The position numbers were made by a program, and so were the translations under genes. A stretch of DNA of 64,000 nt, taken from a candidate division WWE3 bacterium UBA1401. Lineage in GTDB: Bacteria; Patescibacteriota; WWE3; UBA101185; UBA10185. Positions within the stretch are counted from its first letter, which is position 1. The number at the start of each line of letters is the position of its first letter. The stretch is taken from the NCBI GenBank assembly GCA_002305115.1, contig DBQF01000001.1:373767-437766 (forward strand), in the 5' to 3' direction. A model generated the notes under the pieces. That model saw only the letters and a list, made by a program, of their open reading frames with translations. It searched no databases and was not told where the DNA came from. Positions 1 to 64,000 of the stretch are shown here, in pieces.

Positions 1-641
1 CGGCAGCCATTCCCAGGCTGTTTGTACCTATTATTCCGCTGCTCATCATCCCTATTGCGGGTTCAATAACTAGTTACTTTGACTCAGACAGGCGTATAGT
101 GACTTTGCCAATTTTGCTTCTGGGTATATATGTGGCTGCACAGATGATACTTAAGCTACAGTTCTTGATTGTACTTAGGTGGGCTTTTGCAGCGATGCTT
201 GTGATGCAGGTAGCCAGTATTGCCGCGTTGTACTACAAGAAGTTGCCTGTGTTCTTTGTGTTGCTTGTAGGATCTCTTGTACTGTGGAGTGGCGCCACTA
301 TCTGGATTCACAGGGATATGTACATAACTATAAAAAGTGCCAGTGTTTATGCTGCCAAGCATTTTTCGGGAAAGGTTGGGTATAACGATATTACTAGTAC
401 GGCTGAGTGGTATATGCTGACGGCGCCTAACGTTGAGGGTAGTTATTTTGATGATTTTTCAGACAGGTTGTGTGTAAGTTTGGAAGAGCAAGAGATTGGG
501 TATTTGCTTGTGACTAATGAGGATATGCTGGGGTTTGAGTTTGATAGTACAGAGTATGAGTGTTTGGAGGTGGTTGAGAAGTTTGAGGCAGTTGTTAATG
601 GCGGTGAGTTTTATACGCGGGTTTATAGGGTTGTAATTTAG
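1..641 (+). CDS. C-terminal part of a membrane protein (5' end outside window); probable paralog of the GT-C-like glycosyltransferases downstream
   Basis: The reading frame starting at nt 3 is open to the window edge, so the track start at GTG 99 is probably internal. The N-part is hydrophobic. The C-terminal tail ...EFYTRVYRVVI resembles the tails of ORFs 5872, 8850 and 30794 (LEYWRIYEK, TLYRVYERY, TLYKVL). Confidence 0.55.
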   Translation, partial: AAIPRLFVPIIPLLIIPIAGSITSYFDSDRRIVTLPILLLGIYVAAQMILKLQFLIVLRWAFAAMLVMQVASIAALYYKKLPVFFVLLVGSLVLWSGATIWIHRDMYITIKSASVYAAKHFSGKVGYNDITSTAEWYMLTAPNVEGSYFDDFSDRLCVSLEEQEIGYLLVTNEDMLGFEFDSTEYECLEVVEKFEAVVNGGEFYTRVYRVVI

Positions 642-740
642 CTTGCAGCTCGGCGCGCGGGTCTGCAGTGCTCGCAGATCTTCGATAGCAGCTGCGCGCT
701 GAGAGACCCCGTTGCCTCGCTTCTCAAGAGGCTCGTATAG

Positions 741-746
741 TATAAT
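741..746 (+). promoter_or_regulatory. -10-like TATAAT box 7 nt upstream of ATG 754 (possible leaderless start of the first glycosylation operon)
   Basis: Sequence reads gtaTAGTATAATtgataggATG. There is no room for a normally spaced Shine-Dalgarno. Confidence 0.4.
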
Positions 747-753
747 TGATAGG

Positions 754-1440
754 ATGAAGCTGTCTGTTGTAATACCTGTCTTTAACGAAAAGGACACACT
801 CTTAAAAATCCTCTCACAGGTTGAAGCTGTTGAAGGCATAGACAAGGAAATTATCTTGATAGATGACGCCTCTTCCGATGGTTCTCGTGAGATCTTGCAG
901 CAACTCCAGCAAGAAAAGCCATATTTGAAAGTCCTTTTCCACGAAAAGAACCAGGGTAAGGGTGCCAGCTTGCGGGATGGTTTTAGGGTTACAACCGGTG
1001 ATTATGTAATAGTGCAAGACGCTGATCTTGAGTACAACCCTCAGGATTACCACATTTTAATACGTGCGCTGCGTGAGAAAAACGCGGATGTAGTCTATGG
1101 CTCACGCTTTTCAGGTACTTATGAAGACATGTCTAACCTGCACTATGTCGGTAATAAACTTCTAACTCTGTTTACTAATATCTTTTTTGGGGTGATGCTA
1201 ACAGATATGGAAACATGTTATAAATTAATGCCTGGGAATTTTGTTAGAAACATAGACATAAAGTCTGCCAGGTTTAATTTTGAGCCCGAGATTACAGCAA
1301 AGATTAGAAAACACAACTTGAAAATTGTGGAAGTTCCTATATCTTATAAAGGCAGAAATTTTAGCGAAGGAAAGAAACTGACTTGGAAAGATGGAATTTC
1401 TGCTTTGCTGACTCTGATAAGATTTAGATTGTTCAACTAA
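754..1440 (+). CDS. GT2 (GT-A) glycosyltransferase, soluble polyprenyl-phosphate-sugar synthase-like (Dpm1/Ppm1/CsbB/GtrB type)
   Basis: The track ORF 712..1440 starts at TTG. ATG 754 gives MKLSVVIPVFNE, a typical GT2 N-terminus. Motifs DDASSDGS, QDADLEYNP (DxD) and VYGSRF are present, and no TM segments are visible. Confidence 0.85.
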   Translation: MKLSVVIPVFNEKDTLLKILSQVEAVEGIDKEIILIDDASSDGSREILQQLQQEKPYLKVLFHEKNQGKGASLRDGFRVTTGDYVIVQDADLEYNPQDYHILIRALREKNADVVYGSRFSGTYEDMSNLHYVGNKLLTLFTNIFFGVMLTDMETCYKLMPGNFVRNIDIKSARFNFEPEITAKIRKHNLKIVEVPISYKGRNFSEGKKLTWKDGISALLTLIRFRLFN

Positions 1441-3497
1441 TGAGATTTATTAAACAAAACATATTTCTTATAGCTCTTATTTTATTCTCTTTTGGTGTTT
1501 TAGCAGTAAACCTTAAAATCAACTTTTTCAGGTACAATAACTTTGACTTTGGGAAATTTGACTTGGGAAATATGACTCAGATGGTTTGGAACACGCTACA
1601 TGGTAGATTCTTGTACTTAACAGATTACTTTGGTACCAACCTTCCCAGATGGGCTATGAGCCATGTAGACCCGATTCTTGTCATGTTTGTGCCTATCTTT
1701 GCCCTAATTCCACATGCCATGACGCTGGTTGTTGCTCAGCTAGTATTGGTAATTTTTTCTTCCATTATTGTGTACAAAATTGCCTTACTTAAACTTGATT
1801 CTAAGTTTGCGGCTTTTTTGCTGGGGCTTGCATACTTGTTCTACCCAGCAGTTGGCTATCTTACGGCTTGGACTGGGTTTCACGGTGTAACTGTAGTGAT
1901 TCCATTCTTTTTGGGAGCTTTTTACGTTTTTGAAAAGATGTATAAAGAAAATAACTTCACCACTAAGGGTTTAGCTTTATTCTGGGGCTTACTTGCGCTC
2001 ACTATGATGGGTAAAGAACAGCTGCCTTTGTATGTACTTGTCTACGGTGTATTTGTTTGGTTGTTTAGAGGTAAGAAAAAGCTTGGGTTGTCTATGATGG
2101 CAGTTGGGTTTTTATGGTTTTTTGCAGCTTTTTTTATAATTATTCCTAAATATGCCCATTTACGTGCAAACGGCTATGCCCGCTTTGCTGAAAGTATTGG
2201 ATTAAATACTTCCCTAACCAACGACGTAGCTAAACCCAATTACTTTATTAGCAGGTATGAAGAGTTTGGAGACTCTTATGGGGAAGTAATGTTTGGCATG
2301 CTCACACACCCTGGTCAGGTTGTAAGAGTTTTTTTTGGAGGGGACAAACTTGATAACCTTGCCAAGACCTTTGTGCCTGTTGGGTTATTGCCCTTATTGT
2401 CTCCTACACTATTAGCTATCGCAATCCCAGACTTTTTAATTAATTATTTAACAACCGCCGGTGGAATTGGCACTTCAGAAATTGTTAATCATCGTGTTTC
2501 TATGATTGTACCTGTCATGTTTATTGCTACGATCTATGCTGTTTCATCTTTAGCTGCCTTAGCCAAAACAAAAAGATATTTCGCAATACTTGCCCTTTCC
2601 TTTGCGGTGCTTGGGTGCAATATTTATACTACCTTTGCCTATAACAACCCTATCTACTTATGGCTTACCCAGGCCATAGAGAAGCGGCTGCATATTAAGA
2701 TTGCTCATGCTAAATATGATACCGAAACTGCCTCTGTAAAAGATTTGGAAGTTGGCACTGTTGTGCGGCTTTCCCCATTAGAAAATAAAGACAGAGAATG
2801 TGCCGAGAAGGTTGTAAAAACAATTCCAAGTGATGCCTCTGTCTCCGGTCCGGACTATCTTGGTGCTCATCTGGCGCAGCGTGAAACATACGCGATCTTC
2901 CCCGCACTGTATAACGAAGCCGATTATGTCATTGTAGATGTATTTTCCAGGAAAATTCTAACGATTCTTGATGCTGACGTGAACCTGGTGCGTGATGTAG
3001 TGGGAGATATGGTTCGAAATGAGGATTACAAATTGGATATGGGCTGTGGCAATTTGTTTGTGTTTAAAAAAGTAGGCCCCCATGGTAAAGATAAGCTATT
3101 GCCTCTTCAGGAAAAGTTTGAATATGCTGAACAAGTAGATTTGGAAATATTCCAGGGTTTAACCGTAGTAGATTTTAAACTTCCCGAAAAAATTTCCAGG
3201 GGTGTTCCGGGTAAAGTTAATTTGGTTTATACCAAGCGCACAAGTACTTCTCTTGATGGTTACTTTCTATTTATGACTTTTGTTAACGAAACTACAGGTG
3301 AAATTTATCAAGTGGCCAACTTACCCTCGTTTGGTATAACGCAGCCCAGAGAATGGGATGAGAATCACTACTATATCGAACATCTTGAAGTGGCAGTTCC
3401 TAAATTTGTAGACCCAGGTACTTATAGGGCCTTTATCGGCATGTCTAATATCATTCGCACCAGAAGTTTGTATTTAGGAGATATAAAAGTTCTATGA
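1440..3497 (+). CDS. DUF2079-like polytopic membrane protein, putative GT-C glycosyltransferase with a soluble C-terminal domain
   Basis: 685 aa. The N-terminal part has many hydrophobic segments, with FDFGKFDLGNMTQMVWNTLHG after TM1 (DUF2079-like signature, recalled from memory). The last ~270 aa are hydrophilic. The start overlaps the upstream stop (TAATG). Confidence 0.7.
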   Translation: MRFIKQNIFLIALILFSFGVLAVNLKINFFRYNNFDFGKFDLGNMTQMVWNTLHGRFLYLTDYFGTNLPRWAMSHVDPILVMFVPIFALIPHAMTLVVAQLVLVIFSSIIVYKIALLKLDSKFAAFLLGLAYLFYPAVGYLTAWTGFHGVTVVIPFFLGAFYVFEKMYKENNFTTKGLALFWGLLALTMMGKEQLPLYVLVYGVFVWLFRGKKKLGLSMMAVGFLWFFAAFFIIIPKYAHLRANGYARFAESIGLNTSLTNDVAKPNYFISRYEEFGDSYGEVMFGMLTHPGQVVRVFFGGDKLDNLAKTFVPVGLLPLLSPTLLAIAIPDFLINYLTTAGGIGTSEIVNHRVSMIVPVMFIATIYAVSSLAALAKTKRYFAILALSFAVLGCNIYTTFAYNNPIYLWLTQAIEKRLHIKIAHAKYDTETASVKDLEVGTVVRLSPLENKDRECAEKVVKTIPSDASVSGPDYLGAHLAQRETYAIFPALYNEADYVIVDVFSRKILTILDADVNLVRDVVGDMVRNEDYKLDMGCGNLFVFKKVGPHGKDKLLPLQEKFEYAEQVDLEIFQGLTVVDFKLPEKISRGVPGKVNLVYTKRTSTSLDGYFLFMTFVNETTGEIYQVANLPSFGITQPREWDENHYYIEHLEVAVPKFVDPGTYRAFIGMSNIIRTRSLYLGDIKVL

Positions 3498-4969
3498 GCA
3501 GTTTAGTTAAGTGGCAGATAGTTAGCTTTGTTTCTCGCGGTATAGCAATGGCGCTAGGGCTGGTGCAAACCTTTGTGATTATCAGAATCTTGAGTGTGGG
3601 AGATTGGGGTATAGTGCAGCTTGCTATTTCTATAGGTGGCGCGTTTGGTATATATCAACACCTGGGGCTTGCTTCTGGTTCTACTAGAGAGATATCTTCG
3701 GCAAAAAGTGACACAGATATTTTTAAAATATTCTTAACCTCTGTTGCTATTCGCTACTTAGTTACCTTTCCCTTAGCGGCGTTCCTGTTTTTTTCTGCCA
3801 ACAACCTTGCACTTACAAAATATAATGATGCGGCATTAATCCTCCCCATCAAGCTATATGCGGGAGTACTGGTTTTGCAGGGTGTACAAAGTATCTTGAA
3901 TTCGGTAATTTCCGGCACTAAACGGTTTAGGCAGTTGTTTATTTATCAAGCTGCCATTGCGGTAGTAAGTGTGGTGCTTTTTATTCCTTTTGTTTACTTT
4001 TACGGCATTAACGGTTATTTTTATGCATTCTTTGCTTTCAACTTAGTATCTTCTTTAACACTGGCGTATCTTGCGTTTAAGCCTCTTAAGGGCAAATTAG
4101 TTATGCCTACCAAGAGTGATTTTAAACTGTTGCTAAAAGATCTTTTATCCATTAGTCTGGCCATTTACGCCATTAAAATCTTATACACTTGGTGGGAAAA
4201 ATCCGGCCCGCTGCTCTTAGGTTTGTTTATTTCTAAAGAGATGGTAGCATTTTTTGCTTTCGCCCTTTTGTATGCCAAAAAGTTTATGCTGGTTTCCGAT
4301 TCTGTTACGGCAGTAAACCTGCCTGTATTGTCTGACAAGTATGCGAATGATATTCGGGAATTTAAAGCCTTATTCCTGGAAAACTTTAATAAAGTTTATA
4401 CCGTAATTCTTTTGGTTTCCGCTGTAGCAATTTTTTGGGCTCCTGAAGTTGTTGCCATTATGGTAGGCAGCTCTAAGTATGATACCGCGCTACCGCTAAT
4501 CTTTCCCCTAGGCTTTGCCTTTGTCTTTTACGCCCTTATAAATGTTGTCACCTCTAGTATTTTAATTCCTGCTAAACTGGTGAAACACATGCTCCTAAGT
4601 TATGCTCTTTTGCTTGGTGCCACGGTGGGAGCTTATTTTGTAGGCGCCACTTTTGCTGAGACACTTTCTGCCATGGCGTACGCGATGCTTGCCGGCGGCT
4701 TTGCAGCTTTAGCTTACATGGCTGTTGCTACAAGTAAGGTCTTGAAGTTTAGTTTTCTGAGGATGCCGCACTTTGTGTTAGGGTTAACAGCTGCCTTTAT
4801 TGCTTTTGTGCCTGTGGGATCCAACTTGTTAGTTAAGACAGGCTCATTCATAATATTATTGGCAGTTTTTTTAGCAGAAATTCTCAGGTTCAGTTTTTTT
4901 GAAAAAGCCGACCTTATGTACGTCGTGTCAAAGCTAAAAAGTTTGAGAGGTAGATATGAAAAAGCATAG
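3494..4969 (+). CDS. Wzx-type oligosaccharide/polysaccharide flippase (MOP superfamily)
   Basis: 491 aa and highly hydrophobic throughout. The N-terminus ...SRGIAMALGLVQTFVIIRILSVGDWG is typical of the polysaccharide-biosynthesis-protein family. There is an ATGA overlap with the upstream gene. Confidence 0.8.
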   Translation: MSSLVKWQIVSFVSRGIAMALGLVQTFVIIRILSVGDWGIVQLAISIGGAFGIYQHLGLASGSTREISSAKSDTDIFKIFLTSVAIRYLVTFPLAAFLFFSANNLALTKYNDAALILPIKLYAGVLVLQGVQSILNSVISGTKRFRQLFIYQAAIAVVSVVLFIPFVYFYGINGYFYAFFAFNLVSSLTLAYLAFKPLKGKLVMPTKSDFKLLLKDLLSISLAIYAIKILYTWWEKSGPLLLGLFISKEMVAFFAFALLYAKKFMLVSDSVTAVNLPVLSDKYANDIREFKALFLENFNKVYTVILLVSAVAIFWAPEVVAIMVGSSKYDTALPLIFPLGFAFVFYALINVVTSSILIPAKLVKHMLLSYALLLGATVGAYFVGATFAETLSAMAYAMLAGGFAALAYMAVATSKVLKFSFLRMPHFVLGLTAAFIAFVPVGSNLLVKTGSFIILLAVFLAEILRFSFFEKADLMYVVSKLKSLRGRYEKA

Positions 4970-5894
4970 AAAAGCTATTATCAAGATAGTAGTTAGCGTT
5001 TCGTTAATTGTTTTTTTATTATCCAAAGTTGGTATCGCGAACCTTATTGCTAATTTGCGAATGGTAGATTTGCGCTATGCTCCTTTGATAGTTGGTTTAA
5101 TCATTGTGCACTATGTTATTGGAGGTTTTAGATGGAAAAAATTTTTAATATACGATAACTGTGAGCACGTTTCTGTTAGATATCTAATAAATCTATATTT
5201 TATAGGTTCCTTTTTTAATAATTTTATGCCCACAAGTGTTGGGGGAGATGCTGTGAAATTTTATAAACTGGGGCGGAGGATTGGCAGCAAAACCAATGCA
5301 TTTACTGCCACCTTTATGGAAAGGTTTACCGGTGTAGTAGCTTTAGTGCTTGTTTCCTACTATGGTCTGATAAAAACTTTGGATTTTTGGGTTAATTTAT
5401 TGCCTGCCTCTATTAGTGTTCAACCGGTTTTGGTAACTTTGTTCAAGCTATTCCTATTTCTTGGATTTTGGATTGGCATGGTGGCAGCTTTTCTAGTACT
5501 TAAGTTTGCTTCGAAGAAAATAGGTTTTCTAAACAAAATCTATAGTTCACTTATGGTTTATAGAGGCAGAAAAGATATTTTAATATATGCTTTAGTAACG
5601 TCTTTTCTTATCCAACTGTTGGCAATTTTTACCCAATACTTTTCATTTATCGCTTTAGGTATAACTGTTCCGCTTGACTATGCCTTTTTTGTGTTGCCTG
5701 TTATAACACTAGCGGGATTTTTTATACCTTCTCTCAATGGATTAGGTGTACAAGATGCTTTATATATACAATTTTTTGGAATTATCGGTATAGCTCCAGA
5801 GCTTGCGCTAAGTGCGTCTATTGTTTATCACCTGTTTAGATTGGTTGTAAGTCTGATTGGTGGGGTTTTATATGCCTTGGGCAAAGCTGATTAG
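4956..5894 (+). CDS. LPG_synthase_TM / 'flippase-like domain' membrane protein
   Basis: 312 aa polytopic protein. The motif FFNNFMPTSVGGDAVKFYKL is characteristic of this family. It overlaps the upstream gene by 14 nt. Confidence 0.75.
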   Translation: MKKHRKAIIKIVVSVSLIVFLLSKVGIANLIANLRMVDLRYAPLIVGLIIVHYVIGGFRWKKFLIYDNCEHVSVRYLINLYFIGSFFNNFMPTSVGGDAVKFYKLGRRIGSKTNAFTATFMERFTGVVALVLVSYYGLIKTLDFWVNLLPASISVQPVLVTLFKLFLFLGFWIGMVAAFLVLKFASKKIGFLNKIYSSLMVYRGRKDILIYALVTSFLIQLLAIFTQYFSFIALGITVPLDYAFFVLPVITLAGFFIPSLNGLGVQDALYIQFFGIIGIAPELALSASIVYHLFRLVVSLIGGVLYALGKAD

Positions 5895-7410
5895 GTTTGG
5901 CAAAACAAAACACCTTTGGGCTTTAGTAGTTTTTGTGGCTATTTTCCTTGCAGTACGTGTGCCCGGCCTTAGTAGTGATGCTATAAATCCTGATGGAGTT
6001 AATTGGCACTATAGGTCCGAGCAGTTTGTAGTAGGGCTAAAGACTGGTGATTTTGCAAAAACTTATCAGCATTATCATCCGGGTGTTACGTTGATGTGGG
6101 TTGTGGGGTCTATTGTAGAAGTTATAAAGCAATTAAACCCTGCTGATGCTGTTTATACTCACGAGAATTTTACGACCTTTCATTTTTACTCAAAGTTGGG
6201 GCTTATTTTTGTGCAGCTTGTACTCACTTTAGTTTTGCTCAATTTACTAACAAAAGTATTCGGGTTTACAAAAGCTCTACTGGCAGTCATTTTGGTGAGT
6301 TTAGAACCCTTTTTTTTAGGTAATTCCAGATTATTGCATATGGATGTTTTGTTGGCACTTTTTTTGGCTAATGGATTGCTTTTTGCTTATTTTGCTGCCA
6401 AAAAGTTTTCTTGGGCTAATGCTATTTGTGCCGGCACATTTCTTGCACTGGCATTTTTGACCAAAAGTATTGCTGTTGGAGCTATACTTTTTGCTTTGGG
6501 TGCTGGTACATTTTTTGTGTGGCGCCAATCTCGTCAGCTTGTTTCTGTACTTAGATACTTTGGTGTAGTTTTCATATCTTTTTTGATAGTTATGGTGTTA
6601 CTTTTTCCGGCTTTATGGGTAGACTTTTTTGGCACTCTCATCAATATTTTTGATGAAGCTGAGCGCATTGGCGTTCGAAAAGGTCATGGTCAGTATATAT
6701 TTGGTGAGTATACAAGGGATGCGGGAATCTTGTTTTATCCATTAGTCTTACTCATGAAAGTTTCTCCGGTTACCTTAATTGGGATTTTCTTGTTTGGTTT
6801 TTTTGCCTTGCGCAGCTTCAAGCTTAACTGGCAGTCTGTCTTAAGCTTTTTGGGCGTGTTTTATGCAGGTTACTTTTTGGTAATGATATTTCCCAGTAAA
6901 AAGCTTGATAGATATATGGTTCCCATGTTTCCGTTCATGTGTCTTCTTGCTGTCTTGGGTTATAGTAAGGTGGTAGAAGCTTTTCCGCAGTATAAAAAAC
7001 TAGTAGTTGCGCTACTAGGTGCGTTGATAGTTTATCCACTTCTAGCTTTTTTCCCTTATTATTTTACTTATACCAGTCCGGTTTTTGGGACTGCTTCAGC
7101 AGCCCACAAAGTCATTGCCCAGAAGCCTTTTGGAATAGGTGTGTATGAACTGAAAAATAGAATTTTTGAGAAGTATGGCCCTTACCCTAGATTAGGTTTT
7201 TTTGATGTTAAGCCCATGCGTGCCATTTATATGAATTCCAGGATTTTTGACATTAGAGTAAACGGCATAAGTGATTACGACCTAATTATCTTAGGCCCCA
7301 ATGAGGAGATGCCTGAAAATGTACTTGATAGTTCTACCCAGTTCATTCTTTCAGATACAGTCTTTATCAATGGTCTAGAATACTGGAGGATTTATGAAAA
7401 GACACATTAA
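5872..7410 (+). CDS. GT-C-type polytopic membrane glycosyltransferase (ArnT/PMT-like), paralog of 8850..10457
   Basis: The track ORF starts at TTG 5857; ATG 5872 (MPWAKLIRFGK...) is more likely. An acidic loop NPDGVNW follows TM1. Blocks YQHYHPGVTLMW, LTKS and SKKLDRYMVP are shared with 8850..10457. The C-terminal domain is soluble. Confidence 0.75.
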   Translation: MPWAKLIRFGKTKHLWALVVFVAIFLAVRVPGLSSDAINPDGVNWHYRSEQFVVGLKTGDFAKTYQHYHPGVTLMWVVGSIVEVIKQLNPADAVYTHENFTTFHFYSKLGLIFVQLVLTLVLLNLLTKVFGFTKALLAVILVSLEPFFLGNSRLLHMDVLLALFLANGLLFAYFAAKKFSWANAICAGTFLALAFLTKSIAVGAILFALGAGTFFVWRQSRQLVSVLRYFGVVFISFLIVMVLLFPALWVDFFGTLINIFDEAERIGVRKGHGQYIFGEYTRDAGILFYPLVLLMKVSPVTLIGIFLFGFFALRSFKLNWQSVLSFLGVFYAGYFLVMIFPSKKLDRYMVPMFPFMCLLAVLGYSKVVEAFPQYKKLVVALLGALIVYPLLAFFPYYFTYTSPVFGTASAAHKVIAQKPFGIGVYELKNRIFEKYGPYPRLGFFDVKPMRAIYMNSRIFDIRVNGISDYDLIILGPNEEMPENVLDSSTQFILSDTVFINGLEYWRIYEKTH

Positions 7411-8863
7411 GCTTTTACTTTTAATCTTTGGATTGGCTTTGCTTTTACGCTTGTTAGGTATAACCCATGGATTTCCTTTTATTTTTCACCCAGATGAACC
7501 CGCAGTTGTTAGAGAAGCTTTAGCCTTACGGTTCAACAAGAACCCTGGCCACTTTGATTGGCCCCATTTTTTTATCTATTTAAATTACTTTTTGTATATG
7601 CTTTTTGGAAAATTACGGACATTCGCAGAAATGTTAGGGCTAAAGGGTGTGTTACCGGGTATTATTTGGGATGATAATCTTATTTTTTATCTGCTTTCCC
7701 GAGTTTTTGCTGCTACTTTGGGTGCCGCCACTGTTTTTCCCATTTATTTGATCGGAAAAAAACTGTTTACTGAGAAGGCTGGTTTTCTTGCGGCGTTGGT
7801 GTTGTCACTGGTACCTTTTCATGCATGGCATTCGCACTATGCCTTAATTGATGTGCCCATGGTTTTCTGGCTTTCCTGGTCTTTATACTTTTCTGCTAAG
7901 CTTTATTTTGAATCTAAACCTGTTAATTACGTATTAGCTGGGTTGTTTGCGGGGTTTGCTGCTTCTACCAAATATCATGGAGCGTTTGCCTTGCTTGCGG
8001 TTATATTTGCTCATGTGCTTAGAATACAAAATTCCCGTGATGAGAAATTAATAAGTTTTAAAGGCTTACATCTGTTAGGTTTGTCAGGCATGTTTTCCCT
8101 TGTGGGATTTGCCGCGACAACCCCCTTTTCAGTTTTTGATTTTGAAACATTTGTTCGAACAGATGGCCCCAAGGGTGCTTTGTGGCAATTTACCAACGTG
8201 GGAAAAGTTTCTCTCACAACTCAGTTTTGTCAATTAGTTTCAAACTTTCTGCATAAATTCCCAAATGATTTGAGTATTACTTTTCTAGTGGTTTATGCTG
8301 CTTCTGTTATTAAGGTTATCAAAGATAGGAAGCTTAATGTATGGGTGTTGTTGGCGCTACCTTCGCTGCTTTTGTTTTTTTATATTTCCGGCTTTGAAAA
8401 AGATAGATCGCACTATTTCATGGTAGCTTATCCCTTTTTTGTGGTGCTTGTAGGAGCTATGATAGCAGTTTTGTTAACAAAGTTTCATCGGTATGCACCG
8501 CTAGTGGCAACGTTAGTTTTTGCTCTGCCTTTATATTTATGTATCAGAAATGCCTATATTTTCATGCAGACTGATACCAGGGTAATACTTTATGACATGC
8601 TGAAAGATACACCAACAGGTAGTATTATTGTTTATGACGGCGGAGATCTAACGGAGGTTATGACCATTTTTCCAGACGAAACAGTTACTCGGTATAGGAC
8701 TGATAAGGTTATAGACTTTCCGGCCAACCAGACTCATTATTTTATTCAATCTGCTGATGATAAGAGTACGTCGGCTACTGTCTTTGACAATGCTGTTATA
8801 AAGGCCACTATTCCTAACAAGTTGCGTCGTGGACCCTCTATAACTATTTTTGAAATTCTTTAG
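7394..8863 (+). CDS. GT39/GT83-like (ArnT/PMT_2-type) phospholipid-carrier-dependent glycosyltransferase
   Basis: 489 aa. LRLLGITHGFPFIFHPDEPAVV (a DE motif in the first loop) is typical of the PMT_2 family. The protein is polytopic with a soluble C-terminus. Confidence 0.8.
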   Translation: MKRHIKLLLLIFGLALLLRLLGITHGFPFIFHPDEPAVVREALALRFNKNPGHFDWPHFFIYLNYFLYMLFGKLRTFAEMLGLKGVLPGIIWDDNLIFYLLSRVFAATLGAATVFPIYLIGKKLFTEKAGFLAALVLSLVPFHAWHSHYALIDVPMVFWLSWSLYFSAKLYFESKPVNYVLAGLFAGFAASTKYHGAFALLAVIFAHVLRIQNSRDEKLISFKGLHLLGLSGMFSLVGFAATTPFSVFDFETFVRTDGPKGALWQFTNVGKVSLTTQFCQLVSNFLHKFPNDLSITFLVVYAASVIKVIKDRKLNVWVLLALPSLLLFFYISGFEKDRSHYFMVAYPFFVVLVGAMIAVLLTKFHRYAPLVATLVFALPLYLCIRNAYIFMQTDTRVILYDMLKDTPTGSIIVYDGGDLTEVMTIFPDETVTRYRTDKVIDFPANQTHYFIQSADDKSTSATVFDNAVIKATIPNKLRRGPSITIFEIL

Positions 8864-10457
8864 TATGCTTAAGCTTGTGAAAAAATTACAGCTTGAACTG
8901 GCGGTTCTTATAATCTTTGTGGCATCGCGTGTTCCCCACCTTGGCTACGACATTTTTAATACAGATGTTTGGAAATGGAAAGCCCGCACTTACAACTTTG
9001 GTAGTGGGGTTTTTGGTTTAGATTTTGCAGAGACTATTCAGAAGTACCATCCGGGGGTAGTTCTGATGTGGATAGGTACATTTGCGGTCAAGGTTTTTAA
9101 CCTGTTTTATAGTTTTGATGGCGCTGATAATGAATTAGCTCTAATTTTTAAGCTCCACTTTGTTCAGAAACTGTGTGTTGTGATAGTTATAGGCATAACT
9201 ATGGCATTTATTTTTTATGCACTTAGACAGTTATTAGGACTAAAGTATGCGTGTATAGCAGTTTTTCTACTAGCCATAGACCCGTTTTATGTGGCACTTA
9301 CTCGCGTTTTTCATCTAGAGGGGCTTATGTCCACTTTTATGTTAGCTTCGTTTGTATGGTTATACTGGTATCTAAAAGCTTTTCAAAAACACCAGCTTAT
9401 ACTGTCAGCCATTTTTGCCGGGTTGTCTATTCTTACGAAGACATCGAGTCTGTTTTTAGTGCCCTTTGCTGGGCTGGTTTTATTGATTGAGCATTTTATT
9501 TACAAAACCAAGCCGATTAAGTTTCTAGCCTCAACTTTTGGTTTGTGGTTAGGCATAGTTGCTTTAACTTTTGTTTTACTGTGGCCAGCTATGTGGACAA
9601 ATGCCGCAGATGTTTTTACTACTTTGTATAGAGGGATCTTTTCCATTGGTGTAGAGCAGGGTCATGAGCAGGTTTATTTTGGCAGGGTTATGAATGACCC
9701 TGGCATGGGTTTCTATTTTGTTGTGTTGGCATTAAAATCCTCAATTTACTTTTTGCCTGGTTTAGTTGGCTTTGTGTTCTTACTGATTACCCGAAAACTT
9801 TCTATAAAAGACAAACAGTTTGCTTTACACGCGCTTTTATTTGGTGTTTTCTATACTATAGAACTTTCTTTATCTTCTAAGAAATTAGACAGATATATTT
9901 TACCCACTTTACTGAGCTTTACACTGATTTCTACCTTTTTTTACAGGTGGCTTTGGGCAACACTTAGGTTTTATTTGCTGCTGTTATTTTTACCAGCATT
10001 ACTAATTTTGGCTAGAGTACATCCCGATTATTTTTCTTACTTTAGCCCTTATTTTGGGGGATTACGTACAGGTATTACTATTTTGGAACCTAAGTGGATG
10101 ATTGGTGCACGTGGTATTTCCGACTATGTATATTATTATAAAACCACACATCAGTTTGAAGACGTGGGTAATGGGGAAACTGTAGATAGCCTGAAGGCTG
10201 ACGCACTAAAGAAAAAGTTGTTGGTAGGATTTCAGGAGAAGTACTATGCCCAGATCTGGCCATTTGTAAGGGCAGTTGGGGCCGAGACAATTGTAAAAGA
10301 TCTAACCCCACATGCCCGAATGGCCAATATTTTCATTTATCCCGTGTGGAATGATGATTCTTATCTTGAAGATCGTTTTTTGATTAGACCTGTGGGCGAG
10401 ATAAGTTTACGGGGTGTGACTTTATACCGAGTTTATGAACGCTATGAACATCATTAA
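8850..10457 (+). CDS. GT-C-type polytopic membrane glycosyltransferase, paralog of 5872..7410
   Basis: 535 aa. It shares IQKYHPGVVLMW, IDPFYVALTRVFHLEG, ILTKTSS, GVEQGHEQVYFG and SKKLDRYILP in the same order as the equivalent blocks in 5872..7410. Confidence 0.75.
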   Translation: MKFFSMLKLVKKLQLELAVLIIFVASRVPHLGYDIFNTDVWKWKARTYNFGSGVFGLDFAETIQKYHPGVVLMWIGTFAVKVFNLFYSFDGADNELALIFKLHFVQKLCVVIVIGITMAFIFYALRQLLGLKYACIAVFLLAIDPFYVALTRVFHLEGLMSTFMLASFVWLYWYLKAFQKHQLILSAIFAGLSILTKTSSLFLVPFAGLVLLIEHFIYKTKPIKFLASTFGLWLGIVALTFVLLWPAMWTNAADVFTTLYRGIFSIGVEQGHEQVYFGRVMNDPGMGFYFVVLALKSSIYFLPGLVGFVFLLITRKLSIKDKQFALHALLFGVFYTIELSLSSKKLDRYILPTLLSFTLISTFFYRWLWATLRFYLLLLFLPALLILARVHPDYFSYFSPYFGGLRTGITILEPKWMIGARGISDYVYYYKTTHQFEDVGNGETVDSLKADALKKKLLVGFQEKYYAQIWPFVRAVGAETIVKDLTPHARMANIFIYPVWNDDSYLEDRFLIRPVGEISLRGVTLYRVYERYEHH

Positions 10458-11718
10458 ACTGTTCAGGAAAAATCAGCTGCTATCGGGAACTCTTATTGTT
10501 ACGGTTGGTTCCTTTCTTGGCAGTGTCTTCAGCTATTTGTTGCAGCTGTTTTTGGGTCGTAACCTGACAGTTGCGCAATATGGATTGTTTAACGCTTTAT
10601 TATCCTTATCGGTTATTATCTCCGTATTTAATGGTGCTCTTTCCACATCGCTTATTAAAGCTGTGTCTGAACTTAAGGCTCATGAACACTATGGTGTAAT
10701 AACCAAATTATTCAGACAACTCTCTTTACTGGCGCTAGCAGGCGGCATGGTGTTCTTTCTGCTTATTTTATTGTTTAGGCATTCTTTTGCTAAGTTCTTG
10801 CACACAGGTGAAAGTACACTTTTTATAATATTTGGTGTTTATATAGGCATTACGCTGCTGGGGATAATTGCACCTGCTTTCTTGCAGGGGCTGCTAAGAT
10901 TTAAAGCTTATGCCTTCTGGCTTGTTCTTACCAGTGTCTTGCGGTTTCTGTTTCCCGTGCTTTTGGTTTTTGTGGGTTTTGAAGTAAAGGGGGTATTTTT
11001 AGGCATAGCCTTTTCTGTGATTTGTTCTTATCTTGCAGCTGCTTTCTTATTAAGGCGTGATTTTCAAGAAGGGTTTACGGATAAACTGCATAGATATTAC
11101 AAAAAAATACTGATCTTTGCTGGGCCCGTGCTGTTTGTACACTTGGGGTTAACAATCTTAAACAATGCCGATGTGGTTTTAGTTAAGCACTATTTTGATG
11201 CCGATCTGGCGGGTATTTATTCTGGGACAGTTACTCTAGGAAAGATCTTGCTTTTTGGTGCTGGTACTGTAGGTGTGGTCATGTATCCACAAATTGCCGC
11301 AGCTTATGCTAGAAAAGAAGATTATTATGCCAAAATCAAGCCATTTCTGCTTCTTCAGACTGCAGTTGTTGTTCTTGGGCTTGTGGCCTTTGTATTTTTC
11401 CCTAAAGTGTTGACCTTAACGATGTTTGGCAGCAGGTATTTGGATTCTGTAGAATATCTGCCGGGGTTTTCGGTATTTATTGCGTTTTATATCTTAGCTA
11501 ATTTTTTGACATTATTCTTTCTGGCAATTGAAAAAGTAAAGGTGTTTGTTTTGCACATAAGCGCTGTAATACTGCAGCTAGTTTTGATTGCCACATACCA
11601 CGCGGATTTAAATCAGGTTATTTTTATGAATGTAGCTGTTTCCGGACTATTGCTTTTAAGTTTAGTTGGTTACTTTTTTAATAGTCGAAGCCGTGTGGGT
11701 GCTTCTCATACCACTTGA
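10435..11718 (+). CDS. Wzx-type flippase (MOP superfamily), second copy
   Basis: 427 aa and hydrophobic throughout, with a flippase-like N-terminus. The 3' end overlaps the 3' end of galE by 41 nt on the opposite strand. Confidence 0.75.
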   Translation: MNAMNIIKLFRKNQLLSGTLIVTVGSFLGSVFSYLLQLFLGRNLTVAQYGLFNALLSLSVIISVFNGALSTSLIKAVSELKAHEHYGVITKLFRQLSLLALAGGMVFFLLILLFRHSFAKFLHTGESTLFIIFGVYIGITLLGIIAPAFLQGLLRFKAYAFWLVLTSVLRFLFPVLLVFVGFEVKGVFLGIAFSVICSYLAAAFLLRRDFQEGFTDKLHRYYKKILIFAGPVLFVHLGLTILNNADVVLVKHYFDADLAGIYSGTVTLGKILLFGAGTVGVVMYPQIAAAYARKEDYYAKIKPFLLLQTAVVVLGLVAFVFFPKVLTLTMFGSRYLDSVEYLPGFSVFIAFYILANFLTLFFLAIEKVKVFVLHISAVILQLVLIATYHADLNQVIFMNVAVSGLLLLSLVGYFFNSRSRVGASHTT

Positions 11719-12679
11719 CGAGGTTTTCAATACTGGTTTTTAGTGTTCTTGTAGGTGTCCAGTTTAGTAACTTTTTCGCCTTTGAGTTATCTGCATAAAT
11801 TTTTGCGTATTCACCTTTCCTGGTTTCACCTTTTTGCTGAGGAATAGTAGTTTTTGTTATTGATTCTACCTGTTGCACGATTTCTTTTACGGAATAACCT
11901 TTGCCGGTGCCTAAGTTAAAGATGTTACTTGGGTTTCCTTCCATAAGGTAACCCAGGGCTTTCAGATGGGCATCTGCCAAATCATTGACGTCTATATAGT
12001 CTCTAATGGGAGTACCATCAGGTGTGTCTACTTCAGGACATGTCAGATAAAAGGGTTCTATGCCCAAACTACCCCTTACTGCGTTTTGAACAAGTAGTTG
12101 TGAAGGTTTCTTGCTGTCTCCAATAAGCCCATCTTCTGTTGCCCCACAGACATTAAAATATCTTAGGATTACAGATTTAATGTTGTGGATTTGGTTGTAC
12201 CATTTAATAATTCGCTCTGCCATTAATTTAGAATCACCATATGGATTAGTGGGGTTTTGAGGATGTTGCTCATCAACAGGTAAGTATTGAGTTTCGCCAT
12301 AGGTAGCACAAGTTGAGGAAAATACTAAATTGGTGATGTTATGTTGGCGCATGCCCTCTAGAAGGTTAAGAGTGCCAAGCACGTTGTTTTCAAAGTACAC
12401 ATAGGGGTTTTCCATAGATTCGTTTACCAAGCACAGCGCTGCGAAATGTATTACTCCATCGTACTGATTAGTTTTAAGTATTTTTGATATAGCCTCTTTG
12501 TCTCTTAAGTCTCCCTGTACAAAGCTAAGCTTGCCATACTGTTGAAGTGTTTCTATTGCTTGTGCAAATCCTCTAGAAAGATTATCAAATACCGTGACGT
12601 TATACCCCCGAGTTAAGAAAAGTTTTGTTGCATGGCTGCCTATATAGCCCGCGCCCCCTGTTATAAGTACGTTTTTCAT
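11678..12679 (-). CDS. galE: UDP-glucose 4-epimerase
   Basis: MKNVLITGGAGYIGSH Rossmann motif, PYGDSKLMAE (YxxxK), a 333 aa length and overall GalE-like sequence. Confidence 0.9.
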   Translation of the reverse strand: MKNVLITGGAGYIGSHATKLFLTRGYNVTVFDNLSRGFAQAIETLQQYGKLSFVQGDLRDKEAISKILKTNQYDGVIHFAALCLVNESMENPYVYFENNVLGTLNLLEGMRQHNITNLVFSSTCATYGETQYLPVDEQHPQNPTNPYGDSKLMAERIIKWYNQIHNIKSVILRYFNVCGATEDGLIGDSKKPSQLLVQNAVRGSLGIEPFYLTCPEVDTPDGTPIRDYIDVNDLADAHLKALGYLMEGNPSNIFNLGTGKGYSVKEIVQQVESITKTTIPQQKGETRKGEYAKIYADNSKAKKLLNWTPTRTLKTSIENLVKWYEKHPHGFDY

Positions 12680-12685
12680 AGTATA

Positions 12686-12691
12686 GTTATA
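12686..12691 (-). promoter_or_regulatory. -10-like TATAAC box 6 nt upstream of the galE ATG
   Basis: The minus strand reads cttTATAACtatactATG. Confidence 0.35.
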
Positions 12692-12725
12692 AAGCTAGCA
12701 TAAAATTTGCCCAAAACAAAACCTA

Positions 12726-13535
12726 ATGTTGGTTTCAATCATAGTTCCTGCCTACAAACAAGAGAAGACTATAAAAAAGGATATCCAGTGTATCTGTAAT
12801 GTTATGCGTCAAACTCGTTGGCAGTTTGAAGTAATTGTGGTGGTAGATGGCTTTTTGGATGATACCTATGATAAAGCTAAGGAATTAGAGAAGGAAGACA
12901 AAGTGGTTACTGTGGTTGGTTACAAGACGAATAGAGGAAAGGGTTATGCTGTCAGATATGGTATGGCGCGAGCAAGGGGTGATTATATAGCTTTTATTGA
13001 TGCCGGTATGGAAATTAATCCAAATGGTATTTCGTTGCTTTTAGAGCATATGCAGTGGTATGACGCTGACGTCATGGTAGCAAGCAAGCGGCATCCCGCC
13101 TCAAGGGTAAAGCTTTCCAGTATGCGCAAAATATATAGTTGGGGCTACTACTTACTTGTAAAACTACTTTTTGGTCTACGTATTTCAGATACTCAAGCCG
13201 GATTAAAAATCTTCAAACGGGAAGTACTACTTAAGGTTTTGCCCAGGTTATTAGTTAAGGATTTTGCCTTTGACATAGAGCTTTTAGCCGTGGCAAATCG
13301 ACTAGGTTTTACCCGAATTTACGAAGGCCCCGTAGAAATGACTTTGGATTTTTCGGTGGGATCAAAAATCAAGAAAGATGTGTTTTTGTTCCTAAACCCT
13401 ACTATTCGGGGTATGTTAATAGATACGTTTGCTGTGTTTTATCGTATCCATTTGTTGAGGTATTATGATGACGCAAACAAACGTAAGTGGGTATTTGATA
13501 AAGAACTACAGATGAGGGTTAATACAGGTGAATAA
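12726..13535 (+). CDS. GT2 glycosyltransferase
   Basis: MLVSIIVPAYKQE N-terminus, VVVDGFLDDT, AFIDAGME (DxD-like) and a 269 aa length. Confidence 0.85.
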   Translation: MLVSIIVPAYKQEKTIKKDIQCICNVMRQTRWQFEVIVVVDGFLDDTYDKAKELEKEDKVVTVVGYKTNRGKGYAVRYGMARARGDYIAFIDAGMEINPNGISLLLEHMQWYDADVMVASKRHPASRVKLSSMRKIYSWGYYLLVKLLFGLRISDTQAGLKIFKREVLLKVLPRLLVKDFAFDIELLAVANRLGFTRIYEGPVEMTLDFSVGSKIKKDVFLFLNPTIRGMLIDTFAVFYRIHLLRYYDDANKRKWVFDKELQMRVNTGE

Positions 13536-13537
13536 CT

Positions 13538-14551
13538 ATGCACAGCTTTAGCGTTATTATCCCTGTTAGAAGCTATAATGCTTTTCTAGAGGAAAATATT
13601 GCTGCCCTTAAGAAACTAACTTACCCCAAGTTTGAAGTACTCATTGTTTTTGATGAAAATCCCCATCTAGATTTCGCAGATTCGCGCTTCAAGATCCTTG
13701 TTTCCGGCCGGAAAAGCCCCGGAGAAAAAAGAAACATTGGGGCTTCTGCTGCTGTTGGCAACGTTTTGGCTTTTTTGGATGATGATGCCTACCCCAGAGA
13801 AGATTGGTTAGCGTGTGCAAACGAGTTATTTGATAAATATTCTTTATATGCACTAGGGGGTCCATCCCTTACTCCTAAGTCTGCACCTTTTGCTGAAAAA
13901 ATGTCTGGAGTAATACTGGAATCTATTTTAGCAAGTGCCAGCATAGTTCATAGATATAAGCCCTGTAAAGAGATGTTTGTAGACGATTACCCCACTGTTA
14001 ACTTATTTATTAAAAAAGATGCTTTTATGGCAGTGGGGGGTTTTTGTACTGACTTCTGGCCGGGCGAAGATACCAAGTTGTGTTTGGATCTTGTAGAACA
14101 GACAGGCAAGAAATTTATGTACCATCCAAATCCTATTGTGTATCACCATCGCAGACAATTCTTATTACCTCATCTTAAGCAAATTTCTAGATATGGAAGT
14201 CACCGCGGTCAGTTTGCGCGTATCTTTCCCCGGACGTCACGTGTGCCCCGTTACTTCATTCCTTCTATTTTCGTTTTAGGCTTAATTTCTGGTCCATTCT
14301 TAGCTAATTTATGGTTGCCATTCGGGTTTATTTTTTATAGTACTTTGTGGCTCTATACTTTAGTTCTACTTGGATTTTCGCTAAATACAGTTTTTAAAGA
14401 GAAAAACGTTATGGCAGGTCTATACTTTTTTTCAGGTGTTTTATTAACACATATTGTGTATGGCATAAACTTCATTGTTGGATTTGTTAAAAGACCCAGA
14501 TTACAATTAAGGGTGTACGATAAAGCTACCGGTAATTATTTAGGAGGTTAA
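13538..14551 (+). CDS. GT2 glycosyltransferase with C-terminal membrane segments
   Basis: FSVIIPVRSYN, AFLDDDAYP (DxD) and GEDTKLC motifs. The C-terminal ~90 aa are hydrophobic. Confidence 0.8.
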   Translation: MHSFSVIIPVRSYNAFLEENIAALKKLTYPKFEVLIVFDENPHLDFADSRFKILVSGRKSPGEKRNIGASAAVGNVLAFLDDDAYPREDWLACANELFDKYSLYALGGPSLTPKSAPFAEKMSGVILESILASASIVHRYKPCKEMFVDDYPTVNLFIKKDAFMAVGGFCTDFWPGEDTKLCLDLVEQTGKKFMYHPNPIVYHHRRQFLLPHLKQISRYGSHRGQFARIFPRTSRVPRYFIPSIFVLGLISGPFLANLWLPFGFIFYSTLWLYTLVLLGFSLNTVFKEKNVMAGLYFFSGVLLTHIVYGINFIVGFVKRPRLQLRVYDKATGNYLGG

Positions 14552-14554
14552 TTT

Positions 14555-14746
14555 ATGAAAGTAATTATTAATAAAGATCTATGCGTAGGGTGCGGTAGCT
14601 GTGTGGTTATTGCTCCGGAAGTATTTGAATTTGATGGTGAAGTTAGTAAAGTAAAAGAAGGTGTGGATTTAGCAAGTTATATAGTATCAATTAAGAAAGC
14701 TGCAGAAGCTTGCCCCTCGGGCGCTATACAGCTAGAGGAGGAATAA
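14555..14746 (+). CDS. small single-cluster [4Fe-4S]/[3Fe-4S] ferredoxin
   Basis: 63 aa with CVGCGSC ... ACP cysteine pattern. A strong SD (TAGGAGGT) lies upstream. Confidence 0.85.
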   Translation: MKVIINKDLCVGCGSCVVIAPEVFEFDGEVSKVKEGVDLASYIVSIKKAAEACPSGAIQLEEE

Positions 14747-14747
14747 C

Positions 14748-16232
14748 ATGAAAGTAGTAGTTGGATATCCGCCTATTGAAACCACAAAGGGTACTCCGCT
14801 TCTTTCGCAGAACAGACAGTTTCAGTATTTTCATACTCCAACGTATATCTATCCAATGGTTCCTGCTTTTGCGGCTACATTAGCTAAAGAAAAAGGTTAC
14901 GACGCTATTTGGATGGATGGTATTGCAGAAAAGCAGACTTATCAGGAGTGGCTTGATGTACTGATTTCAGAGAAACCGGATGTTCTGATGCTGGAAACTA
15001 AGGCGCCTGTGGTAAAGAAGCACTGGAAAATTATCAACGAATTAAAAGAAAAGATGCCAGATATGAAGATCATTATTGTTGGTGATCACGTAACCTTCTT
15101 GCCCCAGGAGTCTTTAGAAAATTCCCAAGTAGATTTTGTTATTACCGGGGGTGACTATGATTTCGTTTTATCAGATTTGTTAGATTACCTGACAAAAGCA
15201 ACACCTATGCCAAAAGGTGTGTGGGGTAGAAATACGGATGGTACTTTTTGGAATACGGGCCCTGCAGATTTGCATCATAACCTGGATGATTTGCCGTTCA
15301 TTGACCGCGATTTAACCAAGTGGAAGCTGTATGCGTATGAAAACGGCAATTTCAAATATAAACCTGCCACTTATGTTTATTCCGGAAGGGAGTGTTGGTG
15401 GGGGAAATGCACCTTTTGTATCTGGAACCAGGTGTTATACCCACACGGTAGTTACAGGAGCTTTTCTGCTGAAAGACTCTTTGCCGAAGTAAAACATCTT
15501 GTAGATAACTATGGTGTAAAAGAAATATTTGATGACGCCGGATCTTTATTTATTGGGACTAAGCTTAAAAAATTTTGTGAACTTATGATTGAATCTGGCT
15601 ATAACAAAAAAGTGGTTTTTAGCTGTAATATGCGGTTAAATGCATTAACTCAAGATTATTATGACCTTATGGCTAAAGCGAACTTTAGATATATACTCTT
15701 TGGGTTGGAATCGGGTAATCAGGAGACACTGGATAGAATTGATAAAGGTATAAGAGTTGAAGAGATAGAACAAGGTGTCAAAATGGCCAAACAGGCAGGC
15801 CTCGAGCCGCATATAACCATAATGCTCGGGTATCCGTGGGAAACAGAAGAGATGGCTCAAAACACTATAAATTTGGCGAAAGAGTTATTCAAGAAGGGTT
15901 ATGTAGACACGATGCAGGCAACTATTACTATTCCATATCCGGGCACTAAGCTTTATCAGGAATGTCTTGAGAATGACTGGTTTTGTGTTGATCCAAAAGA
16001 CTATGAGGCCTTTGACATGCGTGGCCCGGTTATGAAGACACCGTATTCCAAAGAAAGACTGATGGAATTAACTCAGGCTTTGTACACAGCCTTTATGTCA
16101 CCGCAGTTTATACTTCGCAAGATTTTGTCTATTAGATCTGTTGATGATATTAAGTTTTTTGTGATGGCAGGTAGAAAGTTGATTGGGCATTTGTTGGATT
16201 TCAATAAGGCTGAGGAAAAAGCATCCCTATGA
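14748..16232 (+). CDS. B12-binding-domain radical SAM enzyme (class B-like)
   Basis: The N-terminal ~150 aa look like a B12-binding domain ([14 protein letters not shown]). The radical-SAM core carries [10 protein letters not shown] (C216, C221, C224) and a later GLESG motif. An SD (GAGGAGG) lies upstream, and only 1 nt separates it from the ferredoxin gene. Confidence 0.85.
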
Positions 16233-18457
16233 AAAAAGCATTAGTTACCGGATCTGCAGGTTTAATAGGCTCCGAAGCTGTGCGGTTTCTTGTTACACAA
16301 GGTTTTCAGGTTATTGGTATAGACAATGATATGAGAAAGTATTTCTTTGGAGATGAGGCCAGCACAGACTGGAACAGAAAGCTTTTGGAACAAGAGTACT
16401 CAGACTACAAACACTTTTCAACAGATATTAGGGGTAAATCAGCACTAGATGAAATTTTTGACCAACATAAGTTTGATTTGATAATACATACAGCTGCACA
16501 GCCCTCACATGATTGGGCTGCTAAAGAGCCTTTAACAGACTTTTCTGTAAATGCTTTAGGAACACTCAATTTACTAGAATCCTTCAGAAACTATTGTCCG
16601 GAAGCGGTTTTTATTTTCACATCTACTAACAAAGTATATGGAGATACCCCAAATGAGCTTCCGCTGGTGGAACATGAAACCCGCTTTGAAATTTCACCAG
16701 ATCACAAGTATGCAAACGGTATAGATGAAACAATGTCTATTGATTTTTCTAAACATAGCATTTTTGGTGCTTCCAAAGTTGCTGCAGATATTATGGTGCA
16801 AGAATATGGTAGATACTTTGGGCTTAATACTGTCTGCTTTAGAGGCGGCTGTCTAACAGGTCCTTCCCATAGTGGTACTAAACTGCATGGCTTTCTTGCA
16901 TACCTAATTAAGTGTATTGCTGAAAGCAACCCTTATACGATTTTAGGTTATAAGGGTAAGCAAGTTAGAGACAATATTCATTCAGAAGACTTAATTTCTG
17001 CCTTTTGGGAATTTTATCAAAACCCCAGGCAGGGAGAAGTTTACAATATTGGTGGATCTCGCCACTCCAACGTTTCTATGATGGAAGCCATTGAGAAGAT
17101 AGAGCAGGCTTTTGGGCGCAAAGGAAATATTGATTATTCAGAACAAAACCGTATTGGCGATCACATTTGGTATGTGTCAGATGTATCAAAATTTCAGAAG
17201 CACTACCCTAAATGGCAGTATAAATATAATATAGATGACATAATAGAGGAAATTTGTACCTTTGGCCATTTTTCAATTCCTCAAGTTTCTAGCGTTGTGG
17301 TTTCAGAGATGGAATCCACATTCAGGCAGAAAATATTTGTGGCTTCGCACGTCACTGAGGGTTTTGGTGTAGTACAAGCCCTTAAAGCTTATTTAGTAAA
17401 AAGAAACCCAAGATTTGCTTTTGTAGAACATCCGTTTTCTTATTCGGGTATATCCGGGTCTCGAGTCAGTACCTTCAGATCTAGTTTGCCTTCCACTGAG
17501 GAAGCCAAGAAACAGACACGTAATGTTTTTTTGTCCTTCATTAGAGACTTTGTCTTGTCTATTTATTGGTGTTTTAAAAGAGGTAAGGATAGTACTGTTT
17601 TTGTTGGTGTAGATAGCCTAAATGCTTTGGCAGGGCTAGTACTTAAGAGGTTGGGTTTGAATTTTGAACTGGTTTACTATGCTCCAGACTATACTCCTAA
17701 CAGGTTTGATAATAAGTTACTGAATAAGATTTATCAGACAATAGATAGAGTTGTTTCTAAAGGAGCTGATTATGTTTGGAATATTTCAGAACGAATGCAG
17801 CAGATGCGCGCCGATTTTGTAGAAGAAAGCCGAAATTTGTATGTGCCAAACGGAGTTTATCTAGATAAGGTAAACTTGGAAGCAAGAAAAGGTAGAGATA
17901 TTAATTCTTTAGTTATTTCAGAACATTTAACTAAAGGTAAAGGGCTTGAACTGGTGCTCGACTGCTTCGAGGATATCTTAAAGCTTAATGCTAACGCAAC
18001 TCTTTCTATTCTCGGTACAGGACCTGACGAAAGATATTTTAAAAGTCTAGTTGCCGAAAAACGTTTGCAAGATAAAATTTTCTTCTTAGGTAATGAAACT
18101 CCCGATATTTATCTTAATTATCTTGCAAAGTTTGGTATAGGGCTTTGTTTTAGAGAAGGAGGTGTGGAGAGCTTGGCCTATTATTCAGATCCTACTTCTG
18201 TAAAAGAGTTTCTTTCATGTGGAGTTCCTGTTATAGTAACTAGTAACCTATGGGTTTCGGTTGAGGTTGCAAGCGTACCACTTGGCAAAGCTATTGCGTT
18301 AACCAAATCTGATTTGCTTGATGCTTTAGGAAACCTCTGGCAAGATTCTGATTTATATGGCAAGGCGTCTCGGAATGGACCAGCCTTTAGTAATAAATTT
18401 TCTTGGGAGAAGATCTATCTTAGAGCATTTGCTCATCTTAAAAATTATGACCAATGA
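16229..18457 (+). CDS. fusion protein: N-terminal extended-SDR NAD-dependent sugar epimerase-like domain (CDP-paratose 2-epimerase-like) plus a C-terminal GT4-like glycosyltransferase domain
   Basis: TGSAGLIGS Rossmann motif and STNKVYGD are present, but FGASK replaces the expected YGxSK. The C-terminal ~380 aa are paralogous to the next gene and end with a GT-B C-lobe (ILGTGPDE...[11 protein letters not shown]). Confidence 0.8.
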
Positions 18458-19625
18458 CAAAAATCTGAAAGATCTAACCATAGCCATAGCTACTCATGAA
18501 TATTTCAAGGGCAGCGCGCAAGAATTAAAAGATTACCTGCTGAAAATAAATGCTAATAGGGTAATATATGTTGCCCATAAGTTTTTTTACGCTAAAGATA
18601 GCACTTCTTACAGGGAACTGTATGACCATGGTGAGCTGGTAAGTAAGAAAGAATCACCCAAGATTTTTCCTAATGAATTTCTGCTTTACATTCGCGATGC
18701 TTTTTATAATCTTTATTACTTTCTTACTGTAAAAGGTAGGATAGACCTGTTTGTAGGCTCAGATTCTTTCAACGCTATTTTTGGTCTTATCCTAAAAAAG
18801 CTTGGTAAGGTTGATCAAGTTGTCTTTTTCACTATTGACTATATTATGGAAGACAGGTTTAAGTTTGATATCTTGAACACTATCTACAAAAAAATGGATA
18901 GAATGGCATTTTGGGGCAGCGATTATACCTGGAATGTATCCGATAGAATGTCTAGGCAGCGCGTAGCTGAACTTGGCGAAAAAGCCAAAGAAAAAAAGCA
19001 GCTAGTAGCCCCTATTGGTATACCCTTAGAAGCTCGTAATATTTCGGTTGAAAGAAAAAATAATATTCTGGTTTATAGTGGTGGCTTGACCCCTCATTTT
19101 GGCCTAGAATTAACTGTTCAAGCCATGCCCGCGCTAGTAAAAAGATTTCCTGACGTAAAACTTCGTATTATTGGTGAAGGTGAAATAGGACCCAAACTTA
19201 AACAAATGGCAGAGGATCTGGGTGTATCTGCTAACGTTGAGTTTGTGGGTTATATTGATACTGCGAAAGAAAGAGAAAGGTGGCTTACTCTTCTGAAGGA
19301 AAGTACTTTAGGGTTGGCGCCTTATGAAGCAACAGAGAAGACATACAAAAAATTTTCAGATGTTACCAAACCTAAAGATTACATGTCTTGCGGATTGCCA
19401 GTTATTACAACTTCTGTTATTCCAATTTCTGAAGATATTCAACAGTATAATCTGGGAAGAGTTATAGAAGATAGTGTGCCCTCTTATGTGGAAAAAGTTT
19501 CTGAGTTACTTTTGAATGCTAATGAACGCATCGCGATTGAGAAAAACGTTTATGCCTATTCAGCTAATATGACTTGGGATGCAGTCTATAATAAGGTCTT
19601 TAGTGAGATGGATTTACAGGTGTAA
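18447..19625 (+). CDS. GT4-like glycosyltransferase, paralog of the C-terminal domain of 16229..18457
   Basis: The track ORF starts at 18357; ATG 18447 ([10 protein letters not shown]) overlaps the upstream stop by 11 nt. [19 protein letters not shown]...DYIMEDRF...[19 protein letters not shown] aligns with [19 protein letters not shown]...DYTPNRF...[19 protein letters not shown]. Confidence 0.8.
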
Positions 19626-19627
19626 AA

Positions 19628-20347
19628 ATGCTTACCGACATTTTCAGAAAGTTGAAAATGTATGGGCCAAAAAAATCTTTAGTTTTTCTTTACTACAAGA
19701 TAAGAGAACTTTTGTATTATCAACTGTTACACAATTCTTTTAGTCAACACGGTGAAGATCTTGTTATTGATGCCTTGTTAGGTAATAAAGACCATGGGTT
19801 TTATGTGGACATAGGTGCACACGATCCCCATCTATTTAGTAATACAAAGAGGTTCTATAGAAAAGGTTGGCGAGGTATTAATATAGAGCCAGATGCACAT
19901 TTAATAGAAAAGTTCAAAGCATCTAGGCCTGATGATATTAATCTAAATATTGGAATAAGTAATATCCCAGGCACTCTCACTTTCTATAGGATGTTTCCTG
20001 CTACTTTATCTACATTTTCAGAAGAAGCTGTAAAGAGTTATCTAGACCAAGGTTACGAGCTGGTAGAAAAGCTTCCTGTTCCTGTAAAGCCCTTACGTAC
20101 CGTTTTACAAACTTATGTAAAGAATGCGGAAATAGATTTCATGTCTATAGATACAGAGGGATTTGAGTCCCACGTTTTGGCTAGTAACGATTGGCAAAAA
20201 TTTAGGCCGACAGTAATTTGTATAGAGTCAGAAAATCCCCGTGGATCTGAAGTTGGACCTATTACTCAGAAGTTGTTAGCTTTGGGGTATGTGAAGCATT
20301 TAGATAATGGTATTAATTCAATTTTTGTTGTAAGAAACCATGCTTAG
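19628..20347 (+). CDS. FkbM-family SAM-dependent methyltransferase
   Basis: HGEDLVIDALLGNKDHGFYVDIGAHDP...GINIEPD is the typical FkbM-family core. Confidence 0.8.
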   Translation: MLTDIFRKLKMYGPKKSLVFLYYKIRELLYYQLLHNSFSQHGEDLVIDALLGNKDHGFYVDIGAHDPHLFSNTKRFYRKGWRGINIEPDAHLIEKFKASRPDDINLNIGISNIPGTLTFYRMFPATLSTFSEEAVKSYLDQGYELVEKLPVPVKPLRTVLQTYVKNAEIDFMSIDTEGFESHVLASNDWQKFRPTVICIESENPRGSEVGPITQKLLALGYVKHLDNGINSIFVVRNHA

Positions 20348-21260
20348 TATAAATATACTATGTTGTCCTATTTGTAGAGGTTCGTTAACAAACGAGTCAA
20401 CAAACCTGAGGTGTTCAGATTGCAATGCTTCTTACAGCGTAGCTGATGGTATAGTCAGAGCCTTATTACCCAACCAAAGTGCTGATCTAGCTTTGTCTTT
20501 GTCTAGATGGGATGCCATCTACGCACAGAGTTTAGCAACCGGTAGTTATTTGGCTAACTTACAGGTATATAAAGAGACATACTATGAAGATTTACTGGCA
20601 CAGATTACTGAAGAAACTGATTTAAAGGATAAAGTTTATTTGGAGGTAGGTTGCGGTCCTTTTTATTTTGGTCACCTTATAGCGCGAGACTGTAAACTAG
20701 TTATTGGAATAGATTTTTCTTTCAATGCACTGGTTATAGCTAAAAAACTGTTTGACTCTGCTGGCATAACTAACTACATACTTATTCAAGGTGATGTTTT
20801 GCAACTTCCCTTGAAAGACCACAGTGTGGATTTGGTTTATGGTGGAGGAGTAATGGAACACTTTAATAATTCTCAGGCCTACCTTAATGGTCTTTACACA
20901 GTTTTAAGGCCTGGGGGAATTGTTTTTAACACTGTCCCATTTTTGAACATAGGCAGTTTAACTTACAGACAGCTTTGGGGTAACATTCCTAATGTGCCTG
21001 TACTAAAACAAATCTTTGAGTTCATTCACATTAAACTATTTGGGGGCAGATTCATGAGATTTGGCTATGAACTGGCCTTTCTTGTTTCCACTTTGTGCAA
21101 ACTCCATAAGAAGGTTGGTTTTTCCGAAGTATCCGTTTCCCATTTCAAAGTAGCGCTTGTGTTTGAAGCCTTGCCACGTTTTTTACGTAGACCCTTTGTT
21201 TGGTTGGCCAATAATTCTAAGGCTTTCTGGCCCATGGTAAAGGTAGTAGCAAAGAAATGA
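20340..21260 (+). CDS. class I SAM-dependent methyltransferase with an N-terminal Trm112-like zinc ribbon
   Basis: CCPICRGSL...LRCSDCNASYSVADGIV zinc ribbon, followed by LEVGCGPFYFG (motif I). Confidence 0.8.
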   Translation: MLSINILCCPICRGSLTNESTNLRCSDCNASYSVADGIVRALLPNQSADLALSLSRWDAIYAQSLATGSYLANLQVYKETYYEDLLAQITEETDLKDKVYLEVGCGPFYFGHLIARDCKLVIGIDFSFNALVIAKKLFDSAGITNYILIQGDVLQLPLKDHSVDLVYGGGVMEHFNNSQAYLNGLYTVLRPGGIVFNTVPFLNIGSLTYRQLWGNIPNVPVLKQIFEFIHIKLFGGRFMRFGYELAFLVSTLCKLHKKVGFSEVSVSHFKVALVFEALPRFLRRPFVWLANNSKAFWPMVKVVAKK

Positions 21261-21973
21261 GTACAGATCATTATAAAGTACAAAGTGATTATTTTGATAA
21301 AGTTGCTCTGACTTTGGGTGACAAGTTCGATTCTCCTACAAACCATTTTGAGGTTGATAACTTTCTCGCAACTATAGGAGTAGAGTACGCCACCAGGAAC
21401 GTGCTGGACGTAGGGGCTGGCACTGGCAGGTACTCACTCCTGCTATTGCAAAAAGGCTACACTGTTACAGCTACAGACATTTCGGAAAAGTCGCTACAAG
21501 TTTTAACCACTCGAGCAGAAGCTTTAAATTTGGCTGACAGACTTACCACTAAGGTTACAGATATGGAGACACCGGAGTTTAACAAGGAATTTGATCTGGT
21601 TTTTAGCGTTAACTTACTCCATCACGTGGAACATATGACTACAGTTTTTAGTAGTATGGTTGCCGCTACAAAGGTTGGAGGTAAAGTTGCTGTACTAGAA
21701 GAAAACCCTATAAATCCCTCATTTTATCCTTTTCATATTCTAAATGGCCGTTGGCAGTACGAGAAAGGTATATATAAATGCACACGGGGTAATTTACTAA
21801 ATTTGTTTAGGAACAGCCATCTAACAGACATTCAGGTAACAAATTACTTATACTTTCCTACCAGATTTGTACTTAAGTATCCGTTTTTACACAGATTAAA
21901 CACATTTTTGAGCCACGTGCCCATACTCAGGTATTTGTCTTTGTTTCAGATTTTATATGGCAAAAAACTCTAG
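21257..21973 (+). CDS. class I SAM-dependent methyltransferase
   Basis: VLDVGAGTGRYSLLLLQKGYTVTATDIS (motifs I/II). There is an ATGA overlap with the upstream gene. Confidence 0.8.
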   Translation: MSTDHYKVQSDYFDKVALTLGDKFDSPTNHFEVDNFLATIGVEYATRNVLDVGAGTGRYSLLLLQKGYTVTATDISEKSLQVLTTRAEALNLADRLTTKVTDMETPEFNKEFDLVFSVNLLHHVEHMTTVFSSMVAATKVGGKVAVLEENPINPSFYPFHILNGRWQYEKGIYKCTRGNLLNLFRNSHLTDIQVTNYLYFPTRFVLKYPFLHRLNTFLSHVPILRYLSLFQILYGKKL

Positions 21974-22967
21974 AGTTGAGTTATCAATTATTATTGTCAC
22001 TTATAACAATGCGAACTGGTTGCCAGATTGCTTAACTTCATTGCAAGCTCAGATATTTACTGATTACGAGCTTATTGTTGTTGATAACGCTTCTTCTGAT
22101 AATTCTATTGCTTTAGTACAAAAATATTTTCCTGATTCTAAGGTATTCGCACTGGATGAAAATGTTGGGTTTAGCAAGGCTAACAATCTTGGAGTGAAAA
22201 ACGCTCACGGTAACAGAGTACTGTTGCTAAATAGTGATACCCGAATGTGCTCACCTGGATTTTTGAGTTCTTTCCTAAAGGAACAGCAGAAAAATCAACT
22301 CGATATATGTAACCCGCTTATTTTAAATGCTCAAGGTGTAGACCCCTTAGCCGGGCTTTATATGGGGATGGACATTGTAGGTTTTCCTGGCCCCAGCCCA
22401 AAACTTTTTTATATAGATGGGTGTTGTCTATTAACGTATAAGCATGTGTATGAAAGGTTAGGAGGTCTAGATGAGGACTATTTCATGTATAGTGAAGATA
22501 TTGACTTCAGCTGGCGTGCCCGGTTACTCAATTTGCGGTTAGGAATATGCAGAAGTTCAGCTATTTTACACTATGGGGGTGGTAGTACAGAAAGTACCCG
22601 ATCTGGTACCAGGGGAGTTTATAAAGTACCTGCATTTAGAAGGTACGAAGTTGAGAAAAATATTTTATCTAACCTTCTAAAAAATTATGGAGTCTACAAT
22701 CTTACCTGGGCGATACCTTTGTTTCTGGTCTTAAATTTTTCCGAAGCATTATTTTATTTAATGCTAGGGAAGTTATGGCTTTCCCGCAAAGTATTATTGG
22801 CTGTTTGGTGGAACGTACGTAATATAAACCACACTCTCAAGAAGCGCAGGCAAGTGCAGCAAACCCGGCAAGTTAGTGACTCTACACTTTTAAAAAACGT
22901 TCATTTAAAACTAAATAAAGTCCAAGCCCTTATAAATATTGGAGGGATCCCAAAGTTTACTAACTAG
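21957..22967 (+). CDS. GT2 glycosyltransferase (rhamnosyltransferase-like subfamily)
   Basis: LSIIIVTYNN, VVDNASSDNS, GFSKANNLG and EDYFMYSEDIDFSWRA motifs. Confidence 0.85.
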   Translation: MAKNSRVELSIIIVTYNNANWLPDCLTSLQAQIFTDYELIVVDNASSDNSIALVQKYFPDSKVFALDENVGFSKANNLGVKNAHGNRVLLLNSDTRMCSPGFLSSFLKEQQKNQLDICNPLILNAQGVDPLAGLYMGMDIVGFPGPSPKLFYIDGCCLLTYKHVYERLGGLDEDYFMYSEDIDFSWRARLLNLRLGICRSSAILHYGGGSTESTRSGTRGVYKVPAFRRYEVEKNILSNLLKNYGVYNLTWAIPLFLVLNFSEALFYLMLGKLWLSRKVLLAVWWNVRNINHTLKKRRQVQQTRQVSDSTLLKNVHLKLNKVQALINIGGIPKFTN

Positions 22968-22968
22968 T

Positions 22969-23910
22969 TTATTTCCACGCTTGCAGATCTCTCTGTAGCA
23001 GCTGTTCTATAGTTTCAACCTCCTGCCTAAATTCTTCCTTTAATTTCTGCTCTGTTGCTTTGGCCATAGGAGGATAGCTTTCACTTGTATACATAATTTT
23101 CCTGTAGGCTTTTTTTATAAAGCAGTCTGTATTTATTAGATTATTTAGTGCCCTATCCATCTTTAGTTCAAGCATGGTGTTGATGGCAAAATCGGTTATT
23201 TCTGCTATAAATGGATGTCTTAGTTTGGTAGTTTTGTTTTTACGTTTGTATAGTACTGATGGCTCAAAGCTGGAATCTACTCCTATAAACTCATAAACTT
23301 CTTTTAATGTTTTTTTTGGATTATCTCTAATATCCAGCAGTGGTACTACTAGCAGTTGCTCCTTGCTAAATATATCCATACAGTTTTTTATATGAGTAGC
23401 AAACCTTGCTTTGCTTTTGTGATAGGGTTGTGTTGTATTTTCTGAGGCTATTGCTTCTTCAAAAGTGTCTGGCATTTTGTGGTGTGCGTGTGAGTATTTC
23501 AGGTACCAGTAAAGTGAATACAGAAATCTCACAGGATTTCTTATGGCAAGAATGATCCGAATGTTGGGAAAAGCTTCTTTCACCTTCATTAGTGCTGGTT
23601 TGTCAAAAACATACTGAATGCTAAATTCTCCCCTTTTTTTACCTGTATCCCAAGAAAAATCATTACGGTATTCATCGACAGTTTTTAATCTATTTATGGT
23701 GTAGACATTTTGGAAAAACTCATTATCTTGTGGAGGGCTTAAGAAGAAATGTGGCTCTTTGTGTTGGGAAAAATCAATTTCCGGGTGTTCACTAAGACAC
23801 GCAACCAGCCATTCTGTTCCGCACTTGGGTGTGCCTACACCCATAAAATCTATTGTGAAATCACTCGGAAAATTCATGATATTAACGAAATCACCATATG
23901 ATGATACCAT
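22969..23910 (-). CDS. PAPS-dependent sulfotransferase family protein
   Basis: GVGTPKCGTEWL matches the 5'-phosphosulfate-binding loop (PKxGT). AIRNPVRFLYSLY matches the 3'-phosphate-binding motif (RNPxxR). It is a lone minus-strand gene between plus-strand operons. Confidence 0.75.
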   Translation of the reverse strand: MVSSYGDFVNIMNFPSDFTIDFMGVGTPKCGTEWLVACLSEHPEIDFSQHKEPHFFLSPPQDNEFFQNVYTINRLKTVDEYRNDFSWDTGKKRGEFSIQYVFDKPALMKVKEAFPNIRIILAIRNPVRFLYSLYWYLKYSHAHHKMPDTFEEAIASENTTQPYHKSKARFATHIKNCMDIFSKEQLLVVPLLDIRDNPKKTLKEVYEFIGVDSSFEPSVLYKRKNKTTKLRHPFIAEITDFAINTMLELKMDRALNNLINTDCFIKKAYRKIMYTSESYPPMAKATEQKLKEEFRQEVETIEQLLQRDLQAWK

Positions 23911-23925
23911 AAGCTTATAAGCTGT

Positions 23926-26361
23926 ATGTCTTTACGCTCACTTAATGCAAAAATAATACTCAATAAATTGCTGCCCTTCTTGATTATTGGGTGTGTTTCA
24001 CTTACCTCCTTAACCTGGTTTAGAGGAAATCACCTAATTGGGGCAGGGGATCATTACAAAGCTATTGATTATTACTCATATCTAAAGGATCAGTGGTTTA
24101 GTTGGGATGACAGATTTAATACTGGTTCTACGGATTATTCTCTACATCAGCATCTGCCGGCTTCCCTTGTTTATTTACCTCTTGGGTACCTTGGATTTTC
24201 GCGTCTTTTTATGGAGAAGGTTTGGTTCTACTTATCCATGTTTTTGCCTGCTAGCTTTATGTATCTGTTTTTAAGGCGTTTTTTACCTAAAAAGACTCCC
24301 AAAGCTTTGGCTATAGCAGGTTCCCTTTTCTACATTTTTAATCCTTTACTTATATTACATCCCTTTGCTACAACACTTTCCAAGTTTCCTGCCTACCTTA
24401 CGCTGCCCTTATTTGTTTTTCTTATGGTTAGTATTTTCGAAGAAAGAAATTGGCGCAAGAAAGTAACACAAAGTTTTATTTTCGTTTTGGCTAGTTGTTT
24501 GCTTAGTTCTTCTTTTACAAATATTGCTGAAACAGCCCCTGTTTTCATTGTACTTGGCACTTTATTTATTTACGAATTAACCCAATCCAGAGACAAAATT
24601 AAGCACATCTTACTGTTTGGACTTATTGTATTTTTTAGTCTGCTTGTAAATTTCTGGTGGATTTATGGTTCTTTTTACAATCAATTTTTGATTAGAAACA
24701 AGTTTGTAAAAAACATGGGGGATTTTATCCCCCAAACATTTATACATGGGACATTGCGGCTATTAGGTAGTTGGGCTTTGCACTCTTCCTACAGAGGTGT
24801 CCCGTACTTCACATTTGCTCCATTTTATTATTCAAGAGCTGGCATATTTTGGACATATTTAACAACTTTATTTGTTTTCAGTTCCTTGTTTTTTGTTGTG
24901 CTGACTCCCAACTTCCTTAAGCAATCTGAGCGCAGGAGACTATTATTGGTTATCTTTTTAGCACTTGTAGGCATTTTTCTGGCAAAGGGTGATAGTGGTC
25001 CGTGGGGGGTATGGTATGCAAATGTTTTAGATAAGTTTCCTCTACTTAGAATGTTTAGAGAGGCCTATACGAAATTTAGTTTGATAACGCTATTTTCGTA
25101 TAACGTAGTTCTTACTTTTGTGCTTTACTTATTTTATATTCTTCTTGGTAAGAAACGGGGTGTGGACATAGTATTAGCCTCACTTTTTTTCCTATTAGTA
25201 TCACTAACTTCTTATCCTTTACTTAATGGAGAAGTGGCGCCAGACAGAGCCAATGGCGTTATAAAGCAATTTATTGTAAAGGTGCCTGCTTACTGGGATG
25301 AACTAAATAGCTATACAAAACGAAATCCAAGAATTGGCCGTACGTTAACTCTGCCAAAGAACGGATATTATGGGGTAAGTTACATTTGGGAAAAAGGGTT
25401 TAACGGCAGGGCTTCGGATATTTTTTATACAGGGGCTCTTGGTTTTTTTAACAGATTTGATACTGCTAATGAAGGTGATTTACTCTTTAGAGATCTTTAT
25501 GATTTTATTGCAGCTTATAATCTGGAAGGTGACCCCTCTGCTATGACTGGTTTTGTTAATCTTGCGCGAGTGTTGAATGTTAACTATTTGTTACAACAAA
25601 ATGATTTTGACTGGCGTCAACTAAATTTTGGCACTCCGGCTCCAGCAGAATGGTCTATAGCTGCGATGACACAATTTCTTGAAAATACCTCAGACTATAT
25701 TGTTCTAGAAAAAAACTTTGGGCGATTTACTGACGATTATCTAAAAAAGATATCTTTTATTACTGGAGGAAAGAATATAAATATTATTCAAGGTGATCCA
25801 ACCTATGAAGAGTATGCTTCAGAGTTAGTGGGAAGAGAGGCTTTAGCTCTTTACGCCCTTAAGCCCGAATATAAAACCTTCAGAATTTACACTCCCGATG
25901 TCATCACTATTACACCTTCAAAAGAAGACATGTTACAGCAGTTGAGAGACGCCAACTATTTGGCGAAAGCTCCATTATTTGTGGATTCAATAGATCTATC
26001 CCCAGCTATAACTTTTAGACCAAGTGTTACTTATCAGAGAATTAACCCGGCAAAATATAAAGTTATCTTAGCTGGCCAAAGATCTGATACGACTGTTTTA
26101 GTTTTCAGTGACAGTTATGACGATAACTGGCAGCTTGCTTCTTCATGCAACTTATTAGGGTGTGAATTCATAGAAGCTGCCCATTTTATGGCTAACTTTT
26201 ATGCTAATGGTTGGTTGCTAGAATCCGATGTACCAGATGAGTTCTTTATTGTTTATAAAGCGCAGTTTAGGTTGGTCAAAAGTGTACTGGTTTCTGCTAT
26301 TACGCTTCTTGGTTTAGCTGGTACTTATATTTGGTTTAGCAAGAGATATAAGCATGTTTAG
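23926..26361 (+). CDS. large GT-C-type membrane protein, AftD (alpha-(1->3)-arabinofuranosyltransferase)/DUF3367-like architecture
   Basis: 811 aa. The N-terminal polytopic block has GAGDHYKAIDYY...W..RFNTG after TM1. A large soluble domain follows, then a single C-terminal TM (SVLVSAITLLGLAGTYIWF). It is a paralog of 26518..29466. Confidence 0.7.
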   Translation: MSLRSLNAKIILNKLLPFLIIGCVSLTSLTWFRGNHLIGAGDHYKAIDYYSYLKDQWFSWDDRFNTGSTDYSLHQHLPASLVYLPLGYLGFSRLFMEKVWFYLSMFLPASFMYLFLRRFLPKKTPKALAIAGSLFYIFNPLLILHPFATTLSKFPAYLTLPLFVFLMVSIFEERNWRKKVTQSFIFVLASCLLSSSFTNIAETAPVFIVLGTLFIYELTQSRDKIKHILLFGLIVFFSLLVNFWWIYGSFYNQFLIRNKFVKNMGDFIPQTFIHGTLRLLGSWALHSSYRGVPYFTFAPFYYSRAGIFWTYLTTLFVFSSLFFVVLTPNFLKQSERRRLLLVIFLALVGIFLAKGDSGPWGVWYANVLDKFPLLRMFREAYTKFSLITLFSYNVVLTFVLYLFYILLGKKRGVDIVLASLFFLLVSLTSYPLLNGEVAPDRANGVIKQFIVKVPAYWDELNSYTKRNPRIGRTLTLPKNGYYGVSYIWEKGFNGRASDIFYTGALGFFNRFDTANEGDLLFRDLYDFIAAYNLEGDPSAMTGFVNLARVLNVNYLLQQNDFDWRQLNFGTPAPAEWSIAAMTQFLENTSDYIVLEKNFGRFTDDYLKKISFITGGKNINIIQGDPTYEEYASELVGREALALYALKPEYKTFRIYTPDVITITPSKEDMLQQLRDANYLAKAPLFVDSIDLSPAITFRPSVTYQRINPAKYKVILAGQRSDTTVLVFSDSYDDNWQLASSCNLLGCEFIEAAHFMANFYANGWLLESDVPDEFFIVYKAQFRLVKSVLVSAITLLGLAGTYIWFSKRYKHV

Positions 26362-26521
26362 AATTTTAGGGATAATCTCTTTATTAATTAGCTCACTGTT
26401 ACTTATTAGGTTAATGTTTGTTGTAGGGTTTAATCCTGCTGGGCTCAAAGCAGCCGAGGCATTCTTCATAAGCTTTTTGGTTTCTTTTGCTCTTATAGTT
26501 ATTGCAGAAAAATTCGAATGA
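26354..26521 (+). CDS. unlisted 55-aa two-helix membrane micro-protein
   Basis: My own translation is MFRILGIISLLISSLLLIRLMFVVGFNPAGLKAAEAFFISFLVSFALIVIAEKFE*. Its ATG overlaps the upstream stop (ATGTTTAG) and its TGA overlaps the downstream start (ATGA). It fills an otherwise empty 156-nt gap and is below the 60-aa cut-off of the ORF track. Confidence 0.45.
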   Translation: MFRILGIISLLISSLLLIRLMFVVGFNPAGLKAAEAFFISFLVSFALIVIAEKFE

Positions 26522-29466
26522 CTCGACTGAACAGATTACTGGTTCTAGTGATCCTTACTTTAGCCTCTGTGGTCTTTATCTTGCCCTATACTCAAAAGGG
26601 CCTTATTATTGCAGGGGGAGAGTCTTCTATTTATCTGAATCCAGGATATATAAATTACCAAACTACTTGGCTAGACAAATTTAATTTTGGTACTGAGTCC
26701 ACACACCAGGCTAACATTTTCTTATTCGACTACTTTTGGAAAGTACTAAGCATACAAAAAATACTTCACCCTTCTGTGTTTTTTATATTCTTATCAACTT
26801 TGTTAAGTAGCTTGGCATTTTATTATGTGTCGGATAAGATGATTAAGCCGCAGAACGCTTTTGCTTTGTTGGCTCCTAGTTTGCTTTATACATTTAATGT
26901 TTTTAGATTATTAGGCCCTTTAAATGAACGTTTGATCTTATTATTCATATTTTTGCCCTTATTTTTTTATGCGTACTACAAGTTCTTAGAAGTTCCTAAT
27001 GTGAAAAATATTTTACGCATAGCAATTTTGTCCATTCTTTCCTCTTCCATGGGCGCTAATATGCCAGTTTTTACTATCCCCTATGTTCTTATGACCCTAT
27101 ACTTTGGCTATTACCTTATTACTCACCCTGGTACTCAAGTTAGTAAGTTGTTAAGCTGGCACATAGTTTTGATTCTTACTATTTTGTTAGTAAATTTATT
27201 TTGGATTGTTCCTGTAGGTATTCAACTAGTAGATTTGTACAAACGCTCCGCTGGTAAATTAGATGCGTACTTTACGGTTTTGCAAAGTGGTACTTTCCTT
27301 GACCATTTTAGATTATTAGGTTCGTGGGGTTGGAGAGGTGCTCATAACGGTGAACTTTACTACCCTTATTCAGAACTTTATGATAAGCCCCTTTTGTTGA
27401 GTTCGACTTTGGTTGTTACTTTGTTATCTTTTCTGACTTTATTTACAAAACCCCGCAAGCCACAAACCTTTTTTTTGGTTCTGGCAGTTATTGCGTTAAT
27501 TTTGTTAGCAGGTACTAAAGGCCCTTTCTATTTTGCATTTCAAATACTGTATAGATTTATACCTGTGTTTCGAATATATAGGGAACCCTTTACAAAATTT
27601 ATGCCCCTATTCCTGCTTGCTGCGTCCCTTAACCTGGTTTTTACTCTAGATTATCTTGCCGGAAAAATTAAGGGCTATGTTGCCAGGTTAGTCTGTTTGT
27701 GCTTTGTTGCAGTTCTGGTTTTATTAAATGCTTACCCTTTTTTTGTGGCAGAGGCCATTCCTAAAACCCGCTTCACCAATTTAGTATTACAAGTGCCTCA
27801 GCACTGGCAGGATGCAAAGGCTATTCTTAGCCAGTACGATGACAGTAGCAACATTTTGATTTCACCTTATAATACCTATAGCACTAGTTATAATTGGGAT
27901 CCTACCCCGACTATTACTGGAAATATCGCAGACTACTTGCTACCTAATAGGTTGTTACGAGCTTGGCGCACAGATCAGTCTCCATCTGGAATTCTAGTTT
28001 CAAGTATTTTTGATAGTTCCAGACCTTATGATCTTAAGAACTATTTAAGTTTGTTCAATGTAGGCTACGTTTTGCAGGAGAATGACCTTAAGTGGACGAG
28101 TTCCGAGCAAATTGACTCGCCTTTACATTTTAATGCATACTACAAAAATCATGGTCTTAAAGTATTGGAAGAGTTTGGTTACTCTTCCAGTTTAGAAATG
28201 CCCCAGCTTACCTTCTACGAAATACCCGAGGCTTATAGTTCTGCGCTGGTTTATGTGCCCAAAGAAGTTTATTATGCGTCAGTAGCTTTACCACAGCTTA
28301 AGTACCTTACTAGTGTAGCTGATTACGCCATTCCTTCTGCCTTTATTGTTGAGGATCTTCCAAGCTTGATAAACCCTGAACTGATTAAGGGCACTTACCT
28401 GTTGCGTGACACAGCTATGTGGTTTGATTACAAGAGCGCCACATGGCATAAGGAGTGGACTTGGCCGCAGGCAACTATAGACCCGTCCAAACCCGAACAT
28501 AACTTAGTTCGACTTAAAGAGGGTGTAATAGAGAGGCTTAAGCGTTCAAATTATTATAGCGATTATGTCGAATATCTTATTTGGTTAGGTGTCAAGAGAT
28601 CTGTAGAGTTGCATGACTATAATGTAGATTCGGCTACTGAAGAACAATTAATTAATGAGTGGCATAACTATTTTAGTTTAGCCTTGCAAGTGTTAAGAGA
28701 CGTACCTGATCAAGAAAGGGCAGAAGATTATTGGCAGTTAGTTGGTAAAGTTTATTCGTATTACCAAAAAACTATTGCCACATACCCCGAGCTGGCTCAG
28801 CATGCCGACTTGTTGGCTAGTTTTCCTAAATCAAGCCTTTTTTGTGGTTCTAACTGTGCAACTTTTACTTTTACTGAAGCAGGACAGTATGCATTGTATA
28901 TTGATAAATTCTCTTTAAGCTTGTCCGAAGCTGGCTTTCCAGATATTGTAACAACAAATGCTTTGTTCACACCTGTAGCCCTAGATTCCGGTTGTAATTA
29001 TTGGTGCCACGCTGGGTATTTAGAGGTTTCTTCAGTTAACAGTATTGTAAATATAGAGCTAGCTGATTCCTACAGTAAGCCTATGATTATGTTGCGAAAA
29101 ATCAAAAGGCCTGCTGCCGGTAATATTCCTGAAGCAATTGCTTATGAGAAAATTAGTTCTACAGAGTACAAAGTTTCTGTGTATGAACCTAAAGATCCTT
29201 TCGTTATGGTTTTCAATCAAAGTTTTTCACCTCTATGGAAACTCACTAATCCCAGTAGTGACTTGACCGCCACACACTTTAAGGCAAACGGTTTCGCGAA
29301 TGCATGGCAGATTGTTCCTCAAAGTAATGCTGATCGACTTGATTTTGTTCTAGCTTACTCTGCAGAACCTTATTTTGTAATAGCACTTACAATAGCTTTA
29401 GCAGTATTAGTTTTTGGTACTATCTATCTAGTTGGTAATCATTTGTATGCTAAAAAGAGTAGCTGA
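26518..29466 (+). CDS. large GT-C-type membrane protein, AftD/DUF3367-like, paralog of 23926..26361
   Basis: 982 aa. IIAGGESSIYLNPGY...WLDKFNFGTE follows TM1. Blocks FRLLGSWGWRG and YREPFTKF are shared with the upstream paralog (LRLLGSWALHS, FREAYTKF). There is a C-terminal TM anchor. Confidence 0.7.
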   Translation: MTRLNRLLVLVILTLASVVFILPYTQKGLIIAGGESSIYLNPGYINYQTTWLDKFNFGTESTHQANIFLFDYFWKVLSIQKILHPSVFFIFLSTLLSSLAFYYVSDKMIKPQNAFALLAPSLLYTFNVFRLLGPLNERLILLFIFLPLFFYAYYKFLEVPNVKNILRIAILSILSSSMGANMPVFTIPYVLMTLYFGYYLITHPGTQVSKLLSWHIVLILTILLVNLFWIVPVGIQLVDLYKRSAGKLDAYFTVLQSGTFLDHFRLLGSWGWRGAHNGELYYPYSELYDKPLLLSSTLVVTLLSFLTLFTKPRKPQTFFLVLAVIALILLAGTKGPFYFAFQILYRFIPVFRIYREPFTKFMPLFLLAASLNLVFTLDYLAGKIKGYVARLVCLCFVAVLVLLNAYPFFVAEAIPKTRFTNLVLQVPQHWQDAKAILSQYDDSSNILISPYNTYSTSYNWDPTPTITGNIADYLLPNRLLRAWRTDQSPSGILVSSIFDSSRPYDLKNYLSLFNVGYVLQENDLKWTSSEQIDSPLHFNAYYKNHGLKVLEEFGYSSSLEMPQLTFYEIPEAYSSALVYVPKEVYYASVALPQLKYLTSVADYAIPSAFIVEDLPSLINPELIKGTYLLRDTAMWFDYKSATWHKEWTWPQATIDPSKPEHNLVRLKEGVIERLKRSNYYSDYVEYLIWLGVKRSVELHDYNVDSATEEQLINEWHNYFSLALQVLRDVPDQERAEDYWQLVGKVYSYYQKTIATYPELAQHADLLASFPKSSLFCGSNCATFTFTEAGQYALYIDKFSLSLSEAGFPDIVTTNALFTPVALDSGCNYWCHAGYLEVSSVNSIVNIELADSYSKPMIMLRKIKRPAAGNIPEAIAYEKISSTEYKVSVYEPKDPFVMVFNQSFSPLWKLTNPSSDLTATHFKANGFANAWQIVPQSNADRLDFVLAYSAEPYFVIALTIALAVLVFGTIYLVGNHLYAKKSS

Positions 29467-29770
29467 TCAGCATCCATTGCTTGTAAAGGTACTTTTACTG
29501 GGTGTTTTAGCACTAGATATCTTTGTGTTTAGAGCTCAGTACTATTTGCTAACTCTAGTGTTTTTCTTCATCTTTTTCGCAGCTATGCAGGCATTTTCTG
29601 TAAAGAGTATGTTTCCAGGCCTGGCTTTTTTTTCTTGTGTATTTATAAGTGCCTTGCTGTTTGCGCTGGAATTAGAAAAACTATCTGAAGCGTTTGCTAT
29701 ATGGGGGTTGGTATTTCTTGTATCTGCCACTATAATAAAAGTGCTGGAAGAGAAAGCTGATAATGCTTGA
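29447..29770 (+). CDS. small polytopic membrane protein (107 aa), function unknown (possibly a GtrA/ArnE-like small flippase)
   Basis: The track ORF starts at 29432; ATG 29447 is preferred. It has several hydrophobic segments, overlaps both neighbours, and has no recognisable motif. Confidence 0.5.
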   Translation: MLKRVADQHPLLVKVLLLGVLALDIFVFRAQYYLLTLVFFFIFFAAMQAFSVKSMFPGLAFFSCVFISALLFALELEKLSEAFAIWGLVFLVSATIIKVLEEKADNA

Positions 29771-30791
29771 TTTACCAAAAGTCTCTATTTTAATACCTAC
29801 GCTTAATACAGCAGCTGTGTTGGAGAGTTGTCTTAAGTCTATTCAAATGCAAGACTACCCGAAAGATAAGATCGAAATCATACTGGGGGATGGGGGTTCT
29901 ACTGATGATACTGTTAAATTAGCTTCTAGTTATGGTGCACGCATAATCCCTAACCCACTAAAAACCGGTGAAGCAGGAAAGCTTGTAGCACTTAAGCAGG
30001 CTACAGGAGAATTTTGTGCCCTTATTGATTCCGACAATATCTTACCTACATCAAGCTGGCTAAGAGAAATGATAGTTCCATTACTTAAGCATCCTGAAGC
30101 TGTGGGTAGTGAGCCCTGGAAATATACCTGGCGCAAGAGTGACAGCTTTATAACAAGATATTCTGCATTAATTGGTATGAATGACCCTTTAGTGCACTTT
30201 TTGGGAAACTATGACCGTGTCAATTTGCTTACAGGTAAATGGACAGAAGTAACTCACGAAGAACAAGACTGTGGGGAGTACCTTCTAGTGGCTTTCGATA
30301 AGCATGGTATTCCTACTATAGGTGCAAATGGTACCGTTTTTAGAACAAGCTTTTTGCTGGATAATGTGTCTGGAAACTATCTTTTTGACATTGATATTTT
30401 GGCAAAGAAGATACATAAGAATGGAAAAGTAACCTTTATAAAAGTAAAAAATGGCATAGTTCATACTTTTTGTGAAGGTGACATTTTTAAATTTTCCAGA
30501 AAGCAACGCAGACGTATTAAAGATTTTTTATACCATCAGTCATTAGGTGAGCGGGACTATGACTGGGATTTTTCGCAAAGCAACTTAAAGGGTTTGCTTA
30601 AGTTTATGGCTGCTTGTATTACTGTTGTGCCATTAATTTATCAAAGCTTAAAAGGGTTTATGCGAAAGCCTGATATCGCCTGGTTCTTTCACCCCTTAGC
30701 ATGCGAACTGACACTTTGGGAGTACGGTATTGGAAGAGTAAAGGGGTTTTTCAAAAAGTCCCAGCTTAGTAGGGCAAATTGGGGTCAATAG
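29763..30791 (+). CDS. GT2 glycosyltransferase
   Basis: VSILIPTLN, ILGDGGSTDDT and ALIDSDN (DxD) motifs, plus a hydrophobic segment near the C-terminus. Confidence 0.8.
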   Translation: MLDLPKVSILIPTLNTAAVLESCLKSIQMQDYPKDKIEIILGDGGSTDDTVKLASSYGARIIPNPLKTGEAGKLVALKQATGEFCALIDSDNILPTSSWLREMIVPLLKHPEAVGSEPWKYTWRKSDSFITRYSALIGMNDPLVHFLGNYDRVNLLTGKWTEVTHEEQDCGEYLLVAFDKHGIPTIGANGTVFRTSFLLDNVSGNYLFDIDILAKKIHKNGKVTFIKVKNGIVHTFCEGDIFKFSRKQRRRIKDFLYHQSLGERDYDWDFSQSNLKGLLKFMAACITVVPLIYQSLKGFMRKPDIAWFFHPLACELTLWEYGIGRVKGFFKKSQLSRANWGQ

Positions 30792-30793
30792 CC

Positions 30794-32344
30794 ATGTACG
30801 TTATTGGAGATTTGGATGACCAAACACTAACCTTAGTATGGAGTAAACTTTCTGATACGGTTCTTAGTTTGCCCCCGATTTTCAAAGACTTTCCGGTATA
30901 TCAGCAATTGTTTTCACCCTTTATTCGGCCATTTACAGATTATCAACCATTGGCTAGTTTAGTTATTTCGCTTTTTTTTACACTATTTGGGGGTTTTGCT
31001 CAGCCTGTGTTTATGGCTCTTACACTGTTTATTAATTTTTTTGTCAGTTATCGTTTTTTTAAAAAGTATAAAGTTGGGCTGTTTTTAGCATTGCTCTTTA
31101 CCTTTTCCTCGTATTGGTGGATTCACTTGGGTGTCCATCTTATTTTGATACAGCTGTGGGTTTTTCCTTTCCTTTTTATTCTAGTTGATAAAGTGCAAGA
31201 GGCTAGTAATTTAAAGAGCATATTGATGTTAGGGTTGTGGCTTGCACTAATTTCAATAATTTCACTATACTATGGTTTTTTCTCACTCCTGTTTCTTTCT
31301 ATATATGTAATTGTTGAAATTATTTTTAGAAAACAATCAACTAAGTTACACCTAGCTGCATTGGGCATTGGGTTTTTACTTACACTTATTCTTCAGCTGC
31401 CCAACATTTATAAATTTGTGGCTTCTGATAGTAAGTTTAGTAATGTTAGTATATCTCGTGCCTACGAAGATTTTTTTTACTTTAGTTCCAGGCCTTGGTA
31501 TTTTTTTATACCCCCTACAAGAAATCCACTTTATGGGAAATTTGCCGAACAGCTAATTGACTCGGTGGCTGCAACCAATTATTTTTTAGCTGATGACTAT
31601 TTTCCTAGAGAGCATTCGGGTAATTTTTTCGGATATCTTTTCTATGTGCTAGTTACTGTTAGTGTCGCTTTTGTTCTGGTAAAAGGTCCGACAGCTCTAA
31701 AACGGCACGTATCGTTTCTGGTGTTACTAGTTGTTGTTTTGGGCGCTTTTATGATGCCGCCTTTTTTTACAGTTTCAGGCCTGAAACTATACACACCTTC
31801 TCAGCTGATTTTTGCTTTGCTACCTGTTTTTAGGGTTAGTACAAGAATGGTGATTTTGATTCATCTGGTTTTACTTATGCTTCTTGGTGTTGTTTATGAT
31901 TTCATACTGACTCAGTATGTTATTAGTAAGCGTTATTTGAGTGTGTTTGCAAGTATAGTTACAGTAATAATCTTGATGGAGACTTATATTCCCCCGGAAG
32001 TTAAGCATTTTGTACCCCCTGATGTATATGCTTATATGGGTAGTCATTTAGATAGTGGCACAAAATTTGTTGTGTACCCTTATGATAGTACTCAAGAGGC
32101 TTTGCTTTGGTTGGACGTACATAAGGGGCTGTTGGTCAACCCTAGGGGGTATCACGACGCGAATTACGATGCTGAGAGTTTTACAAAAGCGCTTGGTGTT
32201 GGTGATAGTTTGGAAGTTTTGAAGTCTATGGGCACGGAGTATTTGGTGGTTTTTGAAGGTGACGAGGCTGATGAGGTTGATGTGTCTAGGGGTTTGGAGA
32301 AGGTGCAGGAGTTTAGTTCTTCGACTTTATACAAAGTGCTTTAA
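30794..32344 (+). CDS. polytopic membrane protein with a soluble C-terminal domain, GT-C-like
   Basis: ATG 30794 lies 2 nt after the upstream stop (the track TTG 30779 is less likely). The N-terminus has GDLDDQTLTLVW, many hydrophobic segments follow, and the C-terminal tail is ...SSSTLYKVL as in the other GT-C-like proteins. Confidence 0.6.
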   Translation: MYVIGDLDDQTLTLVWSKLSDTVLSLPPIFKDFPVYQQLFSPFIRPFTDYQPLASLVISLFFTLFGGFAQPVFMALTLFINFFVSYRFFKKYKVGLFLALLFTFSSYWWIHLGVHLILIQLWVFPFLFILVDKVQEASNLKSILMLGLWLALISIISLYYGFFSLLFLSIYVIVEIIFRKQSTKLHLAALGIGFLLTLILQLPNIYKFVASDSKFSNVSISRAYEDFFYFSSRPWYFFIPPTRNPLYGKFAEQLIDSVAATNYFLADDYFPREHSGNFFGYLFYVLVTVSVAFVLVKGPTALKRHVSFLVLLVVVLGAFMMPPFFTVSGLKLYTPSQLIFALLPVFRVSTRMVILIHLVLLMLLGVVYDFILTQYVISKRYLSVFASIVTVIILMETYIPPEVKHFVPPDVYAYMGSHLDSGTKFVVYPYDSTQEALLWLDVHKGLLVNPRGYHDANYDAESFTKALGVGDSLEVLKSMGTEYLVVFEGDEADEVDVSRGLEKVQEFSSSTLYKVL

Positions 32345-32383
32345 CAAGGCAAGGATACTGGCCGGTAGTACCAACTTCCTTTG

Positions 32384-32392
32384 TGCTATAAT
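32384..32392 (+). promoter_or_regulatory. extended -10 promoter element (TGcTATAAT) for the GC-rich orphan gene
   Basis: Sequence tttgTGcTATAATttt lies ~50 nt upstream of ATG 32443. A strong SD (GAAGGAG) sits 7 nt before the ATG. Confidence 0.4.
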
Positions 32393-32442
32393 TTTGCCAA
32401 CAGAGTGAGACTATAAGACACATAGTACGAAGGAGAGTTCTC

Positions 32443-33291
32443 ATGCCTCAATTACAATATCTTCTGCACCCGATTGTGGCTTATCCACAATCAAAAGGTC
32501 TCCAGACTGCTCTTAAACTTGCAACCGATGCAGGGTACTCTGGCATTGTGATGGTACCCTTTGGCCCTTGGCCTGTTGAAGAAATAAGGGCTGTTCCACC
32601 TGAGAAAGTGGGTGCTGTCGAGGGGGCATGGCATGCCGCCACAGTTGCCAACTTTTGGCATTTAGCGTCTTTAATGCGTGTTGCACACCTTCGTGACAGT
32701 TCTGTTCCATTGCCTTGGGACAACCTCTTTTGGGGGGACCATGACCAAGTCGTCGCTAAGGAGGCAGTAATTCAGCACTGCTTTTCAGGCTGTGCTATTT
32801 ATTCAGGTCATGGCCCTGAAAACACAATTGGGTGGCCAGTAGAAAGATACGCGTGGGAGGTTAATCCTGACCATGGTATATATGGTGATGACGTGCTTGA
32901 GGTGCCCGGTAAATTTGGTATAGACTTTCTACATCTTACCCGCCTTTCGCGTATAGATCCCACAAAGCGCATAGTGGCACCAGACCAAATGTTGGCGTTT
33001 ATTCAGGAGCTGATCAAACAGCGAGGCACAGACATTGTACTTGTGCACTTGCACCTAGCTGCTACCCAGATAGTGCCATTTACGTTAGGGTTGGTGCCTC
33101 CTGAGCTACGTGAAGGTTTTAGGATGCTCGCGCAACTTGGGGATTTACCAGTAGCTGTCCAGTTTTTACCTCCGTTTCCACTGAATTGGTCCTATAGTAC
33201 CGCAGTAAGGTATCTCCGTAGGATCAAAGAAGTTGCTGACGGACTTTACCTTGTAGGTTTACGCGAGCTTAAGCGCGCTTACGCGTTTTAA
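32443..33291 (+). CDS. hypothetical protein, visibly GC-richer than its neighbours (weak resemblance to xylose-isomerase-like TIM-barrel proteins)
   Basis: 282 aa with no TM segments. LKLATDAGYSGIVM and VLVHLHLAA are only weakly reminiscent of sugar-phosphate isomerase/epimerase TIM barrels. It has its own promoter and SD. Long spurious antisense ORFs (32481..32723, 32513..32710) reflect the higher GC. Confidence 0.55.
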   Translation: MPQLQYLLHPIVAYPQSKGLQTALKLATDAGYSGIVMVPFGPWPVEEIRAVPPEKVGAVEGAWHAATVANFWHLASLMRVAHLRDSSVPLPWDNLFWGDHDQVVAKEAVIQHCFSGCAIYSGHGPENTIGWPVERYAWEVNPDHGIYGDDVLEVPGKFGIDFLHLTRLSRIDPTKRIVAPDQMLAFIQELIKQRGTDIVLVHLHLAATQIVPFTLGLVPPELREGFRMLAQLGDLPVAVQFLPPFPLNWSYSTAVRYLRRIKEVADGLYLVGLRELKRAYAF

Positions 33292-33308
33292 GCTGGTTTT
33301 GATAGGGT

Positions 33309-33344
33309 GGGGAGTGTAGGTGATCCTGCCAAATATGCACTCCC
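33309..33344 (+). terminator. hairpin downstream of the GC-rich orphan gene (possible terminator, no T-tract)
   Basis: GGGAGTG (33310-33316) pairs with CACTCCC (33338-33344) across a 21-nt loop. Confidence 0.25.
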
Positions 33345-33368
33345 TGCCCATACCTTTCATCTCTCTGC

Positions 33369-33374
33369 TAAAAT
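33369..33374 (+). promoter_or_regulatory. -10-like TAAAAT box 6 nt upstream of ATG 33381
   Basis: Sequence reads gcTAAAATaaacccATG, with no SD-like purine run. Confidence 0.35.
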
Positions 33375-33380
33375 AAACCC

Positions 33381-34721
33381 ATGCGAACAGCTATAAGAAT
33401 CACCCTTTTTGCCTTTTGCGTATTCTTCTTCTCCTGGTTAGTTGTATACAAAACCGGTATCAACCCCTTAGGCATACAGTCAGAAGATACCTTGCCTGCC
33501 ATGTTCCTTCCTATTTCTGTTCTAAAAGACAAAACTTTATATGCTGATAACTACTTTGATATGATTCGGCAGAACTATCCGCACCCCGATGACAAAAGCT
33601 TTGAAAAAAACTTAACGCCCTTTTACTTTAAAAAAGTAGGCGAGCACTATATTTCAGCCTTTACTATCATGAGTGGGTTAGTGGCTATGCCGGTTTACTT
33701 GTTACCGGTTATTGCAAATATGCCCATAACCCTGGAAAGCATTACTATCTTGGCGCATGTCGCCTCTGCCTTAATTATGGCTTTCTCTGGAGGTGTCTTC
33801 TATCTGCTAGTGAAAAATAAGTTTTTCCTTAACGAGAAACACAGCTTCTTGCTTACTGGTATTTACTTGTTTGGCACAGTTAACTATGCTATGTTGTCAC
33901 AGGCGCTTTGGCAGCACGGTACTTTACAGCTATTTATCGTTATCGCCTTGTATTTTTTGTATGGCAAAAAGTGGTTTCTAAGCGCCCTGTTTTTAGGGTT
34001 TGCCTTTATAACGCGCCCCACAGCAGCCATAATCATATTTTATTTAGCTTTACTTGCCATTTACCTTAACGGGAAACTAGTGAGTGCAAAGTTCTTATTA
34101 GGATTTGTTCCGGCAATTGTATTTTTCTTGTGGTACAACAGTGCGTTTTATGCAGATATAACGAACCAGGGCTACGCTTCGCAGTTTATTACCGGTTGGA
34201 AATCTCGTTTTCCGGAGGGGTTTTTGGGTATCTGGCTTTCTCCCAGTAAGGGGATTTTAGTGTATTCCCCAGTACTTATTTTTTCGCTTGGGGGGATTTA
34301 TTTAGCAGTTAAGAATTGGCGAGCACATGTAGACTATATTCTTTTTGGCAGTATTATTTTCATGTATACGCTTGTCTTTGGTATGTGGCAGCACTGGTAC
34401 GGTGGGTTTTCTTTTGGGTATAGAATGGCTTCCGATGTTATTCCTTTCTTGGTGTTGTGTTTAGTACCGTTTGTGAAGTCTAGGTGGTTTGAGAAGTTTA
34501 GGCAGTGGTTCTATGGGGCAATTGTATTTTCGGTATTAGTGCAGGTTTGTGGGATCGTGTTTTTTGATACTATTTGGCATAACGCATATGATGATGGGTA
34601 TGTTGACACGGCTTGGTTATGGTCGGTGAAGGATAGTGAGTTTGTGTTTAATGTAAGAAGGGTTTTAGTGAAGCTAGGCCTTTTGGAGCGCGCCTGCCCA
34701 CAGTGTCTTCCTGGAAAGTAG
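33381..34721 (+). CDS. polytopic membrane protein, GT-C-like (PMT_2/DUF2029-like)
   Basis: 446 aa. GIQSEDTLPAMFLP follows TM1, and the rest of the protein is almost entirely hydrophobic segments. Confidence 0.6.
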   Translation: MRTAIRITLFAFCVFFFSWLVVYKTGINPLGIQSEDTLPAMFLPISVLKDKTLYADNYFDMIRQNYPHPDDKSFEKNLTPFYFKKVGEHYISAFTIMSGLVAMPVYLLPVIANMPITLESITILAHVASALIMAFSGGVFYLLVKNKFFLNEKHSFLLTGIYLFGTVNYAMLSQALWQHGTLQLFIVIALYFLYGKKWFLSALFLGFAFITRPTAAIIIFYLALLAIYLNGKLVSAKFLLGFVPAIVFFLWYNSAFYADITNQGYASQFITGWKSRFPEGFLGIWLSPSKGILVYSPVLIFSLGGIYLAVKNWRAHVDYILFGSIIFMYTLVFGMWQHWYGGFSFGYRMASDVIPFLVLCLVPFVKSRWFEKFRQWFYGAIVFSVLVQVCGIVFFDTIWHNAYDDGYVDTAWLWSVKDSEFVFNVRRVLVKLGLLERACPQCLPGK

Positions 34722-34737
34722 TGTAAAATATAACTAG

Positions 34738-35937
34738 ATGGCTGAACCACAACCAAAGTACAACATAATCTGTCTTTCCAACCAGCTGTGGGATTTTCCA
34801 AATTGGACAAACAAAAAACATGTTATGACTCGCTTAGCAAAGCAAGGCCATACTGTGTTATTTGTTGATCCTCCAATTAATGCCGGCAGAGTATTTCTGC
34901 GGCAAATAATCCGTGGCCTCTGGGGTATAAAAAGACTCTTGACCCAGACAAAAAAAGATGACACTTCTGCCTTAGTTTATACTCCAATAAATTTATTACC
35001 TGTTGCTGATTTAACTTCCAAAATGCACGTTTCCCGCATCAATGAACTGGCAGGAAACCACTTTGACCCTGCGAGAAAAACTCTTCTATGGATTTATCAT
35101 GTGGAAATTCCCGGTATCAGACACTATATAGATAACCTAGACTATGATTTACTCATTTACGACTGTGTCGACAACTATGAAAGTTTTCCTGTATATCAGA
35201 CAGAAGAGGCAAAAACTCGCATACGGGATCAGGAAGGGTACTTAGCCCGAAAGGCCACTCTTGTTTTTGCAACAACTCCTCTATTAGTTGAAAAACTAAA
35301 GGCATTTAATAAGAACGTATTCTTTACCCCAAATGTGGGGGATTTCGATAAGTTCAAAAACGTACAACAGCTAAGAGATACCATACCTGAAGAGCTAAAC
35401 TCTATACCGCATCCGCGTGTAGGTTTTGCTGGCGCCCTTGATGAATACAAGTTTGATATGAACTTACTAAAATTACTTGCTAAAGATCACCCTAATGTAT
35501 CTTTTGTGTTAATAGGACAGTTAGCCCTAAAAGATAAAGGTACAAGTTCTGGGAGACTGGGAATTGGTACTTTGCCCAACGTTCACTTGCTGGGTTCTAA
35601 GCCATATGAAATCCTCGAGTACTATTATGCCGGGTTTGATGCCTACATGATTCCTTATCAGTTAAACGATTACACTGTTGGCGGGTGTTTTCCTGTAAAA
35701 TTTCATGACGCTCTTTCTGCCGGGCTCCCTACAGTAGTGACTAACTTACCTTCATATCTACCTTTTAAGGATGTTTGCTATATTTCCAGAAACTATGAGG
35801 AGTTTTCTAGGAATATTAAAAAAGCACTTGCCGAAGACTCTACTGAAAAAATAAGACATCGTCGCGAAGTTGCCAGCAAAAACAGCTGGGACTCAAAAGT
35901 ACAAACAATGCTTGGTTACATTAAGGCCAATTTGTAG
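34738..35937 (+). CDS. GT4/GT-B glycosyltransferase (TuaH-like subfamily)
   Basis: YNIICLSNQLWDFPNWTNKKHVMTRLAKQGHTVLFVDPP is the typical N-terminus of this subfamily. The C-lobe has a GLPTVVT-type motif. Confidence 0.75.
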   Translation: MAEPQPKYNIICLSNQLWDFPNWTNKKHVMTRLAKQGHTVLFVDPPINAGRVFLRQIIRGLWGIKRLLTQTKKDDTSALVYTPINLLPVADLTSKMHVSRINELAGNHFDPARKTLLWIYHVEIPGIRHYIDNLDYDLLIYDCVDNYESFPVYQTEEAKTRIRDQEGYLARKATLVFATTPLLVEKLKAFNKNVFFTPNVGDFDKFKNVQQLRDTIPEELNSIPHPRVGFAGALDEYKFDMNLLKLLAKDHPNVSFVLIGQLALKDKGTSSGRLGIGTLPNVHLLGSKPYEILEYYYAGFDAYMIPYQLNDYTVGGCFPVKFHDALSAGLPTVVTNLPSYLPFKDVCYISRNYEEFSRNIKKALAEDSTEKIRHRREVASKNSWDSKVQTMLGYIKANL

Positions 35938-35939
35938 TT

Positions 35940-37097
35940 ATGAATTTACTTTACTGTTTTAACTCCGGTAACTTTGGCGGCATGGAAAAACATGTTGTAG
36001 CTTTAGCCGCAGGAATGCATAACCGTGGCCACAAAGTGTTTGTGTGGTGTAAATCCGGGCCTGTTGCCACCCAACTTAAGGAGCTTGGAATTAACGTAGC
36101 TACAATTGCAATAGATAGTGATTTAGATCTTCCTTATATTGCTTCTTTAGTGAAATTTTTAAAGCAGGAATCCATTGATGTTATACACGCCCATGAACTA
36201 AAAGCTGTAGTTAATTGTATGCTTGCGGGCAAACTCGCAGGTACATCTGTACGCATTTCGCATACCCATACACCCATTTCCGAGTGGCAGATAGCCGGGT
36301 TTAAAAAAAGGCTGAATATAACTGTTAATTCTTTGGTGGTTAACCTGTTCTCGTCACGGGAAATAGCTCTGACTGAGTCTCGAAAAGCTGTGAAAGAGCA
36401 CGAAGGTATAAAGAGCAATAAGCTGGCAATCATCCCTAACGGAATTGAGACTGAAACTTTTACACTTACATCAGATGACAAAGCAGCCTTTAGGGAAGAG
36501 GTCTTAACAACTTTTTCTATACCCGTAAATGCTTTTGTGTTTGGGAACTTGAGCAGGCTAACTAAAGAAAAAGGTCATAACTTATTACTTGATGGCTTTA
36601 GCAAATTTTTGGTAAAAAGCCAAAACAAGGGGCTAGATACAAGTTCTATATATTTGCTGATAGCGGGTGGTGGTGCCCTTGAGCAACCTCTACGCGCACA
36701 AATTGCTGAGTTAGGTTTGGAAAATAAGGTTGTTGTCACGGGTGTATTCGAAGATTCAATGCTTCCAAAATTTTATGCCGCATTTAACGCTTTTGTATTT
36801 CCATCACTTGCTGAAGGATTTGGTTTTGTGCTCGCAGAGGCTATGTGCTCAAAATTATCTATCATTTGCTCAGATTTACCCGTTTTGCATGAAGTTGGTG
36901 GTGCTACAGTAATGTACTTTGAATCCGGTAATTCTGCTGAATTGGCTGAGAAGTTGTATGATTTGTATACTAGGTATGAACAATTTGCGCCTCTTAGGGA
37001 GCAAGCTTGCGAACGGGTACTTGCCCTTTTTTCGGTAGAGGCCTTTGTAACTAAGCATGAACAACTTTATTTAGCCATGTTGGAGGACAATAAATGA
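35940..37097 (+). CDS. GT4 glycosyltransferase
   Basis: GGMEKHVVALA near the N-terminus and FVFPSLAEGFGFVLAEAM (the E-x7-E region). Confidence 0.85.
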   Translation: MNLLYCFNSGNFGGMEKHVVALAAGMHNRGHKVFVWCKSGPVATQLKELGINVATIAIDSDLDLPYIASLVKFLKQESIDVIHAHELKAVVNCMLAGKLAGTSVRISHTHTPISEWQIAGFKKRLNITVNSLVVNLFSSREIALTESRKAVKEHEGIKSNKLAIIPNGIETETFTLTSDDKAAFREEVLTTFSIPVNAFVFGNLSRLTKEKGHNLLLDGFSKFLVKSQNKGLDTSSIYLLIAGGGALEQPLRAQIAELGLENKVVVTGVFEDSMLPKFYAAFNAFVFPSLAEGFGFVLAEAMCSKLSIICSDLPVLHEVGGATVMYFESGNSAELAEKLYDLYTRYEQFAPLREQACERVLALFSVEAFVTKHEQLYLAMLEDNK

Positions 37098-38215
37098 AAG
37101 TACTGATGCAGGGCCGTATTGGCTTGCTGGAAGCAGGTGGCGGTGATTTGGTTCAGATAGAAAATACAGCTAAAGAGCTTAAGCTTTTAGGTGTAGATGT
37201 TGATATCAAAACCGGCTTTGACGTGGATTTTTCTCTTTATGACATTGTGCACATTTTCCAGTTGGATTGGACACCAGAATCTTTCTTTTATGCAAAGAAG
37301 GCTAAAGAGGCAGGTAAGCCGGTTGTACTCTCGCCAATTCACCATAGTGTTAAAGAAGTAGCTAAATTTGAGGAACAATATGCCTTTGGGTTTCGCAGAC
37401 TTACCAAAACTTTGTTTGAAGACCAATTCACCAGAGATACAGTAAAAGATGTTTATAGATCTTTGAAAGATAAGCGCAAGCTAATGCCAACGCTGGCAAG
37501 CATGTTTTTAGGTTTAAAAAACTTGCACCTGGGCACCTTAGGTATGGCAAATACAGTATTAGTGCAAACCGAGCAGGAAGCCCGGGATTTGGAAGAAACA
37601 TATGGTGTTCAGTTTAATTGGGAAAAAGTATCAAACGGTGTGGGTAAAAATTTTTTGGAGTATAAAGAAGGTAAGAATCCACTGGGTATAAAAGACTATA
37701 TTATTAGTATTGGTAGAATTGAACCCCGTAAAAATCATCTAAAGGTTGTTGAAGCTGTAAAAAGGTTTAGGCAGGAGTATAACCTAGATATACCACTCGT
37801 ATTTATTGGTTTAAAGCGGGAGAAAGTGCATTTCGAGTACACTTTCAGGTTTGATAGAGAATTAAAAAGACACAGCTGGATACGGCATCTAGATTACGTT
37901 CCTTATGAGGATATGCCTGCCTACTATCACTTTGCTAAAGTATGTGTTTCGGCCAGCTGGTTTGAAACGACAGGATTAACCAGCCTGGAGGCTCTGTTTT
38001 GTAGTACTAATGCTGTTGCCGCGGGAGCGCGGGCTAAGGAGTGCTTAGGTGAATATTCTTCGTATTGTTCCCCAGACAGTGTAACCTCTATTAAAGATGC
38101 TATTGCCAAAGAATATTTTGCACCCCGTCCGCACATTGATGATTCTATGCGTAGTGAATATACTTGGGAGAACGCGGCCAGAAAAACTCTGGCAGTTTAT
38201 GAGACGCTACTATGA
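37094..38215 (+). CDS. GT4-like glycosyltransferase
   Basis: GRIEPRKNHL and SWFETTGLTSLEAL motifs. There are ATGA overlaps on both sides. Confidence 0.8.
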   Translation: MKVLMQGRIGLLEAGGGDLVQIENTAKELKLLGVDVDIKTGFDVDFSLYDIVHIFQLDWTPESFFYAKKAKEAGKPVVLSPIHHSVKEVAKFEEQYAFGFRRLTKTLFEDQFTRDTVKDVYRSLKDKRKLMPTLASMFLGLKNLHLGTLGMANTVLVQTEQEARDLEETYGVQFNWEKVSNGVGKNFLEYKEGKNPLGIKDYIISIGRIEPRKNHLKVVEAVKRFRQEYNLDIPLVFIGLKREKVHFEYTFRFDRELKRHSWIRHLDYVPYEDMPAYYHFAKVCVSASWFETTGLTSLEALFCSTNAVAAGARAKECLGEYSSYCSPDSVTSIKDAIAKEYFAPRPHIDDSMRSEYTWENAARKTLAVYETLL

Positions 38216-41163
38216 ATCTTGAAATTGTTATTTTTGCACTTGTTTTTTTTATAGCCCTGTTACTCATATTCAAAAATTTTAGGGCAGGTGTATTTGTCTT
38301 GCTCATTTTATCCACCTTTTTACATAAAGAGCTTTTCAGTATCTATAGGTGGGATGCCTTGCCTGTACGAGTGTTTATGTTAGCGCTGCTGGGATATACA
38401 ATAATTTATTTTTCCCGCAACCTGCCTAAGCTTAAAGAGGCTGTCAAAGAGCCGTTTGTTGTTTTGTTATTTTTTATGTGGTTGGTAAATGGTATATCAA
38501 TTATTTTTACTAAAAATCTGTATTCCAGTATTACATTGTTTGGGTTCTTTACTGCAATTACCGCTTTGGGTTTTATGTTATTTGCGAAATTTAAAGGTGA
38601 TGTACTGAGTTTGGAAAAACTAATTAAGTTTTATATAGGGCTTGCGGTTGTACTATGTTTATTTGCAGTGTTCCAGGGTTTTTTATATTACCAGTTTGAT
38701 GTAGTAATTGGCGCTTTATGGAGTATTCCTAATAATTTGCCTCGAATTGGTGCTACTTTTTGGGATGTGAATCATTTTGGCGCTTTTCTTGCTGTACTAA
38801 TGCCCCTTTTAGGCACTTTCCTTTTGGTTACATCCTCTAAAAAAGCAAGGGTCATGTATGGTTTTGCTTTTTTGCTGATGGGTGGTATGTTGCTGCTGAC
38901 CAATTCCCGTACTGCGTGGATATTGGCACTTGTGGCATTCCTTTCTTTTGTTACGTTACTTCTATATAAAAAATTCAAGGCAAGGGGTGTTATGGCCATT
39001 GCACTGGTGCTGAGCCTAATACTTGTAGGATTTTATGTAGAGTACAGTGATAAGTCCAGCCCGTTTAGAGCCAAGGTGAAGAATTATTTCCACTATCGTA
39101 TCGATTCGTTTGATTCCCATATGTTGCTATTGCAGGGAGCTTATCAGGTGTTTGAAGAGTCGCCTATCTTAGGTGGCGGATATGGTGGTTTTTTTGAACA
39201 CTTTGCTAAAACACCTATAGCCGCAACTTATTTTGGGAGGGATCCGGCTGCCCTGAACACGCGGGTACCCGCGCACACCATTTGGGGTGAGACACTGGCT
39301 GAAACAGGCGCCATTGGCATGGCAGTGTTTTTGCTGTTTGTTTTCTTGTTGTTGCTGGTTCCTTTATACCTAGGGCTTAAAGCTACAGATAAGAAGCAAA
39401 GTTTAGTTGGCATTTCAATATTTTCGGCTTTATTAGGATGGTTTATTGCAGGTATCTTTTACTCTTACAAATCCGAATTTTTTTGGCTTATTGTTTTCCT
39501 TTACTTTTTATATAGTGCCAGTTTACTGGGAAGTAATTACACACTAACAAATATTATTGGATTTGTAACCCACAGTAAAAGACTGGCAGTAGGAGGTTTG
39601 GTTGTGTTAGCAGGCTTGCTTGTATTTATTGCACTTGGCCGCAACCATCTTATTCCTTGGGATGAGGCCATCTACGCTCAAATTGCACGCAACATGGTTG
39701 ACCGCGGCAATTTTGTTATTCAGACATGGAAGTTTGGGGAGGTTTGGTATGAAAAGCCCCCGCTTGTTATGTGGCTAATGGCCCTTTCTTTTAAGTTGTT
39801 GGGTGTATCAAGTTTTGCTGCCCGGTTGCCTTCTGCTCTCTTCGGAGTAGCTACAGTCATTCTAACTTATATATTTGGTAAGAAGCTATTTAGCAGAACT
39901 GCCGGGTTTATCTCTGCTTTTGCACTGCTTACGACGTTCCACTTTTTGTATTATGCCCGAACAGCTATGCTTGATATCGCTGCTACTTTCTTTATTACGT
40001 TATGCTTATACCTTTATTGGCTTGCGCGTAGTATGCAGAAGGCTACGTATTGGAAGTATGCCGGGTTGGCTTGTGGGTTTGCTGTGTTAACTAAAGGCGT
40101 TGTGGGTTTTTTGCCTGTACCCATTATTGTTCTTATGGAAGCAAAAAACTTGAGACATCTGATAAAACCCTTGCTGCTTTTCATTTTATTTGCTGCAATT
40201 ATTTTCTTACCCTGGCACTTGGATATGTATAGGCGTTTTGGTTCTGCTTTTTTGGCAAACTATATTGGCTATCACGTAGTAAATCGAGCTGTAAGTGCTA
40301 TTGAGGACAAAGGAAGACCTATCTGGTGGTATCTAGAGGTAATGAAGGTAAGTATGCGTATCTGGTTTGTCGTTTTGCTTGGTGCTTTACCTGCCGCGGT
40401 TATTCAGGCTGTTAAAAAACTTAAGCCTTATGTGTTTTTAGTAGCCTGGTTGTTGTTCACTTTAGTTTTCTTTTCAGTGGCAAAATCTAAACTTGTTTGG
40501 TACATATTGCCCGCTTATCCAGCAGCGGCCCTAATTGTAGGCCAATTTCTTGCGTTTCTCATTGGTAAGATACAGCTGCTATTGCATAAGTATTCTGGTG
40601 TTGTAGTCAAGTTTTTGCTTATGTATGTGTTGATAGTGTTTGGATTGATTTACTTGTTTGTAAATAAAACACTTGTATACACTTCAGATCTAACCGGGCC
40701 CCAAGCACGGCTATTAATGCTGAAAGATAAGGAGTTTGGTGTAGAAGAAAAAGTTTATGTAGATAGAATCGAGCTGCCTTTAGTGTTGTTTTATACCAGA
40801 GGTCCTTTTGAAGTAGTCGATTATGGTCCGCTTAAGCTAAAGCTTGATACTGCCTCGCTAGATGAGCGGGTTGTGTTTATTACTAAGGAAAGCAGGTATC
40901 AGAATTTTTCCGGATATATAGATAGGGTAGAGTTAGTTGATCAGCAAAATGAATGGGTATTGGCTTATTTAGATTCCAGAACTCACTATTTGAAAACAAA
41001 GTATGATGCTTTGGAAAGTAAGGTTAAGAAACTTGAATTAAAAATCTCACAGTTAGAGGAAGATGCAGAACCTGTACCTGATTATTTGCTAGAGCGTTTG
41101 GATGTTTACAAACAAGAGCTGGATGAGTTTTATCGGCTAAATCCGCTAGATCCTATTGAGTAG
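38212..41163 (+). CDS. fusion protein: Wzy_C/O-antigen-ligase-like domain, then an ArnT/PMT_2-like GT-C domain, then a C-terminal coiled coil
   Basis: 983 aa. TNSRTAWILALVAF and PAHTIWGETLAETGAIG are Wzy_C hallmarks. From about nt 39580, LIPWDEAIYAQIARNM...YEKPPLVMW...ARLPSALFG is ArnT/PMT_2-like. The tail LKTKYDALESKVKKLELKISQLEED looks like heptad-repeat coiled coil. Confidence 0.8.
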   Translation: MNLEIVIFALVFFIALLLIFKNFRAGVFVLLILSTFLHKELFSIYRWDALPVRVFMLALLGYTIIYFSRNLPKLKEAVKEPFVVLLFFMWLVNGISIIFTKNLYSSITLFGFFTAITALGFMLFAKFKGDVLSLEKLIKFYIGLAVVLCLFAVFQGFLYYQFDVVIGALWSIPNNLPRIGATFWDVNHFGAFLAVLMPLLGTFLLVTSSKKARVMYGFAFLLMGGMLLLTNSRTAWILALVAFLSFVTLLLYKKFKARGVMAIALVLSLILVGFYVEYSDKSSPFRAKVKNYFHYRIDSFDSHMLLLQGAYQVFEESPILGGGYGGFFEHFAKTPIAATYFGRDPAALNTRVPAHTIWGETLAETGAIGMAVFLLFVFLLLLVPLYLGLKATDKKQSLVGISIFSALLGWFIAGIFYSYKSEFFWLIVFLYFLYSASLLGSNYTLTNIIGFVTHSKRLAVGGLVVLAGLLVFIALGRNHLIPWDEAIYAQIARNMVDRGNFVIQTWKFGEVWYEKPPLVMWLMALSFKLLGVSSFAARLPSALFGVATVILTYIFGKKLFSRTAGFISAFALLTTFHFLYYARTAMLDIAATFFITLCLYLYWLARSMQKATYWKYAGLACGFAVLTKGVVGFLPVPIIVLMEAKNLRHLIKPLLLFILFAAIIFLPWHLDMYRRFGSAFLANYIGYHVVNRAVSAIEDKGRPIWWYLEVMKVSMRIWFVVLLGALPAAVIQAVKKLKPYVFLVAWLLFTLVFFSVAKSKLVWYILPAYPAAALIVGQFLAFLIGKIQLLLHKYSGVVVKFLLMYVLIVFGLIYLFVNKTLVYTSDLTGPQARLLMLKDKEFGVEEKVYVDRIELPLVLFYTRGPFEVVDYGPLKLKLDTASLDERVVFITKESRYQNFSGYIDRVELVDQQNEWVLAYLDSRTHYLKTKYDALESKVKKLELKISQLEEDAEPVPDYLLERLDVYKQELDEFYRLNPLDPIE

Positions 41164-42348
41164 CATTAATGTTAGTACAGTTGCGCCCAGTGACGCCAGT
41201 AGGTGTGCCCAGGCGACACCACTGATAGAGAATGCAGGAACCAGTGCTAAAGCTAACCCAATAAGAATAACTAACTTTATGGTTGTTATTACTAAGATCT
41301 GTTTCATTCTTCTGGCCACATAAAAATAATTTTCCATAAAGGTATGTATTGCTGTTAGAGCACTGGCCAGAATTAGTAGTTTAAGTACACCCAGAGACTG
41401 GATATATTTTGCTCCAAATACGGCAATTACAAGTGGTTTTGATACCAGGATAACTATGAGTGCCAGCGCAATAATGCCTAAAGACAAAACTATAGCTTCT
41501 AGTAGTTCTAGTGGCTCATCTTTGTGTTTCTTAAGGGCGTTTTTGGGAAGAAGCACTGTGAATATTGACAAAGAAGTTAAAGTGAACACCTGAGCGACTT
41601 TGTTCGCCACCGAAAAAATCCCCACCTGCACAAAATCTTGGGCAAGTTTGATGATGGTATTTGAAACTGCAGGATAACCTTCGGTGATAAGTTGCGCCAT
41701 GCCCGCTGGAGCTGCTCGTTTGATAAGTTCATGTGCTTCTTGCCACAGGTTGATTTTTGTAAGCTTTAGCTTTAGTGAGCCTACTAATAGTGCGCTGCTA
41801 AATATTGATAAGCCAAAAATAAGAAATGCATTCTGTAAAGTTATAGTTATTATACCGGCAAATATAAGTATTGCTGCAATAGCTTTTATTAAAGCCGGCA
41901 GCATGTTAAGTACAACTAACTTACTAAAGTTCTCTCGTTTTTGGAAGATCGCGAACAATAGATAATTTATACCATAGGCTATAGTACCGCCCACAAAACC
42001 AGCCATGATCAAGGGCTGAGTGAAGCTAAATAGGGTAAGCGTGGTCAAAGCTAAGGCAACAGCAATAACTAGAAGCATGATTTTAGAAGCTATTAGTGTG
42101 GCAAGGTTGTCTTTAGTTTCTTGCCTGACAACAAATAGGGAATTAGTGCCGAAGTCTAGTATTTTGGAATACACAACAAGTAGACTGGTAAGCAGTGCGT
42201 ATTTGCCGAAGTCTTCAACAGTTAGGTTTCTGGCTACGGCTGTGAGAAACAAGAAGCCCAGTGCGGCATTAAAGAAATTGCCAAATCCTACAAGGAAGAT
42301 TTTTTGGAATGTCTTGGTATTTAAAGCTTTGATTTTTTGCAAAACCAT
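41146..42348 (-). CDS. Wzx-type flippase (MOP superfamily), third copy
   Basis: 400 aa and hydrophobic throughout, with a flippase-like N-terminus (FGNFFNAALGFLFLTAVARNLTVEDFGKY). Its 3' end overlaps the 3' end of 38212..41163 by 18 nt. Confidence 0.75.
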   Translation of the reverse strand: MVLQKIKALNTKTFQKIFLVGFGNFFNAALGFLFLTAVARNLTVEDFGKYALLTSLLVVYSKILDFGTNSLFVVRQETKDNLATLIASKIMLLVIAVALALTTLTLFSFTQPLIMAGFVGGTIAYGINYLLFAIFQKRENFSKLVVLNMLPALIKAIAAILIFAGIITITLQNAFLIFGLSIFSSALLVGSLKLKLTKINLWQEAHELIKRAAPAGMAQLITEGYPAVSNTIIKLAQDFVQVGIFSVANKVAQVFTLTSLSIFTVLLPKNALKKHKDEPLELLEAIVLSLGIIALALIVILVSKPLVIAVFGAKYIQSLGVLKLLILASALTAIHTFMENYFYVARRMKQILVITTIKLVILIGLALALVPAFSISGVAWAHLLASLGATVLTLMLLNRI

Positions 42349-42355
42349 CTTTCCT

Positions 42356-42361
42356 ATTATA
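42356..42361 (-). promoter_or_regulatory. perfect TATAAT box 7 nt upstream of the minus-strand flippase ATG (42348)
   Basis: The minus strand reads cacgTATAATaggaaagATG. Confidence 0.4.
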
Positions 42362-42389
42362 CGTGATTGTTATGTAAAATAATGCCTTT

Positions 42390-42446
42390 GGGGGGAGGTC
42401 CGACCCTCCCCCAGGTCGGACCTGGCGCCGGGCCCGACCTCCCCAG
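42390..42446. repeat. GC-rich ~57-nt element of three degenerate ~17-nt units with mutually exclusive hairpin options
   Basis: Sequence is GGGGGGAGGTCCGACCCTCCCCCAGGTCGGACCTGGCGCCGGGCCCGACCTCCCCAG. Possible stems are 42391-98/42405-12 (8 bp), 42397-405/42414-22 (9 bp) and 42392-400/42436-44 (9 bp). It lies in an AT-rich divergent intergenic region. Confidence 0.6.
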
Positions 42447-42475
42447 TTTACAAAAACCTCTTATTTAAAGATAAT
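42447..42475 (+). promoter_or_regulatory. sigma70-like promoter: TTTACA, 17 nt, GATAAT, with the -10 ending 6 nt before ATG 42482
   Basis: Sequence reads TTTACAaaaacctcttatttaaaGATAATgatgacATG. Confidence 0.45.
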
Positions 42476-42481
42476 GATGAC

Positions 42482-43600
42482 ATGAGAATTGGCATAGACT
42501 GCAGAATGTGGAATGAAACCGGCATTGGTCGGTACATTCGCAACGTTGTTAAGCAAATTAGCCTTCTAGACACCAAAAACGGCTATACACTCTTTTTCTT
42601 GCCAAAAAACATTGATAGCGTAAGCTTACCTAATAATTTTAGGCTGGTTCCTGCCAATATCAGATGGCATACTTTTGCTGAGCAAACTAAACTTGCTTCT
42701 ATTTATCTTAAGGAGAATCTGGATTTGTTGCATGTTCCGCACTTCAACGTGCCTATTTTTTACACCAGACCTTTTGTAGCCACAATTCACGACTTAACCA
42801 TTCTAAGAATGCGTACCGGTAGGGCTACAACGCTTCCATACCCAATTTACCAGGTCAAACGCATGGCATTCAATATGAATTTGCTATCAACTGTGCATAG
42901 AGCCAAAAAACTATTTACAGTTTCAGATTTCGTGAAACAGGACATAGTGAGCACTCTTGGTGTTAAAGGTGACAAAATAGTACTTACACCCAATGCGGTT
43001 GATGCCGCTTTCAAACCTGCCGCACCTAATGAGGTACAAGAAGTTTTGGCAAGATACGGTATTGCCCAGCCGTACCTTTTCTATATAGGTAATGCGGATC
43101 CGCATAAAAACCTTGAAGGATTAATACAGGCATTTACGCGAGTCTCAGGTAGCTTTCCTGATCTGCAGCTGGTCTTGGCCGGCAGTAAAAACTTTTTTTA
43201 CGACCGTTTGGAACGTGAGTGGCAGACACATCCAATTATCAATAAGCTCAGATTTATTGGCTATGTGGATGATGCGGACCTACCGGTTCTTTACACGGGA
43301 GCGGAAGCTTTTGTAAACCCGTCCTTTTTTGAAGGCTTTGGTATCCAGTTATTGGAAGCCTTTGCTTGTGGCACAAGGGTTATTTGTTCAAACACCACAT
43401 CCCTGCCAGAGATAGGTGGTTCGGCTGCGCATTATTTTGATCCATACAGTGTTGATGATATGGTTACCGCAATAACTACTGCGTTGAAGGAGGTTGATTC
43501 TGCAAAACGAGTTGAAGGGTTTAAGATAGCGCAAAAATTTTCCTGGGAAACTTCTGCCAAAACAATACTGCAAGTTTATGAGAATTGCCTTAGTCTTTGA
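42482..43600 (+). CDS. GT4 glycosyltransferase
   Basis: MRIGIDCRMWNETGIGRY N-terminus, GNADPHKNL, and FVNPSFFEGFGIQLLEAFACG (the E-x7-E region). Confidence 0.85.
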   Translation: MRIGIDCRMWNETGIGRYIRNVVKQISLLDTKNGYTLFFLPKNIDSVSLPNNFRLVPANIRWHTFAEQTKLASIYLKENLDLLHVPHFNVPIFYTRPFVATIHDLTILRMRTGRATTLPYPIYQVKRMAFNMNLLSTVHRAKKLFTVSDFVKQDIVSTLGVKGDKIVLTPNAVDAAFKPAAPNEVQEVLARYGIAQPYLFYIGNADPHKNLEGLIQAFTRVSGSFPDLQLVLAGSKNFFYDRLEREWQTHPIINKLRFIGYVDDADLPVLYTGAEAFVNPSFFEGFGIQLLEAFACGTRVICSNTTSLPEIGGSAAHYFDPYSVDDMVTAITTALKEVDSAKRVEGFKIAQKFSWETSAKTILQVYENCLSL

Positions 43601-44672
43601 TGATTTAATTCAATTTGGTGGTGCCGAGAGACTACTGTTAGCCTTGCACGAAATCTGGCCTGCTGCACCTGTTTATACTTCTGTAGCCTCTAAAAGGTGG
43701 CAAGCAGTGTGCACGAAGCTAGGTATCACACTTAAAACCTCTTTTCTACAGTATTTTCCCTTTGCAGTTAAGCTAAATAGATTCTATTCATGTTTGTTAT
43801 TACATACTTTAGCTTTTGAGAGTTTTGATTTTTCGGAATTTGATGTAGTGTTGTCTGTTTCTTCCCGGTATGCCCATGGAATTATCACGAAAGCCACAAC
43901 TACCCATGTGTGCTATATGAATTCTCCCGGCAGAATGTTTTGGGAGCCATTTAGTTATTTTGAGCATGAAAAATATGGCAGATTGCATAAGTTGCTACTG
44001 CCCATGCTTTCTCATTTGCGTGTATGGGATTATGCTGCTGCTCAGAGAGTAGACCATTTTATTGCCAATTCCAGGCTGCCCCATGCGCGTGTAGCCAAAT
44101 ATTATAAGCGCCAATCAAAAATAATATATCCTTTTGTAGAAGACTATGTACATGGTGTTAGTGCAGACGCAGGTTATTTTTTAGTTATTTCTCGATTATT
44201 GCCCTGGAAAAGGGTAGATATAGCTGTAAAAGCTTTTGCCGAGCTGGAGTTGCCTCTGAAAATTGTAGGGGAAGGCCCGGATAAGGCACGATTAGTGAGA
44301 ATGGCCGCTCCTAATATTGAGTTTTTAGGCTATGTTAGTGACAGAGTAAAGTGTGTCTTACTGCAAAAGTGCCGTGCTGTTGTGGTTACTCAATACGAAG
44401 ATTTTGGTTTAGTGCCGTTAGAAGCTATGTTGTTTGGTAAACCGGTCATTGCTTATGGAAAAGGAGGTGTTTTGGAAACTGTTATTCCCGGAAAGACCGG
44501 TACGTTCTTTGTTCCTCAGGACGTTACTGCTTTGGTGCAAGCACTACAGCGTTTTGATGCTTCAGTGTATAATCGTTGGGGCTGTATTGCCCAGGCGGAA
44601 AAATTTTCCAAAGCAGCTTTTAAAAAACAAATGAAAGATTTTATGAATAGGGTATACTTAGAATTGCCATGA
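43578..44672 (+). CDS. GT4 glycosyltransferase
   Basis: MRIALVFDDLIQFGGAERLL N-terminus, SRLLPWKRVD and EDFGLVPLEAMLFGKPVIA motifs. Confidence 0.8.
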   Translation: MRIALVFDDLIQFGGAERLLLALHEIWPAAPVYTSVASKRWQAVCTKLGITLKTSFLQYFPFAVKLNRFYSCLLLHTLAFESFDFSEFDVVLSVSSRYAHGIITKATTTHVCYMNSPGRMFWEPFSYFEHEKYGRLHKLLLPMLSHLRVWDYAAAQRVDHFIANSRLPHARVAKYYKRQSKIIYPFVEDYVHGVSADAGYFLVISRLLPWKRVDIAVKAFAELELPLKIVGEGPDKARLVRMAAPNIEFLGYVSDRVKCVLLQKCRAVVVTQYEDFGLVPLEAMLFGKPVIAYGKGGVLETVIPGKTGTFFVPQDVTALVQALQRFDASVYNRWGCIAQAEKFSKAAFKKQMKDFMNRVYLELP

Positions 44673-45304
44673 CTTTATATAAAATCGGCAAGCGCGCCCT
44701 GGATATAGTAGGTGCTTTGATTGGTATTGCTCTGTTTTCACCAATTATGCTGCTGGCTGCTCTTTATATTAAGCTGACTTCACCAAAAGGTCCGGTTTTT
44801 GCTGATATACCTAATAGAGTTGGTAAAGATGGCAAAGAATTTAAATTCTTAAAGTTTAGAACTATGATACCCAACGCGCATCAGTGGTTGTTAGATCACC
44901 CTGATATCTATAAAAAATATACAGAAAATAGTTATAAGCTAGATCCTGATCCCAGGCTATTAAAAGGCGGTAAATTTATGAGGGCATACAGTATTGATGA
45001 ATTGCCTCAATTTATTAATGTTCTAAAAGGAGATATGAGTTTAGTAGGGCCTAGGGCATACTACCCGTTTGAGCTTAAAGAACAACAAGAGAAATTTCCT
45101 GAAACTGCTGATAAAATTAAACTTGCTTTAAAAGTGAAGCCCGGAATTACTGGAGTTTGGCAAACAAGTGGCAGGTCTACAGTAGATTTTGTAGAGCGGG
45201 TGCATATGGATGCGGAGTATGCTAAGAGGCAGTCTTTGCTGTATGATATATTAATTATCTTAAAGACACCCTATGTGGTGCTTACACGAAAAGGAGCTGT
45301 GTAA
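44669..45304 (+). CDS. initiating polyprenyl-phosphate sugar-phosphate transferase (small monotopic 'bacterial sugar transferase', PglC/WbaP C-domain type)
   Basis: KRALDIVGALIGIALFSPIMLL, KFRTM, DELPQFINVLKGDMSLVGPR and ITGVWQ motifs. Confidence 0.9.
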   Translation: MTLYKIGKRALDIVGALIGIALFSPIMLLAALYIKLTSPKGPVFADIPNRVGKDGKEFKFLKFRTMIPNAHQWLLDHPDIYKKYTENSYKLDPDPRLLKGGKFMRAYSIDELPQFINVLKGDMSLVGPRAYYPFELKEQQEKFPETADKIKLALKVKPGITGVWQTSGRSTVDFVERVHMDAEYAKRQSLLYDILIILKTPYVVLTRKGAV

Positions 45305-45307
45305 TTT

Positions 45308-47266
45308 ATGGATCAATCAAAATTCTGGCATGAAGGCACTTTAGGGGATACCCAATCCCCGGTTAATAAAGGGTTTGTGCCACACCAATTATCAAACTCA
45401 GGAGGAAAACGTATGCCTAAGACTTTAGTTAAAGTAGCAGGTATTTTTGGAATACTAGCTGCGGTTGTTTTTATTGCTGCCTACATCTTTATTCTACGCC
45501 CCGCCCAGGCAGTAATGGCTAAAGCTAAAATTTTAAAAGCAGATATGGGTAGAGTACAACAGGCTTTTGTTGATAGGGACTTGATTACAGTAGAAGCTGC
45601 CCTAATCGATGCCCAGACTCATTTAGAAGATGTAAAGACTTCTAGAAATGAAAACTTGGCCTGGATGGCGAAGTTCGGTTTTACCAAACCTTATTACCAA
45701 GATACTGACTATTTTATAAACGCTGGTTTTTATGGTATTAAAGCTGCCCAAGAAGCCATTAACCTTATGAAGCCCTTTGCCGATGCTGCTGGGCTTAGAG
45801 TATCTACTGAACAAGAAGTACAGGAAACCAGCTTAATAGAAGCATTTTCCAACTGGATTGCAGTTATGCCTGCTGTAGCCGAAGACCTAGATGTAGTTAT
45901 TGCCGAATTAACCAAAGCAGGTGATGAGCTTGAAAAAGTTGATACTGCCAAGTATCCGGAAACCATTAGAGGTACTGAAGTTCGAGCTAGTATAGAAATG
46001 GCTCAAGCGCTACTTTCAGATTTAAATAGCGCTGCGCCAGACATTAAGGAAGCTTTAACTATTGTTCCAGGGCTTTTAGGAGTTAGTTCCGGTGAAAAAA
46101 GGTATATGATTATTATGCAGAATGACAAGGAAATCAGGCCTACCGGTGGCTTCTGGACAAACTATGCTACTTTTAAGATTAATAACGCAATGTTAACCTC
46201 CGATTTTTCTTCCAAAGATATGTATAGCATCGATCTCGCGCTAGAGAAAATTGATGCCTACTATGACTTTCCGGATGCCCCCGCGCCTTATGCTCGATAT
46301 CTTAAAGTGGAGCACTGGTTTGCCAGGGACACTAACAGTTCACCAGACTTTCCAACTTCAGTAGATCAGTTTATGACTTTCTACAACATGGCCGGTACAG
46401 TTGACCCGGTTGAAATCAAGCCTGTAAATGGTGTGTTTGCTATTGACACCCAGGTTATTAAGGAGCTTTTGGAAGTAACCGGCCCTGTAACTGTAAATGG
46501 TGTTACATATAGTTCCGACAATGTGGTCCTTGAGCTTGAACGTATAGCCAGCCTTACTCTAAGTGAGCAGGTAGGTAGAAAAAGAGTGCTTGGTGATCTG
46601 ATGGAGGCTATGCTGGTTAATTTGTTTGAATCCGACAAGAATTTATGGCCCAAACTTATTGAAAAGGGTGCAGATTTAGCTACCAGAAAGCACGTGCTTA
46701 TTTATTTCTTTGACCCCGCTGCCCAAGCTCTTGTGGAGAAATACAATTTGGCAGGCCGAATTGATAATACACATACCGGTGATTATGCTTATGTAGTTTC
46801 CACTAACCTTGGCGGTGATAAGACTAATTGGTTTGTAACCAAAGATGTAGAACACATATTAGCCAAAGAAGGTGCCCGCTATGTCAGGACTGTGTCAGTT
46901 ACCTACAATTATCCTCAGCCCGCTGCAGAGTATGGCCCGTTTGTGAAAAAGTTTAGAGATTGGGTAAGGGTTTATGTACCACAAGGTTCTGAACTTATTA
47001 GTGTAGAAGGTTCTTCCGATAGTTTTGATGGTGGGTTAGAAAGAGGCCGTACTTACTTTGATGGCTTTATTGAATTAGCCCCTACAGAAACGGCCAAGGT
47101 AGTATTTAAGTACTACTTACCTGATGGTGTAATCCCCAATGGTAATTATAGTTTGTACATTCAGAAACAGCCTGGTATAAATACAGAAACGCACGTAGTG
47201 CGTATTGGAGATTCTACAAAAGAGTTTGAGCTTGCTAAAGACGTTAAATACAATGCCAAGATATAA
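45308..47266 (+). CDS. DUF4012-like secreted/membrane-anchored protein
   Basis: 652 aa with an N-terminal anchor (VAGIFGILAAVVFIAAYIFIL). The core RYMIIMQNDKEIRPTGGFWTNYATF matches the DUF4012 signature (Q-N-x-x-E-x-R-x-x-G-G-F), recalled from memory. Confidence 0.7.
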   Translation: MDQSKFWHEGTLGDTQSPVNKGFVPHQLSNSGGKRMPKTLVKVAGIFGILAAVVFIAAYIFILRPAQAVMAKAKILKADMGRVQQAFVDRDLITVEAALIDAQTHLEDVKTSRNENLAWMAKFGFTKPYYQDTDYFINAGFYGIKAAQEAINLMKPFADAAGLRVSTEQEVQETSLIEAFSNWIAVMPAVAEDLDVVIAELTKAGDELEKVDTAKYPETIRGTEVRASIEMAQALLSDLNSAAPDIKEALTIVPGLLGVSSGEKRYMIIMQNDKEIRPTGGFWTNYATFKINNAMLTSDFSSKDMYSIDLALEKIDAYYDFPDAPAPYARYLKVEHWFARDTNSSPDFPTSVDQFMTFYNMAGTVDPVEIKPVNGVFAIDTQVIKELLEVTGPVTVNGVTYSSDNVVLELERIASLTLSEQVGRKRVLGDLMEAMLVNLFESDKNLWPKLIEKGADLATRKHVLIYFFDPAAQALVEKYNLAGRIDNTHTGDYAYVVSTNLGGDKTNWFVTKDVEHILAKEGARYVRTVSVTYNYPQPAAEYGPFVKKFRDWVRVYVPQGSELISVEGSSDSFDGGLERGRTYFDGFIELAPTETAKVVFKYYLPDGVIPNGNYSLYIQKQPGINTETHVVRIGDSTKEFELAKDVKYNAKI

Positions 47267-47918
47267 CACTGCGTGTATAGTTTTGAGGTCAATACAGTAT
47301 AAAGATGCGGATAAAATTTATACCTTATATTCTAAGGACAGGGGTAAGATTTCTGCTATCGCTAAGGGAGTTAGAAAAATTTCCTCAAAAAGATCTGGCT
47401 CCCTGGACACACTCAATCATGTGGTGGTAGGGCTATGTGAAGGTACTTCCGAGCTTAAAGTCATAACAGAAACCCAACCAGTTAATTGTTTTGGTAGCAT
47501 AAAGGCTTCTCTGGAAAAGGCAGCTTCAGGTTATTACCTTTCCGAATTAATGTATAGATTTATTGAAGAAGATATAGCCGACCCTAAACTGTTTGCTTTG
47601 TTGCTTAATACTCTTACTAAGTTAGATAATGCTACTGAAGGATTTGATAAGCTTATTAATTCTTTTGAAGTTAATTTCATGCAGCTGTTGGGTTATAAGT
47701 TGAACTTTAAGGAGTGTGTGTTTTGCGGCGCTGCTTATTCAAGAGACTGGTCACATCCTTATTTTAACTTTGAGTTAGGGGGGTTGTGTTGTCCGCACTG
47801 TAAGGATAAGGGCATAGCCATGTCTTCCAAGAATTTTAATGGTTTACTCAAGACTTTTATGGGAGATAAGCTTGATACAGATTTAGGCAAGTTTAAATCT
47901 TTAGCGCTGCAAGGTTAG
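47253..47918 (+). CDS. recO: DNA repair protein RecO
   Basis: ATG 47253 gives MPRYNTACIVLRSIQYKDADKIYTLYSKDRGKISAIAKG, a typical RecO OB-fold N-terminus. The C-terminal zinc motif is CVFCG...CCPHC. The track start 47205 is probably too far upstream. Confidence 0.8.
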   Translation: MPRYNTACIVLRSIQYKDADKIYTLYSKDRGKISAIAKGVRKISSKRSGSLDTLNHVVVGLCEGTSELKVITETQPVNCFGSIKASLEKAASGYYLSELMYRFIEEDIADPKLFALLLNTLTKLDNATEGFDKLINSFEVNFMQLLGYKLNFKECVFCGAAYSRDWSHPYFNFELGGLCCPHCKDKGIAMSSKNFNGLLKTFMGDKLDTDLGKFKSLALQG

Positions 47919-47919
47919 C

Positions 47920-49137
47920 TTATCTTTGGAAAGCGCCGGTTTTTTGCTTGTCTGCTACTAATACTCTTGCCGGAAAAATAGTAAAACTACCGAATCTGTC
48001 ATTGATACTATCTTGCAAATTAACTAGTTTGTATAATTTTTCGTTGCCAAATAGCTCCAGCTGCCGCAGATCTGCGTTTTCTAAGTTTGAAACATGCACA
48101 CCCACCAGTCTTATGGGTTTTTCCGGGCGGAATTTTAGCAACAAGTTTTTAACTGTGTCGCTTAATTCTTTGCCGCTATTTATGTGCTTTTTTAGAGTTA
48201 TACGCTCTGTTAAAAATTTGCCTTTATGTTCCCGTAGGGATACTACAATAGTTTTACCTTTTAAATTCTTTTTTCTCAGGCGCGTGCCTGCCATTTCTGC
48301 CAATTTTTGCAAATTAGAGTCGAGTACTGCCAGATCTTTGGTAGGTTTAGTTAGGGTATGTTGATGGCTGACTGATTTGACTTGTGGTTTGTCTTCTAAT
48401 TTTTTAACTGTGTTATCTCCTAGCCCAAAGCTTAAATTTTTTAAAAAGTGTGCCCGGAATGGACCAAATTCTGTTTCCAGAGCGAAATAAGGTGTGGCGC
48501 GTATGTCTGATAAGCTTGTAATACCTAGTAGTGCCAACCTTTCCTGAGTTCTAGAACCTAGGCCGCAAAAGTCTGTAATCTTAAGGGTGTCTATGGTTTG
48601 AAAAAGGTTTTCCGGAGTTACTTTGTAGAAGCCATTGGGTTTATTTATTTCGGAAGCAACCTTTGCCAGTAATTTATTAGGTGCGGCTCCCACAGAGCAG
48701 GTGACTATTTCGCCGAAGTTATCTCGAATATCTTGTTTTATTTGGGAAGCAATGGCCTCGGGGGTTTTAAAAAATTTTAAAGTGTGTGTAACATCCAGAA
48801 ATGCTTCGTCTATGCTGAATATTTCAATTAGGTCTGTATAGTTTTGGAAGATTTTGATAGTTTCTTTGTGGATGTAGTTGTATTTGGCGAAGTTGCCGGG
48901 CACGGCTATGATAGTAGGACAGACTTTGATGGCTTCGAAATAGGGCATGCCGGTTTTGACACCTAGTTTTTTGGCTTGAATGGAAGCAGCGGAGGCTATG
49001 CCTTTTTTGATGTCGTATCCGGTAATCATGATGGGTTTGTTGCGCAGGAAGGGGTTGGCTTGTTGTTCTACAGAGGCAAAGAAGCTGTCATAGTCTATGT
49101 GGAGGATGGTTTTAGTTCCCAAGTTTGGAATAGACAT
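47920..49137 (-). CDS. dinB: DNA polymerase IV (Y-family)
   Basis: ILHIDYDSFFASVEQ, SIDEAFLDVT and an HhH region (CGLGSRTQERLALLGI), in a 405 aa protein. Confidence 0.9.
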   Translation of the reverse strand: MSIPNLGTKTILHIDYDSFFASVEQQANPFLRNKPIMITGYDIKKGIASAASIQAKKLGVKTGMPYFEAIKVCPTIIAVPGNFAKYNYIHKETIKIFQNYTDLIEIFSIDEAFLDVTHTLKFFKTPEAIASQIKQDIRDNFGEIVTCSVGAAPNKLLAKVASEINKPNGFYKVTPENLFQTIDTLKITDFCGLGSRTQERLALLGITSLSDIRATPYFALETEFGPFRAHFLKNLSFGLGDNTVKKLEDKPQVKSVSHQHTLTKPTKDLAVLDSNLQKLAEMAGTRLRKKNLKGKTIVVSLREHKGKFLTERITLKKHINSGKELSDTVKNLLLKFRPEKPIRLVGVHVSNLENADLRQLELFGNEKLYKLVNLQDSINDRFGSFTIFPARVLVADKQKTGAFQR

Positions 49138-49366
49138 TTACTACCCTCCAGGTTAGGTCTTTGGTATTAAATGTTAGTTCGTAGGCTTCGGTTTGGGTGG
49201 AAACGGAGAAGTGGACTATTTTGGTGTTGCCGATAGTTTCGTGGAAGGTGAAGTTTAGGCTGGTGAGTTTGATGGTTTTGTTGTTCCAGGTGAAGGTTAA
49301 AGGGAGGGTTTTGCCGTTTTGGAAGAGGACGAGGGTTTTGATGGGTTCGTTGAGGGTGGTTACCAT
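49112..49366 (-). CDS. hypothetical 84-aa protein overlapping the dinB start
   Basis: The ORF overlaps the dinB start by 26 nt. The sequence looks beta-rich (TLPLTFTWNNKTIKLTSLNFTFHE...ELTFNTKDLTWRV). On the minus strand, TAACAT lies 6 nt before its ATG. No family was recognised. Confidence 0.45.
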   Translation of the reverse strand: MVTTLNEPIKTLVLFQNGKTLPLTFTWNNKTIKLTSLNFTFHETIGNTKIVHFSVSTQTEAYELTFNTKDLTWRVVNVYSKLGN

Positions 49367-49408
49367 GGTGTTATGTTACCCGAAGGCGACCCGAAGAGTC
49401 AAGGGGGC

Positions 49409-49441
49409 AAAAAGCCAATGGACGACAGGTTATCCATTGGC
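49409..49441 (-). terminator. rho-independent-type terminator on the minus strand
   Basis: The minus strand reads GCCAATGGA-taacctgtcg-TCCATTGGC-TTTTTGCC, a 9-bp perfect stem (49414-22/49433-41) followed by T5. Confidence 0.5.
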
Positions 49442-49524
49442 TTTCCAAGGCCTACTGTTCAGCGATGTAACTTTGGATGAATTCCTTGCGGGTCTCATCA
49501 CAGAGCTCATCGTTCTTTCTTTAC

Positions 49525-50106
49525 AGGAAACCCAGCATAAGCGAGCTGCGGGGACAGGAGCGACGAGCGCAATGCTGGGATGAATGGGCAGATCACGAAG
49601 TGATATGCTGTAAACATGAGAACAAGGAGTTTGAATCACAGTGTTTACGAAATCCAATACCATTTGGTATGGGGAGTAAAGTATAGAAGAAAAATACTCA
49701 AGAGTTACGTAAAACCTGAATTAGTAAAATCAATCAGAAAATTACAACAAACATATCCCACTTGGTTTATACATAAAATTAATACTAACCTCGATCATGT
49801 CCACTTACTTATTGAAATCCCCCCTGACGTCAGTGTCTCCGAAGTAGTACAGAAAATTAAAATCCAAACCAGCAAAGACTTAAGATCTAAATTTAACTTT
49901 ATTAACAAAATCTTCACAAAAAGTGGGATATGGTCCGTTGGGTACTTCGCCTCTACGGTTGGCCTAAAAGAAGCTAAGATTATGCAATACATCACATACC
50001 AAAGTGCTCATGACTTTGGTAATGACGCATCCTCATTGTTCTCATGAGTCGCGGAGCGGAGGAAACCCCGTATAAGGAGCGTTAGCGACGCAATGCGGGG
50101 AGGACG
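49525..50106 (+). mobile_element. minimal IS200/IS605-family element (tnpA only); boundaries approximate
   Basis: A Y1 HuH transposase gene is flanked by imperfect direct repeats at 49526-49585 and 50061-50105. Both begin GGAAACCC and contain GCGACG..CAATGC. Each has a hairpin (CCCAGC/GCTGGG and CCCCG/CGGGG), with a compensatory A:T to C:G change between them. TTAC lies at 49521-24 just upstream. No inverted terminal repeats are present, as expected for this family. Confidence 0.65.
49616..50047 (+). CDS. tnpA: IS200/IS605-family Y1 (HuH) transposase TnpA
   Basis: 143 aa with YEIQYHLVWGVKYRRKIL, the HuH motif DHVHLLIEIPP, and a C-terminal catalytic-Tyr region MQYITYQ. Confidence 0.9.
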   Translation: MRTRSLNHSVYEIQYHLVWGVKYRRKILKSYVKPELVKSIRKLQQTYPTWFIHKINTNLDHVHLLIEIPPDVSVSEVVQKIKIQTSKDLRSKFNFINKIFTKSGIWSVGYFASTVGLKEAKIMQYITYQSAHDFGNDASSLFS

Positions 50107-50463
50107 TCATTTATATTTCTGGCAGTAGAAGTACCAGAATTTGGCAGCCATCTCGCCTCCCTGCAGAAACAGTTTGACATACCGTTCTCCTGCTGTCATG
50201 CTGATTTCCGCTGGGATTTCCGGATGTTCATCAATAATGGTGGCAAGTTTGTCGGCGTACAATTCAGCGGGAAACTCCCCTGCCAATTCCAGTTCCTGCT
50301 GGTTCTGCACGGCCACTACGGTGGCAATGGGTTCTGGGGCGGGGAGGCACACGCCTTGTGCTTCTACTGGCTCTGCTGGCGATGCCTCGCCGCAGCCCTG
50401 TGTTGCCACGGGCGCCACGAAAACCACGAGAACTAATAGCATTATTCTGCATGCGGTCACCAT
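50107..50463 (-). CDS. GC-rich orphan gene for a small secreted protein (possibly a lipoprotein)
   Basis: 118 aa. The N-terminus MVTACRIMLLVLVVFVAPVATQGCGE is a signal peptide followed by Cys, but the lipobox is non-canonical. On the minus strand, SD AAAGGAAG precedes the ATG. It is markedly GC-richer than its surroundings, and three other track ORFs overlap it as GC artefacts. Confidence 0.55.
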   Translation of the reverse strand: MVTACRIMLLVLVVFVAPVATQGCGEASPAEPVEAQGVCLPAPEPIATVVAVQNQQELELAGEFPAELYADKLATIIDEHPEIPAEISMTAGERYVKLFLQGGEMAAKFWYFYCQKYK

Positions 50464-50586
50464 TGCTCGCTTCCTTTCCTAGGTGAGAGGAGGACACTAC
50501 AACACCAATTGCTCTATTGTAGCACTATAGGTAAAGTTTTGGAATAAAGTGACAGATATGGGCTGAAATATTATAATGATCCAAAT

Positions 50587-51960
50587 ATGGAAGACCTGAA
50601 CAAAAAACTAATCAGCTTATCAAAGCGCCGCGGTTTCGTGTTTCCCGGTTCCGAAATATATGGTGGGCTAGCCAACACCTACGACTATGGCCCTTTGGGT
50701 GCCGAAATGCTTCGAAATATCCAGAATTCCTGGTGGCAATTCTTTGTACGCAAAAGACCAGATATTTTAGGTTTAGATTCCAGTATCTTAATGTCTCCCA
50801 AAGTTTGGGAAGCCTCCGGCCACACAGCCTCTTTTACAGATGTACTAATAGATTGCAAGTCTTGCCAAGGAAGATTCAGAGCAGATCACATTATTGAAGA
50901 CTATATGGAAGCAAAGGGCGAAGAAGCCAAAGTAGAAGGTAAAACTCCAGAAGAACTTGCAAAAATTATCGAGGCCTATAAAATCCCATGTCCTAACTGT
51001 GCAGCTTTTGACTGGACAAAGCCCCGAACATTTAACTTACTGTTTGAAACTCACATCGGTATTGTTCCCGAAAACCAGAACTTAGCTTACTTAAGAGGAG
51101 AAATTGCCCAAGGTATGTTTGTGAACTTCAAAAACGTTTTAGATACTATGCGCCCGAAGCTGCCGTTTGGTATTGCCCAAGCAGGTAAGGCTTTTAGAAA
51201 TGAAATAACGTTGGGTAACTTTATTTTTAGAACTTTGGAGTTTAATTTGGCTGAGTTTGAATACTTTTTTAACCCGGATAAAACAGATTGGGAAAAATTA
51301 TTTGAAGACTTTAAGCAAACAATTAAGGAATGGGTTACTTCTTTGGGCATTGAATCCTCGAAATTGCGATGGAGACCTCACACGCCCGATGAGCTGGTTT
51401 TCTATTCAAAACGTACAGAAGATTTGGAATTTGAGTTTCCTTTTGGTTTTAAGGAAATGTGCGCTGTTGCTTACAGAACCGATTATGATCTTCGAAATCA
51501 TATGGAAAAATCCGGAGTTGATTTAAGATACACAGATCCTGAAACCGGAGAGAAGTTTATTCCACATGTTGTGGAACCTACTTTTGGATTGAGCCGTGTA
51601 TTCTATGCGCTTTTGGCGAATGGCTATAGTGAAGATGGCGATAGGGTAGTGTTGAAACTACATCCTGATATTGCCCCGTACCGTGTGGCAGTATTTCCGC
51701 TAGTTCGTAATAAAGAAGATATTGTTAATAAGGCAAAGAATGTGTTTGATGCGTTGGTGGATAAGGGAGTTTCTGCTGCTTGGGATGATAGGGGAAATAT
51801 AGGTAAGCGCTATTTGAGCCAAGATGAGATTGGTACGCCGTATTGTGTGACGGTTGATTATCAGACGTTGGAAGATGACACTGTGACTGTTCGTGATAGA
51901 GATACCACGAAGCAAACTCGTGTGCCCATTGCCGATTTGCCTAGGGTTGTTTTGAGTTGA
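50587..51960 (+). CDS. glyQS: glycine--tRNA ligase (dimeric class II type)
   Basis: LSKRRGFVFPGSEIYGGLANTYDYGPLGAEMLRNI is the diagnostic GlyQS N-terminus, in a 457 aa protein. TATAAT lies 9 nt upstream of the ATG. Confidence 0.92.
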   Translation: MEDLNKKLISLSKRRGFVFPGSEIYGGLANTYDYGPLGAEMLRNIQNSWWQFFVRKRPDILGLDSSILMSPKVWEASGHTASFTDVLIDCKSCQGRFRADHIIEDYMEAKGEEAKVEGKTPEELAKIIEAYKIPCPNCAAFDWTKPRTFNLLFETHIGIVPENQNLAYLRGEIAQGMFVNFKNVLDTMRPKLPFGIAQAGKAFRNEITLGNFIFRTLEFNLAEFEYFFNPDKTDWEKLFEDFKQTIKEWVTSLGIESSKLRWRPHTPDELVFYSKRTEDLEFEFPFGFKEMCAVAYRTDYDLRNHMEKSGVDLRYTDPETGEKFIPHVVEPTFGLSRVFYALLANGYSEDGDRVVLKLHPDIAPYRVAVFPLVRNKEDIVNKAKNVFDALVDKGVSAAWDDRGNIGKRYLSQDEIGTPYCVTVDYQTLEDDTVTVRDRDTTKQTRVPIADLPRVVLS

Positions 51961-51971
51961 TTATTAGTAGT

Positions 51972-52453
51972 ATGAGTGAATTATCTATAGAAGAACTTCT
52001 TGACGAAATAACTATTTGTGACGAACGTTCAGATGATCATGGTTCTTCTGTTGAATATAAGCGAGAATCACTAAATCCCATTTTAGAGACTGTTACTTCT
52101 GATAACTGGACCACATTTTTCCCTGAAAGCCGTCTATCCCCCGATAGAGTAAAAGAGCTAGATAACGGGTCTTTATATCTGAGAGTTGCGTTAGATCCTG
52201 ATAATAAAAACGTTGCAGGGTTTATTGAAGTACGACGAAATCAAGACAATGGATTAACAGTTGAAGTATCAAAAGACTTTCAGAGGCGTGGCGTGGCAAC
52301 TACACTAATTACACAAGCTCAAAAGATCACGATAGTTTGCAGTTACTAAATATGGCTGGTGCTGTAGGTGAGGCACTATATCGTAAATTAGGCTTTGTTC
52401 CTGAAGGTGTTACTGATCACTTTGTTTGGAGAAAAAGTCACCCGCTCCCATGA
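51972..52453 (+). pseudogene. GNAT-family N-acetyltransferase interrupted by a 1-nt frameshift (or an assembly error in an A-run)
   Basis: Frame 3 reads ...VSKDFQRRGVATTLITQAQKITIVCSY*, where RRGVA is the GNAT motif A. Frame 2, open from 52265, continues KDHDSLQLLNMAGAVGEALYRKLGFVPEG...*, which is the GNAT C-terminus ending at 52453. The junction is at CAAAAG (52320-25). Confidence 0.6.
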
Positions 52454-52612
52454 AAGCTTTAGTTGACTTTTAGAGGTCTAACTTCAGATATGGCCATAAT
52501 TTCACCATTACCCCAGTAAGATTATTTTTCATACTCCTATAGTATTGGGGGTGGTCCTTTATGACAAATGGATATTTTGTTATGCTGTTGGTCTCGAGTG
52601 CCTGCCCTGCTT

Positions 52613-52687
52613 GGGACGGTCCCCGATTTAAATGGCTGGTTTGTTATTGTACCGAATTGGATCATCAGTCCTTACCAGGACGGTCCT
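52613..52687. repeat. two copies of an 11-bp palindrome, (G/A)GGACGGTCC(C/T), with centres 64 bp apart in the non-coding region upstream of mraZ
   Basis: GGGACGGTCCC lies at 52613-52623 and AGGACGGTCCT at 52677-52687. Function is unknown. Confidence 0.45.
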
Positions 52688-52759
52688 CATCCCAACTTTG
52701 ACTTTGTCCCGTCTCCCACCCAGGTTCGGGTTTTTTTTGTCTTGACGCTGGAGGCAAAA

Positions 52760-52796
52760 TGGTGGAGACTGGTAACACCTGGTGAAGAATGGTGAA
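52760..52796 (+). promoter_or_regulatory. putative MraZ operator: four direct TGGTN repeats in exact 10-nt phase
   Basis: Sequence is TGGTGgagac TGGTAacacc TGGTGaagaa TGGTGaa, starting at 52760, 52770, 52780 and 52790. It ends 11 nt before the mraZ ATG (52808). Confidence 0.6.
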
Positions 52797-52807
52797 ACTG
52801 TATGAGA

Positions 52808-53212
52808 ATGTTTCTTGGGGAATACCAACCAAATATTACCGAAGGTTCTCGCATTGCCCTACCCAAGAAACTTCGGGACCAAATAACTGGCGACAGCGTA
52901 GTGCTGTCCCGTGGCTTCGAAAAGTGTGTCTTTGTCTACGATAAAGAAGACTGGATGTACGAATCCCAGAAGCAAATTGACAACCCTATAACCGATGTAA
53001 AAGCTAGAGACCTTAAAAGGTACATGTATGCGGGTGCCTCCGAAACGTCTATAGACACTCAAGGCCGCATAGTCATACCTGCCAATCTAAAAGATTATGC
53101 AGGTCTAGATAAAAGCTTAACCGTAATAGGTGCGGGTGATCACATAGAACTTTGGGATGCACAAGCCTGGCAGCAGCACCTTGACAAAATTTCAAGTGAA
53201 TTGGCAGGTTAA
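52808..53212 (+). CDS. mraZ: transcriptional regulator MraZ
   Basis: MFLGEYQPNITEGSRIALPKKLR, then a second SpoVT/AbrB-like repeat DTQGRIVIPANLK. The track ATG 52802 adds only MR; 52808 matches the usual MF.GE start. Confidence 0.9.
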   Translation: MFLGEYQPNITEGSRIALPKKLRDQITGDSVVLSRGFEKCVFVYDKEDWMYESQKQIDNPITDVKARDLKRYMYAGASETSIDTQGRIVIPANLKDYAGLDKSLTVIGAGDHIELWDAQAWQQHLDKISSELAG

Positions 53213-53213
53213 C

Positions 53214-54092
53214 ATGGATTTCCACCAGCCTGTTCTAAAGCAAGAAGTACTGGAATTATTCCAGGTCAAAAAAGACTCTAAGTATATAGACTGTACTTTG
53301 GGAGATGGAGGTCACACTTTAGCACTTCTTGAACGCGGTGCCACAGTCTTAGGTATAGATTCAAGCGAATTCTCTTTGAAAAGGGCAACAGAACGAATAG
53401 AAGCCGCCGGGTTCAGTTCAAGCTTTACAGGGGTATTAGGGAATTTTAGGAACCTTGAAAAAATAGCAAAAGAACACGGATTTGCCCAAGTTTCCGGTAT
53501 TCTTTATGATTTAGGTTTTTCGTCAGCACAGCTTGATACTGACATTGGCATCAGTTTCCAGCAGGACGCACCACTAGACATGCGGCTTGATAAGACGTTA
53601 GCAGTATCGGCAGCCGATCTGGTTAACGCACTCTCCGAAAAAGAATTAGCTCGCTTAATTAAAGCCTATTCGGATGAGAAATATGCCAAAAAATTTGCCA
53701 AAGCCATAACTGAACGTCGTAACTTGAAGAAGTTTCAGTCAACACAAGAACTAACAAATGTAATTGTTGCTGTAGCTCCTCCAGGCTATGAACATGGCCG
53801 AATTCACCCTGCGACCAGGGTATTTCAAGCTCTGCGCATAGCTGTGAATAGTGAGTTTGAGAATTTAAGCGAATCACTGCCTCAGGCCGCACGCCTTCTA
53901 CTGCCTGGCGGGCGAATGATAGTTATAACCTTTCATTCGCTTGAAGATAAATTGGTCAAAGAATTTGGCCGCGGCGTGCGGCCTTCGATAAACCTTATCG
54001 CGGGGCCGGTGTTTCCTACGGCACAGGAAATAAATGAAAATGTTAGAGCAAGAAGTTCAAAGCTGTACTGCTTTGAAAAGACAACTGAATAG
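53214..54092 (+). CDS. rsmH: 16S rRNA (cytosine1402-N4)-methyltransferase
   Basis: ATG 53214 gives MDFHQPVLKQEVLELF...YIDCTLGDGGHT, followed by DLGFSSAQLD and HSLEDK motifs. The track start 53157 overlaps mraZ and is unlikely. Confidence 0.9.
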   Translation: MDFHQPVLKQEVLELFQVKKDSKYIDCTLGDGGHTLALLERGATVLGIDSSEFSLKRATERIEAAGFSSSFTGVLGNFRNLEKIAKEHGFAQVSGILYDLGFSSAQLDTDIGISFQQDAPLDMRLDKTLAVSAADLVNALSEKELARLIKAYSDEKYAKKFAKAITERRNLKKFQSTQELTNVIVAVAPPGYEHGRIHPATRVFQALRIAVNSEFENLSESLPQAARLLLPGGRMIVITFHSLEDKLVKEFGRGVRPSINLIAGPVFPTAQEINENVRARSSKLYCFEKTTE

Positions 54093-54396
54093 ACCAAATT
54101 TAGCTTTAGCCTTCTATAAGTCCCTTTGTAGAGCTTGCTTTGGTCTTTTTCTTATTAGTTTGATAGCCCAAGTTTATTGTTCCAACAACTCAGCTGTTAA
54201 AAGTGCTCAGCTTATGGAGGTTACGGACCAGAAAGCACTTCTTGAGAAAGAAGTTGCTACTTTGCAAGTAACGCTTAGTAGTTTAACTACTTTAGCTCAG
54301 GTAGAAGAACGCGCCCGCAGTTTGGGCTTTATAGACATGACCAGTTCTTTGTTAGTTCTTAAACCCATGCCTGTTGCAGCTGTTGTAACTCCATAG
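54034..54396 (+). CDS. ftsL: FtsL-like cell-division membrane protein
   Basis: The position between rsmH and ftsI fits ftsL. It has a single TM (CFGLFLISLIAQVY) followed by a coiled-coil-like segment. The start codon is uncertain (59-nt overlap with rsmH). Confidence 0.55.
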   Translation: MKMLEQEVQSCTALKRQLNRPNLALAFYKSLCRACFGLFLISLIAQVYCSNNSAVKSAQLMEVTDQKALLEKEVATLQVTLSSLTTLAQVEERARSLGFIDMTSSLLVLKPMPVAAVVTP

Positions 54397-54400
54397 AGTT

Positions 54401-56131
54401 ATGTCCCGCAGACTACGACCATCTACCAAATGGCACTTTTCCAGGCTAGACTTTATTAGGCTTGCCTTTTTTGTTGTTGGGTCTCTATTTATCCTAAAAC
54501 TCTTTTTTATTCAGGTTGTAAACCATGCAGACTATAAAGCCATGGCGCAGAAACAACATTGGACGGTTTACTCTATTCCTGCCAAACGGGGGGACATTAT
54601 AAGTAGAGATGGACACGTTCTGGCAGGAACTCAAACCAGTTATTATTTATTTGCAGAACCTAAAAAAATTTTGAGTCCAGATAAAGTCGCAGATGTAGTT
54701 GCCTCAGCGTTGGGTGAAACTTCCCAAAAGAGAATTACAGATTTACTTAGGCTAGACCTGTTTTGGGTAATTTTGGCGAAAAACATTACGCCGGAGCAAA
54801 AAGCTGCTATTGAAGAACTAGCACTCGAAGGCATTGGGTTTGAAGAAACTCCCAAACGGTACTACCCCAATGGTACGCTTGCCGCTCATATTTTAGGATT
54901 TGTAGCAAACGATGCCCAAGGTGCCGCCCAGGGTTATTATGGGGTGGAAGGGGAGTTGGATGGCGAGCTTAAAGGTAAAGATGGCAGAGTCATTCAAGAA
55001 AAAGATGCTACTGGGGATCCCATTCTTATTGGAGGTTATGAAAAAGTTGCACCCATAAATGGCCGGAATATTACACTGACTATAGATAGAGCTGTACAGT
55101 ACTTGGTGGAAAAAAAGCTAAAAGAGGGTGTGGAAATGTACAAGGCTTATTCGGGAAGTGTCATTGTTATGGACCCAAAGACCTCGGAAGTACTTGCTAT
55201 GGCAAACTACCCAACTTATGAACCAGCTAATTTTTCTGAGGAAACAAAAGAAGTAAATGGTGAAACTATCAGATTAGAAAGACGCAATGCTGCTATTTCC
55301 GAAAACTACGAACCTGGCTCTGTTATTAAGCCGCTTACTGTTGCGGCGGCACTGGATTTGGATAAGGTCAAACCTAATAGCACTTTTGAAGATAATGGGC
55401 CGGTAAAGTATTCAGACTATACCATTGATAACTGGGACGGTAAGCACCATGGTACCCAGACAGTAATTCAACTTTTACAGAAATCTAATAACATAGGTGC
55501 TGCGTGGGTGGGGCATTTGGTTGGTGCAAAAAACTTAGCAGAATACTTTAGCAAATTCGGGTTGGGAGCAAAAACCGGCATTGAGCTTGAGGGTGAAGAT
55601 GCGGGTATTGTCAGAGACTATAAAAACTGGACCGCCATTGACCTTGCTACTGCATCCTTTGGTCAGGGGCTTTCCGCTACACCTCTCCAGGTGCTTAACG
55701 CGTTCAATGTTTTTGCTAATGAAGGCTATTTGTACCAACCAAAAATCATTCATGCCATTACAGAAGAAGGCAAAACAACATATGTGCCTCCCAGAAGAGT
55801 TCAGAAAGTTTTAGCAAAGGATACTGCTGCAGCTATGCTTGAACTGCTCACTGCAGCTGTAGAAGGAGGAGAATCTAAGTACTTTAATATCGAAAATTAT
55901 AAGGTTGCTGGCAAAACAGGTACAGCGCAAATTCCTAAAGATGGAAAATATGATCCTAGCAAGACAAATGCCACTTTTGTGGGGTTCTTGCCCGAGTCTT
56001 TACGCTTTTCTATGATCGTAAGGCTTGACCAGCCCACTTCTAGTGTTTATGCTTCCGAGACTGCTGTGCCTTTATGGATGAGTATAGCTAAAGATCTCAT
56101 CAACTACTATGGTATTGCACCAGACAAATAA
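54401..56131 (+). CDS. ftsI: peptidoglycan D,D-transpeptidase (class B PBP, FtsI/PBP2 type)
   Basis: An N-terminal TM anchor, then SVIKP (SxxK), SNN (KSNNIG) and KTGT (AGKTGTAQ) motifs. Confidence 0.88.
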   Translation: MSRRLRPSTKWHFSRLDFIRLAFFVVGSLFILKLFFIQVVNHADYKAMAQKQHWTVYSIPAKRGDIISRDGHVLAGTQTSYYLFAEPKKILSPDKVADVVASALGETSQKRITDLLRLDLFWVILAKNITPEQKAAIEELALEGIGFEETPKRYYPNGTLAAHILGFVANDAQGAAQGYYGVEGELDGELKGKDGRVIQEKDATGDPILIGGYEKVAPINGRNITLTIDRAVQYLVEKKLKEGVEMYKAYSGSVIVMDPKTSEVLAMANYPTYEPANFSEETKEVNGETIRLERRNAAISENYEPGSVIKPLTVAAALDLDKVKPNSTFEDNGPVKYSDYTIDNWDGKHHGTQTVIQLLQKSNNIGAAWVGHLVGAKNLAEYFSKFGLGAKTGIELEGEDAGIVRDYKNWTAIDLATASFGQGLSATPLQVLNAFNVFANEGYLYQPKIIHAITEEGKTTYVPPRRVQKVLAKDTAAAMLELLTAAVEGGESKYFNIENYKVAGKTGTAQIPKDGKYDPSKTNATFVGFLPESLRFSMIVRLDQPTSSVYASETAVPLWMSIAKDLINYYGIAPDK

Positions 56132-56136
56132 AAAAA

Positions 56137-56508
56137 GTGTATGATCAACCTGTGCAGACTAGAAGTATAGGTTTTTTAGCAGAAAGTGCTGCCTGCCGTT
56201 ATCTGGTAGAACATGGGTTTAGGATTGTAAAACGTAATTGGACTTGTCGCTGGGGTGAACTGGATATTATTGCAGCAAAAGATAAGCTGTATTTCTTCGA
56301 GGTGAAATTTAGGCGTTCTGTCAGATATGGTTCAGCATGCGATTATGTGACTGCTAAAAAACTTAAAACATTAAGACGTGCTATAGACCGGTATCTTTAC
56401 CTAAATAAACTTACAGACGCTCCCTGGCAGCTTGATGTATTAGGTATTCAGCTAAAGTATAGGAAGCTCTGTATTAAAAGGTACCAGAATGTTCTTGGTT
56501 TTCTGTAG
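56137..56508 (+). CDS. yraN: YraN-family (UPF0102) endonuclease-like protein
   Basis: GFLAESAACRYLVEHGFRIVKRNWTCRWGELDIIAAKD..LYFFEVKFRR matches the family pattern. The start codon is GTG. Confidence 0.8.
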   Translation: MYDQPVQTRSIGFLAESAACRYLVEHGFRIVKRNWTCRWGELDIIAAKDKLYFFEVKFRRSVRYGSACDYVTAKKLKTLRRAIDRYLYLNKLTDAPWQLDVLGIQLKYRKLCIKRYQNVLGFL

Positions 56509-57484
56509 GTTCTTCAACATAGGTGCCCTCTAGTTTAGCTTTAATGTCTGCATGCAAATCAGCAAATCCAGGTTCTCTGGCAATAAATACCCAGGCGTGA
56601 TAGGGGCTTTGCGGATACATTCCGGGATGATAAACGTACTTATCATCTACTACGAAAGATTCATACGAATACAAATCTTTATCTTTGTAGAAATCCCACA
56701 AATAATATGTGTCCTCCAGGGTTAGAGTTGTTTCCATACGGAAATTAGTTACAGCTTCATAGAAAGCAGGAATATCCATGGGCCAGAAAATGCTTTCGGG
56801 CTGTTTAATTGCTTCCAGCATGCCTTGTAGTATTAGATGTTGCCTTTTGGCACGCATTAAATCGCTGCCTTCACCGTTGGTACCCTTGCGTGATCTGGCA
56901 AAAGTTAGCGACCGTTCACCCCCCATTTTTTCATAGCCCTCAGTGAAAGTCACTGCTAAAACGCCTGTATCAGTATTATTTGGAAAAGTATAATCGGTAA
57001 ATGTTCTTTGAATGGTTACAGGAATGCCTCCAAAGGCATCTACAAGCCACCTGAAATCTTCAAAGTCAGTCATTATATAGCCATGAATTTCCTGGCCAGT
57101 TATTTGTTCGAAAGCGTTCTTCAGAGTTTCCCAGCCATAAATTGTGTAAAGCGCATTAATTTTATTTCCATTTATCCATAGATCCCTTGGAACAGATGTA
57201 AACAATACTTTGTTGGTTGTTGGGTTTAGTGATACTAGGATCATAGTATCGGTATTAAAACCAAGCTGTGTTTTACTTCTTCTATCTATACCTAGCAATA
57301 AGATATTAATAATTCCTTTTTCAGCCAGGAAAGAATCATCGCCCGGTTTCTTCTGAAAATATTTAAAAAAGTCTGGTGTGCCTAACGGTTTTATCAAGGG
57401 TAGATCACTATTTTGCTGGTCTATGTACACAAAAACTCCGGTACCCATAATAAGCAGTACAAGAATCAATACCAGTTTTTTCAT
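56474..57484 (-). CDS. LytR-CpsA-Psr (LCP) family glycopolymer-to-peptidoglycan ligase
   Basis: A TM anchor, then INILLLGIDRR...DTMILVSLNP...FTSVPRDLWI and ARSRKG motifs. ATG 57484 (MKKLVLILV...) is preferred over the track start 57526. Confidence 0.85.
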   Translation of the reverse strand: MKKLVLILVLLIMGTGVFVYIDQQNSDLPLIKPLGTPDFFKYFQKKPGDDSFLAEKGIINILLLGIDRRSKTQLGFNTDTMILVSLNPTTNKVLFTSVPRDLWINGNKINALYTIYGWETLKNAFEQITGQEIHGYIMTDFEDFRWLVDAFGGIPVTIQRTFTDYTFPNNTDTGVLAVTFTEGYEKMGGERSLTFARSRKGTNGEGSDLMRAKRQHLILQGMLEAIKQPESIFWPMDIPAFYEAVTNFRMETTLTLEDTYYLWDFYKDKDLYSYESFVVDDKYVYHPGMYPQSPYHAWVFIAREPGFADLHADIKAKLEGTYVEEPTENQEHSGTF

Positions 57485-57503
57485 AAATTGAAGCATAATT
57501 GTA

Positions 57504-57532
57504 TTTACAAACATAGTCAAATTCATTAATAT
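57504..57532 (+). promoter_or_regulatory. sigma70-like promoter: TTTACA, 17 nt, TAATAT, with the -10 ending 6 nt before ATG 57539
   Basis: Sequence reads TTTACAaacatagtcaaattcatTAATATggtcttATG. Confidence 0.45.
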
Positions 57533-57538
57533 GGTCTT

Positions 57539-57940
57539 ATGAGAAAAATACTAATAGTAGAAGATGATACTGCGCTTTATAATGTTTACTCCACTCAGCT
57601 TAAACTAAATAATTATGAAGTTGTTAATGTTTCCGATGGTATGCTTGCTGTTGATGCTGTCAGAACAGAAAACCCGGATTTGATCCTGTTAGATGTAATG
57701 TTACCCGGCAGAAACGGTCTGGAAATCTTGGAAGAACTAAAGGCTGATGAAGAACTTGCTTCCAAAAAAGTGGTAATGCTAACAAACTATGGAGATGACT
57801 CCAACATCCGAAAGGCTCTCGACCTTGGTGCCGAAGACTATATGCTTAAATACAATATTGTACCTTCAGAACTTTCAGAGAAAGTCGCCCATTATTTAGG
57901 AGAAGTTCAAAGCTCAGATGTTACATTAACTAACATTTAA
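57539..57940 (+). CDS. stand-alone receiver-domain response regulator (CheY-like, no output domain)
   Basis: KILIVEDD, the phospho-acceptor context DLILLDVMLPGRNG, and MLTNYG. At 133 aa there is no room for a DNA-binding domain. Confidence 0.85.
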   Translation: MRKILIVEDDTALYNVYSTQLKLNNYEVVNVSDGMLAVDAVRTENPDLILLDVMLPGRNGLEILEELKADEELASKKVVMLTNYGDDSNIRKALDLGAEDYMLKYNIVPSELSEKVAHYLGEVQSSDVTLTNI

Positions 57941-57942
57941 CT

Positions 57943-59592
57943 ATGCTGCCTGCAGTTGCCATTTTTTTAGGTTTCTTAGTGCTTCTATCTGGGTTAGCGC
58001 TTTTCATTTCACTTAAGAAAATATCCTTAAAAAGACCACACTCTATACCTGAAAATATTCAGAAAAAAGCTGACAAAGCAATGGCGGAGAACAATTATCT
58101 GGATGCTGTTACTGAGAAGTACAGTGTGTCTCTGAGTCTTCCGGATGCTCTAGAAGCACTCAACAGTGTGTTGCTCGCTAATTTAACATTTGATGCCTTT
58201 GCCTACGTTATTCAAACTAGCGAAACTAAAGCAATTTTTAAATGTGTTGCGAATGTAGGTGTTTCTAAAGATTATGTCGCCAGTTTAAAAAATGAGTTAG
58301 TTATTAGGCTTGATAACCCGCAAATTGAACTTGAAGAATACGTTGTAGGGGCTCCTACTGGAGCAGGTGGTATTTCCAAGTTTGCTTCCCGGTTAATTAT
58401 TCCGCTAAAAAACAAAGATACTTTAGTTGGTTACTTTTCTATAACTCATAAAAATGCCAATACATTTGATAGCCAGGACGAAGCTTTTATAGTTGATGTG
58501 TTAGACACAACCCTTTCACACCTAATAAACTTAAAAGACGTTATTGAAAGAGAAAAAGCTAAGTTTAGAACTATGGTTGATAGCATGACTGACGGTGTGG
58601 TTATGTTTGATGGTGATTTTAAAGTTTTAGTTGATAATCCTGCTTTGTATAAATTAACAGGTATCCAGGATAGTATTGGTGTTAATATTATGGATCTGGA
58701 TAGTTATTTTGCACCCGCTTTCTCTTTACGGGAAGAACTATCTGCAGTTTTTACTACCAATACCCCCAAAGATTTTGATAACGTGAATCTAGATGACAAG
58801 TATTTTGAAATTGCGCTTATTCCTATCCGGAATGGTGATAGCCTTTCCAGGGTAGGTATGATTGTTTATGATAAAACTCAGGAAAAGGAGCTGGAAAAAT
58901 TAAGACGAGACTTTTCTGCCATGGTGATTCATGAGCTTAGATCGCCACTAACTGTTATTAAGGGCATCTCGGATCTTTTGCTGACTCAAGCAGACAGGCT
59001 TAGTCTGGAGCAGAAAAATGAGTTTTTGGTTCAGATAAAAGCCTCCACAGACGCCTTACTTGACAAAGTAAACGATCTTCTAGATGCTGCCAAGATAGAA
59101 TCCGGTAAGATAGAGTTATTTAAGTCCGATGTTGATATAGCTAACTTGCTAGAAAGCACCAAATATTATTACGATACATTAGCACAACAAAATGGTATCC
59201 AGATAGTCATGAAGCTGGACTCAGCTATTAACCATATGCGGCTGGACGAAAAGAAAATCAGACAAGTGTTGGATAACTTATTGTCCAATGCTATAAAGCA
59301 CACACCCCAAGGCGGTACTATTACCATCAGATCTGAAGTTAATGGTTCGAATGTTGATATTTCTGTTGCAGATACAGGTAAGGGTGTTTCGGATGATCTG
59401 AAATCTAGGATCTTTGAAAGATATGTTCAGGGTAAAGACTCCCAAGCAAAAGGTACTGGATTAGGGTTAGTTATTGCTAGAGGTATTATTGAGGCACATG
59501 GTGGGAATTTATGGGTGGAAGATAATATTCCTCAAGGAGCTAAGTTTGTATTTACCTTGCCAAAAGCTGGTATGGAAATGTCTTCGCAATAG
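57943..59592 (+). CDS. membrane-anchored sensor histidine kinase (GAF-like, PAS-like, HisKA and HATPase domains)
   Basis: An N-terminal TM, H-box VIHELRSPLT, N-box LDNLLSNAIKHT, G1 ADTGKG and G2 GTGLGL. Confidence 0.85.
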   Translation: MLPAVAIFLGFLVLLSGLALFISLKKISLKRPHSIPENIQKKADKAMAENNYLDAVTEKYSVSLSLPDALEALNSVLLANLTFDAFAYVIQTSETKAIFKCVANVGVSKDYVASLKNELVIRLDNPQIELEEYVVGAPTGAGGISKFASRLIIPLKNKDTLVGYFSITHKNANTFDSQDEAFIVDVLDTTLSHLINLKDVIEREKAKFRTMVDSMTDGVVMFDGDFKVLVDNPALYKLTGIQDSIGVNIMDLDSYFAPAFSLREELSAVFTTNTPKDFDNVNLDDKYFEIALIPIRNGDSLSRVGMIVYDKTQEKELEKLRRDFSAMVIHELRSPLTVIKGISDLLLTQADRLSLEQKNEFLVQIKASTDALLDKVNDLLDAAKIESGKIELFKSDVDIANLLESTKYYYDTLAQQNGIQIVMKLDSAINHMRLDEKKIRQVLDNLLSNAIKHTPQGGTITIRSEVNGSNVDISVADTGKGVSDDLKSRIFERYVQGKDSQAKGTGLGLVIARGIIEAHGGNLWVEDNIPQGAKFVFTLPKAGMEMSSQ

Positions 59593-59618
59593 CTGGTTAT
59601 GATGTTATACTTTTTTAT

Positions 59619-61922
59619 ATGAGTAAGAAAACTGCCCGTATACTCTGGTTTAAAGAGGTTCGCAAGACTGATATTCCCCTGGTAGGTGGTAAGGGTGCAA
59701 ACTTAGGAGAAATGTATGTCAACGACATTCCCGTACCTAATGGCTTTATAGTAACAGCTAAGGCTTATTTTGACTTTGTAGAGAGTACTTCCTTAAGGCA
59801 GAAAATTTTGACTGAACTTTCCAGTTTGGATGTTAACAATTCCGCCAAATTACAAAAAGCTTCTAAAAATATTCAAACGGCAATTTTAGCTGCAAAAATG
59901 CTTCCGGATTTGGAAGAAGAAATAAAACTAACTTATCATAAACTCTGTGGTGAACACGATAAGCTTGTGGCAGTACGATCCTCTGCTACGGCTGAAGATC
60001 TTCCTGATGCTTCATTTGCTGGCCAGCAGGAAACTTATCTAAACATTAAAGGTTATAAAGATGTAGTAAAGCACGTACAAAAATGTTGGGCGTCTTTATT
60101 TGAACCCCGCGCAATATTCTATCGAACTGAGAAGGGGTTTGGTCATCTAAAAGTGGGTATTGCTGTGCCGGTTCAGCTGATGGTGCAATCAGAAGTCTCA
60201 GGGATTATGTTTACAGTTAACCCTGTAACTAATAATCGGGATGATGTGTCTATTGAAGCAGCCTTTGGGTTAGGCCAGCCTATAGTTTCCGGTGAGCTTA
60301 CACCAGATCAGTATATTGTGGGTAAAAAATCAGGAAAGATTATTTCTAGGCACATTGAGAAGCAAACCTGGCAGTTAACCCAGTCAGGTAAGACTCCTAT
60401 TTCCAAGGCTTATCAAGAAAGGCAAAAGCTAAGTGACACTTATATCAAGGCTTTGGCGCAAATTGGCATGCAGGTGGAAAAACACTATGGTGGTCTGCCA
60501 CAGGATATTGAATGGGGCTTAGAGGGTAGAAAACTGTATATTGTGCAGTCCCGTCCAGTTACTACACTAAAAGAACATCACGAGGATGTTGAGATAGTGG
60601 TTGATACTTCCAAATCCCCTAAGGTTTTATTAGAAGGTCTTGCCGCTTCCCCGGGTGTGGCCAGTGGCCCGGTAAAAATTGTTAATAAGCCTTCCGAGAT
60701 AACTAAGGTAAAAATGGGTGATGTACTTGTGGCTGTTATGACTAATCCGGATTATGTTCCTGCTATGAAGAGAGCTGCCGCTATTTTGACTGATGAAGGA
60801 GGCAGAACTTCTCACGCAGCTATTGTCAGTAGAGAACTTGGGTTGCCTGCAGTAGTTGGGTCTGACTCAGCTACAAAAATGCTAGCTGATGGTGAAGTAA
60901 TTACGGTTGATGGTGCCAGAGGTAAAGTTTATGAAGGGGATGTAACAAAAAAGCAAAAAGTAGATAAGCAGGATGCATTACCTGATGGTGCCAAAACTGC
61001 CACGAGAATTTATATGAATTTAGCGGAGCCTGAATTGGCAGCAGAAATGGCTGAACGTGATGTTGATGGTGTGGGCTTGTTGCGTGCCGAGTTTATTATT
61101 GCCCAAATGGGGGCCCACCCAAGAAAATTTATTAAAGACAAAAAAGAAAAGGTATTTATTAAAAGTTTGTCAGATAACTTGGCTAAATTTGCCGAGGCTT
61201 TTGACCCCCGACCGGTTGTATATAGATTTACGGATTTTAAAACTAACGAGTATGCTTCGTTAAAAGGTGGTCGCGAATTTGAGAAAGATGAACCCAACCC
61301 GATGATTGGATTTAGAGGTGTGAGCAGATATATTGTAGATGAACGAGTGTTTAAGATGGAAATCGAAGCAATTAAGCACGTCCGTAATAAGCTTGGTTTT
61401 AAGAATTTACATGTTATGCTGCCATTTGTGCGAACTGTTGATGAACTTAGAGAGGTCAAAAAACTTATGGCAGCCAATGGTTTGCGTAGAAGTGGCCTGT
61501 TTAATGTGTGGATGATGGTAGAAATTCCTTCCAATGTTATTTTACTAGAAGACTTTATTGCTGAAGGTATTGATGGGGTGTCAATTGGCACTAATGATCT
61601 GACCATGCTTACTTTAGGTGTTGATAGAGATAATCCAAAAGTAGCTGGTATTTATAATGAAATGAATCCTGCGGTGCTTGCCAGTCTGGAAAAAATTGTT
61701 ACGACCTGCAGAAAGCACAAAATTACCAGTTCTGTTTGTGGTCAGGCTCCTTCAGAATACCCGGATATGGTGAGAATGTTGGTTGACTGGGGGGTGACGT
61801 CGGTTTCTGTTAGCCCTGATGTTTTAGCTAAGACCAGAAAGATAGTATACGATGCAGAAAAAAATCTTATCGCCAGTTCCCGAACAAGTGCTAAAACAAA
61901 AAGAAGACTTGTAGTAAAATAG
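59619..61922 (+). CDS. ppsA: phosphoenolpyruvate synthase (pyruvate, water dikinase)
   Basis: VGGKGANLGEM, the phospho-His region GGRTSHAAIVSRELGLPAVVG, and the PEP-utilising C-domain motif SIGTNDLTMLTLGVDR, in a 767 aa protein. Confidence 0.88.
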   Translation: MSKKTARILWFKEVRKTDIPLVGGKGANLGEMYVNDIPVPNGFIVTAKAYFDFVESTSLRQKILTELSSLDVNNSAKLQKASKNIQTAILAAKMLPDLEEEIKLTYHKLCGEHDKLVAVRSSATAEDLPDASFAGQQETYLNIKGYKDVVKHVQKCWASLFEPRAIFYRTEKGFGHLKVGIAVPVQLMVQSEVSGIMFTVNPVTNNRDDVSIEAAFGLGQPIVSGELTPDQYIVGKKSGKIISRHIEKQTWQLTQSGKTPISKAYQERQKLSDTYIKALAQIGMQVEKHYGGLPQDIEWGLEGRKLYIVQSRPVTTLKEHHEDVEIVVDTSKSPKVLLEGLAASPGVASGPVKIVNKPSEITKVKMGDVLVAVMTNPDYVPAMKRAAAILTDEGGRTSHAAIVSRELGLPAVVGSDSATKMLADGEVITVDGARGKVYEGDVTKKQKVDKQDALPDGAKTATRIYMNLAEPELAAEMAERDVDGVGLLRAEFIIAQMGAHPRKFIKDKKEKVFIKSLSDNLAKFAEAFDPRPVVYRFTDFKTNEYASLKGGREFEKDEPNPMIGFRGVSRYIVDERVFKMEIEAIKHVRNKLGFKNLHVMLPFVRTVDELREVKKLMAANGLRRSGLFNVWMMVEIPSNVILLEDFIAEGIDGVSIGTNDLTMLTLGVDRDNPKVAGIYNEMNPAVLASLEKIVTTCRKHKITSSVCGQAPSEYPDMVRMLVDWGVTSVSVSPDVLAKTRKIVYDAEKNLIASSRTSAKTKRRLVVK

Positions 61923-61967
61923 ACAGTCTTCTTGATTCTCTAGTATAAATTTTATTTGGAATAACTT

Positions 61968-63188
61968 ATGTCTACTATAAAAGATATTAAAGCGTATAAA
62001 ATTGTTAATTCCCGTGGTAATTGGACTATTTCAACTAGAGTTACTTTGGACGATGGCAGCTTTGGTGTGCAGTCTGTGCCTGAAGGTGCATCAAAGGGCG
62101 AAAATGAAGCTATTTCCGTTTCTGCAGATCAGGCTGCTAGCAATGTAAATTCGCAGATTAAAAATGTTTTGGTGGGTAAAGACCCTTTTGATCAGGCTGA
62201 TGTTGACGATACCCTCATAAGTCTGGATGGTACCAATAACAAGAGTAACCTGGGCTGCAATGCTATCTTGTCTGTATCACTTGCAGTCGCTAGAGCTGCT
62301 GCTTCTTCCCGTGAACAGGAATTATATGAATATCTGAAAGCTTTGTATGGTAATGATGCAGAACTGAAGTTTCCTACGCCTGTTTTTAATATTCTAAATG
62401 GTGGTAAACATGCGCAAAACGGACTGTCTTTCCAAGAGTTTATGCTTATTCCTGCTAAAACTATGCCTTATGATAAAGCAGTTCAAGCAGGAATGGATGT
62501 ATATCATCAGCTAAAGAGTGATCTTAAGGAAAATGGGTTTAATACAGGTGTTGGAGATGAAGGTGGTTTTGCGCCTTCCGGATTTACCGTAGAACGCGCG
62601 TTATCTTTTATAACCAATGCTGCTAATGAGCATTACCAAGTAGGAGACAATGTATTTTTGGGAATGGATGTGGCTGCCGAATCTTTTTACAAAGATGGTA
62701 AGTATGAAATTTCTGAGGAGAGTAAGGTGCTTTCTTCTGAAGAATTAGCTAACTTTTATGTACAACTGGTTAAGCAGTTTGCCATTATGTATTTGGAAGA
62801 TGGGTTTTATGAAAATGATAAACTTGGTTGGAAAGCATTAACTGAAGCTTTTACCGATAAGTTGCTTATAGTAGGAGATGATTTAGTGGTGACTAATCCA
62901 AGTTTATTAGATAGTGCTATTGAAGAGAACTTGGCGAATGCGGTGATTGTCAAGCCCAATCAGATAGGAACATTATCTGAGACATTGGAGTTTGTGCGTA
63001 AGGCACAAGATAATAATATGGCTGTTGTGGTTTCGCACAGGAGTGGTGAAACGGCAGAGGATACGTTTATTGCAGATTTGGCTTTAGCAGTAGGGGCTGA
63101 TTTTATTAAAACAGGTGCTCCGGCAAGAGGGGAAAGGGTTGTGAAGTATAATAGGCTGCTTGAGGTTTTCTATAGCGTAAACGAGTAG
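61968..63188 (+). CDS. eno: enolase (divergent, short form)
   Basis: SRGNWT, GDEGGFAP, VGDDLVVTNP, KPNQIGTLSE and SHRSGETAEDTFIADLA motifs, in a 406 aa protein. Confidence 0.9.
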   Translation: MSTIKDIKAYKIVNSRGNWTISTRVTLDDGSFGVQSVPEGASKGENEAISVSADQAASNVNSQIKNVLVGKDPFDQADVDDTLISLDGTNNKSNLGCNAILSVSLAVARAAASSREQELYEYLKALYGNDAELKFPTPVFNILNGGKHAQNGLSFQEFMLIPAKTMPYDKAVQAGMDVYHQLKSDLKENGFNTGVGDEGGFAPSGFTVERALSFITNAANEHYQVGDNVFLGMDVAAESFYKDGKYEISEESKVLSSEELANFYVQLVKQFAIMYLEDGFYENDKLGWKALTEAFTDKLLIVGDDLVVTNPSLLDSAIEENLANAVIVKPNQIGTLSETLEFVRKAQDNNMAVVVSHRSGETAEDTFIADLALAVGADFIKTGAPARGERVVKYNRLLEVFYSVNE

Positions 63189-63205
63189 GTTTTTGAAAAG
63201 ACGAA

Positions 63206-63244
63206 ACCGCCGGAAGGTCGTATTGCTACGTGCCTAACGGCGGT
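63206..63244. terminator. imperfect hairpin between convergent eno and the minus-strand membrane-protein gene (possible bidirectional terminator)
   Basis: ACCGCCG (63206-12) pairs with CGGCGGT (63238-44). The 25-nt interior has further partial pairing (AGGTCGT/ACGTGCCT). The hairpin is followed by CTTTGGTT. Confidence 0.35.
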
Positions 63245-63250
63245 CTTTGG

Positions 63251-63592
63251 TTAGTTCTCCATCCCTCCCAGAGATTTGTAGTTGTCAGGAAATTCCCTGA
63301 TGCCTTTCATATGGAAGAGCAGATTGGTTACTCCTTTAAAGTATTCGTACAGGCTTGTTAATATTGCCGTCAGTGTGGCGAGTATACCCAAGGTGGCTAG
63401 ACCTGGAACGTTCGCCCATATGGCCAATAATGTCAGCACAAGATTGGCTAGACAGATCAGGGTAACCAATATGGCATACCCGCATGGCATGATCAGGTAA
63501 AAGGCGTATCCTCGGACCGGTACAACCCGATGTATTACCCATGCATGCATAGGAGGTGCTGCTACCTCCGCCCTTGCAACGAATTCGAACAT
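63251..63592 (-). CDS. hypothetical small membrane protein, somewhat GC-richer than neighbours
   Basis: 113 aa with two or three hydrophobic segments. On the minus strand, SD AAGGGAG lies 8 nt before the ATG. No family was recognised. Confidence 0.5.
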   Translation of the reverse strand: MFEFVARAEVAAPPMHAWVIHRVVPVRGYAFYLIMPCGYAILVTLICLANLVLTLLAIWANVPGLATLGILATLTAILTSLYEYFKGVTNLLFHMKGIREFPDNYKSLGGMEN

Positions 63593-63720
63593 GATTTTTA
63601 TCTCCCTTGTTGTGTTGTCAAACTGGTGGAACTATATCAGATTTGTATACTTGCATCAAGGACTATAGGACAATGCGCCATGAAATTTATGTATGTTGTC
63701 TAATATATGGTGTCAGGTGG

Positions 63721-63726
63721 TATTAT
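63721..63726 (+). promoter_or_regulatory. -10-like TATTAT box 6 nt upstream of ATG 63733
   Basis: Sequence reads TTGTCT, 19 nt, TATTATgtacgcATG. Confidence 0.35.
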
Positions 63727-63732
63727 GTACGC

Positions 63733-64000
63733 ATGATAAAAAACAGCCTTCCTTCTCATATCTTCCGTGGTTATGACATCCGGGGTATTGCTGACACTGA
63801 ACTTACTGATGAAAATGTTCGACTTATAATAAAAGCATACGCAACCTTTCTGTACCAAAGACAAATTAGAGATGTTGTGGTTGGCCATGACGCTCGTTTA
63901 ACCTCTCCTAGGATTCATAAAGTGGTAATAGACCAACTGGTGGATTGTGGCTTTAGAGTTAAGAATATAGGCCTAGCTCTAACACCTACAACCTATTGGG
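63733..64000 (+). CDS. phosphomannomutase/phosphoglucomutase (alpha-D-phosphohexomutase family), 3' end outside window
   Basis: My own translation from ATG 63733 is MIKNSLPSHIFRGYDIRGIADTELTDENVRLIIKAYATFL...VVVGHDARLTSP...GLALTPTTYW, which is open to the window end. It is absent from the ORF track because it has no stop. The antisense track ORF 63700..63888 is rejected. Confidence 0.8.
   Translation, partial: MIKNSLPSHIFRGYDIRGIADTELTDENVRLIIKAYATFLYQRQIRDVVVGHDARLTSPRIHKVVIDQLVDCGFRVKNIGLALTPTTYW

What the first reader, a model, noticed from the sequence alone, without database searches (positions are those of the whole stretch)
14555..16232. Dedicated ferredoxin plus B12-radical-SAM enzyme with a Cx4Cx2C triad inside a glycan operon
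A 63-aa ferredoxin gene (CVGCGSC...CP) ends 1 nt before a 494-aa protein. That protein has an N-terminal B12-binding-like domain and a radical-SAM core. Both genes have strong SD sequences.

The only cysteine triad at the expected position is [10 protein letters not shown] (C216/C221/C224, nt 15393-15419). That is Cx4Cx2C rather than the canonical CxxxCxxC.

Class B radical-SAM enzymes typically methylate unactivated carbons, including in aminoglycoside and other sugar pathways. Here the pair is embedded between GT2 genes and an epimerase-GT4 fusion. That placement suggests radical C-methylation or another radical modification of a sugar or lipid carrier, with its own electron donor. Cobalamin dependence would also be notable in a genome that may be metabolically minimal.
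Basis: partly seen in the sequence, partly recalled or inferred. Interest (0 to 1): 0.6.

Follow-up and report, generated by a model that had tools for sequence, protein, structure and literature searches.

The report
HpnJ-like radical-SAM enzyme, CPR glycan cassette
A small iron-sulfur ferredoxin and a radical-SAM enzyme with a B12-type domain sit in a cell-surface sugar gene cassette conserved across hundreds of ultra-small (CPR) bacteria; the enzyme most likely remodels a lipid-linked sugar, but its chemistry is untested.

Summary
A 63-aa four-Cys ferredoxin (14555-14746) ends 1 nt before a 494-aa protein (14748-16232). That protein has a B12-binding-type N-domain and a radical-SAM core. 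Its only Cys triad is C216/C221/C224 (CX4CX2C).

The triad is invariant in 91 homologs and aligns with the canonical CX3CX2C of relatives, with a one-residue insertion. The spacing is not unprecedented: OxsB has CX4CX2C, and relatives here range from CX3 to CX16.

The protein belongs to a large uncharacterised group (relatives in 490 species genomes; best matches WWE3, Roizmanbacteria and Microgenomates). The nearest curated family is HpnJ, the proposed hopanoid sugar ring-contraction enzyme, but the score is far below cutoff (191 vs 577.6 bits) and no hopanoid genes are in the window.

It is the most conserved gene of a cassette: flippases, three PMT_2 GT-C genes, GT2a, GT2b, [ferredoxin], rSAM, GT2d. 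The epimerase-GT4 neighbour lies in a variable island.

The ferredoxin is optional: 46 of 71 cassettes have one, and nearly all are three-Cys ([3Fe-4S]-type), unlike this window's.

Best reading: radical modification of a lipid-linked sugar. C-methylation remains a live rival. Cobalamin use is unproven.

The parts
3494..11718 (+). Conserved upstream half of the cassette: MOP flippase (3494-4969), LPG_synthase_TM flippase-like protein (4956-5894), three PMT_2 GT-C glycosyltransferases (5857-7410, 7394-8863, 8850-10457) and a second MOP flippase (10435-11718).
   Evidence: Pfam. NCBIfam matches the flippase-like domain TIGR00374, with a weak HpnL match of 34.9 bits against a cutoff of 195.65. 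The same order is found in most of the 80 related loci.
12726..13535 (+). GT2a, 269 aa, resembling polyprenyl-phosphate sugar synthases.
   Evidence: Pfam Glycos_transf_2. The PDB sequence hits covering most of the protein are dolichol-P-mannose synthase 5mlz (residues 1-224), GtrB 5ekp and ArnC; the top-scoring hit, chondroitin synthase, covers only residues 3-115. Found in 63 related loci at median 61% identity. Apparently fused to GT2b in several loci, for example L002.
13538..14551 (+). GT2b, 337 aa, a GT2 with a hydrophobic C-terminal region (about residues 244-272 by a crude hydrophobicity scan). It is the most constant neighbour of the rSAM gene.
   Evidence: Pfam Glycos_transf_2 and Glyco_trans_2_3. 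NCBIfam ranks MftF-like > EpsD > TIGR04283 > AglG, with no HpnI match. Lies upstream of the rSAM in 71 loci. GT2s with the same NCBIfam hit profile flank the CX3 and CX7 relatives.
14542..14547 (+). Shine-Dalgarno AGGAGG for the ferredoxin gene.
   Evidence: Read directly from the sequence.
14555..14746 (+). Single-cluster ferredoxin, 63 aa, CxxCxxC...CP (predicted [4Fe-4S]).
   Evidence: Pfam Fer4_13, Fer4_15 and Fer4_19. Closest solved proteins are Thermotoga maritima ferredoxin 1rof/1vjw (E 6e-9) and Pyrococcus furiosus ferredoxin. Orthologs occur in 46 of 71 cassettes, nearly all CxxAxxC...CP.
14735..14741 (+). Shine-Dalgarno GAGGAGG for the rSAM gene, lying inside the 3' end of the ferredoxin gene.
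   Evidence: Read directly from the sequence.
14748..16232 (+). HpnJ-like class B (B12-binding-domain) radical-SAM protein, 494 aa.
   Evidence: Pfam. NCBIfam best hit is HpnJ at 191.2 bits, below the cutoff. AF2 model has pLDDT 91 and pTM 0.91. Foldseek hits are MgmA, AprD4, TsrM, OxsB, CysS and TokK.
14748..15212 (+). N-terminal Rossmann-type (B12-binding-like) domain, residues about 1-155. The beta1-alpha1 'His loop' carries an invariant QNRQFQxF hairpin (residues 21-28). G112-D113-H114 lies after beta4. G134-G135-D136 lies before alpha5.
   Evidence: Secondary structure of the model. Conservation in A1. Alignment with relatives. Motif definitions from PMC9204698.
15393..15419 (+). CX4CX2C cluster motif (C216, C221, C224; CWWGKCTFC).
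   Evidence: Invariant in 91 sequences. Aligns with the CX3CX2C of relatives. Inteins in relatives are inserted at the first or third Cys.
15387..15875 (+). Radical-SAM core (Pfam PF04055, residues 214-376).
16229..29770 (.). Variable island inserted between the rSAM gene and GT2d: epimerase-GT4 fusion, GT4, FkbM and two other methyltransferases, GT2, sulfotransferase (- strand), an 811-aa ORF with no Pfam hit, and an AftD-like GT-C.
   Evidence: Pfam. These genes are found in few related loci. In many loci GT2d abuts the rSAM gene directly.
29763..30791 (+). GT2d, 342 aa, the conserved downstream partner of the rSAM gene in related loci.
   Evidence: Pfam. Found in 40 loci at median 62% identity. 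It overlaps or abuts the rSAM gene in at least 10 loci.

Best explanation
The 494-aa protein is a class B-type radical-SAM enzyme from an uncharacterised, HpnJ-related group. The group is conserved in WWE3, Roizmanbacteria, Microgenomates and other Patescibacteria.

Proposed mechanism:
1. C216, C221 and C224 bind the radical-SAM [4Fe-4S] cluster.
2. The cluster is reduced, here probably by the co-translated four-Cys ferredoxin.
3. The reduced cluster cleaves SAM to a 5'-deoxyadenosyl radical.
4. [quoted passage not shown]
5. The modified glycolipid is extended by GT2d, flipped by the MOP or LPG_synthase_TM-type proteins, and used by the three PMT_2 GT-C transferases to decorate the envelope.

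I commit to an HpnJ-like non-methylating rearrangement (ring contraction to a carbocycle) as the single most likely chemistry, at about 0.25-0.3. C-methylation is close behind. The confidence of 0.4 is for the general statement (a radical-SAM enzyme acting on the sugar of a lipid-linked glycan intermediate).

Shown: the genes, the domains, motif conservation, the fold and the synteny. Inferred: the substrate, the chemistry, the ferredoxin's role and cobalamin use.
For: - **Cluster motif.** The Cys triad is invariant in 91 homologs. It aligns with the canonical motif of relatives and of MgmA 9ccb. Inteins in relatives target exactly these cysteines.
- **Nearest family.** HpnJ is the best NCBIfam model for the window protein: 191 bits over residues 33-460. 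It is also the best model for the seven scanned relatives that gave any hit at E<=1e-40, rising to 470 bits; three scanned relatives gave none.
- **Shared clade feature.** The long beta1-alpha1 loop with an S-x-x-R motif is shared with the HpnJ-like relatives and is absent from other class B proteins.
- **Fold.** The model is confident (pLDDT 91). Full-length matches are class B enzymes.
- **Synteny.** GT2a-GT2b-[fdx]-rSAM-GT2d, preceded by flippases and three PMT_2 genes, recurs in most of the 80 best loci. The pattern scan found relatives in 490 species genomes.
- **Conservation.** The rSAM is the most conserved cassette gene (median 64% identity).
- **Substrate clues.** GT2a resembles Dpm1, GtrB and ArnC.
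- **Context of relatives.** GT2b-like GT2s or glycan genes also flank relatives with CX3 and CX7 motifs and a DPANN archaeal relative.
- **Coupling.** Junctions of 1-4 nt and overlaps indicate translational coupling.
- **Ferredoxin client.** The rSAM is the only redox enzyme in the conserved core, so it is the only evident client for the ferredoxin.
Against: - No biochemical data exist for this group or for HpnJ itself; HpnJ's ring contraction is inferred from a knockout.
- The HpnJ score is far below the equivalog cutoff.
- No hopanoid genes, HpnI-type GT2 or HpnK-type deacetylase were found in the window.
- In a published similarity network HpnJ co-clusters with the methylases Fom3 and MoeK5, so homology does not exclude methylation.
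- The ferredoxin is missing from about a third of cassettes. Elsewhere it is mostly a three-Cys [3Fe-4S]-type, whose usual potentials look too high to reduce a radical-SAM cluster.
- The lipid-linked nature of the substrate is inferred only from GT2 and GT-C family resemblances.
Confidence: 0.4

Rival explanations
1. The enzyme is a cobalamin-dependent radical C-methyltransferase, as most characterised class B enzymes are. It would methylate an unactivated carbon of a sugar in the lipid-linked glycan, in the manner of MoeK5 or GenK, with the ferredoxin supplying electrons.
For: - B12-binding Pfam domain above cutoff, and a Rossmann N-domain.
- Structural matches to the methylases MgmA, TsrM, CysS and TokK.
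- The review places HpnJ with Fom3 and MoeK5 in the similarity network.
- NCBIfam gives weaker but real hits to PhpK, the MCR glutamine methylase and HpnR.
Against: - The best curated matches are the non-methylases HpnJ and BchE.
- The beta4 Gly-Gly and alpha5 Gly-Glu cobalamin motifs are altered to G-D and G-G-D.
- The Pfam B12 score is marginal (32.8 against 32.1).
- No cobalamin genes are in the 64-kb window.
- Ordinary SAM methyltransferases are already present in the variable island.
Confidence: 0.3
2. The enzyme is a cobalamin-independent radical enzyme with a vestigial B12-like domain, like AprD4. It would catalyse dehydration/deoxygenation, epimerisation or oxidation of a sugar.
For: - AprD4 (6fd2) is among the top sequence and structure matches.
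- The cobalamin motifs are altered.
- From my own knowledge, not tested here: the host lineage is genomically reduced and unlikely to make B12.
Against: - The AprD4 NCBIfam score is only 48 bits, against 191 for HpnJ.
- The N-domain is very strongly conserved, including an invariant His-loop hairpin. This argues for a functional cofactor or substrate site rather than a vestige.
Confidence: 0.15
3. The enzyme modifies the lipid carrier or a membrane lipid tail (cyclisation, cross-linking or methylation, as in GrsA/B, ladderane rSAM or HpnR) rather than the sugar.
For: - Weak NCBIfam hits to HpnR (70 bits) and to the ladderane lipid rSAM (59 bits).
- Class B enzymes are common in lipid modification (PMC13459092).
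Against: - These scores are much lower than for HpnJ.
- The conserved partners are all glycosyltransferases and flippases. No lipid-synthesis genes occur in the core.
Confidence: 0.1
4. The ferredoxin is not the reductant of the radical-SAM cluster. It would serve another role: an electron acceptor for a product radical, a cobalamin redox partner, or a partner of something else. The rSAM would then be reduced by a housekeeping donor. (This rival concerns the ferredoxin only and is compatible with any of the chemistries above.)
For: - 45 of 46 orthologous cassette ferredoxins are CxxAxxC...CP, the [3Fe-4S] motif. Typical potentials are -85 to -203 mV.
- 25 of 71 cassettes lack the gene.
- In 15 loci it is 0.8-6.6 kb from the rSAM gene while still directly following GT2b.
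Against: - In this window the protein has four Cys and is closest to low-potential [4Fe-4S] ferredoxins.
- It is translationally coupled to the rSAM gene.
- No other redox enzyme is in the conserved core.
Confidence: 0.3

Closest known systems
HpnJ (TIGR03471), hopanoid-associated B12-binding radical-SAM protein. It is proposed to contract the glucosamine ring of BHT-glucosamine to the cyclitol ether.
   Same: - Best-scoring curated family, aligned almost end to end.
- Shares the long beta1-alpha1 loop motif and the G-x-H and G-x-Y-D variants of class B motifs.
- Both sit with GT2 genes and an LPG_synthase_TM/HpnL-type membrane protein.
   Different: - Scores 191 bits against a cutoff of 577.6.
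- Has CX4CX2C, whereas the HpnJ-like relatives scored here have CX3CX2C.
- No hopanoid genes, no HpnI-type GT2 and no HpnK in the window.
- The host lineage is CPR.
OxsB (PDB 5UL2-5UL4), a cobalamin-dependent radical-SAM ring-contraction enzyme of oxetanocin biosynthesis.
   Same: - Has a CX4CX2C cluster motif (PMC9204698).
- Class B architecture, non-methylase, acts on a sugar ring.
- Foldseek E 8.5e-19.
   Different: - Only about 15% identity.
- OxsB has an extra N-terminal domain (729 aa).
- It acts on a soluble nucleotide.
MgmA (9ccb), AprD4 (6fd2), TsrM (6wte), TokK and CysS: solved class B-type structures.
   Same: Two-domain fold of a Rossmann N-domain plus a partial TIM barrel. These are the top structural matches. 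MgmA and AprD4 are also the only PDB sequence hits.
   Different: - 13-20% identity.
- MgmA has CX3CX2C at the aligned position, one residue shorter.
- Substrates are proteins, an aminoglycoside, tryptophan or carbapenem precursors.
Calditol synthase Cds (Sulfolobus), a radical-SAM enzyme that converts a hexose head group on GDGT lipids to a cyclopentyl polyol.
   Same: It is a concept-level analogue: radical remodelling of a sugar already attached to a membrane lipid (PMC13459092).
   Different: It is archaeal and acts on a lipid head group rather than a glycan carrier.
Three-component polyprenyl-phosphate glycosylation systems (GT2 synthase + flippase + GT-C transferase, such as ArnC/ArnT, GtrB/GtrA/Gtr, CsbB/GtcA/YfhO), and on-carrier sugar editing as by DprE1/DprE2. 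The systems are named from my own knowledge.
   Same: - GT2a resembles Dpm1, GtrB and ArnC.
- Three PMT_2 GT-C proteins and flippases are in the cassette.
- A related rSAM locus contains YfhO and PMT_2.
   Different: No known system of this kind includes a radical-SAM enzyme. The acceptor and the sugar are unknown.
Thermotoga maritima and Pyrococcus furiosus single-cluster ferredoxins
   Same: About 60 aa, CxxCxxC...CP, best PDB matches (E 6e-9 and 3.5e-8).
   Different: Orthologs in related cassettes are longer (80-95 aa) and carry Ala at the second ligand position.

Membership tests
Radical SAM superfamily (PF04055) | Pfam domain above the gathering score. | tested here: met
   74.1 bits against 29.5, residues 214-376.
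Radical SAM superfamily (PF04055) | Three-Cys motif binding the [4Fe-4S] cluster (canonical CX3CX2C). | tested here: met
   Present as the variant CX4CX2C. C216, C221 and C224 are invariant in 91 sequences and aligned with the canonical triad of relatives. Cluster binding itself was not tested.
Radical SAM superfamily (PF04055) | Reductive cleavage of SAM to the 5'-deoxyadenosyl radical. | not testable with these tools
   Needs an anaerobic enzyme assay.
Class B (cobalamin-dependent) radical SAM | N-terminal Rossmann-type B12-binding domain. | tested here: met
   PF02310 scores 32.8 bits against a cutoff of 32.1. The AF2 model has a five-strand alternating beta/alpha N-domain. Full-length Foldseek matches are cobalamin-bound TsrM, OxsB, TokK, CysS and MgmA.
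Class B (cobalamin-dependent) radical SAM | Gly(-Gly) on beta4 and Gly-Glu at the start of alpha5, which hold the DMB tail (PMC9204698). | tested here: inconclusive
   G112-D113 replaces G-G. G134-G135-D136 replaces G-E-G-E. Related HpnJ-like proteins have G-T-H and G-E-Y-D.
Class B (cobalamin-dependent) radical SAM | Binds and requires cobalamin. | not testable with these tools
   AprD4 has the same fold and matches about as well as the cobalamin-bound enzymes; that it works without cobalamin is from my own knowledge. No cobalamin genes are in the 64-kb window.
HpnJ (TIGR03471 equivalog) | Score at or above the curated cutoff of 577.6 bits. | tested here: not met
   191.2 bits.
HpnJ (TIGR03471 equivalog) | Hopanoid gene context (shc, hpnH, hpnI, hpnK). 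| tested here: not met
   No such families appear among Pfam and NCBIfam hits across the window. GT2b has no HpnI match even at E<=1.
HpnJ (TIGR03471 equivalog) | Ring contraction of a lipid-linked hexosamine. | not testable with these tools
   Even for HpnJ this is inferred from a knockout only.
Single-cluster [4Fe-4S] ferredoxin (Fer4_13 type) | Pfam domain above cutoff and a CxxCxxC(x)nCP motif. | tested here: met
   46.9 bits against 24.5. Cys 10, 13, 16 and 53-Pro. Best PDB hit is T. maritima ferredoxin. Motif rule from PMC6237146.
Dedicated rSAM reductase partner | Constant co-occurrence and adjacency with the rSAM gene. | tested here: not met
   Present in 46 of 71 cassettes. Separated from the rSAM gene by 0.8-6.6 kb in 15 loci.

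The most novel reading that the evidence does not exclude
WWE3, Microgenomates and related CPR bacteria may carry out HpnJ-type radical chemistry without hopanoids. A sugar on a polyprenyl-phosphate carrier would be ring-contracted to a carbocyclic (cyclitol-like) unit, or otherwise radically rearranged. It would then be exported and installed on the cell envelope by GT-C transferases.

The cassette ferredoxin is mostly a [3Fe-4S] type. It might act not as the cluster reductant but as the acceptor or relay of the electron from the product radical or from cobalamin.
Probability: 0.2. Interest if true: 0.75.

Novelty: new variant of a known kind. Interest (0 to 1): 0.45.

Why it matters
CPR/Patescibacteria depend on cell-surface contact with hosts, yet the chemistry of their envelopes is almost unknown.

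This cassette is among the more widely conserved envelope loci in WWE3 and Microgenomates-type genomes, and the radical-SAM enzyme is its most conserved gene. This implies that a chemically unusual sugar (rearranged, carbocyclic or C-methylated) is a core envelope component.

If cobalamin is truly needed, it adds a vitamin dependency to organisms thought to have minimal metabolism.

The group also extends the poorly understood HpnJ branch of class B radical-SAM enzymes into glycan, non-hopanoid contexts. It offers natural variation in cluster-loop length (CX3 to CX16) and in ferredoxin ligand set (three or four Cys) for mechanistic study.

Tried and rejected
1. **Ferredoxin fusions.** I asked whether the longer homologs (510-580 aa) are ferredoxin-rSAM fusions. 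They are not. The extra length is an internal insertion near residue 165 plus a C-terminal tail.
2. **Auxiliary cluster.** I asked whether C277, C293 and C406 form an auxiliary cluster. This is unlikely. C277 and C293 sit in positions conserved across ordinary class B relatives and are not arranged as a cluster motif.
3. **Four-Cys ferredoxin search.** A strict four-Cys regex found no ferredoxin in the related loci. Inspection showed the orthologs have Ala at the second position.
4. **AlphaFold database fold search.** The library was not available.
5. **Source genome.** An exact look-up of the window protein's contig, to identify the genome and search for cobalamin genes, found nothing on record.
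6. **Literature.** Searches combining Patescibacteria, WWE3 or CPR with HpnJ, cobalamin or B12-binding rSAM found nothing relevant.
7. **Bona fide HpnJ sequences.** A second homolog search seeded with the most HpnJ-like relative (P0184) aimed to retrieve named HpnJ sequences. None were named. The group comes from Omnitrophota, Margulisbacteria and DPANN/Thaumarchaeota MAGs.
8. **Calditol synthase paper.** PMC6305003 was not held.
9. **Rfam.** No RNA element, including no cobalamin riboswitch, was found in the window.
Full report
**Observation**

The two ORFs are exactly as described. The ferredoxin gene is 14555-14746 (63 aa). Its stop TAA at 14744-14746 is followed by one base and then the ATG of a 494-aa ORF (14748-16232). 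Both starts are preceded by GGAGG-type Shine-Dalgarno sequences at 6-7 nt. The rSAM stop overlaps the next start as ATGA.

Pfam calls the small protein a single-cluster ferredoxin (Fer4_13, 46.9 bits). The large protein matches Radical_SAM (74.1 bits, residues 214-376) and B12-binding (32.8 bits against a cutoff of 32.1, residues 43-134). The large protein has only seven cysteines: 216, 221, 224, 277, 293, 406 and 413. CWWGKCTFC (CX4CX2C, nt 15393-15419) is therefore the only possible cluster triad.

**Is the motif real and conserved?**

The protein has thousands of homologs. A word-indexed search returned 6321 hits at E<=1e-5 among 8000 scored candidates. The best 120 are 64-73% identical and, where named, come from Patescibacteria or WWE3.

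In an alignment of 91 of them, C216, C221 and C224 are invariant, as are W217 and W218. An exhaustive search of 1.84 billion cluster representatives gave 848 hits below 1e-30. Among these relatives the CxxC end of the motif is fixed, but the Cys1-Cys2 loop varies:
- three residues in the more HpnJ-like proteins (about 30% identity);
- four residues in this group;
- seven, nine, eleven or sixteen residues in others.

The solved methylase MgmA (9ccb) aligns its CX3CX2C to this motif with a one-residue gap. In several relatives, inteins are inserted immediately before the first or the third of these cysteines. Pfam confirms Intein_splicing plus LAGLIDADG domains. That is typical of intein homing to catalytic sites.

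The cysteines are thus the radical-SAM cluster ligands by every available sequence criterion. The spacing is not unprecedented, however. The cobalamin-dependent ring-contraction enzyme OxsB has CX4CX2C (PMC9204698).

**Fold and the cobalamin question**

An AlphaFold2 model built on the 91-sequence alignment is confident (pLDDT 91, pTM 0.91). It shows a five-stranded Rossmann N-domain followed by the radical-SAM barrel. Foldseek against the PDB returns these top hits:
- MgmA (E 6e-23)
- AprD4 (7e-22)
- TsrM
- OxsB
- CysS
- TokK

The second refutation condition (no B12-type fold) is therefore not met. Whether cobalamin is bound remains open, for four reasons:
- The Pfam score barely passes.
- The beta4 Gly-Gly and alpha5 Gly-Glu motifs that hold the cobalamin tail in solved class B enzymes appear here as G112-D113 and G134-G135-D136.
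- AprD4 matches as well as the cobalamin enzymes; from my own knowledge it works without cobalamin.
- No cobalamin-related gene or riboswitch occurs in the 64-kb window. The rest of the genome could not be reached.

The beta1-alpha1 'His loop' is 30 residues long and carries an invariant QNRQFQxF hairpin. A shorter S-x-x-R version of this loop is shared with HpnJ-like relatives and is absent from other class B proteins.

**Family placement**

No NCBIfam model reaches its cutoff. The best is HpnJ (TIGR03471) at 191 bits over nearly the full length, against a cutoff of 577.6. BchE follows at 104 bits, then various methylases at 60-100 bits.

Ten relatives were scanned at E<=1e-40. HpnJ was the best model for the seven that gave any hit, in a graded series of 153, 191, 251, 304, 339, 348 and 470 bits. 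Three (P0131, P0136, P0156) gave no hit at that threshold. The window protein is therefore an outlying member of an HpnJ-related radiation, not an HpnJ equivalog.

HpnJ is proposed, from a knockout, to contract the glucosamine ring of a hopanoid glycolipid to a cyclitol ether. It is listed with BchE and OxsB among class B non-methylases. In similarity networks, however, it co-clusters with the methylases Fom3 and MoeK5. Homology therefore does not settle rearrangement versus methylation.

**Genomic context**

The first 47 kb of the window is one large envelope-glycan region. A scan of one genome per species found relatives in 490 genomes. The best 80 loci are WWE3, Roizmanbacteria, Microgenomates and similar MAGs.

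I compared all window proteins with the ORFs of these loci. This shows a conserved cassette: MOP flippase, LPG_synthase_TM protein, three PMT_2 GT-C transferases, a second flippase, GT2a, GT2b, [ferredoxin], rSAM and GT2d.

| Cassette gene | Median identity to window protein |
|---|---|
| rSAM | 64% |
| GT2d | 62% |
| GT2a | 61% |
| GT2b | 51% |
| GT-C genes and flippases | 40-50% |

Further points:
- GT2a and GT2b appear to be fused in several loci, for example L002.
- GT2d overlaps or abuts the rSAM gene in at least ten loci.
- In the window, GT2d lies 13.5 kb downstream.
- GT2a resembles polyprenyl-phosphate sugar synthases: DPMS 5mlz, GtrB and ArnC.
- GT2b matches MftF-like, EpsD and AglG models, with no HpnI match.

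The link to GT2 and GT-C glycan genes extends beyond this group:
- A CX3 relative (43% identity) lies among four B12-rSAM paralogs, GT2s, PMT_2 and YfhO.
- A CX7 relative is overlapped by a GT2 with the same NCBIfam hit profile as GT2b.
- A 36%-identical CX4 relative (P0136) precedes a Bac_transf gene.
- A DPANN archaeal relative sits near a GT21-type GT2.

Three rumen/UBP3 loci carry the rSAM without the cassette, next to APS kinase and CotH genes.

**The ferredoxin**

Of 71 loci with both GT2b and the rSAM, 44 have a ferredoxin by motif search and two more by BLAST. About 25 have none, with GT2b abutting the rSAM gene.

The gene nearly always starts within about 160 nt of the end of GT2b. 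In 15 loci it is separated from the rSAM gene by 0.8-6.6 kb of variable genes. These include a glycoside-hydrolase-like protein, a GT4 and an FTR1 iron permease.

Forty-three of the 44 motif-search ferredoxins carry CxxAxxC...CP, and the two found by BLAST show the same Ala. Only the window and L024 have CxxCxxC...CP. According to PMC6237146 the former is the [3Fe-4S] motif, with typical potentials of -85 to -203 mV. The latter is the [4Fe-4S] motif, at -280 to -715 mV.

The window's ferredoxin is closest to the low-potential T. maritima and P. furiosus proteins. It is a credible reductant for the radical-SAM cluster. The predominance of three-Cys orthologs and the frequent absence of the gene mean that 'dedicated electron donor' is only partly supported. 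This remains unexplained.

**Most likely mechanism**

1. The CX4CX2C cluster is reduced, in this genome probably by the co-translated ferredoxin.
2. The reduced cluster cleaves SAM.
3. The 5'-deoxyadenosyl radical abstracts hydrogen from a sugar on a membrane-anchored intermediate made by GT2a and GT2b.
4. The product is extended, flipped and transferred by the GT-C enzymes.

On the strength of the HpnJ relationship I favour a non-methylating rearrangement (about 0.25-0.3). C-methylation follows at about 0.3 as a separate rival. Cobalamin-independent dehydration or epimerisation is at about 0.15, and lipid-tail modification at about 0.1. The genes, domains, motif conservation, fold and synteny are shown. 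The substrate, the chemistry, the ferredoxin's role and cobalamin use are inferred.

**Novelty and verdict**

No paper in the searchable library links CPR bacteria with HpnJ-like or B12-binding radical-SAM enzymes, and no curated family covers the group. It is a new variant of a known kind: a class B-type radical-SAM enzyme of the HpnJ branch, with a fixed CX4CX2C motif, in a non-hopanoid, polyprenyl-type glycan cassette.

These are the motif spacing, the ferredoxin and B12 dependence. The more interesting result is the breadth and conservation of the cassette. Interest is moderate (0.45).

Noticed in passing
Relatives P0122, P0123, P0124, P0125, P0126, P0154 (not in the window): Inteins, some with LAGLIDADG endonuclease domains, interrupt the radical-SAM cluster motif. 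In P0122, P0124, P0125 and P0126 the third motif Cys is the +1 extein residue. In P0123 the intein sits directly before the first Cys, and the spliced motif would be CX16CX2C.
   Followed up: yes
Relatives P0138, P0139, P0145, P0148, P0153: These are full-length relatives (35-42% identity) that have lost all three cluster cysteines. They may be non-catalytic paralogs.
   Followed up: partly
L083 (ENA ERZ27275891) 2252-12556; L089 (Omnitrophota MAG) 7001-15449; proteins P0250, P0206, P0177: B12-rSAM paralogs occur in arrays: four in a GT2/PMT_2/YfhO glycan cluster, and five in a row (a sixth follows after a small rSAM and a methyltransferase) in an Omnitrophota MAG. There are also giant fusions with up to five radical-SAM motifs in one 2331-aa protein.
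   Followed up: partly
window 38212-41163 (+): A 983-aa fusion of an O-antigen-ligase-type Wzy_C domain with a PMT_2 GT-C domain.
   Followed up: no
window 22969-23910 (-); L001, L002, L003, L006; L072 8409-9017: A sulfotransferase gene recurs within 2 kb downstream of the rSAM gene in several related loci and lies in the window's variable island. In the rumen/UBP3 loci, which lack the cassette, the rSAM gene lies close to an APS kinase gene, with a HEAT-repeat gene between them. This hints at sulfated products.
   Followed up: partly
L070 9050-9874, L071 3460-4278, L079 9080-9937: In Roizmanbacteria-type loci (L070, L071) an FTR1-family iron permease gene lies between the ferredoxin and the rSAM gene; a homologous ORF occupies the GT2b-rSAM gap in L079, where no ferredoxin was detected. 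Other loci have a ~330-aa glycoside-hydrolase-like gene (weak DUF4015/GH42 hits) at that position.
   Followed up: partly
window 49616-50047 (+): An IS200-like Y1 transposase gene lies between the DinB-type polymerase gene and an aminoacyl-tRNA synthetase gene.
   Followed up: no
window 23926-26361, 30779-32344, 32443-33291, 33381-34721 (+): Four sizeable ORFs (811, 521, 282 and 446 aa) inside the glycan region have no Pfam match at E<=1e-3.
   Followed up: no
window 1-64000: Almost all long ORFs are on the + strand, and GC skew is positive in all but one 2-kb bin (26-28 kb). This is consistent with one replichore and leading-strand gene orientation. GC content is 36-45%.
   Followed up: no
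window 14748-16232 compared with homologs P0003-P0101: The window protein is a short form. It lacks the ~20-30-residue insertion after about residue 165. It also lacks the C-terminal tail (consensus SPKFWxxAxKSxF), possibly amphipathic, that most homologs carry. Apart from its own database entry, nothing among 5.8 billion protein clusters exceeds 73% identity.
   Followed up: partly

Follow-up and report, generated by a model that had tools for sequence, protein, structure and literature searches.

By the textbook rule, nucleotide-sugar short-chain dehydrogenase/reductases (SDRs) are called active if they have the Ser/Thr-Tyr-Lys triad. One gene in the window (the whole 64,000-nucleotide stretch of DNA analyzed here, from a candidate division WWE3 bacterium) encodes an extended-SDR domain that carries Phe at the position of the catalytic Tyr and is joined to a glycosyltransferase, and it raises the question of whether such a domain is a dead module or works by an alternative mechanism. 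The genes and domains concerned are as follows.

14748-16232, + strand: upstream gene for a B12-binding radical-SAM protein, whose TGA overlaps the ATG of the fusion gene (ATGA)
16229-18457, + strand: the whole ORF, 742 aa, consisting of an F-type SDR (Phe in place of the catalytic Tyr) and a GT-B domain (Pfam; full-length homologues P0002-P0022)
16229-17263, + strand: extended-SDR domain resembling CDP-tyvelose 2-epimerase (TyvE), residues 1-345 (Pfam PF01370; PDB 9rl0 and 1orr; AlphaFold)
17291-18454, + strand: divergent GT-B (GT4-like) glycosyltransferase domain, residues ~355-742 (Pfam PF00534/PF13692; AlphaFold; Foldseek)
18357-19625, + strand: downstream GT-B gene, a paralogue of the C-terminal domain of the fusion (identity to P0002)

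The 742-aa reading frame is unbroken across 16229-18457 on the + strand, and the ORF scan and Pfam support its initial annotation as a single ORF that joins an extended SDR to a GT-B domain. The Epimerase family (PF01370) matches residues 4-275 (E 1.1e-43; 149.8 bits, cut-off 20.9) and Glycos_transf_1 (PF00534) matches residues 561-672 (E 3.1e-9; 37 bits, cut-off 26.4). The SDR domain contains both the TGSAGLIGS and STNKVYGD motifs, and the resemblance to paratose/tyvelose 2-epimerases that had been noticed is upheld by the best PDB matches of the ORF, the CDP-tyvelose 2-epimerases 9rl0 (E 1e-44) and 1orr (E 6.8e-42), the next match being a dTDP-glucose dehydratase (E 1.9e-21). A structure prediction, which the initial annotation had suggested as a check, gives the SDR domain a pLDDT of 92.3 and a TM-score of 0.89-0.91 to 1orr (rmsd 1.9 Å), so the fold is predicted to be intact. 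The C-terminal domain (pLDDT ~90) has the GT4 sucrose-phosphate synthase 6kih as its Foldseek match, and as modeled it combines the two-Rossmann GT-B fold with a GT4 profile. The GT4 donor-binding motifs are GRLxxxKG and EX7E; at these places the ORF reads SEHLTKGKG and D654-x5-E660. The canonical motifs appear not to be conserved among orthologues, in which only L561, D654, G665, and P667 are invariant in this region, and a sequence search of the domain against the PDB gave no match better than E 0.3.

The same SDR plus GT-B layout is found in 21 homologues that match 82-100% of the query at 46-60% identity (two of these homologues carry a further GT-B domain), and the fusion is therefore genuine. 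It is also less unusual than the initial annotation supposed in calling the architecture non-standard: 22 of the 120 nearest homologues, including the ORF itself, share it, and in about 80 others the SDR is joined to a different glycosyltransferase (53 SDR+MT+GT2, MT being a methyltransferase, 22 SDR+GT4, 22 SDR+GT26, and 1 GT6+SDR in the whole set).

The identification of Phe179 as the residue at the catalytic Tyr site, also proposed at the outset together with the retention of Lys183, is based on the HMMER alignments to 9rl0 and 1orr, in both of which HSPYGCSK of TyvE pairs with HSIFGASK of the ORF. Phe179 thus corresponds to Tyr164 in the numbering of the TyvE papers, Lys183 to Lys168, and Thr133 to Thr124, and MAFFT places Phe179 in the same column. 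The triad is incomplete in that Thr133 and Lys183 are kept and Tyr is replaced by Phe, the codon at 16763-16765 being TTT as first read; the GalE-like ORF at 11678-12679 (- strand) does carry PYGDSK. In both AlphaFold models a helix begins at Ile178-Phe179, in agreement with the start of helix α6 at Pro163-Tyr164 of TaTyvE (PMC13098431).

Since TTT differs from TAT by one base, a sequencing or assembly error comes to mind, as do a recent inactivating mutation and a fusion created by stop loss. The probability of these is negligible. Phe occupies the position in 117 of the 119 nearest homologues, in 127 of 149 family representatives (50% identity), and in all 68 genome loci read at the codon level, where both Phe codons occur (TTT 46, TTC 22). 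The identical 742-aa protein is recorded by NCBI and by an independent Logan re-assembly, which, with the clade-wide Phe, effectively excludes a T/A base-call error, and the 21 homologues with the fused architecture speak against a stop-loss artefact.

Far from being a quirk of this gene, Phe appears from these comparisons to be a selected state and the hallmark of a family, referred to here as F-type. The F-type SDRs, which make up at least 149 clusters (50% identity) and occur at no fewer than 573 species loci, appear to form a very large sister clade of CDP-tyvelose 2-epimerase that was apparently not characterized before; a literature search turned up no description of an Fx3K nucleotide-sugar SDR. 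Databases name these proteins "CDP-paratose 2-epimerase," a label that follows from use of the triad rule in calling them. The remaining representatives have Tyr (12), Leu (5), Met (2), Thr (1), Ala (1), or Ser (1), and in the 12 with Tyr, positions 197 and 133 have changed in a correlated manner, which suggests that they may be a separate subgroup rather than a sign of free Tyr/Phe exchange. The SDR domain is 63-77% identical across Patescibacteria, Bacteroidota, Planctomycetota, Cyanobacteria, Chloroflexota, Desulfovibrio, Acidobacteria, and others.

The loss of Tyr can be compared with the state of the residues that bind cofactor and substrate, which lie on the + strand as follows.

16250-16270, +: GxxGxxG NAD-binding motif (Gly8, Gly11, Gly14), invariant in 72 sequences
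16502-16516, +: Pro92-Ser93-His94-Asp95-Trp96, in place of Val83-Ala84-Met85 of TyvE (alignment); His94 is clade-specific and invariant
16625-16633, +: Thr133-Asn134-Lys135, the TNK segment with the triad Thr kept (alignment, invariance; role of TNK, PMC13098431)
16763-16765, +: codon TTT, Phe179, the SDR catalytic Tyr site (HMMER alignment, codon check)
16775-16777, +: Lys183, the Lys of YxxxK, kept (alignments, clade invariance)
16850-16888, +: loop with Cys208, His214, and His220, equivalent to Ser193 and the Gly197-Trp207 lid loop of TaTyvE (alignment; all three invariant)
16961-16969, +: Gln245-Val246-Arg247 (GKQVRD), equivalent to Gln235 and Arg237 of TyvE, kept (alignment, invariance; roles, PMC7851689)
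17150-17164, +: Arg308-x-Gly310-Asp311-His312, Arg308 being equivalent to Arg299 of TyvE (alignment, invariance; PMC7851689)

Motif invariance was scored in 72 sequences spanning every architecture. Invariant throughout are Gly8/Gly11/Gly14 (also in those representatives that cover the N-terminus), Asp66-Ile67-Arg68, His87-x-Ala89, Thr133, Lys135, Lys183, Gln245, Arg247, and Arg308, and Asp32 and Ala90 are conserved in at least 90%. In TyvE, Gln235 contacts the ribose and Arg237 and Arg299 bind phosphate (PMC7851689); in TaTyvE, the VAM segment and the lid loop contact the sugar, and roles are described for Gln205 and the TNK segment (PMC13098431). NAD is probably bound by the F-type domain. 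The sugar pocket appears to be re-lined rather than decayed, given the replacement of Met85, Ser193, Gln199, and Gln205 of TyvE by His94, Cys208, His214, and His220, all of them invariant; the putative placement of these four residues in the pocket follows from the TyvE alignment and published structure descriptions, not from measured distances.

Retention of binding residues after loss of the SDR general base is also what a non-catalytic pseudoenzyme would show, that is, an NAD/NDP-sugar-binding module that presents the donor, oligomerizes, localizes or regulates the glycosyltransferase, or stabilizes a Tyr-bearing paralogue, which is a frequent neighbor. Heteromeric SDRs with inactive structural subunits exist, such as that containing petunia benzaldehyde synthase β (PMC13418739), and NmrA is a non-enzymatic SDR (PMC2279256). 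The clade-specific invariant stretch Asn33-Arg36-Phe40-Gly41 (Tyr38, Phe39, Ala44, Thr46, and Trp48 are likewise invariant among orthologous fusions) falls at the region of the TyvE dimer-dimer contacts, Asn32-Tyr39 (PMC13098431). We regard this explanation as unlikely. In the benzaldehyde synthase β subunit, a catalytic and also a cofactor-binding residue are missing, whereas the F-type domain has invariant motifs for both cofactor and substrate, and binding alone poorly explains the gain of four invariant ionizable pocket residues. In two loci (L003 and L004) the F-type SDR forms a minimal pair with a DPM1-like GT2 and there is no other SDR within 8 kb.

The degree of conservation points the same way. 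Among the orthologous fusions, mean pairwise identity is 70% in the SDR half (131 of 345 columns invariant) and 34% in the glycosyltransferase half (10 of 368), and F-type SDRs exceed their Tyr-bearing neighbors in conservation (67% vs. 54%), as they do in 99% of 300 locus pairs. The SDR half thus appears to be under extreme purifying selection, and a pseudoenzyme would have to be more conserved than both its putatively active partner and the transferase to which it is fused. The choice between a dead module and an alternative mechanism, which the initial annotation offered, is not decided by these data, but they lean away from the former because lack of the Tyr is fixed throughout a huge clade, no part of the protein is better conserved than the SDR half, the binding residues are invariant, and His and Cys residues have been gained.

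On these sequence comparisons, the SDR domain is most likely an active NDP-sugar-modifying module that uses a non-tyrosine mechanism and feeds the attached transferase. The proposal as a whole, a two-domain surface-glycan enzyme in which an active Tyr-less F-type SDR supplies a fused GT-B, is put forward tentatively, with slightly less than even confidence. From the observed anatomy, conservation, retention of binding motifs, and coupling to glycosyltransferases, we infer NAD binding, the catalytic activity, the candidate bases, and the kind of sugar made. The F-type domain would hold NAD(H) and bind an NDP-hexose via the conserved Gln/Arg phosphate clamps, and the sugar would be altered, most plausibly by epimerization through a transient keto intermediate, with acid/base groups other than Tyr doing the proton work. 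Thr133 may touch the reacting hydroxyl and hand its proton to a neighboring ionizable residue, for which Lys135, His94, and His220 are candidates; Cys208 and His214 would also line the pocket. The attached GT-B, and probably the paralogous GT-B next door, would use the product directly in a step that extends a lipid- or glycan-linked acceptor. Counting against activity, the Tyr-to-Phe variants of canonical epimerases are inactive forms (GalE S124A/Y149F, 1a9y and 1a9z; UGAepi Y149F, 6zlj).

The gene belongs to a cell-surface sugar (surface-glycan) cluster. Upstream, the radical-SAM gene appears from the ATGA overlap to be translationally coupled to the fusion ORF, and genes like it occur close to F-type SDRs in L001, L006, and 6 of 71 genome loci. 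The product of the downstream GT-B gene is 61% identical to residues 745-1130 of P0002, in which this type of GT-B is joined on as a third domain, and 30% identical to residues 382-738. The window also holds a DPM1-like GT2 gene and several GT-C genes (PMT_2, AftD-like). Genes of the CDP-3,6-dideoxyhexose pathway (cytidylyltransferase, CDP-glucose dehydratase, E1/E3, paratose synthase) are absent from the ORFs scanned at 712-29466 and from the 25 commonest neighbor families of the 71 loci. F-type SDRs nearly always go together with glycosyltransferases, of mutually unrelated families, either by fusion or as neighbors. Their commonest partner is a DPM1/AglJ/ArnC-like GT2 (53 fusions; 26 of 71 neighborhoods), and one GT26 that is encoded separately, next to a standalone SDR, shares 64% identity with the fused GT26 domain; use of an NDP-sugar donor is common to the coupled families.

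In 25-36 of the 71 loci, a Tyr-bearing TyvE-like paralogue (STSRVYP and RSLYGxTKL; E 3e-45 to 9rl0) directly adjoins the F-type gene, an arrangement that counts against our proposal in that it also fits a division of labor in which the F-type protein performs no redox chemistry. The domain could then be an active acid/base epimerase or isomerase that uses the pair of Cys208 and a His on an NDP-keto-sugar made by another SDR, with NAD in a purely structural role; the keto-sugar would come from the Tyr-bearing neighbor elsewhere and perhaps from the GalE-like enzyme in this window. The invariant pocket Cys and His recall Cys109/His179 of GMER and the Cys133/His90 pair proposed for WbmF (PMC2279256), and the missing Tyr hydroxyl would do no harm where no alcohol is oxidized. 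We nevertheless consider it distinctly unlikely, with only an artefact being less likely. No Tyr-bearing paralogue was found in the window, in L001, or in L003-L008, and none is adjacent in roughly half of the 71 loci; it is the F-type SDR that is fused to glycosyltransferases, with no fusion to a Tyr-bearing SDR among the 120 nearest homologues; and Thr133 and Lys183, the redox and nicotinamide-ribose residues, are still invariant.

Extended from this gene to the clade, the preferred reading of an active Tyr-less enzyme would make the F-type SDRs a distinct catalytic class, with Tyr-less NAD-linked or acid/base sugar chemistry in a His/Cys-lined pocket that makes one specific donor for at least four glycosyltransferase families and polyprenyl-phosphate pathways, in hundreds of species of more than 12 bacterial phyla, among them the Patescibacteria with their reduced genomes. 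This generalization is a possibility that we hold more doubtfully than the proposal for the single gene. The whole clade breaks the triad rule, yet it is among the most conserved parts of its glycan clusters. If active, it would be a second natural Tyr-less route to sugar-nucleotide chemistry after the Mx3K dehydratases and would suggest that the surface glycans of many uncultured bacteria contain a sugar not yet assigned, and thousands of genes would carry an incorrect automatic annotation. If inactive, it would be a pseudoenzyme that partners glycosyltransferases and is unusual in how widely it occurs and how tightly it is conserved. Either outcome is directly testable because there are carriers in culture (Chitinophaga, Fibrisoma, and Chryseobacterium); Chitinophaga sp. 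YR573 and Fibrisoma montanum have standalone orthologues.

Among known systems, the closest characterized relative is CDP-tyvelose 2-epimerase (EC 5.1.3.10; 1orr, 9rl0), with 31-33% identity and a TM-score of ~0.9. Shared features are the extended-SDR fold, GxxGxxG, STNKVYG with its TNK segment, HS-x-aromatic-G-x-SK with its Lys, and GKQVRD with the Gln235 contact and the Arg237/Arg299 clamps. By contrast, the Thr124/Tyr164/Lys168 triad is broken by Phe, VAM is replaced by PSH, Gln199 and Gln205 by His, and Ser193 by Cys, and the residues that recognize cytidine in TyvE, Trp207, Trp210, Phe211, and Asp204 (PMC7851689), are Phe222, Tyr225, Leu226, and Leu219 in the ORF. The F-type SDR further differs in its clade-specific RxYFFG insert after strand 2, its lack of a CDP-dideoxyhexose pathway context, and its attachment to a glycosyltransferase.

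The Mx3K dehydratases PglF and WbpM are active nucleotide-sugar SDRs without Tyr and can be counted as a precedent for Tyr-less activity: the catalytic Tyr is naturally a hydrophobic residue, and proton abstraction is done by the Ser/Thr wall, with Thr395/Asp396 of PglF accepting the hydroxyl proton (PMC8987622). They belong to the Polysacc_synt_2 subfamily and have Met and Thr-Asp-Lys, whereas the ORF has Phe179 and Thr-Asn-Lys, and PF02719 covers only its residues 5-136 (35.6 bits), which places it outside the Mx3K group. The PglF relay is not literally transferable, because Thr133 is followed by Asn rather than Asp, nor does the comparison imply a 4,6-dehydration. WbmF of Bordetella is an NAD-binding SDR with an incomplete triad, proposed to be a pure 3,5-epimerase (PMC2279256). 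It resembles the F-type domain in lacking one triad residue, in having Cys and His in the pocket, and in the non-redox epimerization proposed for it, but it lacks the Ser/Thr and keeps Tyr, is a distant relative without a fused transferase, and has a role that is itself a proposal.

In the α2β2 benzaldehyde synthase of petunia, the β subunit is inactive (PMC13418739), and BbsCD and KAR appear in the reference list of that paper as further heteromeric SDRs with inactive structural subunits. These pair a paralogue minus a catalytic residue with an intact one, and in the F-type loci an F-type and a Tyr-type TyvE-like gene often lie side by side. However, a hetero-complex is only hypothetical here, and the F-type protein is the more conserved partner and is frequently alone. 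In the β subunit of benzaldehyde synthase the catalytic loss is accompanied by that of a cofactor-binding residue; in the F-type SDR Tyr alone is lost and all cofactor motifs are kept. Pathways of the ArnA-ArnC-ArnT type run from a sugar-nucleotide SDR to a polyprenyl-phosphate GT2 and then to a GT-C. The F-type case differs in that there is no formyltransferase, aminotransferase, or decarboxylase signature, and the fused partner here is a GT-B rather than a GT2; the likeness lies in the frequent company of a DPM1/AglJ/ArnC-like GT2 and, in this window, in the presence of both a DPM1-like GT2 and GT-C genes.

The ORF at 16229–18457 (+) is a single frame of 742 residues; its start codon and the stop codon of the B12-binding radical-SAM gene upstream overlap as ATGA. 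Residues 4–275 form an NAD-dependent epimerase/dehydratase domain (Pfam, E 1.1e-43) and residues 561–672 match Glycos_transf_1 (Pfam, E 3.1e-9, above the curated cut-off). Against NCBIfam, neither the SDR half nor the GT half scores as high as the cut-off of any model. The nearest solved proteins are CDP-tyvelose 2-epimerases (TyvE; PDB 9rl0, E 1e-44; 1orr, E 6.8e-42), with dTDP-glucose dehydratases and GalE far behind. Both HMMER alignments pair HSIFGASK of the fusion with HSPYGCSK of TyvE, which places Phe179 at the catalytic Tyr position; the other two triad positions are Thr133 and Lys183, and MAFFT agrees. The initial annotation had described a Phe at residue 179 (codon TTT, 16763–16765) in place of the SDR catalytic Tyr, and an intact PYGDSK in the GalE-like gene at 11678–12679 (−); every element of this observation is correct. 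An alternative Tyr as the base was rejected, as none is shifted onto position 179 in any alignment. The invariant Tyr137, Tyr196, Tyr225, Tyr241, and Tyr272 would lie in the VYG motif, in helix α6 or on the nucleotide side, away from the catalytic site.

Phe at this position is a trait of the family. A homologue search of 5.8 billion proteins gave 620 relatives; the motif was found in 119 of the best 120, with Phe at the Tyr position in 117, Met in one, and Leu in one, and the Lys of YxxxK is kept in all 119. HMMER, run exhaustively over 1.84 billion cluster representatives, gave 850 at E ≤ 1e-30; the best 149 were scored, and Phe occupies the position in 127, Tyr in 12, Leu in 5, and Met in 2. 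Among genomes scanned at one per GTDB species, at least 573 loci were confirmed, the best 80 of which are 63–77% identical to the N-domain of the fusion (residues 1–345) and are hosted by Patescibacteria, Bacteroidota (including the cultured Chitinophaga, Fibrisoma, and Chryseobacterium), Planctomycetota, Cyanobacteria, Chloroflexota, Desulfovibrio, Acidobacteria, Omnitrophota, Elusimicrobia, and others. Phe is kept in 68 of 68 scorable genome loci (46 TTT and 22 TTC codons), and the exact 742-aa protein is recorded twice (NCBI and a Logan re-assembly), so sequencing error is excluded for practical purposes; a local pseudogene or private inactivating mutation is likewise rejected, given a clade-wide Phe with both codons in use. 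The nearest full-length homologues are encoded in MAGs of Saccharimonadales, WWE3, and other Patescibacteria, so the window probably belongs to a genome of this group. Extra domains at the N-terminus of standalone homologues were considered and rejected, as the extensions look like mis-called starts.

The N-domain has an intact TyvE-like fold in which Thr and Lys are kept and Tyr is constitutively absent. Its AlphaFold model, built with an alignment of 72 homologues, has a mean pLDDT of 92.3 and a pTM of 0.92, and compares with 1orr at TM 0.89–0.91 and rmsd 1.9 Å, with 32% identity. Ile178–Phe179 form the start of a helix in this model; helix α6 of TaTyvE starts at Pro163–Tyr164, Tyr164 being the catalytic Tyr (PMC13098431). 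Confidence is lowest in two stretches, residues 91–100 and 211–220, whose counterparts in TyvE form the lining and the closure of the sugar pocket. The full-length model has a pLDDT of 77.8 and a pTM of 0.73; within it, residues ~355–742 are confidently modelled as a GT-B fold, for which Foldseek matches the GT4 sucrose-phosphate synthase 6kih.

Among 72 sequences covering every architecture, ~85 of 349 positions are invariant. These include the cofactor and triad motifs (Gly8/Gly11/Gly14, Asp66-Ile67-Arg68, His87xAla89, Thr133, Lys135, Lys183), with Asp32 and Ala90 conserved in at least 90% of sequences, as well as Gln245, Arg247, and Arg308, which correspond to TyvE Gln235, Arg237, and Arg299, the ribose and phosphate contacts (PMC7851689). 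Other residues are specific to the Phe-bearing (F-type) clade and absent from TyvE: Pro92-Ser93-His94-Asp95-Trp96, Cys208, His214, His220, His251, and Asp311-His312. By alignment, His94 replaces Met85 of the TyvE VAM segment, Cys208 replaces Ser193, and His214 and His220 replace Gln199 and Gln205 of the lid loop (Gly197–Trp207), which in TaTyvE closes over the sugar, with Gln205 touching sugar hydroxyls (PMC13098431). At the level of sequence, then, the cofactor and NDP-phosphate motifs are invariant and the lining of the pocket has changed to His and Cys. The cytidine-recognising Trp207, Trp210, Phe211, and Asp204 of TyvE are not kept, and the nucleotide is therefore probably not CDP. A long branch separates the F-type clade from TyvE in a neighbour-joining tree.

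A further clade-specific motif, N33-x2-R36-x-Y38-F39-F40-G41-x2-A44-x-T46-x-W48 (residues 33–48; 16325–16372, +), follows strand 2. Asn33, Arg36, Phe40, and Gly41 are invariant in all architectures, and the rest among orthologous fusions. In TyvE this is the site of dimer–dimer contacts (Asn32–Tyr39) and of NAD binding via Arg35; the motif may act as a surface for interaction or as an altered lid over the cofactor.

The 12 Tyr-bearing representatives keep the Cys/His signature and show correlated changes, Phe197 to Tyr and Thr133 to Ser. These changes weaken the argument that Tyr and Phe interchange freely and that the hydroxyl is thereby proved dispensable, and the Tyr-bearing minority is therefore not read in that way. 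Met or Leu replaces Phe in the protein homologues P0014 and P0101 and in the cluster representatives P0166, P0174, P0182, P0192, P0199, P0227, and P0235. Both groups may be subgroup markers, useful for dating the loss of Tyr.

The reading that we favour, tentatively, is that the N-domain is a Tyr-less sugar-modifying enzyme that would bind NAD and an NDP-hexose, modify the sugar and hand the product to the attached transferase. The most likely chemistry would be NAD-linked transient oxidation, in which the hydroxyl proton might exit via Thr133 to a nearby ionisable group (Lys135, His94, or His220). The proposal is modelled on PglF and WbpM, in which Met is naturally present at the Tyr position and Thr395/Asp396 take up the proton (PMC8987622); the parallel is incomplete, since Asn follows Thr in the fusion.

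F-type SDRs are tied, physically or by operon, to several unrelated glycosyltransferase families that have nothing in common except an NDP-sugar donor. By architecture, the 120 nearest homologues divide into the groups listed here.

SDR + methyltransferase + GT2: 53
SDR + GT4-like GT-B (as in the window): 22
SDR + WecG/TagA GT26: 22
GT6 + SDR: 1
Other fusions (other GT domains or an unassigned extra region): ~5
Standalone SDR: ~16

In the triple fusions, the GT2 part is similar to AglJ and to dolichyl-phosphate hexose transferases. In 19 orthologous SDR + GT-B fusions, the SDR half has 70% mean pairwise identity and 131 of 345 invariant columns; for the GT half the values are 34% and 10 of 368 (His401, Tyr488, Arg492, Asp506, Arg527, Leu561, Asp654, Gly665, Pro667, Gly686). 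The donor motifs expected of GT4 are GRLxxxKG and EX7E. The GT half has SEHLTKGKG and Asp654-x5-Glu660 at these sites, the canonical motifs not being conserved, and a sequence search against the PDB gave no match better than E 0.3. Were one half to be called an unorthodox enzyme, it would be the transferase rather than the SDR.

Standalone F-type genes adjoin glycosyltransferases. In locus L006, a GT26 gene directly downstream of the SDR shares 64% identity with the GT26 domain of the fusions; in L003 and L004, a DPM1-like GT2 gene overlaps the F-type SDR gene, and no second SDR is found within 8 kb. The two commonest neighbours in 71 genome loci are a directly adjacent Tyr-bearing TyvE-like paralogue (Tyr-type SDR; 25–36 loci), with STSRVYP and RSLYGxTKL motifs and E 3e-45 to 9rl0, and a 247-aa GT2 (26 loci), for which dolichol-phosphate mannose synthase (5mlz, E 8e-18), GtrB-like sll0501, and ArnC are the best structural matches. 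Neither SDR family reaches an NCBIfam cut-off. Together the three genes form a cassette found from Patescibacteria to Bacteroidota, in two arrangements; each of its members (F-type SDR, Tyr-type SDR, GT2) is highly conserved, with mean identities of ~68, 55, and 62%.

SDR at ~10001–11050, then the +1 and +2 genes: L013, L014, L017, L019, L022, L028, L034, L042, L045
Tyr-type SDR upstream: L055, L062, L064, L067, L078

In L064, from Chitinophaga sp. YR573, the Tyr-type gene spans 8928–9995 and the F-type gene 10001–11062. Neither the cassette nor a copy of the Tyr-type partner occurs within the window. The triple fusions were considered as simple fusions of a cassette of SDR, 217-aa methyltransferase, and 247-aa GT2, which is not supported: the methyltransferase parts lack BLAST similarity and the GT2 parts are 22–32% identical.

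The frequency of the Tyr-type neighbour would suit a non-redox epimerase, in which Cys208 and a His form an acid/base pair acting on a keto-sugar from another SDR, modelled on GMER (Cys109/His179) and the WbmF proposal (PMC2279256); many loci and fusions have no such neighbour, however, and this mechanism is judged improbable. In the 25 loci with both SDRs, mean identity is 67% for the F-type and 54% for the Tyr-type (F-type higher in 99% of 300 pairs), and 62% for the GT2. A non-catalytic domain is hard to square with an F-type SDR that is conserved more strongly than any other component, has acquired four invariant ionisable residues in its pocket, and also occurs with a GT2 alone; such a pseudoenzyme has precedents in heteromeric SDRs (PMC13418739) and NmrA (PMC2279256) and would account for loss of Tyr with binding residues kept, and is held doubtful rather than negligible.

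The fusion is situated inside a long glycan locus.

712–1440 (+), DPM1-like GT2
1440–3497 (+), DUF2079 membrane protein
3494–4969 and 10435–11718, two flippase-like genes
5857–10457 (+), three tandem PMT_2 GT-C genes
11678–12679 (−), GalE-like gene
12726–14551, two GT2 genes
14748–16232 (+), B12-binding radical-SAM gene; nearest NCBIfam model HpnJ (hopanoid-associated), E 3e-56, below cut-off
16229–18457 (+), SDR + GT-B fusion
18357–19625 (+), paralogous GT-B gene
19628–21973, three methyltransferases
21957–22967, further GT2
22969–23910 (−), sulfotransferase-family gene, on the strand opposite to the fusion
23926–26361 (+), 811-aa ORF between the sulfotransferase and AftD-like genes, no Pfam match at E ≤ 1e-5
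26518–29466 (+), AftD-like GT-C

The three PMT_2 genes together with the DUF2079, AftD-like, and DPM1-like GT2 genes suggest extensive extracytoplasmic glycosylation dependent on polyprenyl-phosphate sugars, and the sulfotransferase hints at a sulfated glycan. Radical-SAM relatives recur in CPR clusters and accompany F-type SDRs in L001, which has two copies, and in L006; an obligatory partnership was rejected, since just 6 of the 71 genome loci have a relative no more than five genes away. Compared with the 1130-aa relative P0002, the downstream GT-B shows 61% identity to the third domain and 30% to the second, so the two GT-B modules are paralogues that are fused in some genomes, and SDR + GT-B + GT-B triple fusions therefore exist. 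As listed, its ORF overlaps the fusion by 100 nt; homology begins at its residue 37, and its start is therefore probably near 18447–18465.

Among known systems, the N-domain satisfies the profile and fold of the extended-SDR superfamily and fails on the catalytic triad. Identity with TyvE fails on Tyr, the VAM/Gln205 pocket, the cytidine contacts, and pathway context, so the "CDP-paratose 2-epimerase" labels of some sources are unsafe; identity with the Mx3K dehydratases is also rejected. No Fx3K or Phe-type nucleotide-sugar SDR was found in the searchable literature, outside which much subscription literature lies. Nucleotide-sugar SDRs without the Tyr are already known, as are fusions of SDRs in sugar pathways; what appears to be new is the large Phe/His/Cys clade and the systematic way in which it is coupled to transferases.

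What the first reader, a model, noticed from the sequence alone, without database searches (positions are those of the whole stretch)
23926..29770. Twin giant AftD-like GT-C proteins, each followed by a tiny membrane-protein gene
Two paralogs of 811 and 982 aa share one architecture: a polytopic N-block, a large soluble domain and a single C-terminal TM anchor. They also share motifs (LRLLGSWALHS / FRLLGSWGWRG; FREAYTKF / YREPFTKF).

This architecture recalls mycobacterial AftD-type arabinofuranosyltransferases, which are not expected outside Actinobacteria-like envelopes. Each is followed by a small hydrophobic ORF that is translationally coupled to it (55 aa at 26354..26521; 107 aa at 29447..29770).

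The repeated 'giant GT-C + mini membrane protein' unit suggests a two-component machine. The small protein could be a partner subunit or a small lipid-sugar flippase.
Basis: partly seen in the sequence, partly recalled or inferred. Interest (0 to 1): 0.55.

Follow-up and report, generated by a model that had tools for sequence, protein, structure and literature searches.

The report
AftD-like sugar transferases with mini partners
A candidate-phyla (Patescibacteria) genome carries an operon of three relatives of the mycobacterial cell-wall enzyme AftD, and the two large ones are each followed by a tiny membrane-protein gene whose position is conserved across distant relatives, which suggests unrecognised helper subunits.

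Summary
ORFs of 811 aa (A), 55 aa, 982 aa (B) and 107 aa lie at the stated coordinates, and each stop overlaps the next start. A and B are true paralogs (25% identity over 567 aa, E=7e-23).

B passes the Pfam GT-C_AftD threshold. Its AlphaFold model matches mycobacterial AftD best, followed only by other GT-C enzymes.

The family is not confined to Actinobacteria. It is widespread in Patescibacteria and also appears in MAGs labelled Omnitrophota and Bathyarchaeia.

The mini-gene pairing is conserved. A small hydrophobic ORF follows 19 of 39 AftD-like genes, against 5 of 236 other genes. Four further members of the 4-helix family, found independently, also lie downstream of AftD-like genes (three directly, one after a 255-nt gap).

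The two mini-proteins are unrelated to each other: one is a 2-helix type, the other a 4-helix type. Neither matches Pfam, GtrA or SMR flippases.

The 521-aa gene two genes downstream is a third, minimal AftD-like paralog (hhalign 98%).

Every family member ends after one C-terminal helix, whereas mycobacterial AftD continues into an essential four-helix bundle. The 4-helix partner might supply that bundle in trans, but no sequence evidence supports this.

Verdict: a new variant of a known kind, of moderate interest.

The parts
23926..26361 (+). A: 811-aa AftD-like GT-C paralog (short 'A-type'), with about 10-11 TM helices, a 348-aa soluble domain and one C-terminal TM helix
   Evidence: ORF and translation. 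Paralog of B, E=7e-23. PF11847 at 15.2 bits, below the cutoff of 26. A-type genes that score far higher to A than to B in L014 and L015 (E 1e-179 and 1e-158), and weaker A-type matches in L026, L028, L029 and L031. Topology.
26354..26521 (+). a55: 55-aa, 2-TM hairpin mini-protein, overlapping both A's stop and B's start
   Evidence: Equivalent 66-80 aa 2-TM ORFs overlap the stop of A-type genes in L014, L015, L029 and L031. Neither source that holds this contig has this ORF on record, and the Logan gene call omits it. No detectable relation to b107.
26518..29466 (+). B: 982-aa AftD-like GT-C paralog (long 'B-type'), with 11 TM helices, a 534-aa soluble domain and one C-terminal TM helix
   Evidence: PF11847 at 27.5 bits, above the cutoff of 26. 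AF2 model pLDDT 69. Foldseek top hit AftD 6w98_A (E=2e-6), followed by STT3, PglB, ArnT and AftA. Family-invariant residues include E35, W51, G58, D262, R265, K360, D472 and N924-W930.
29447..29770 (+). b107: 107-aa, 4-TM mini-protein of an unannotated family with a 'CP...AEKxAxW' core, overlapping both B's stop and the GT2 start
   Evidence: AF2 predicts 4 helices, pLDDT 74. Positional equivalents follow B-type genes in 12 loci. The profile finds 49 small 'hypothetical' proteins with no Pfam match. Four independent members again lie downstream of PF11847 genes, three directly and one after a 255-nt gap.
29763..30791 (+). GT2 glycosyltransferase (342 aa), in the same overlapping gene chain
   Evidence: PF00535 E=1e-19. 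Orthologs (E 1e-118 to 1e-162) are adjacent to or near the cassette in L013, L014, L017, L018 and L020.
30779..32344 (+). X521: a third, minimal AftD-superfamily GT-C (521 aa). It has the TM block and the first soluble subdomain only, with no C-terminal TM helix
   Evidence: No Pfam hit. hhalign of the ortholog profile A6 against the AftD-like profile A1 gives probability 98.3%, E=2e-14 over 495 columns. The negative control A7 gives 2%. Orthologs lie downstream of B-type genes in 8 loci.
22969..23910 (-). Sulfotransferase, divergent neighbour of A
   Evidence: PF00685 E=2e-15. A full-length homolog holds the same position in L014; L015 has only a 133-aa fragment at the locus edge, about 5.5 kb upstream of its B-type gene.
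712..1440 (+). Candidate synthase of the polyprenyl-phosphate-sugar donor (DPM1/ArnC/AglJ-like GT2, 242 aa)
   Evidence: PF00535 E=1e-34. Full-length NCBIfam matches, all below their cutoffs, to AglJ, ArnC, PpgS and dolichyl-phosphate hexose transferase. Its link to A and B is inferred, not shown.

Best explanation
The region is an operon, A-a55-B-b107-GT2-X521, inside a cell-envelope glycan island of about 46 kb in a Patescibacteria (CPR) genome.

A, B and X521 are three anciently diverged paralogs of the AftD superfamily of GT-C glycosyltransferases. These are polytopic enzymes whose active site faces the outside of the membrane. They transfer a sugar from a polyprenyl-phosphate-sugar donor onto a growing glycan.

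Inferred pathway: a phosphoglycosyl transferase and cytoplasmic GT2/GT4 enzymes build a lipid-linked glycan, and Wzx-type flippases export it. The GT-C enzymes (AftD-like, PMT_2-like, DUF2079) then extend or branch it outside the cell. An LCP-family enzyme may finally attach it to the wall. This parallels arabinogalactan assembly in mycobacteria, but nothing indicates that the sugar here is arabinofuranose.

The two mini-genes encode real integral membrane proteins, co-translated with their large neighbour. Most likely they act as dedicated accessory subunits of the GT-C enzymes, for stabilisation, regulation or substrate handling at the outer leaflet.

Shown: the gene structure, the paralogy, the GT-C/AftD-type fold and family, and the conserved pairing. 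Inferred: the donor, the acceptor, physical association, and what the mini-proteins do.
For: GT-C identity:
- PF11847 above the curated cutoff for B, and A-B paralogy at E=7e-23.
- The model of B has 11 N-terminal TM helices, as AftD does. Its best structural hits are AftD 6w98/6wby/6wbx, then STT3, PglB, ArnT and AftA.
- Weak matches to AftD occur in the same order along the protein: the EL1 motif W-x2-D-x2-FG, 'IPxYW...P' at the start of the soluble domain, 'Y(V/L)V..ND', and 'NGxxxxW.VP' just before the C-terminal helix.
- X521 is homologous to A and B, with a clean negative control.

Mini-proteins are real and linked to the GT-C genes:
- Overlapping stop and start codons.
- Small hydrophobic ORFs follow 19 of 39 AftD-like genes against 5 of 236 others. 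They occur in species whose large proteins share only 22-39% identity with B.
- The b-type family shares a motif and has 49 to over 100 members, all unannotated.
- Four members found through the small-protein profile again lie just downstream of PF11847 genes, three directly and one after a 255-nt gap.
- By the positive-inside rule the b-type protein has both ends in the cytoplasm. This places the conserved AEK/W motif on the outer face, the same side as the GT-C active site (inference).

Pathway context: Bac_transf phosphoglycosyl transferase, GT4s, GT2s, three Wzx-like proteins, a Wzy_C+PMT_2 fusion, three PMT_2 proteins, DUF2079, an LCP protein and a DPM1-like GT2.

Precedent for AftD needing extra membrane parts: the essential TM13-16 bundle with bound ACP (bioRxiv 10.1101/2019.12.22.885152) and a 1:1 TmaT-AftD complex (bioRxiv 10.64898/2026.07.31.741936).
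Against: - No physical interaction has been tested.
- About half of the AftD-like genes, including B's closest N-terminal relatives (P0004-P0011), have no mini-gene downstream. A partner is therefore not a general requirement.
- A scores below the Pfam cutoff, and sequence similarity to solved AftD is not significant on its own (E about 3).
- The soluble domains are modelled with low confidence.
- Some members of the b-type family are fused to extracellular TIG/Ig-like domains rather than sitting next to a GT-C gene. Their genomic context could not be checked.
- The a-type mini-ORF is supported by only 5 loci and weak sequence similarity.
Confidence: 0.55

Rival explanations
1. The mini-proteins are small flippases for the polyprenyl-phosphate-sugar donor. 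They would be functional analogues of GtrA or of ArnE/ArnF, supplying the neighbouring GT-C from the cytoplasmic side.
For: b107 has 4 TM helices in 107 aa, the size class of GtrA and SMR proteins. The gene order GT-C, small TM protein, GT2 resembles arnT-arnE-arnF and gtrABC; that resemblance rests on established knowledge and was not tested here. The pairing with GT-C genes is conserved.
Against: No Pfam hit to GtrA-like, SMR or EamA families in any of 13 members even at E<=1. Foldseek against the PDB returns nothing with E<7, EmrE-type structures included. The island already encodes three Wzx-like proteins and one MprF-flippase-like protein. a55 has only 2 TM helices. Half of the AftD-like genes have no such neighbour.
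Confidence: 0.2
2. b107 specifically replaces, in trans, the essential four-helix bundle (TM13-16) that mycobacterial AftD carries after its TM12. On this reading the CPR enzyme is a 'split AftD'.
For: AftD is organised as TM1-11, soluble domains, a single TM12, an 18-residue loop and a four-helix bundle TM13-16. The bundle is unique to AftD, and truncation at T1285 abolishes function. All 34 family members checked end 0-18 aa after one C-terminal TM helix. The motif before that helix matches the AftD motif before TM12. The overlapping next gene encodes a 4-helix protein whose predicted topology (both ends inside) matches TM13-16.
Against: hhalign of the b-type profile against a reconstructed AftD TM13-16 sequence finds nothing, and hmmsearch against PDB sequences finds nothing. 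Foldseek gives no hit to 6w98. No fused intermediate appears among the top 150 family representatives. The conserved motif lies on the outer face, whereas the AftD bundle binds ACP on the cytoplasmic face. Many family members have no partner at all.
Confidence: 0.2
3. The mini-ORFs are not functional genes. They would be chance ORFs in the short gaps between real genes.
For: Neither source that holds this contig has a55 on record, and the Logan gene call omits it. Similarity among a-type ORFs is low. Shine-Dalgarno-like sequences upstream are weak.
Against: The genome is about 37% GC, so stop codons are frequent by chance, yet an open hydrophobic frame of similar length sits in the same position in many distantly related genomes. 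b107 homologs are detectable by sequence, and other annotation pipelines call them as genes.
Confidence: 0.05

Closest known systems
Mycobacterial arabinofuranosyltransferase AftD (PDB 6W98; Pfam PF11847 GT-C_AftD / DUF3367)
   Same: Same Pfam family for B. Best structural match. Eleven N-terminal TM helices. The EL1 motif, the start of the soluble GT-C domain and the 'NGxxxxW' motif before the re-entry helix all appear in the same order. Same overall plan: N-terminal TM block, outward-facing soluble region, C-terminal TM segment.
   Different: Sequence identity is only about 10-13% in the structural alignment. The proteins are 521-982 aa, against about 1400 aa for AftD. No CBM_AftD or F5/8-type-C domains were detected. 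The polypeptide stops after the TM12-equivalent helix, so it lacks the ACP-binding TM13-16 bundle. No genes for the decaprenyl-phospho-arabinose pathway were seen in the window. The host is a Patescibacteria cell, not a mycolate-containing actinobacterium.
arnT-arnE-arnF (Gram-negative lipid A modification) and gtrA-gtrB-gtrC (O-antigen glucosylation)
   Same: A GT-C gene lies next to genes for small membrane proteins of about 110-130 aa with 4 TM helices, and next to a GT2 gene.
   Different: ArnE/F are SMR-type and GtrA is PF04138. Neither family matches the proteins here. The comparison rests on my own knowledge of those operons and on negative Pfam results.
Eukaryotic oligosaccharyltransferase: STT3 with mini-subunits Ost4 (1 TM), Ost5/TMEM258 (2 TM) and Ost2/DAD1 (3 TM)
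   Same: A GT-C catalytic subunit (structural hits at ranks 3-8) accompanied by very small integral membrane subunits that stabilise or organise it.
   Different: This is an analogy only. No homology is claimed or detected. OST subunits are not known from bacteria.
TmaT-AftD 1:1 membrane complex and AftD/Emb-AcpM complexes in mycobacteria
   Same: AftD-type enzymes work with tightly bound partner proteins at the membrane domain.
   Different: TmaT is a large acyltransferase and AcpM is a soluble ACP. Neither resembles the mini-proteins here.

Membership tests
AftD family (Pfam PF11847 GT-C_AftD) | Match to PF11847 at or above the gathering score (26 bits): protein B | tested here: met
   27.5 bits, E=1e-6, residues 222-558 against profile positions 204-544. 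The precomputed Pfam domain for the identical database protein is also PF11847.
AftD family (Pfam PF11847 GT-C_AftD) | Match to PF11847 at or above the gathering score: protein A | tested here: not met
   15.2 bits, E=0.005. A is linked to the family only through its paralogy with B.
AftD family (Pfam PF11847 GT-C_AftD) | GT-C fold with 11 N-terminal TM helices plus a soluble GT-C domain facing outwards | tested here: met
   The AF2 model of B shows 11 helices before residue 405. Foldseek top hits are AftD (E=2e-6, probability 1.0, TMq 0.43), and hits 3-13 are all GT-C enzymes.
AftD family (Pfam PF11847 GT-C_AftD) | Essential active-site residues K39, D41, E251, K361 and D474 (M. abscessus numbering) | tested here: inconclusive
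   B has family-invariant E35, D262, K360 and D472 at similar positions. A weak HMM alignment places B's D472 within a few residues of AftD D474 and aligns the EL1 motif. The alignments score below significance and contain gaps, and no K39 equivalent is evident.
AftD family (Pfam PF11847 GT-C_AftD) | Three carbohydrate-binding modules in the soluble region (CBM_AftD PF24607 / F5/8 type C) | tested here: not met
   No such Pfam hits for A or B at E<=0.1. Actinobacterial aftD in L037 does show them. The soluble regions here are 348 and 534 aa.
AftD family (Pfam PF11847 GT-C_AftD) | TM12 followed by the ACP-binding four-helix bundle TM13-16 in the same polypeptide | tested here: not met
   A and B end 7 and 6 residues after a single C-terminal TM helix, and all 34 relatives checked do likewise. 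Whether b107 supplies a bundle in trans is untested.
AftD family (Pfam PF11847 GT-C_AftD) | Transfers arabinofuranose from decaprenyl-phospho-arabinose | not testable with these tools
   No UbiA-type or DprE-type genes among the window ORFs scanned. The rest of the genome was not seen.
GtrA-like (PF04138) or SMR-type (ArnE/ArnF, EmrE) small flippases, considered for a55 and b107 | Sequence match to the family model | tested here: not met
   No Pfam or NCBIfam hit for a55 or b107 at E<=0.1. No such hit in any of 13 b-type members at E<=1.
GtrA-like (PF04138) or SMR-type (ArnE/ArnF, EmrE) small flippases, considered for a55 and b107 | Four TM helices in about 105-140 aa | tested here: met
   b107 has helices at 10-27, 33-49, 55-73 and 77-106. 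a55 has only two, so it does not meet this feature.
GtrA-like (PF04138) or SMR-type (ArnE/ArnF, EmrE) small flippases, considered for a55 and b107 | Fold similarity to solved SMR transporters | tested here: not met

The most novel reading that the evidence does not exclude
AftD-type GT-C enzymes need an extra small helical membrane module to work. Actinobacteria carry it fused to the enzyme, as the essential TM13-16 bundle. Patescibacteria encode it as a separate, co-translated micro-subunit: the 4-TM 'AEKxAxW' family, and a 2-TM family for the short paralog. That would define a new class of bacterial GT-C accessory subunits, comparable to the mini-subunits of eukaryotic oligosaccharyltransferase, and would suggest where AftD's unique bundle came from.
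Probability: 0.2. Interest if true: 0.65.

Novelty: new variant of a known kind. Interest (0 to 1): 0.45.

Why it matters
How Patescibacteria build their cell envelope is essentially uncharted, and these bacteria depend on surface contact with host cells.

This locus shows that they use several AftD-superfamily enzymes. That family has so far been studied only as an essential, drug-relevant enzyme of mycobacteria.

It also shows that these enzymes come with conserved micro-proteins that current annotation either misses or labels 'hypothetical'. If the micro-proteins are subunits, they offer a simple split system for asking why AftD needs its additional membrane bundle. They would also add two protein families to the short list of known bacterial GT-C partners.

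If they are not subunits, the finding is still a useful correction to the annotation: three GT-C paralogs and two small-protein families, in an otherwise ordinary glycan gene cluster.

Tried and rejected
- **Direct sequence search of B against PDB sequences.** Only a chance hit. The profile search reaches AftD at E about 3, which is suggestive in position but not significant.
- **The search for related loci with the broad alignment A1.** Failed because no stretch was conserved enough. It was repeated with A2.
- **Pfam and NCBIfam scans of the mini-proteins.** Nothing found.
- **PDB sequence search with the b-type profile.** Nothing found.
- **Foldseek of the b107 model against the PDB.** Nothing found.
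- **Last protein search, used to fetch full-length AftD from a 132-aa fragment.** It returned only fragments. I then reconstructed the AftD C-terminus from frameshifted long-read contigs. The hhalign comparison with the b-type profile was negative, but the reconstruction is rough.
- **Rosetta-stone test for fusion of the b-type module to a GT-C or a GT2.** No such fusion appears in the top 150 representatives. The longer hits carry TIG, Big_7 or DUF4214 domains, or nothing recognisable.
- **a-type against b-type profile comparison.** Negative.
- **w33381 (446 aa) as a further AftD-like paralog.** Rejected, at 2% probability.
- **Complex prediction of a large protein with its mini-protein.** Could not be run with the tools offered.
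Full report
**1. What is in the sequence**

Six + strand ORFs between 23926 and 32344 form a chain in which every stop overlaps the next start:
- A: 23926..26361, 811 aa
- a55: 26354..26521, 55 aa
- B: 26518..29466, 982 aa
- b107: 29447..29770, 107 aa
- a GT2: 29763..30791, 342 aa
- X521: 30779..32344, 521 aa

A sulfotransferase gene lies divergently upstream (22969..23910).

A and B are paralogs. BLASTP gives 25% identity over 567 aa (E=7e-23), plus a second C-terminal segment.

Hydropathy and the AlphaFold model give both proteins the same plan: an N-terminal block of 10-11 TM helices, a soluble region (348 aa in A, 534 aa in B) and one C-terminal TM helix followed by only 6-7 residues.

a55 is a 2-helix hairpin. 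b107 has four helices. The two show no similarity to each other by BLASTP or by profile comparison.

**2. Genomic setting**

The window is about 37-40% GC. From about 700 to 47200 it is one large glycan-biosynthesis island, containing:
- a DPM1/ArnC/AglJ-like GT2 (712..1440)
- a DUF2079 protein
- three Wzx-like flippases
- an MprF-flippase-like protein, followed by three tandem PMT_2 GT-C genes
- sugar-nucleotide epimerases and dehydratases
- several GT2 and GT4 enzymes
- a B12-binding radical SAM enzyme
- three methyltransferases
- a Wzy_C+PMT_2 fusion
- a WbaP-type phosphoglycosyl transferase
- a DUF4012 protein

Downstream lie recO, a Y-family polymerase, an IS200-type transposase, a tRNA synthetase, mraZ/mraW, a PBP, an LCP-family protein, PPDK and enolase.

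The exact B, A and b107 sequences occur on one 544-kb NCBI contig and on one Logan assembly. The nearest relatives are all Patescibacteria, and the best synteny is with SAG AM-312-C07 (L014) and with WWE3 genomes.

**3. The large proteins are AftD-type GT-C enzymes**

- B matches Pfam PF11847 (GT-C_AftD, formerly DUF3367) at 27.5 bits, against a cutoff of 26. A scores 15.2 bits, below the cutoff.
- An AlphaFold2 model of B, built on 14 sequences, has mean pLDDT 69. The membrane domain is confident and parts of the soluble domain are poor. It shows 11 helices before residue 405.
- Foldseek against the PDB ranks mycobacterial AftD first (6w98_A, E=2e-6, probability 1.0). The other two AftD entries are in the top four. 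Next come STT3, PglB, ArnT and AftA, all GT-C enzymes. No non-GT-C protein scores below E=0.08.
- At sequence level the link to solved AftD is not significant alone (E about 3). The weak matches do fall in the same order along the whole protein:
  - the first external loop: B 'TWLDKFNFG...Q' against AftD 'LWSSDLPFG...Q'
  - the start of the soluble domain: 'IPxYW ... P'
  - 'Y(V/L)(L/V)..ND'
  - 'NGxxxxW.(V/I)P' immediately before the C-terminal helix

- The AftD paper names K39, D41, E251, K361 and D474 as essential. B's subfamily has invariant E35, D262, K360 and D472 at comparable positions. The residue-level mapping is uncertain, so I score that feature as inconclusive.
- No CBM_AftD or F5/8-type-C domains are detected.

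I therefore place B in the PF11847 family, and A in it by paralogy. I do not call either protein an arabinofuranosyltransferase.

**4. The family is not actinobacterial**

A scan of one genome per species found 24 loci. They come from MAGs labelled WWE3, Collierbacteria, Shapirobacteria, Saccharibacteria, other Patescibacteria, Omnitrophota, Humimicrobiia and a Bathyarchaeia archaeon. Two MAGs are labelled Gammaproteobacteria or Pseudomonadales. One relative is already named 'DUF3367 domain-containing protein [Patescibacteria group bacterium]'.

The AftD structure paper reported homologs only across Actinobacteria. I found no paper discussing this family in Patescibacteria.

**5. A third paralog**

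X521 has no Pfam hit. A profile of nine orthologs aligns to the AftD-like profile with hhalign probability 98.3% (E=2e-14, 495 columns). The alignment covers the TM block and the first soluble subdomain, corresponding to B residues 3-554.

As a control, another polytopic protein of the island, w33381, gives 2%. The X521 profile also hits A-type genes of two Saccharibacteria directly.

X521 orthologs lie downstream of B-type genes in eight loci. A-type genes score far higher to A (E 1e-179 and 1e-158 in L014 and L015) than A scores to B (E=7e-23), and B-type and X521 genes behave likewise. The three-way split is therefore old.

**6. The mini-genes are conserved**

*b-type.* A very hydrophobic ORF of 99-169 aa (GRAVY 0.9-1.3) starts within a few bases of the stop of the B-type gene in L009, L013, L014, L015, L017, L018, L020, L026, L028, L029 and L032. 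L024 has a less hydrophobic equivalent.

These ORFs share four predicted helices and a core motif. The motif is a 'CP' in helix 3 and 'AE(K)xAxW' at the start of helix 4.

A profile of them retrieves 49 small proteins. All are 'hypothetical' and none has a Pfam domain. Four of these, from other lineages, were looked up. Each lies just downstream of a PF11847 gene: three directly and one after a 255-nt gap (L033, L034, L035, L038/L039).

*a-type.* After A-type genes, a 66-80 aa 2-helix ORF overlaps the stop codon in L014, L015, L029 and L031.

*Counts.* With fixed thresholds, 19 of 39 AftD-like genes have such a follower, against 5 of 236 other genes. Adding the two family members that the thresholds missed gives 21 of 39. 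By my own tally of the rows, the pairing is commonest with long forms: 12 of 14 genes of at least 980 aa, against 8 of 25 shorter ones. The partner is therefore frequent but not obligatory.

*Exhaustive search.* A search of 1.8 billion representative proteins gives 103 hits at E<1e-10 and 1186 at E<1e-3. Some of these may reflect amino-acid composition rather than homology. Inspected sequences do carry the motif, including proteins with repeated modules or with extra extracellular TIG/Ig-like domains. None of the top 150 is a fusion to an AftD-like protein.

**7. What the mini-proteins might do**

*Flippase.* The size and gene order recall arnT-arnE-arnF and gtrABC. However, there is no sequence or fold similarity to GtrA or SMR proteins. 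The island also has four other flippase candidates.

*Accessory subunit.* This is favoured by the tight translational coupling, by the one-to-one gene pairing with particular paralog types, and by precedent. Mycobacterial AftD depends on an extra membrane module and on bound partners.

The architecture offers a striking parallel. AftD continues after its single re-entry helix TM12 into an essential four-helix bundle, TM13-16. Every protein of the present family stops right after the TM12-equivalent helix, and the next gene encodes a four-helix protein with matching predicted topology.

I could not support this parallel with sequence or fold evidence. The conserved motif of the mini-protein is predicted to face outwards, whereas AftD's bundle binds ACP on the cytoplasmic side. 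I therefore keep 'dedicated accessory subunit' as the best explanation (0.55 for the whole model). The split-AftD version and the flippase version each get about 0.2.

**8. Verdict**

Its main structural guess is right, and its conservation test comes out positive.

The corrections are:
- The family is normal for CPR genomes.
- There are three paralogs, not two.
- The two mini-proteins are unrelated to each other.
- The flippase idea has no support.

The enzymes themselves are new members of a known family. The conserved, unannotated mini-partners are the new element. Novelty is 'new variant of a known kind', and interest is 0.45.

Noticed in passing
window 30779..32344 (+): The 521-aa 'no Pfam' membrane protein is a third, minimal AftD-superfamily GT-C (hhalign 98.3% against the A/B family). 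It is conserved downstream of B-type genes in 8 other genomes.
   Followed up: yes
window 4956..10457 (+): An MprF-flippase-like protein (LPG_synthase_TM / TIGR00374) is followed by three tandem PMT_2-type GT-C genes with overlapping ends. This is a second GT-C array in the same island, with its own candidate flippase.
   Followed up: no
window 38212..41163 (+): A 983-aa fusion of an O-antigen-polymerase/ligase domain (Wzy_C, residues 218-374) with a PMT_2 GT-C domain (residues 486-673).
   Followed up: no
window 14748..16232 (+); also L018, L023, L024, L026, L033, L034, L038: A B12-binding radical SAM enzyme recurs next to AftD-like genes in many unrelated genomes. This hints at a conserved modification of the glycan, for example methylation.
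   Followed up: partly
window 22969..23910 (-); L014 2415..3392; L015 64..465 (133-aa fragment at the locus edge): A sulfotransferase lies divergent from the AftD-like operon, and a full-length homolog keeps that position in L014. L015 has only a fragment, about 5.5 kb upstream of its B-type gene. The glycan may be sulfated, which would be unusual for bacteria.
   Followed up: no
window 33381..34721 (+) and 32443..33291 (+): Two conserved proteins have no Pfam or PDB match. One is a 446-aa polytopic protein with an 'SEDTLP' loop after TM1, plausibly another GT-C type and not AftD-like (2%). The other is a 282-aa soluble protein lying in a block of higher GC (0.45, against about 0.37 either side).
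   Followed up: partly
window 16229..18457 (+): A 742-aa fusion of an NAD-dependent sugar epimerase/dehydratase with a GT1/GT4 glycosyltransferase domain.
   Followed up: no
window 49616..50047 (+): An IS200-type Y1 transposase lies just past the end of the glycan island, next to a Y-family polymerase gene.
   Followed up: no
L002 8438..9103 (-) and 12286..14517; L026 11955..12737; L028 9340..10104: CDP-alcohol phosphatidyltransferase genes sit directly beside AftD-like genes in three genomes, with PEP mutase (phosphonate synthesis) nearby in one. This suggests phosphodiester- or phosphonate-decorated glycans in some relatives.
   Followed up: no
L038 3805..4665; L039 4021..4863: A LAGLIDADG homing-endonuclease gene is inserted between the b-type mini-gene and the radical SAM gene. 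In these two contigs the AftD-like gene is called as two pieces (356 + 510 aa).
   Followed up: no
P0108, P0133, P0138, P0140, P0207: The b-type 4-helix module also occurs as three tandem repeats in one protein. It also occurs fused to extracellular IPT/TIG or Ig-like domains. It may therefore be a more general membrane module than a GT-C partner.
   Followed up: partly
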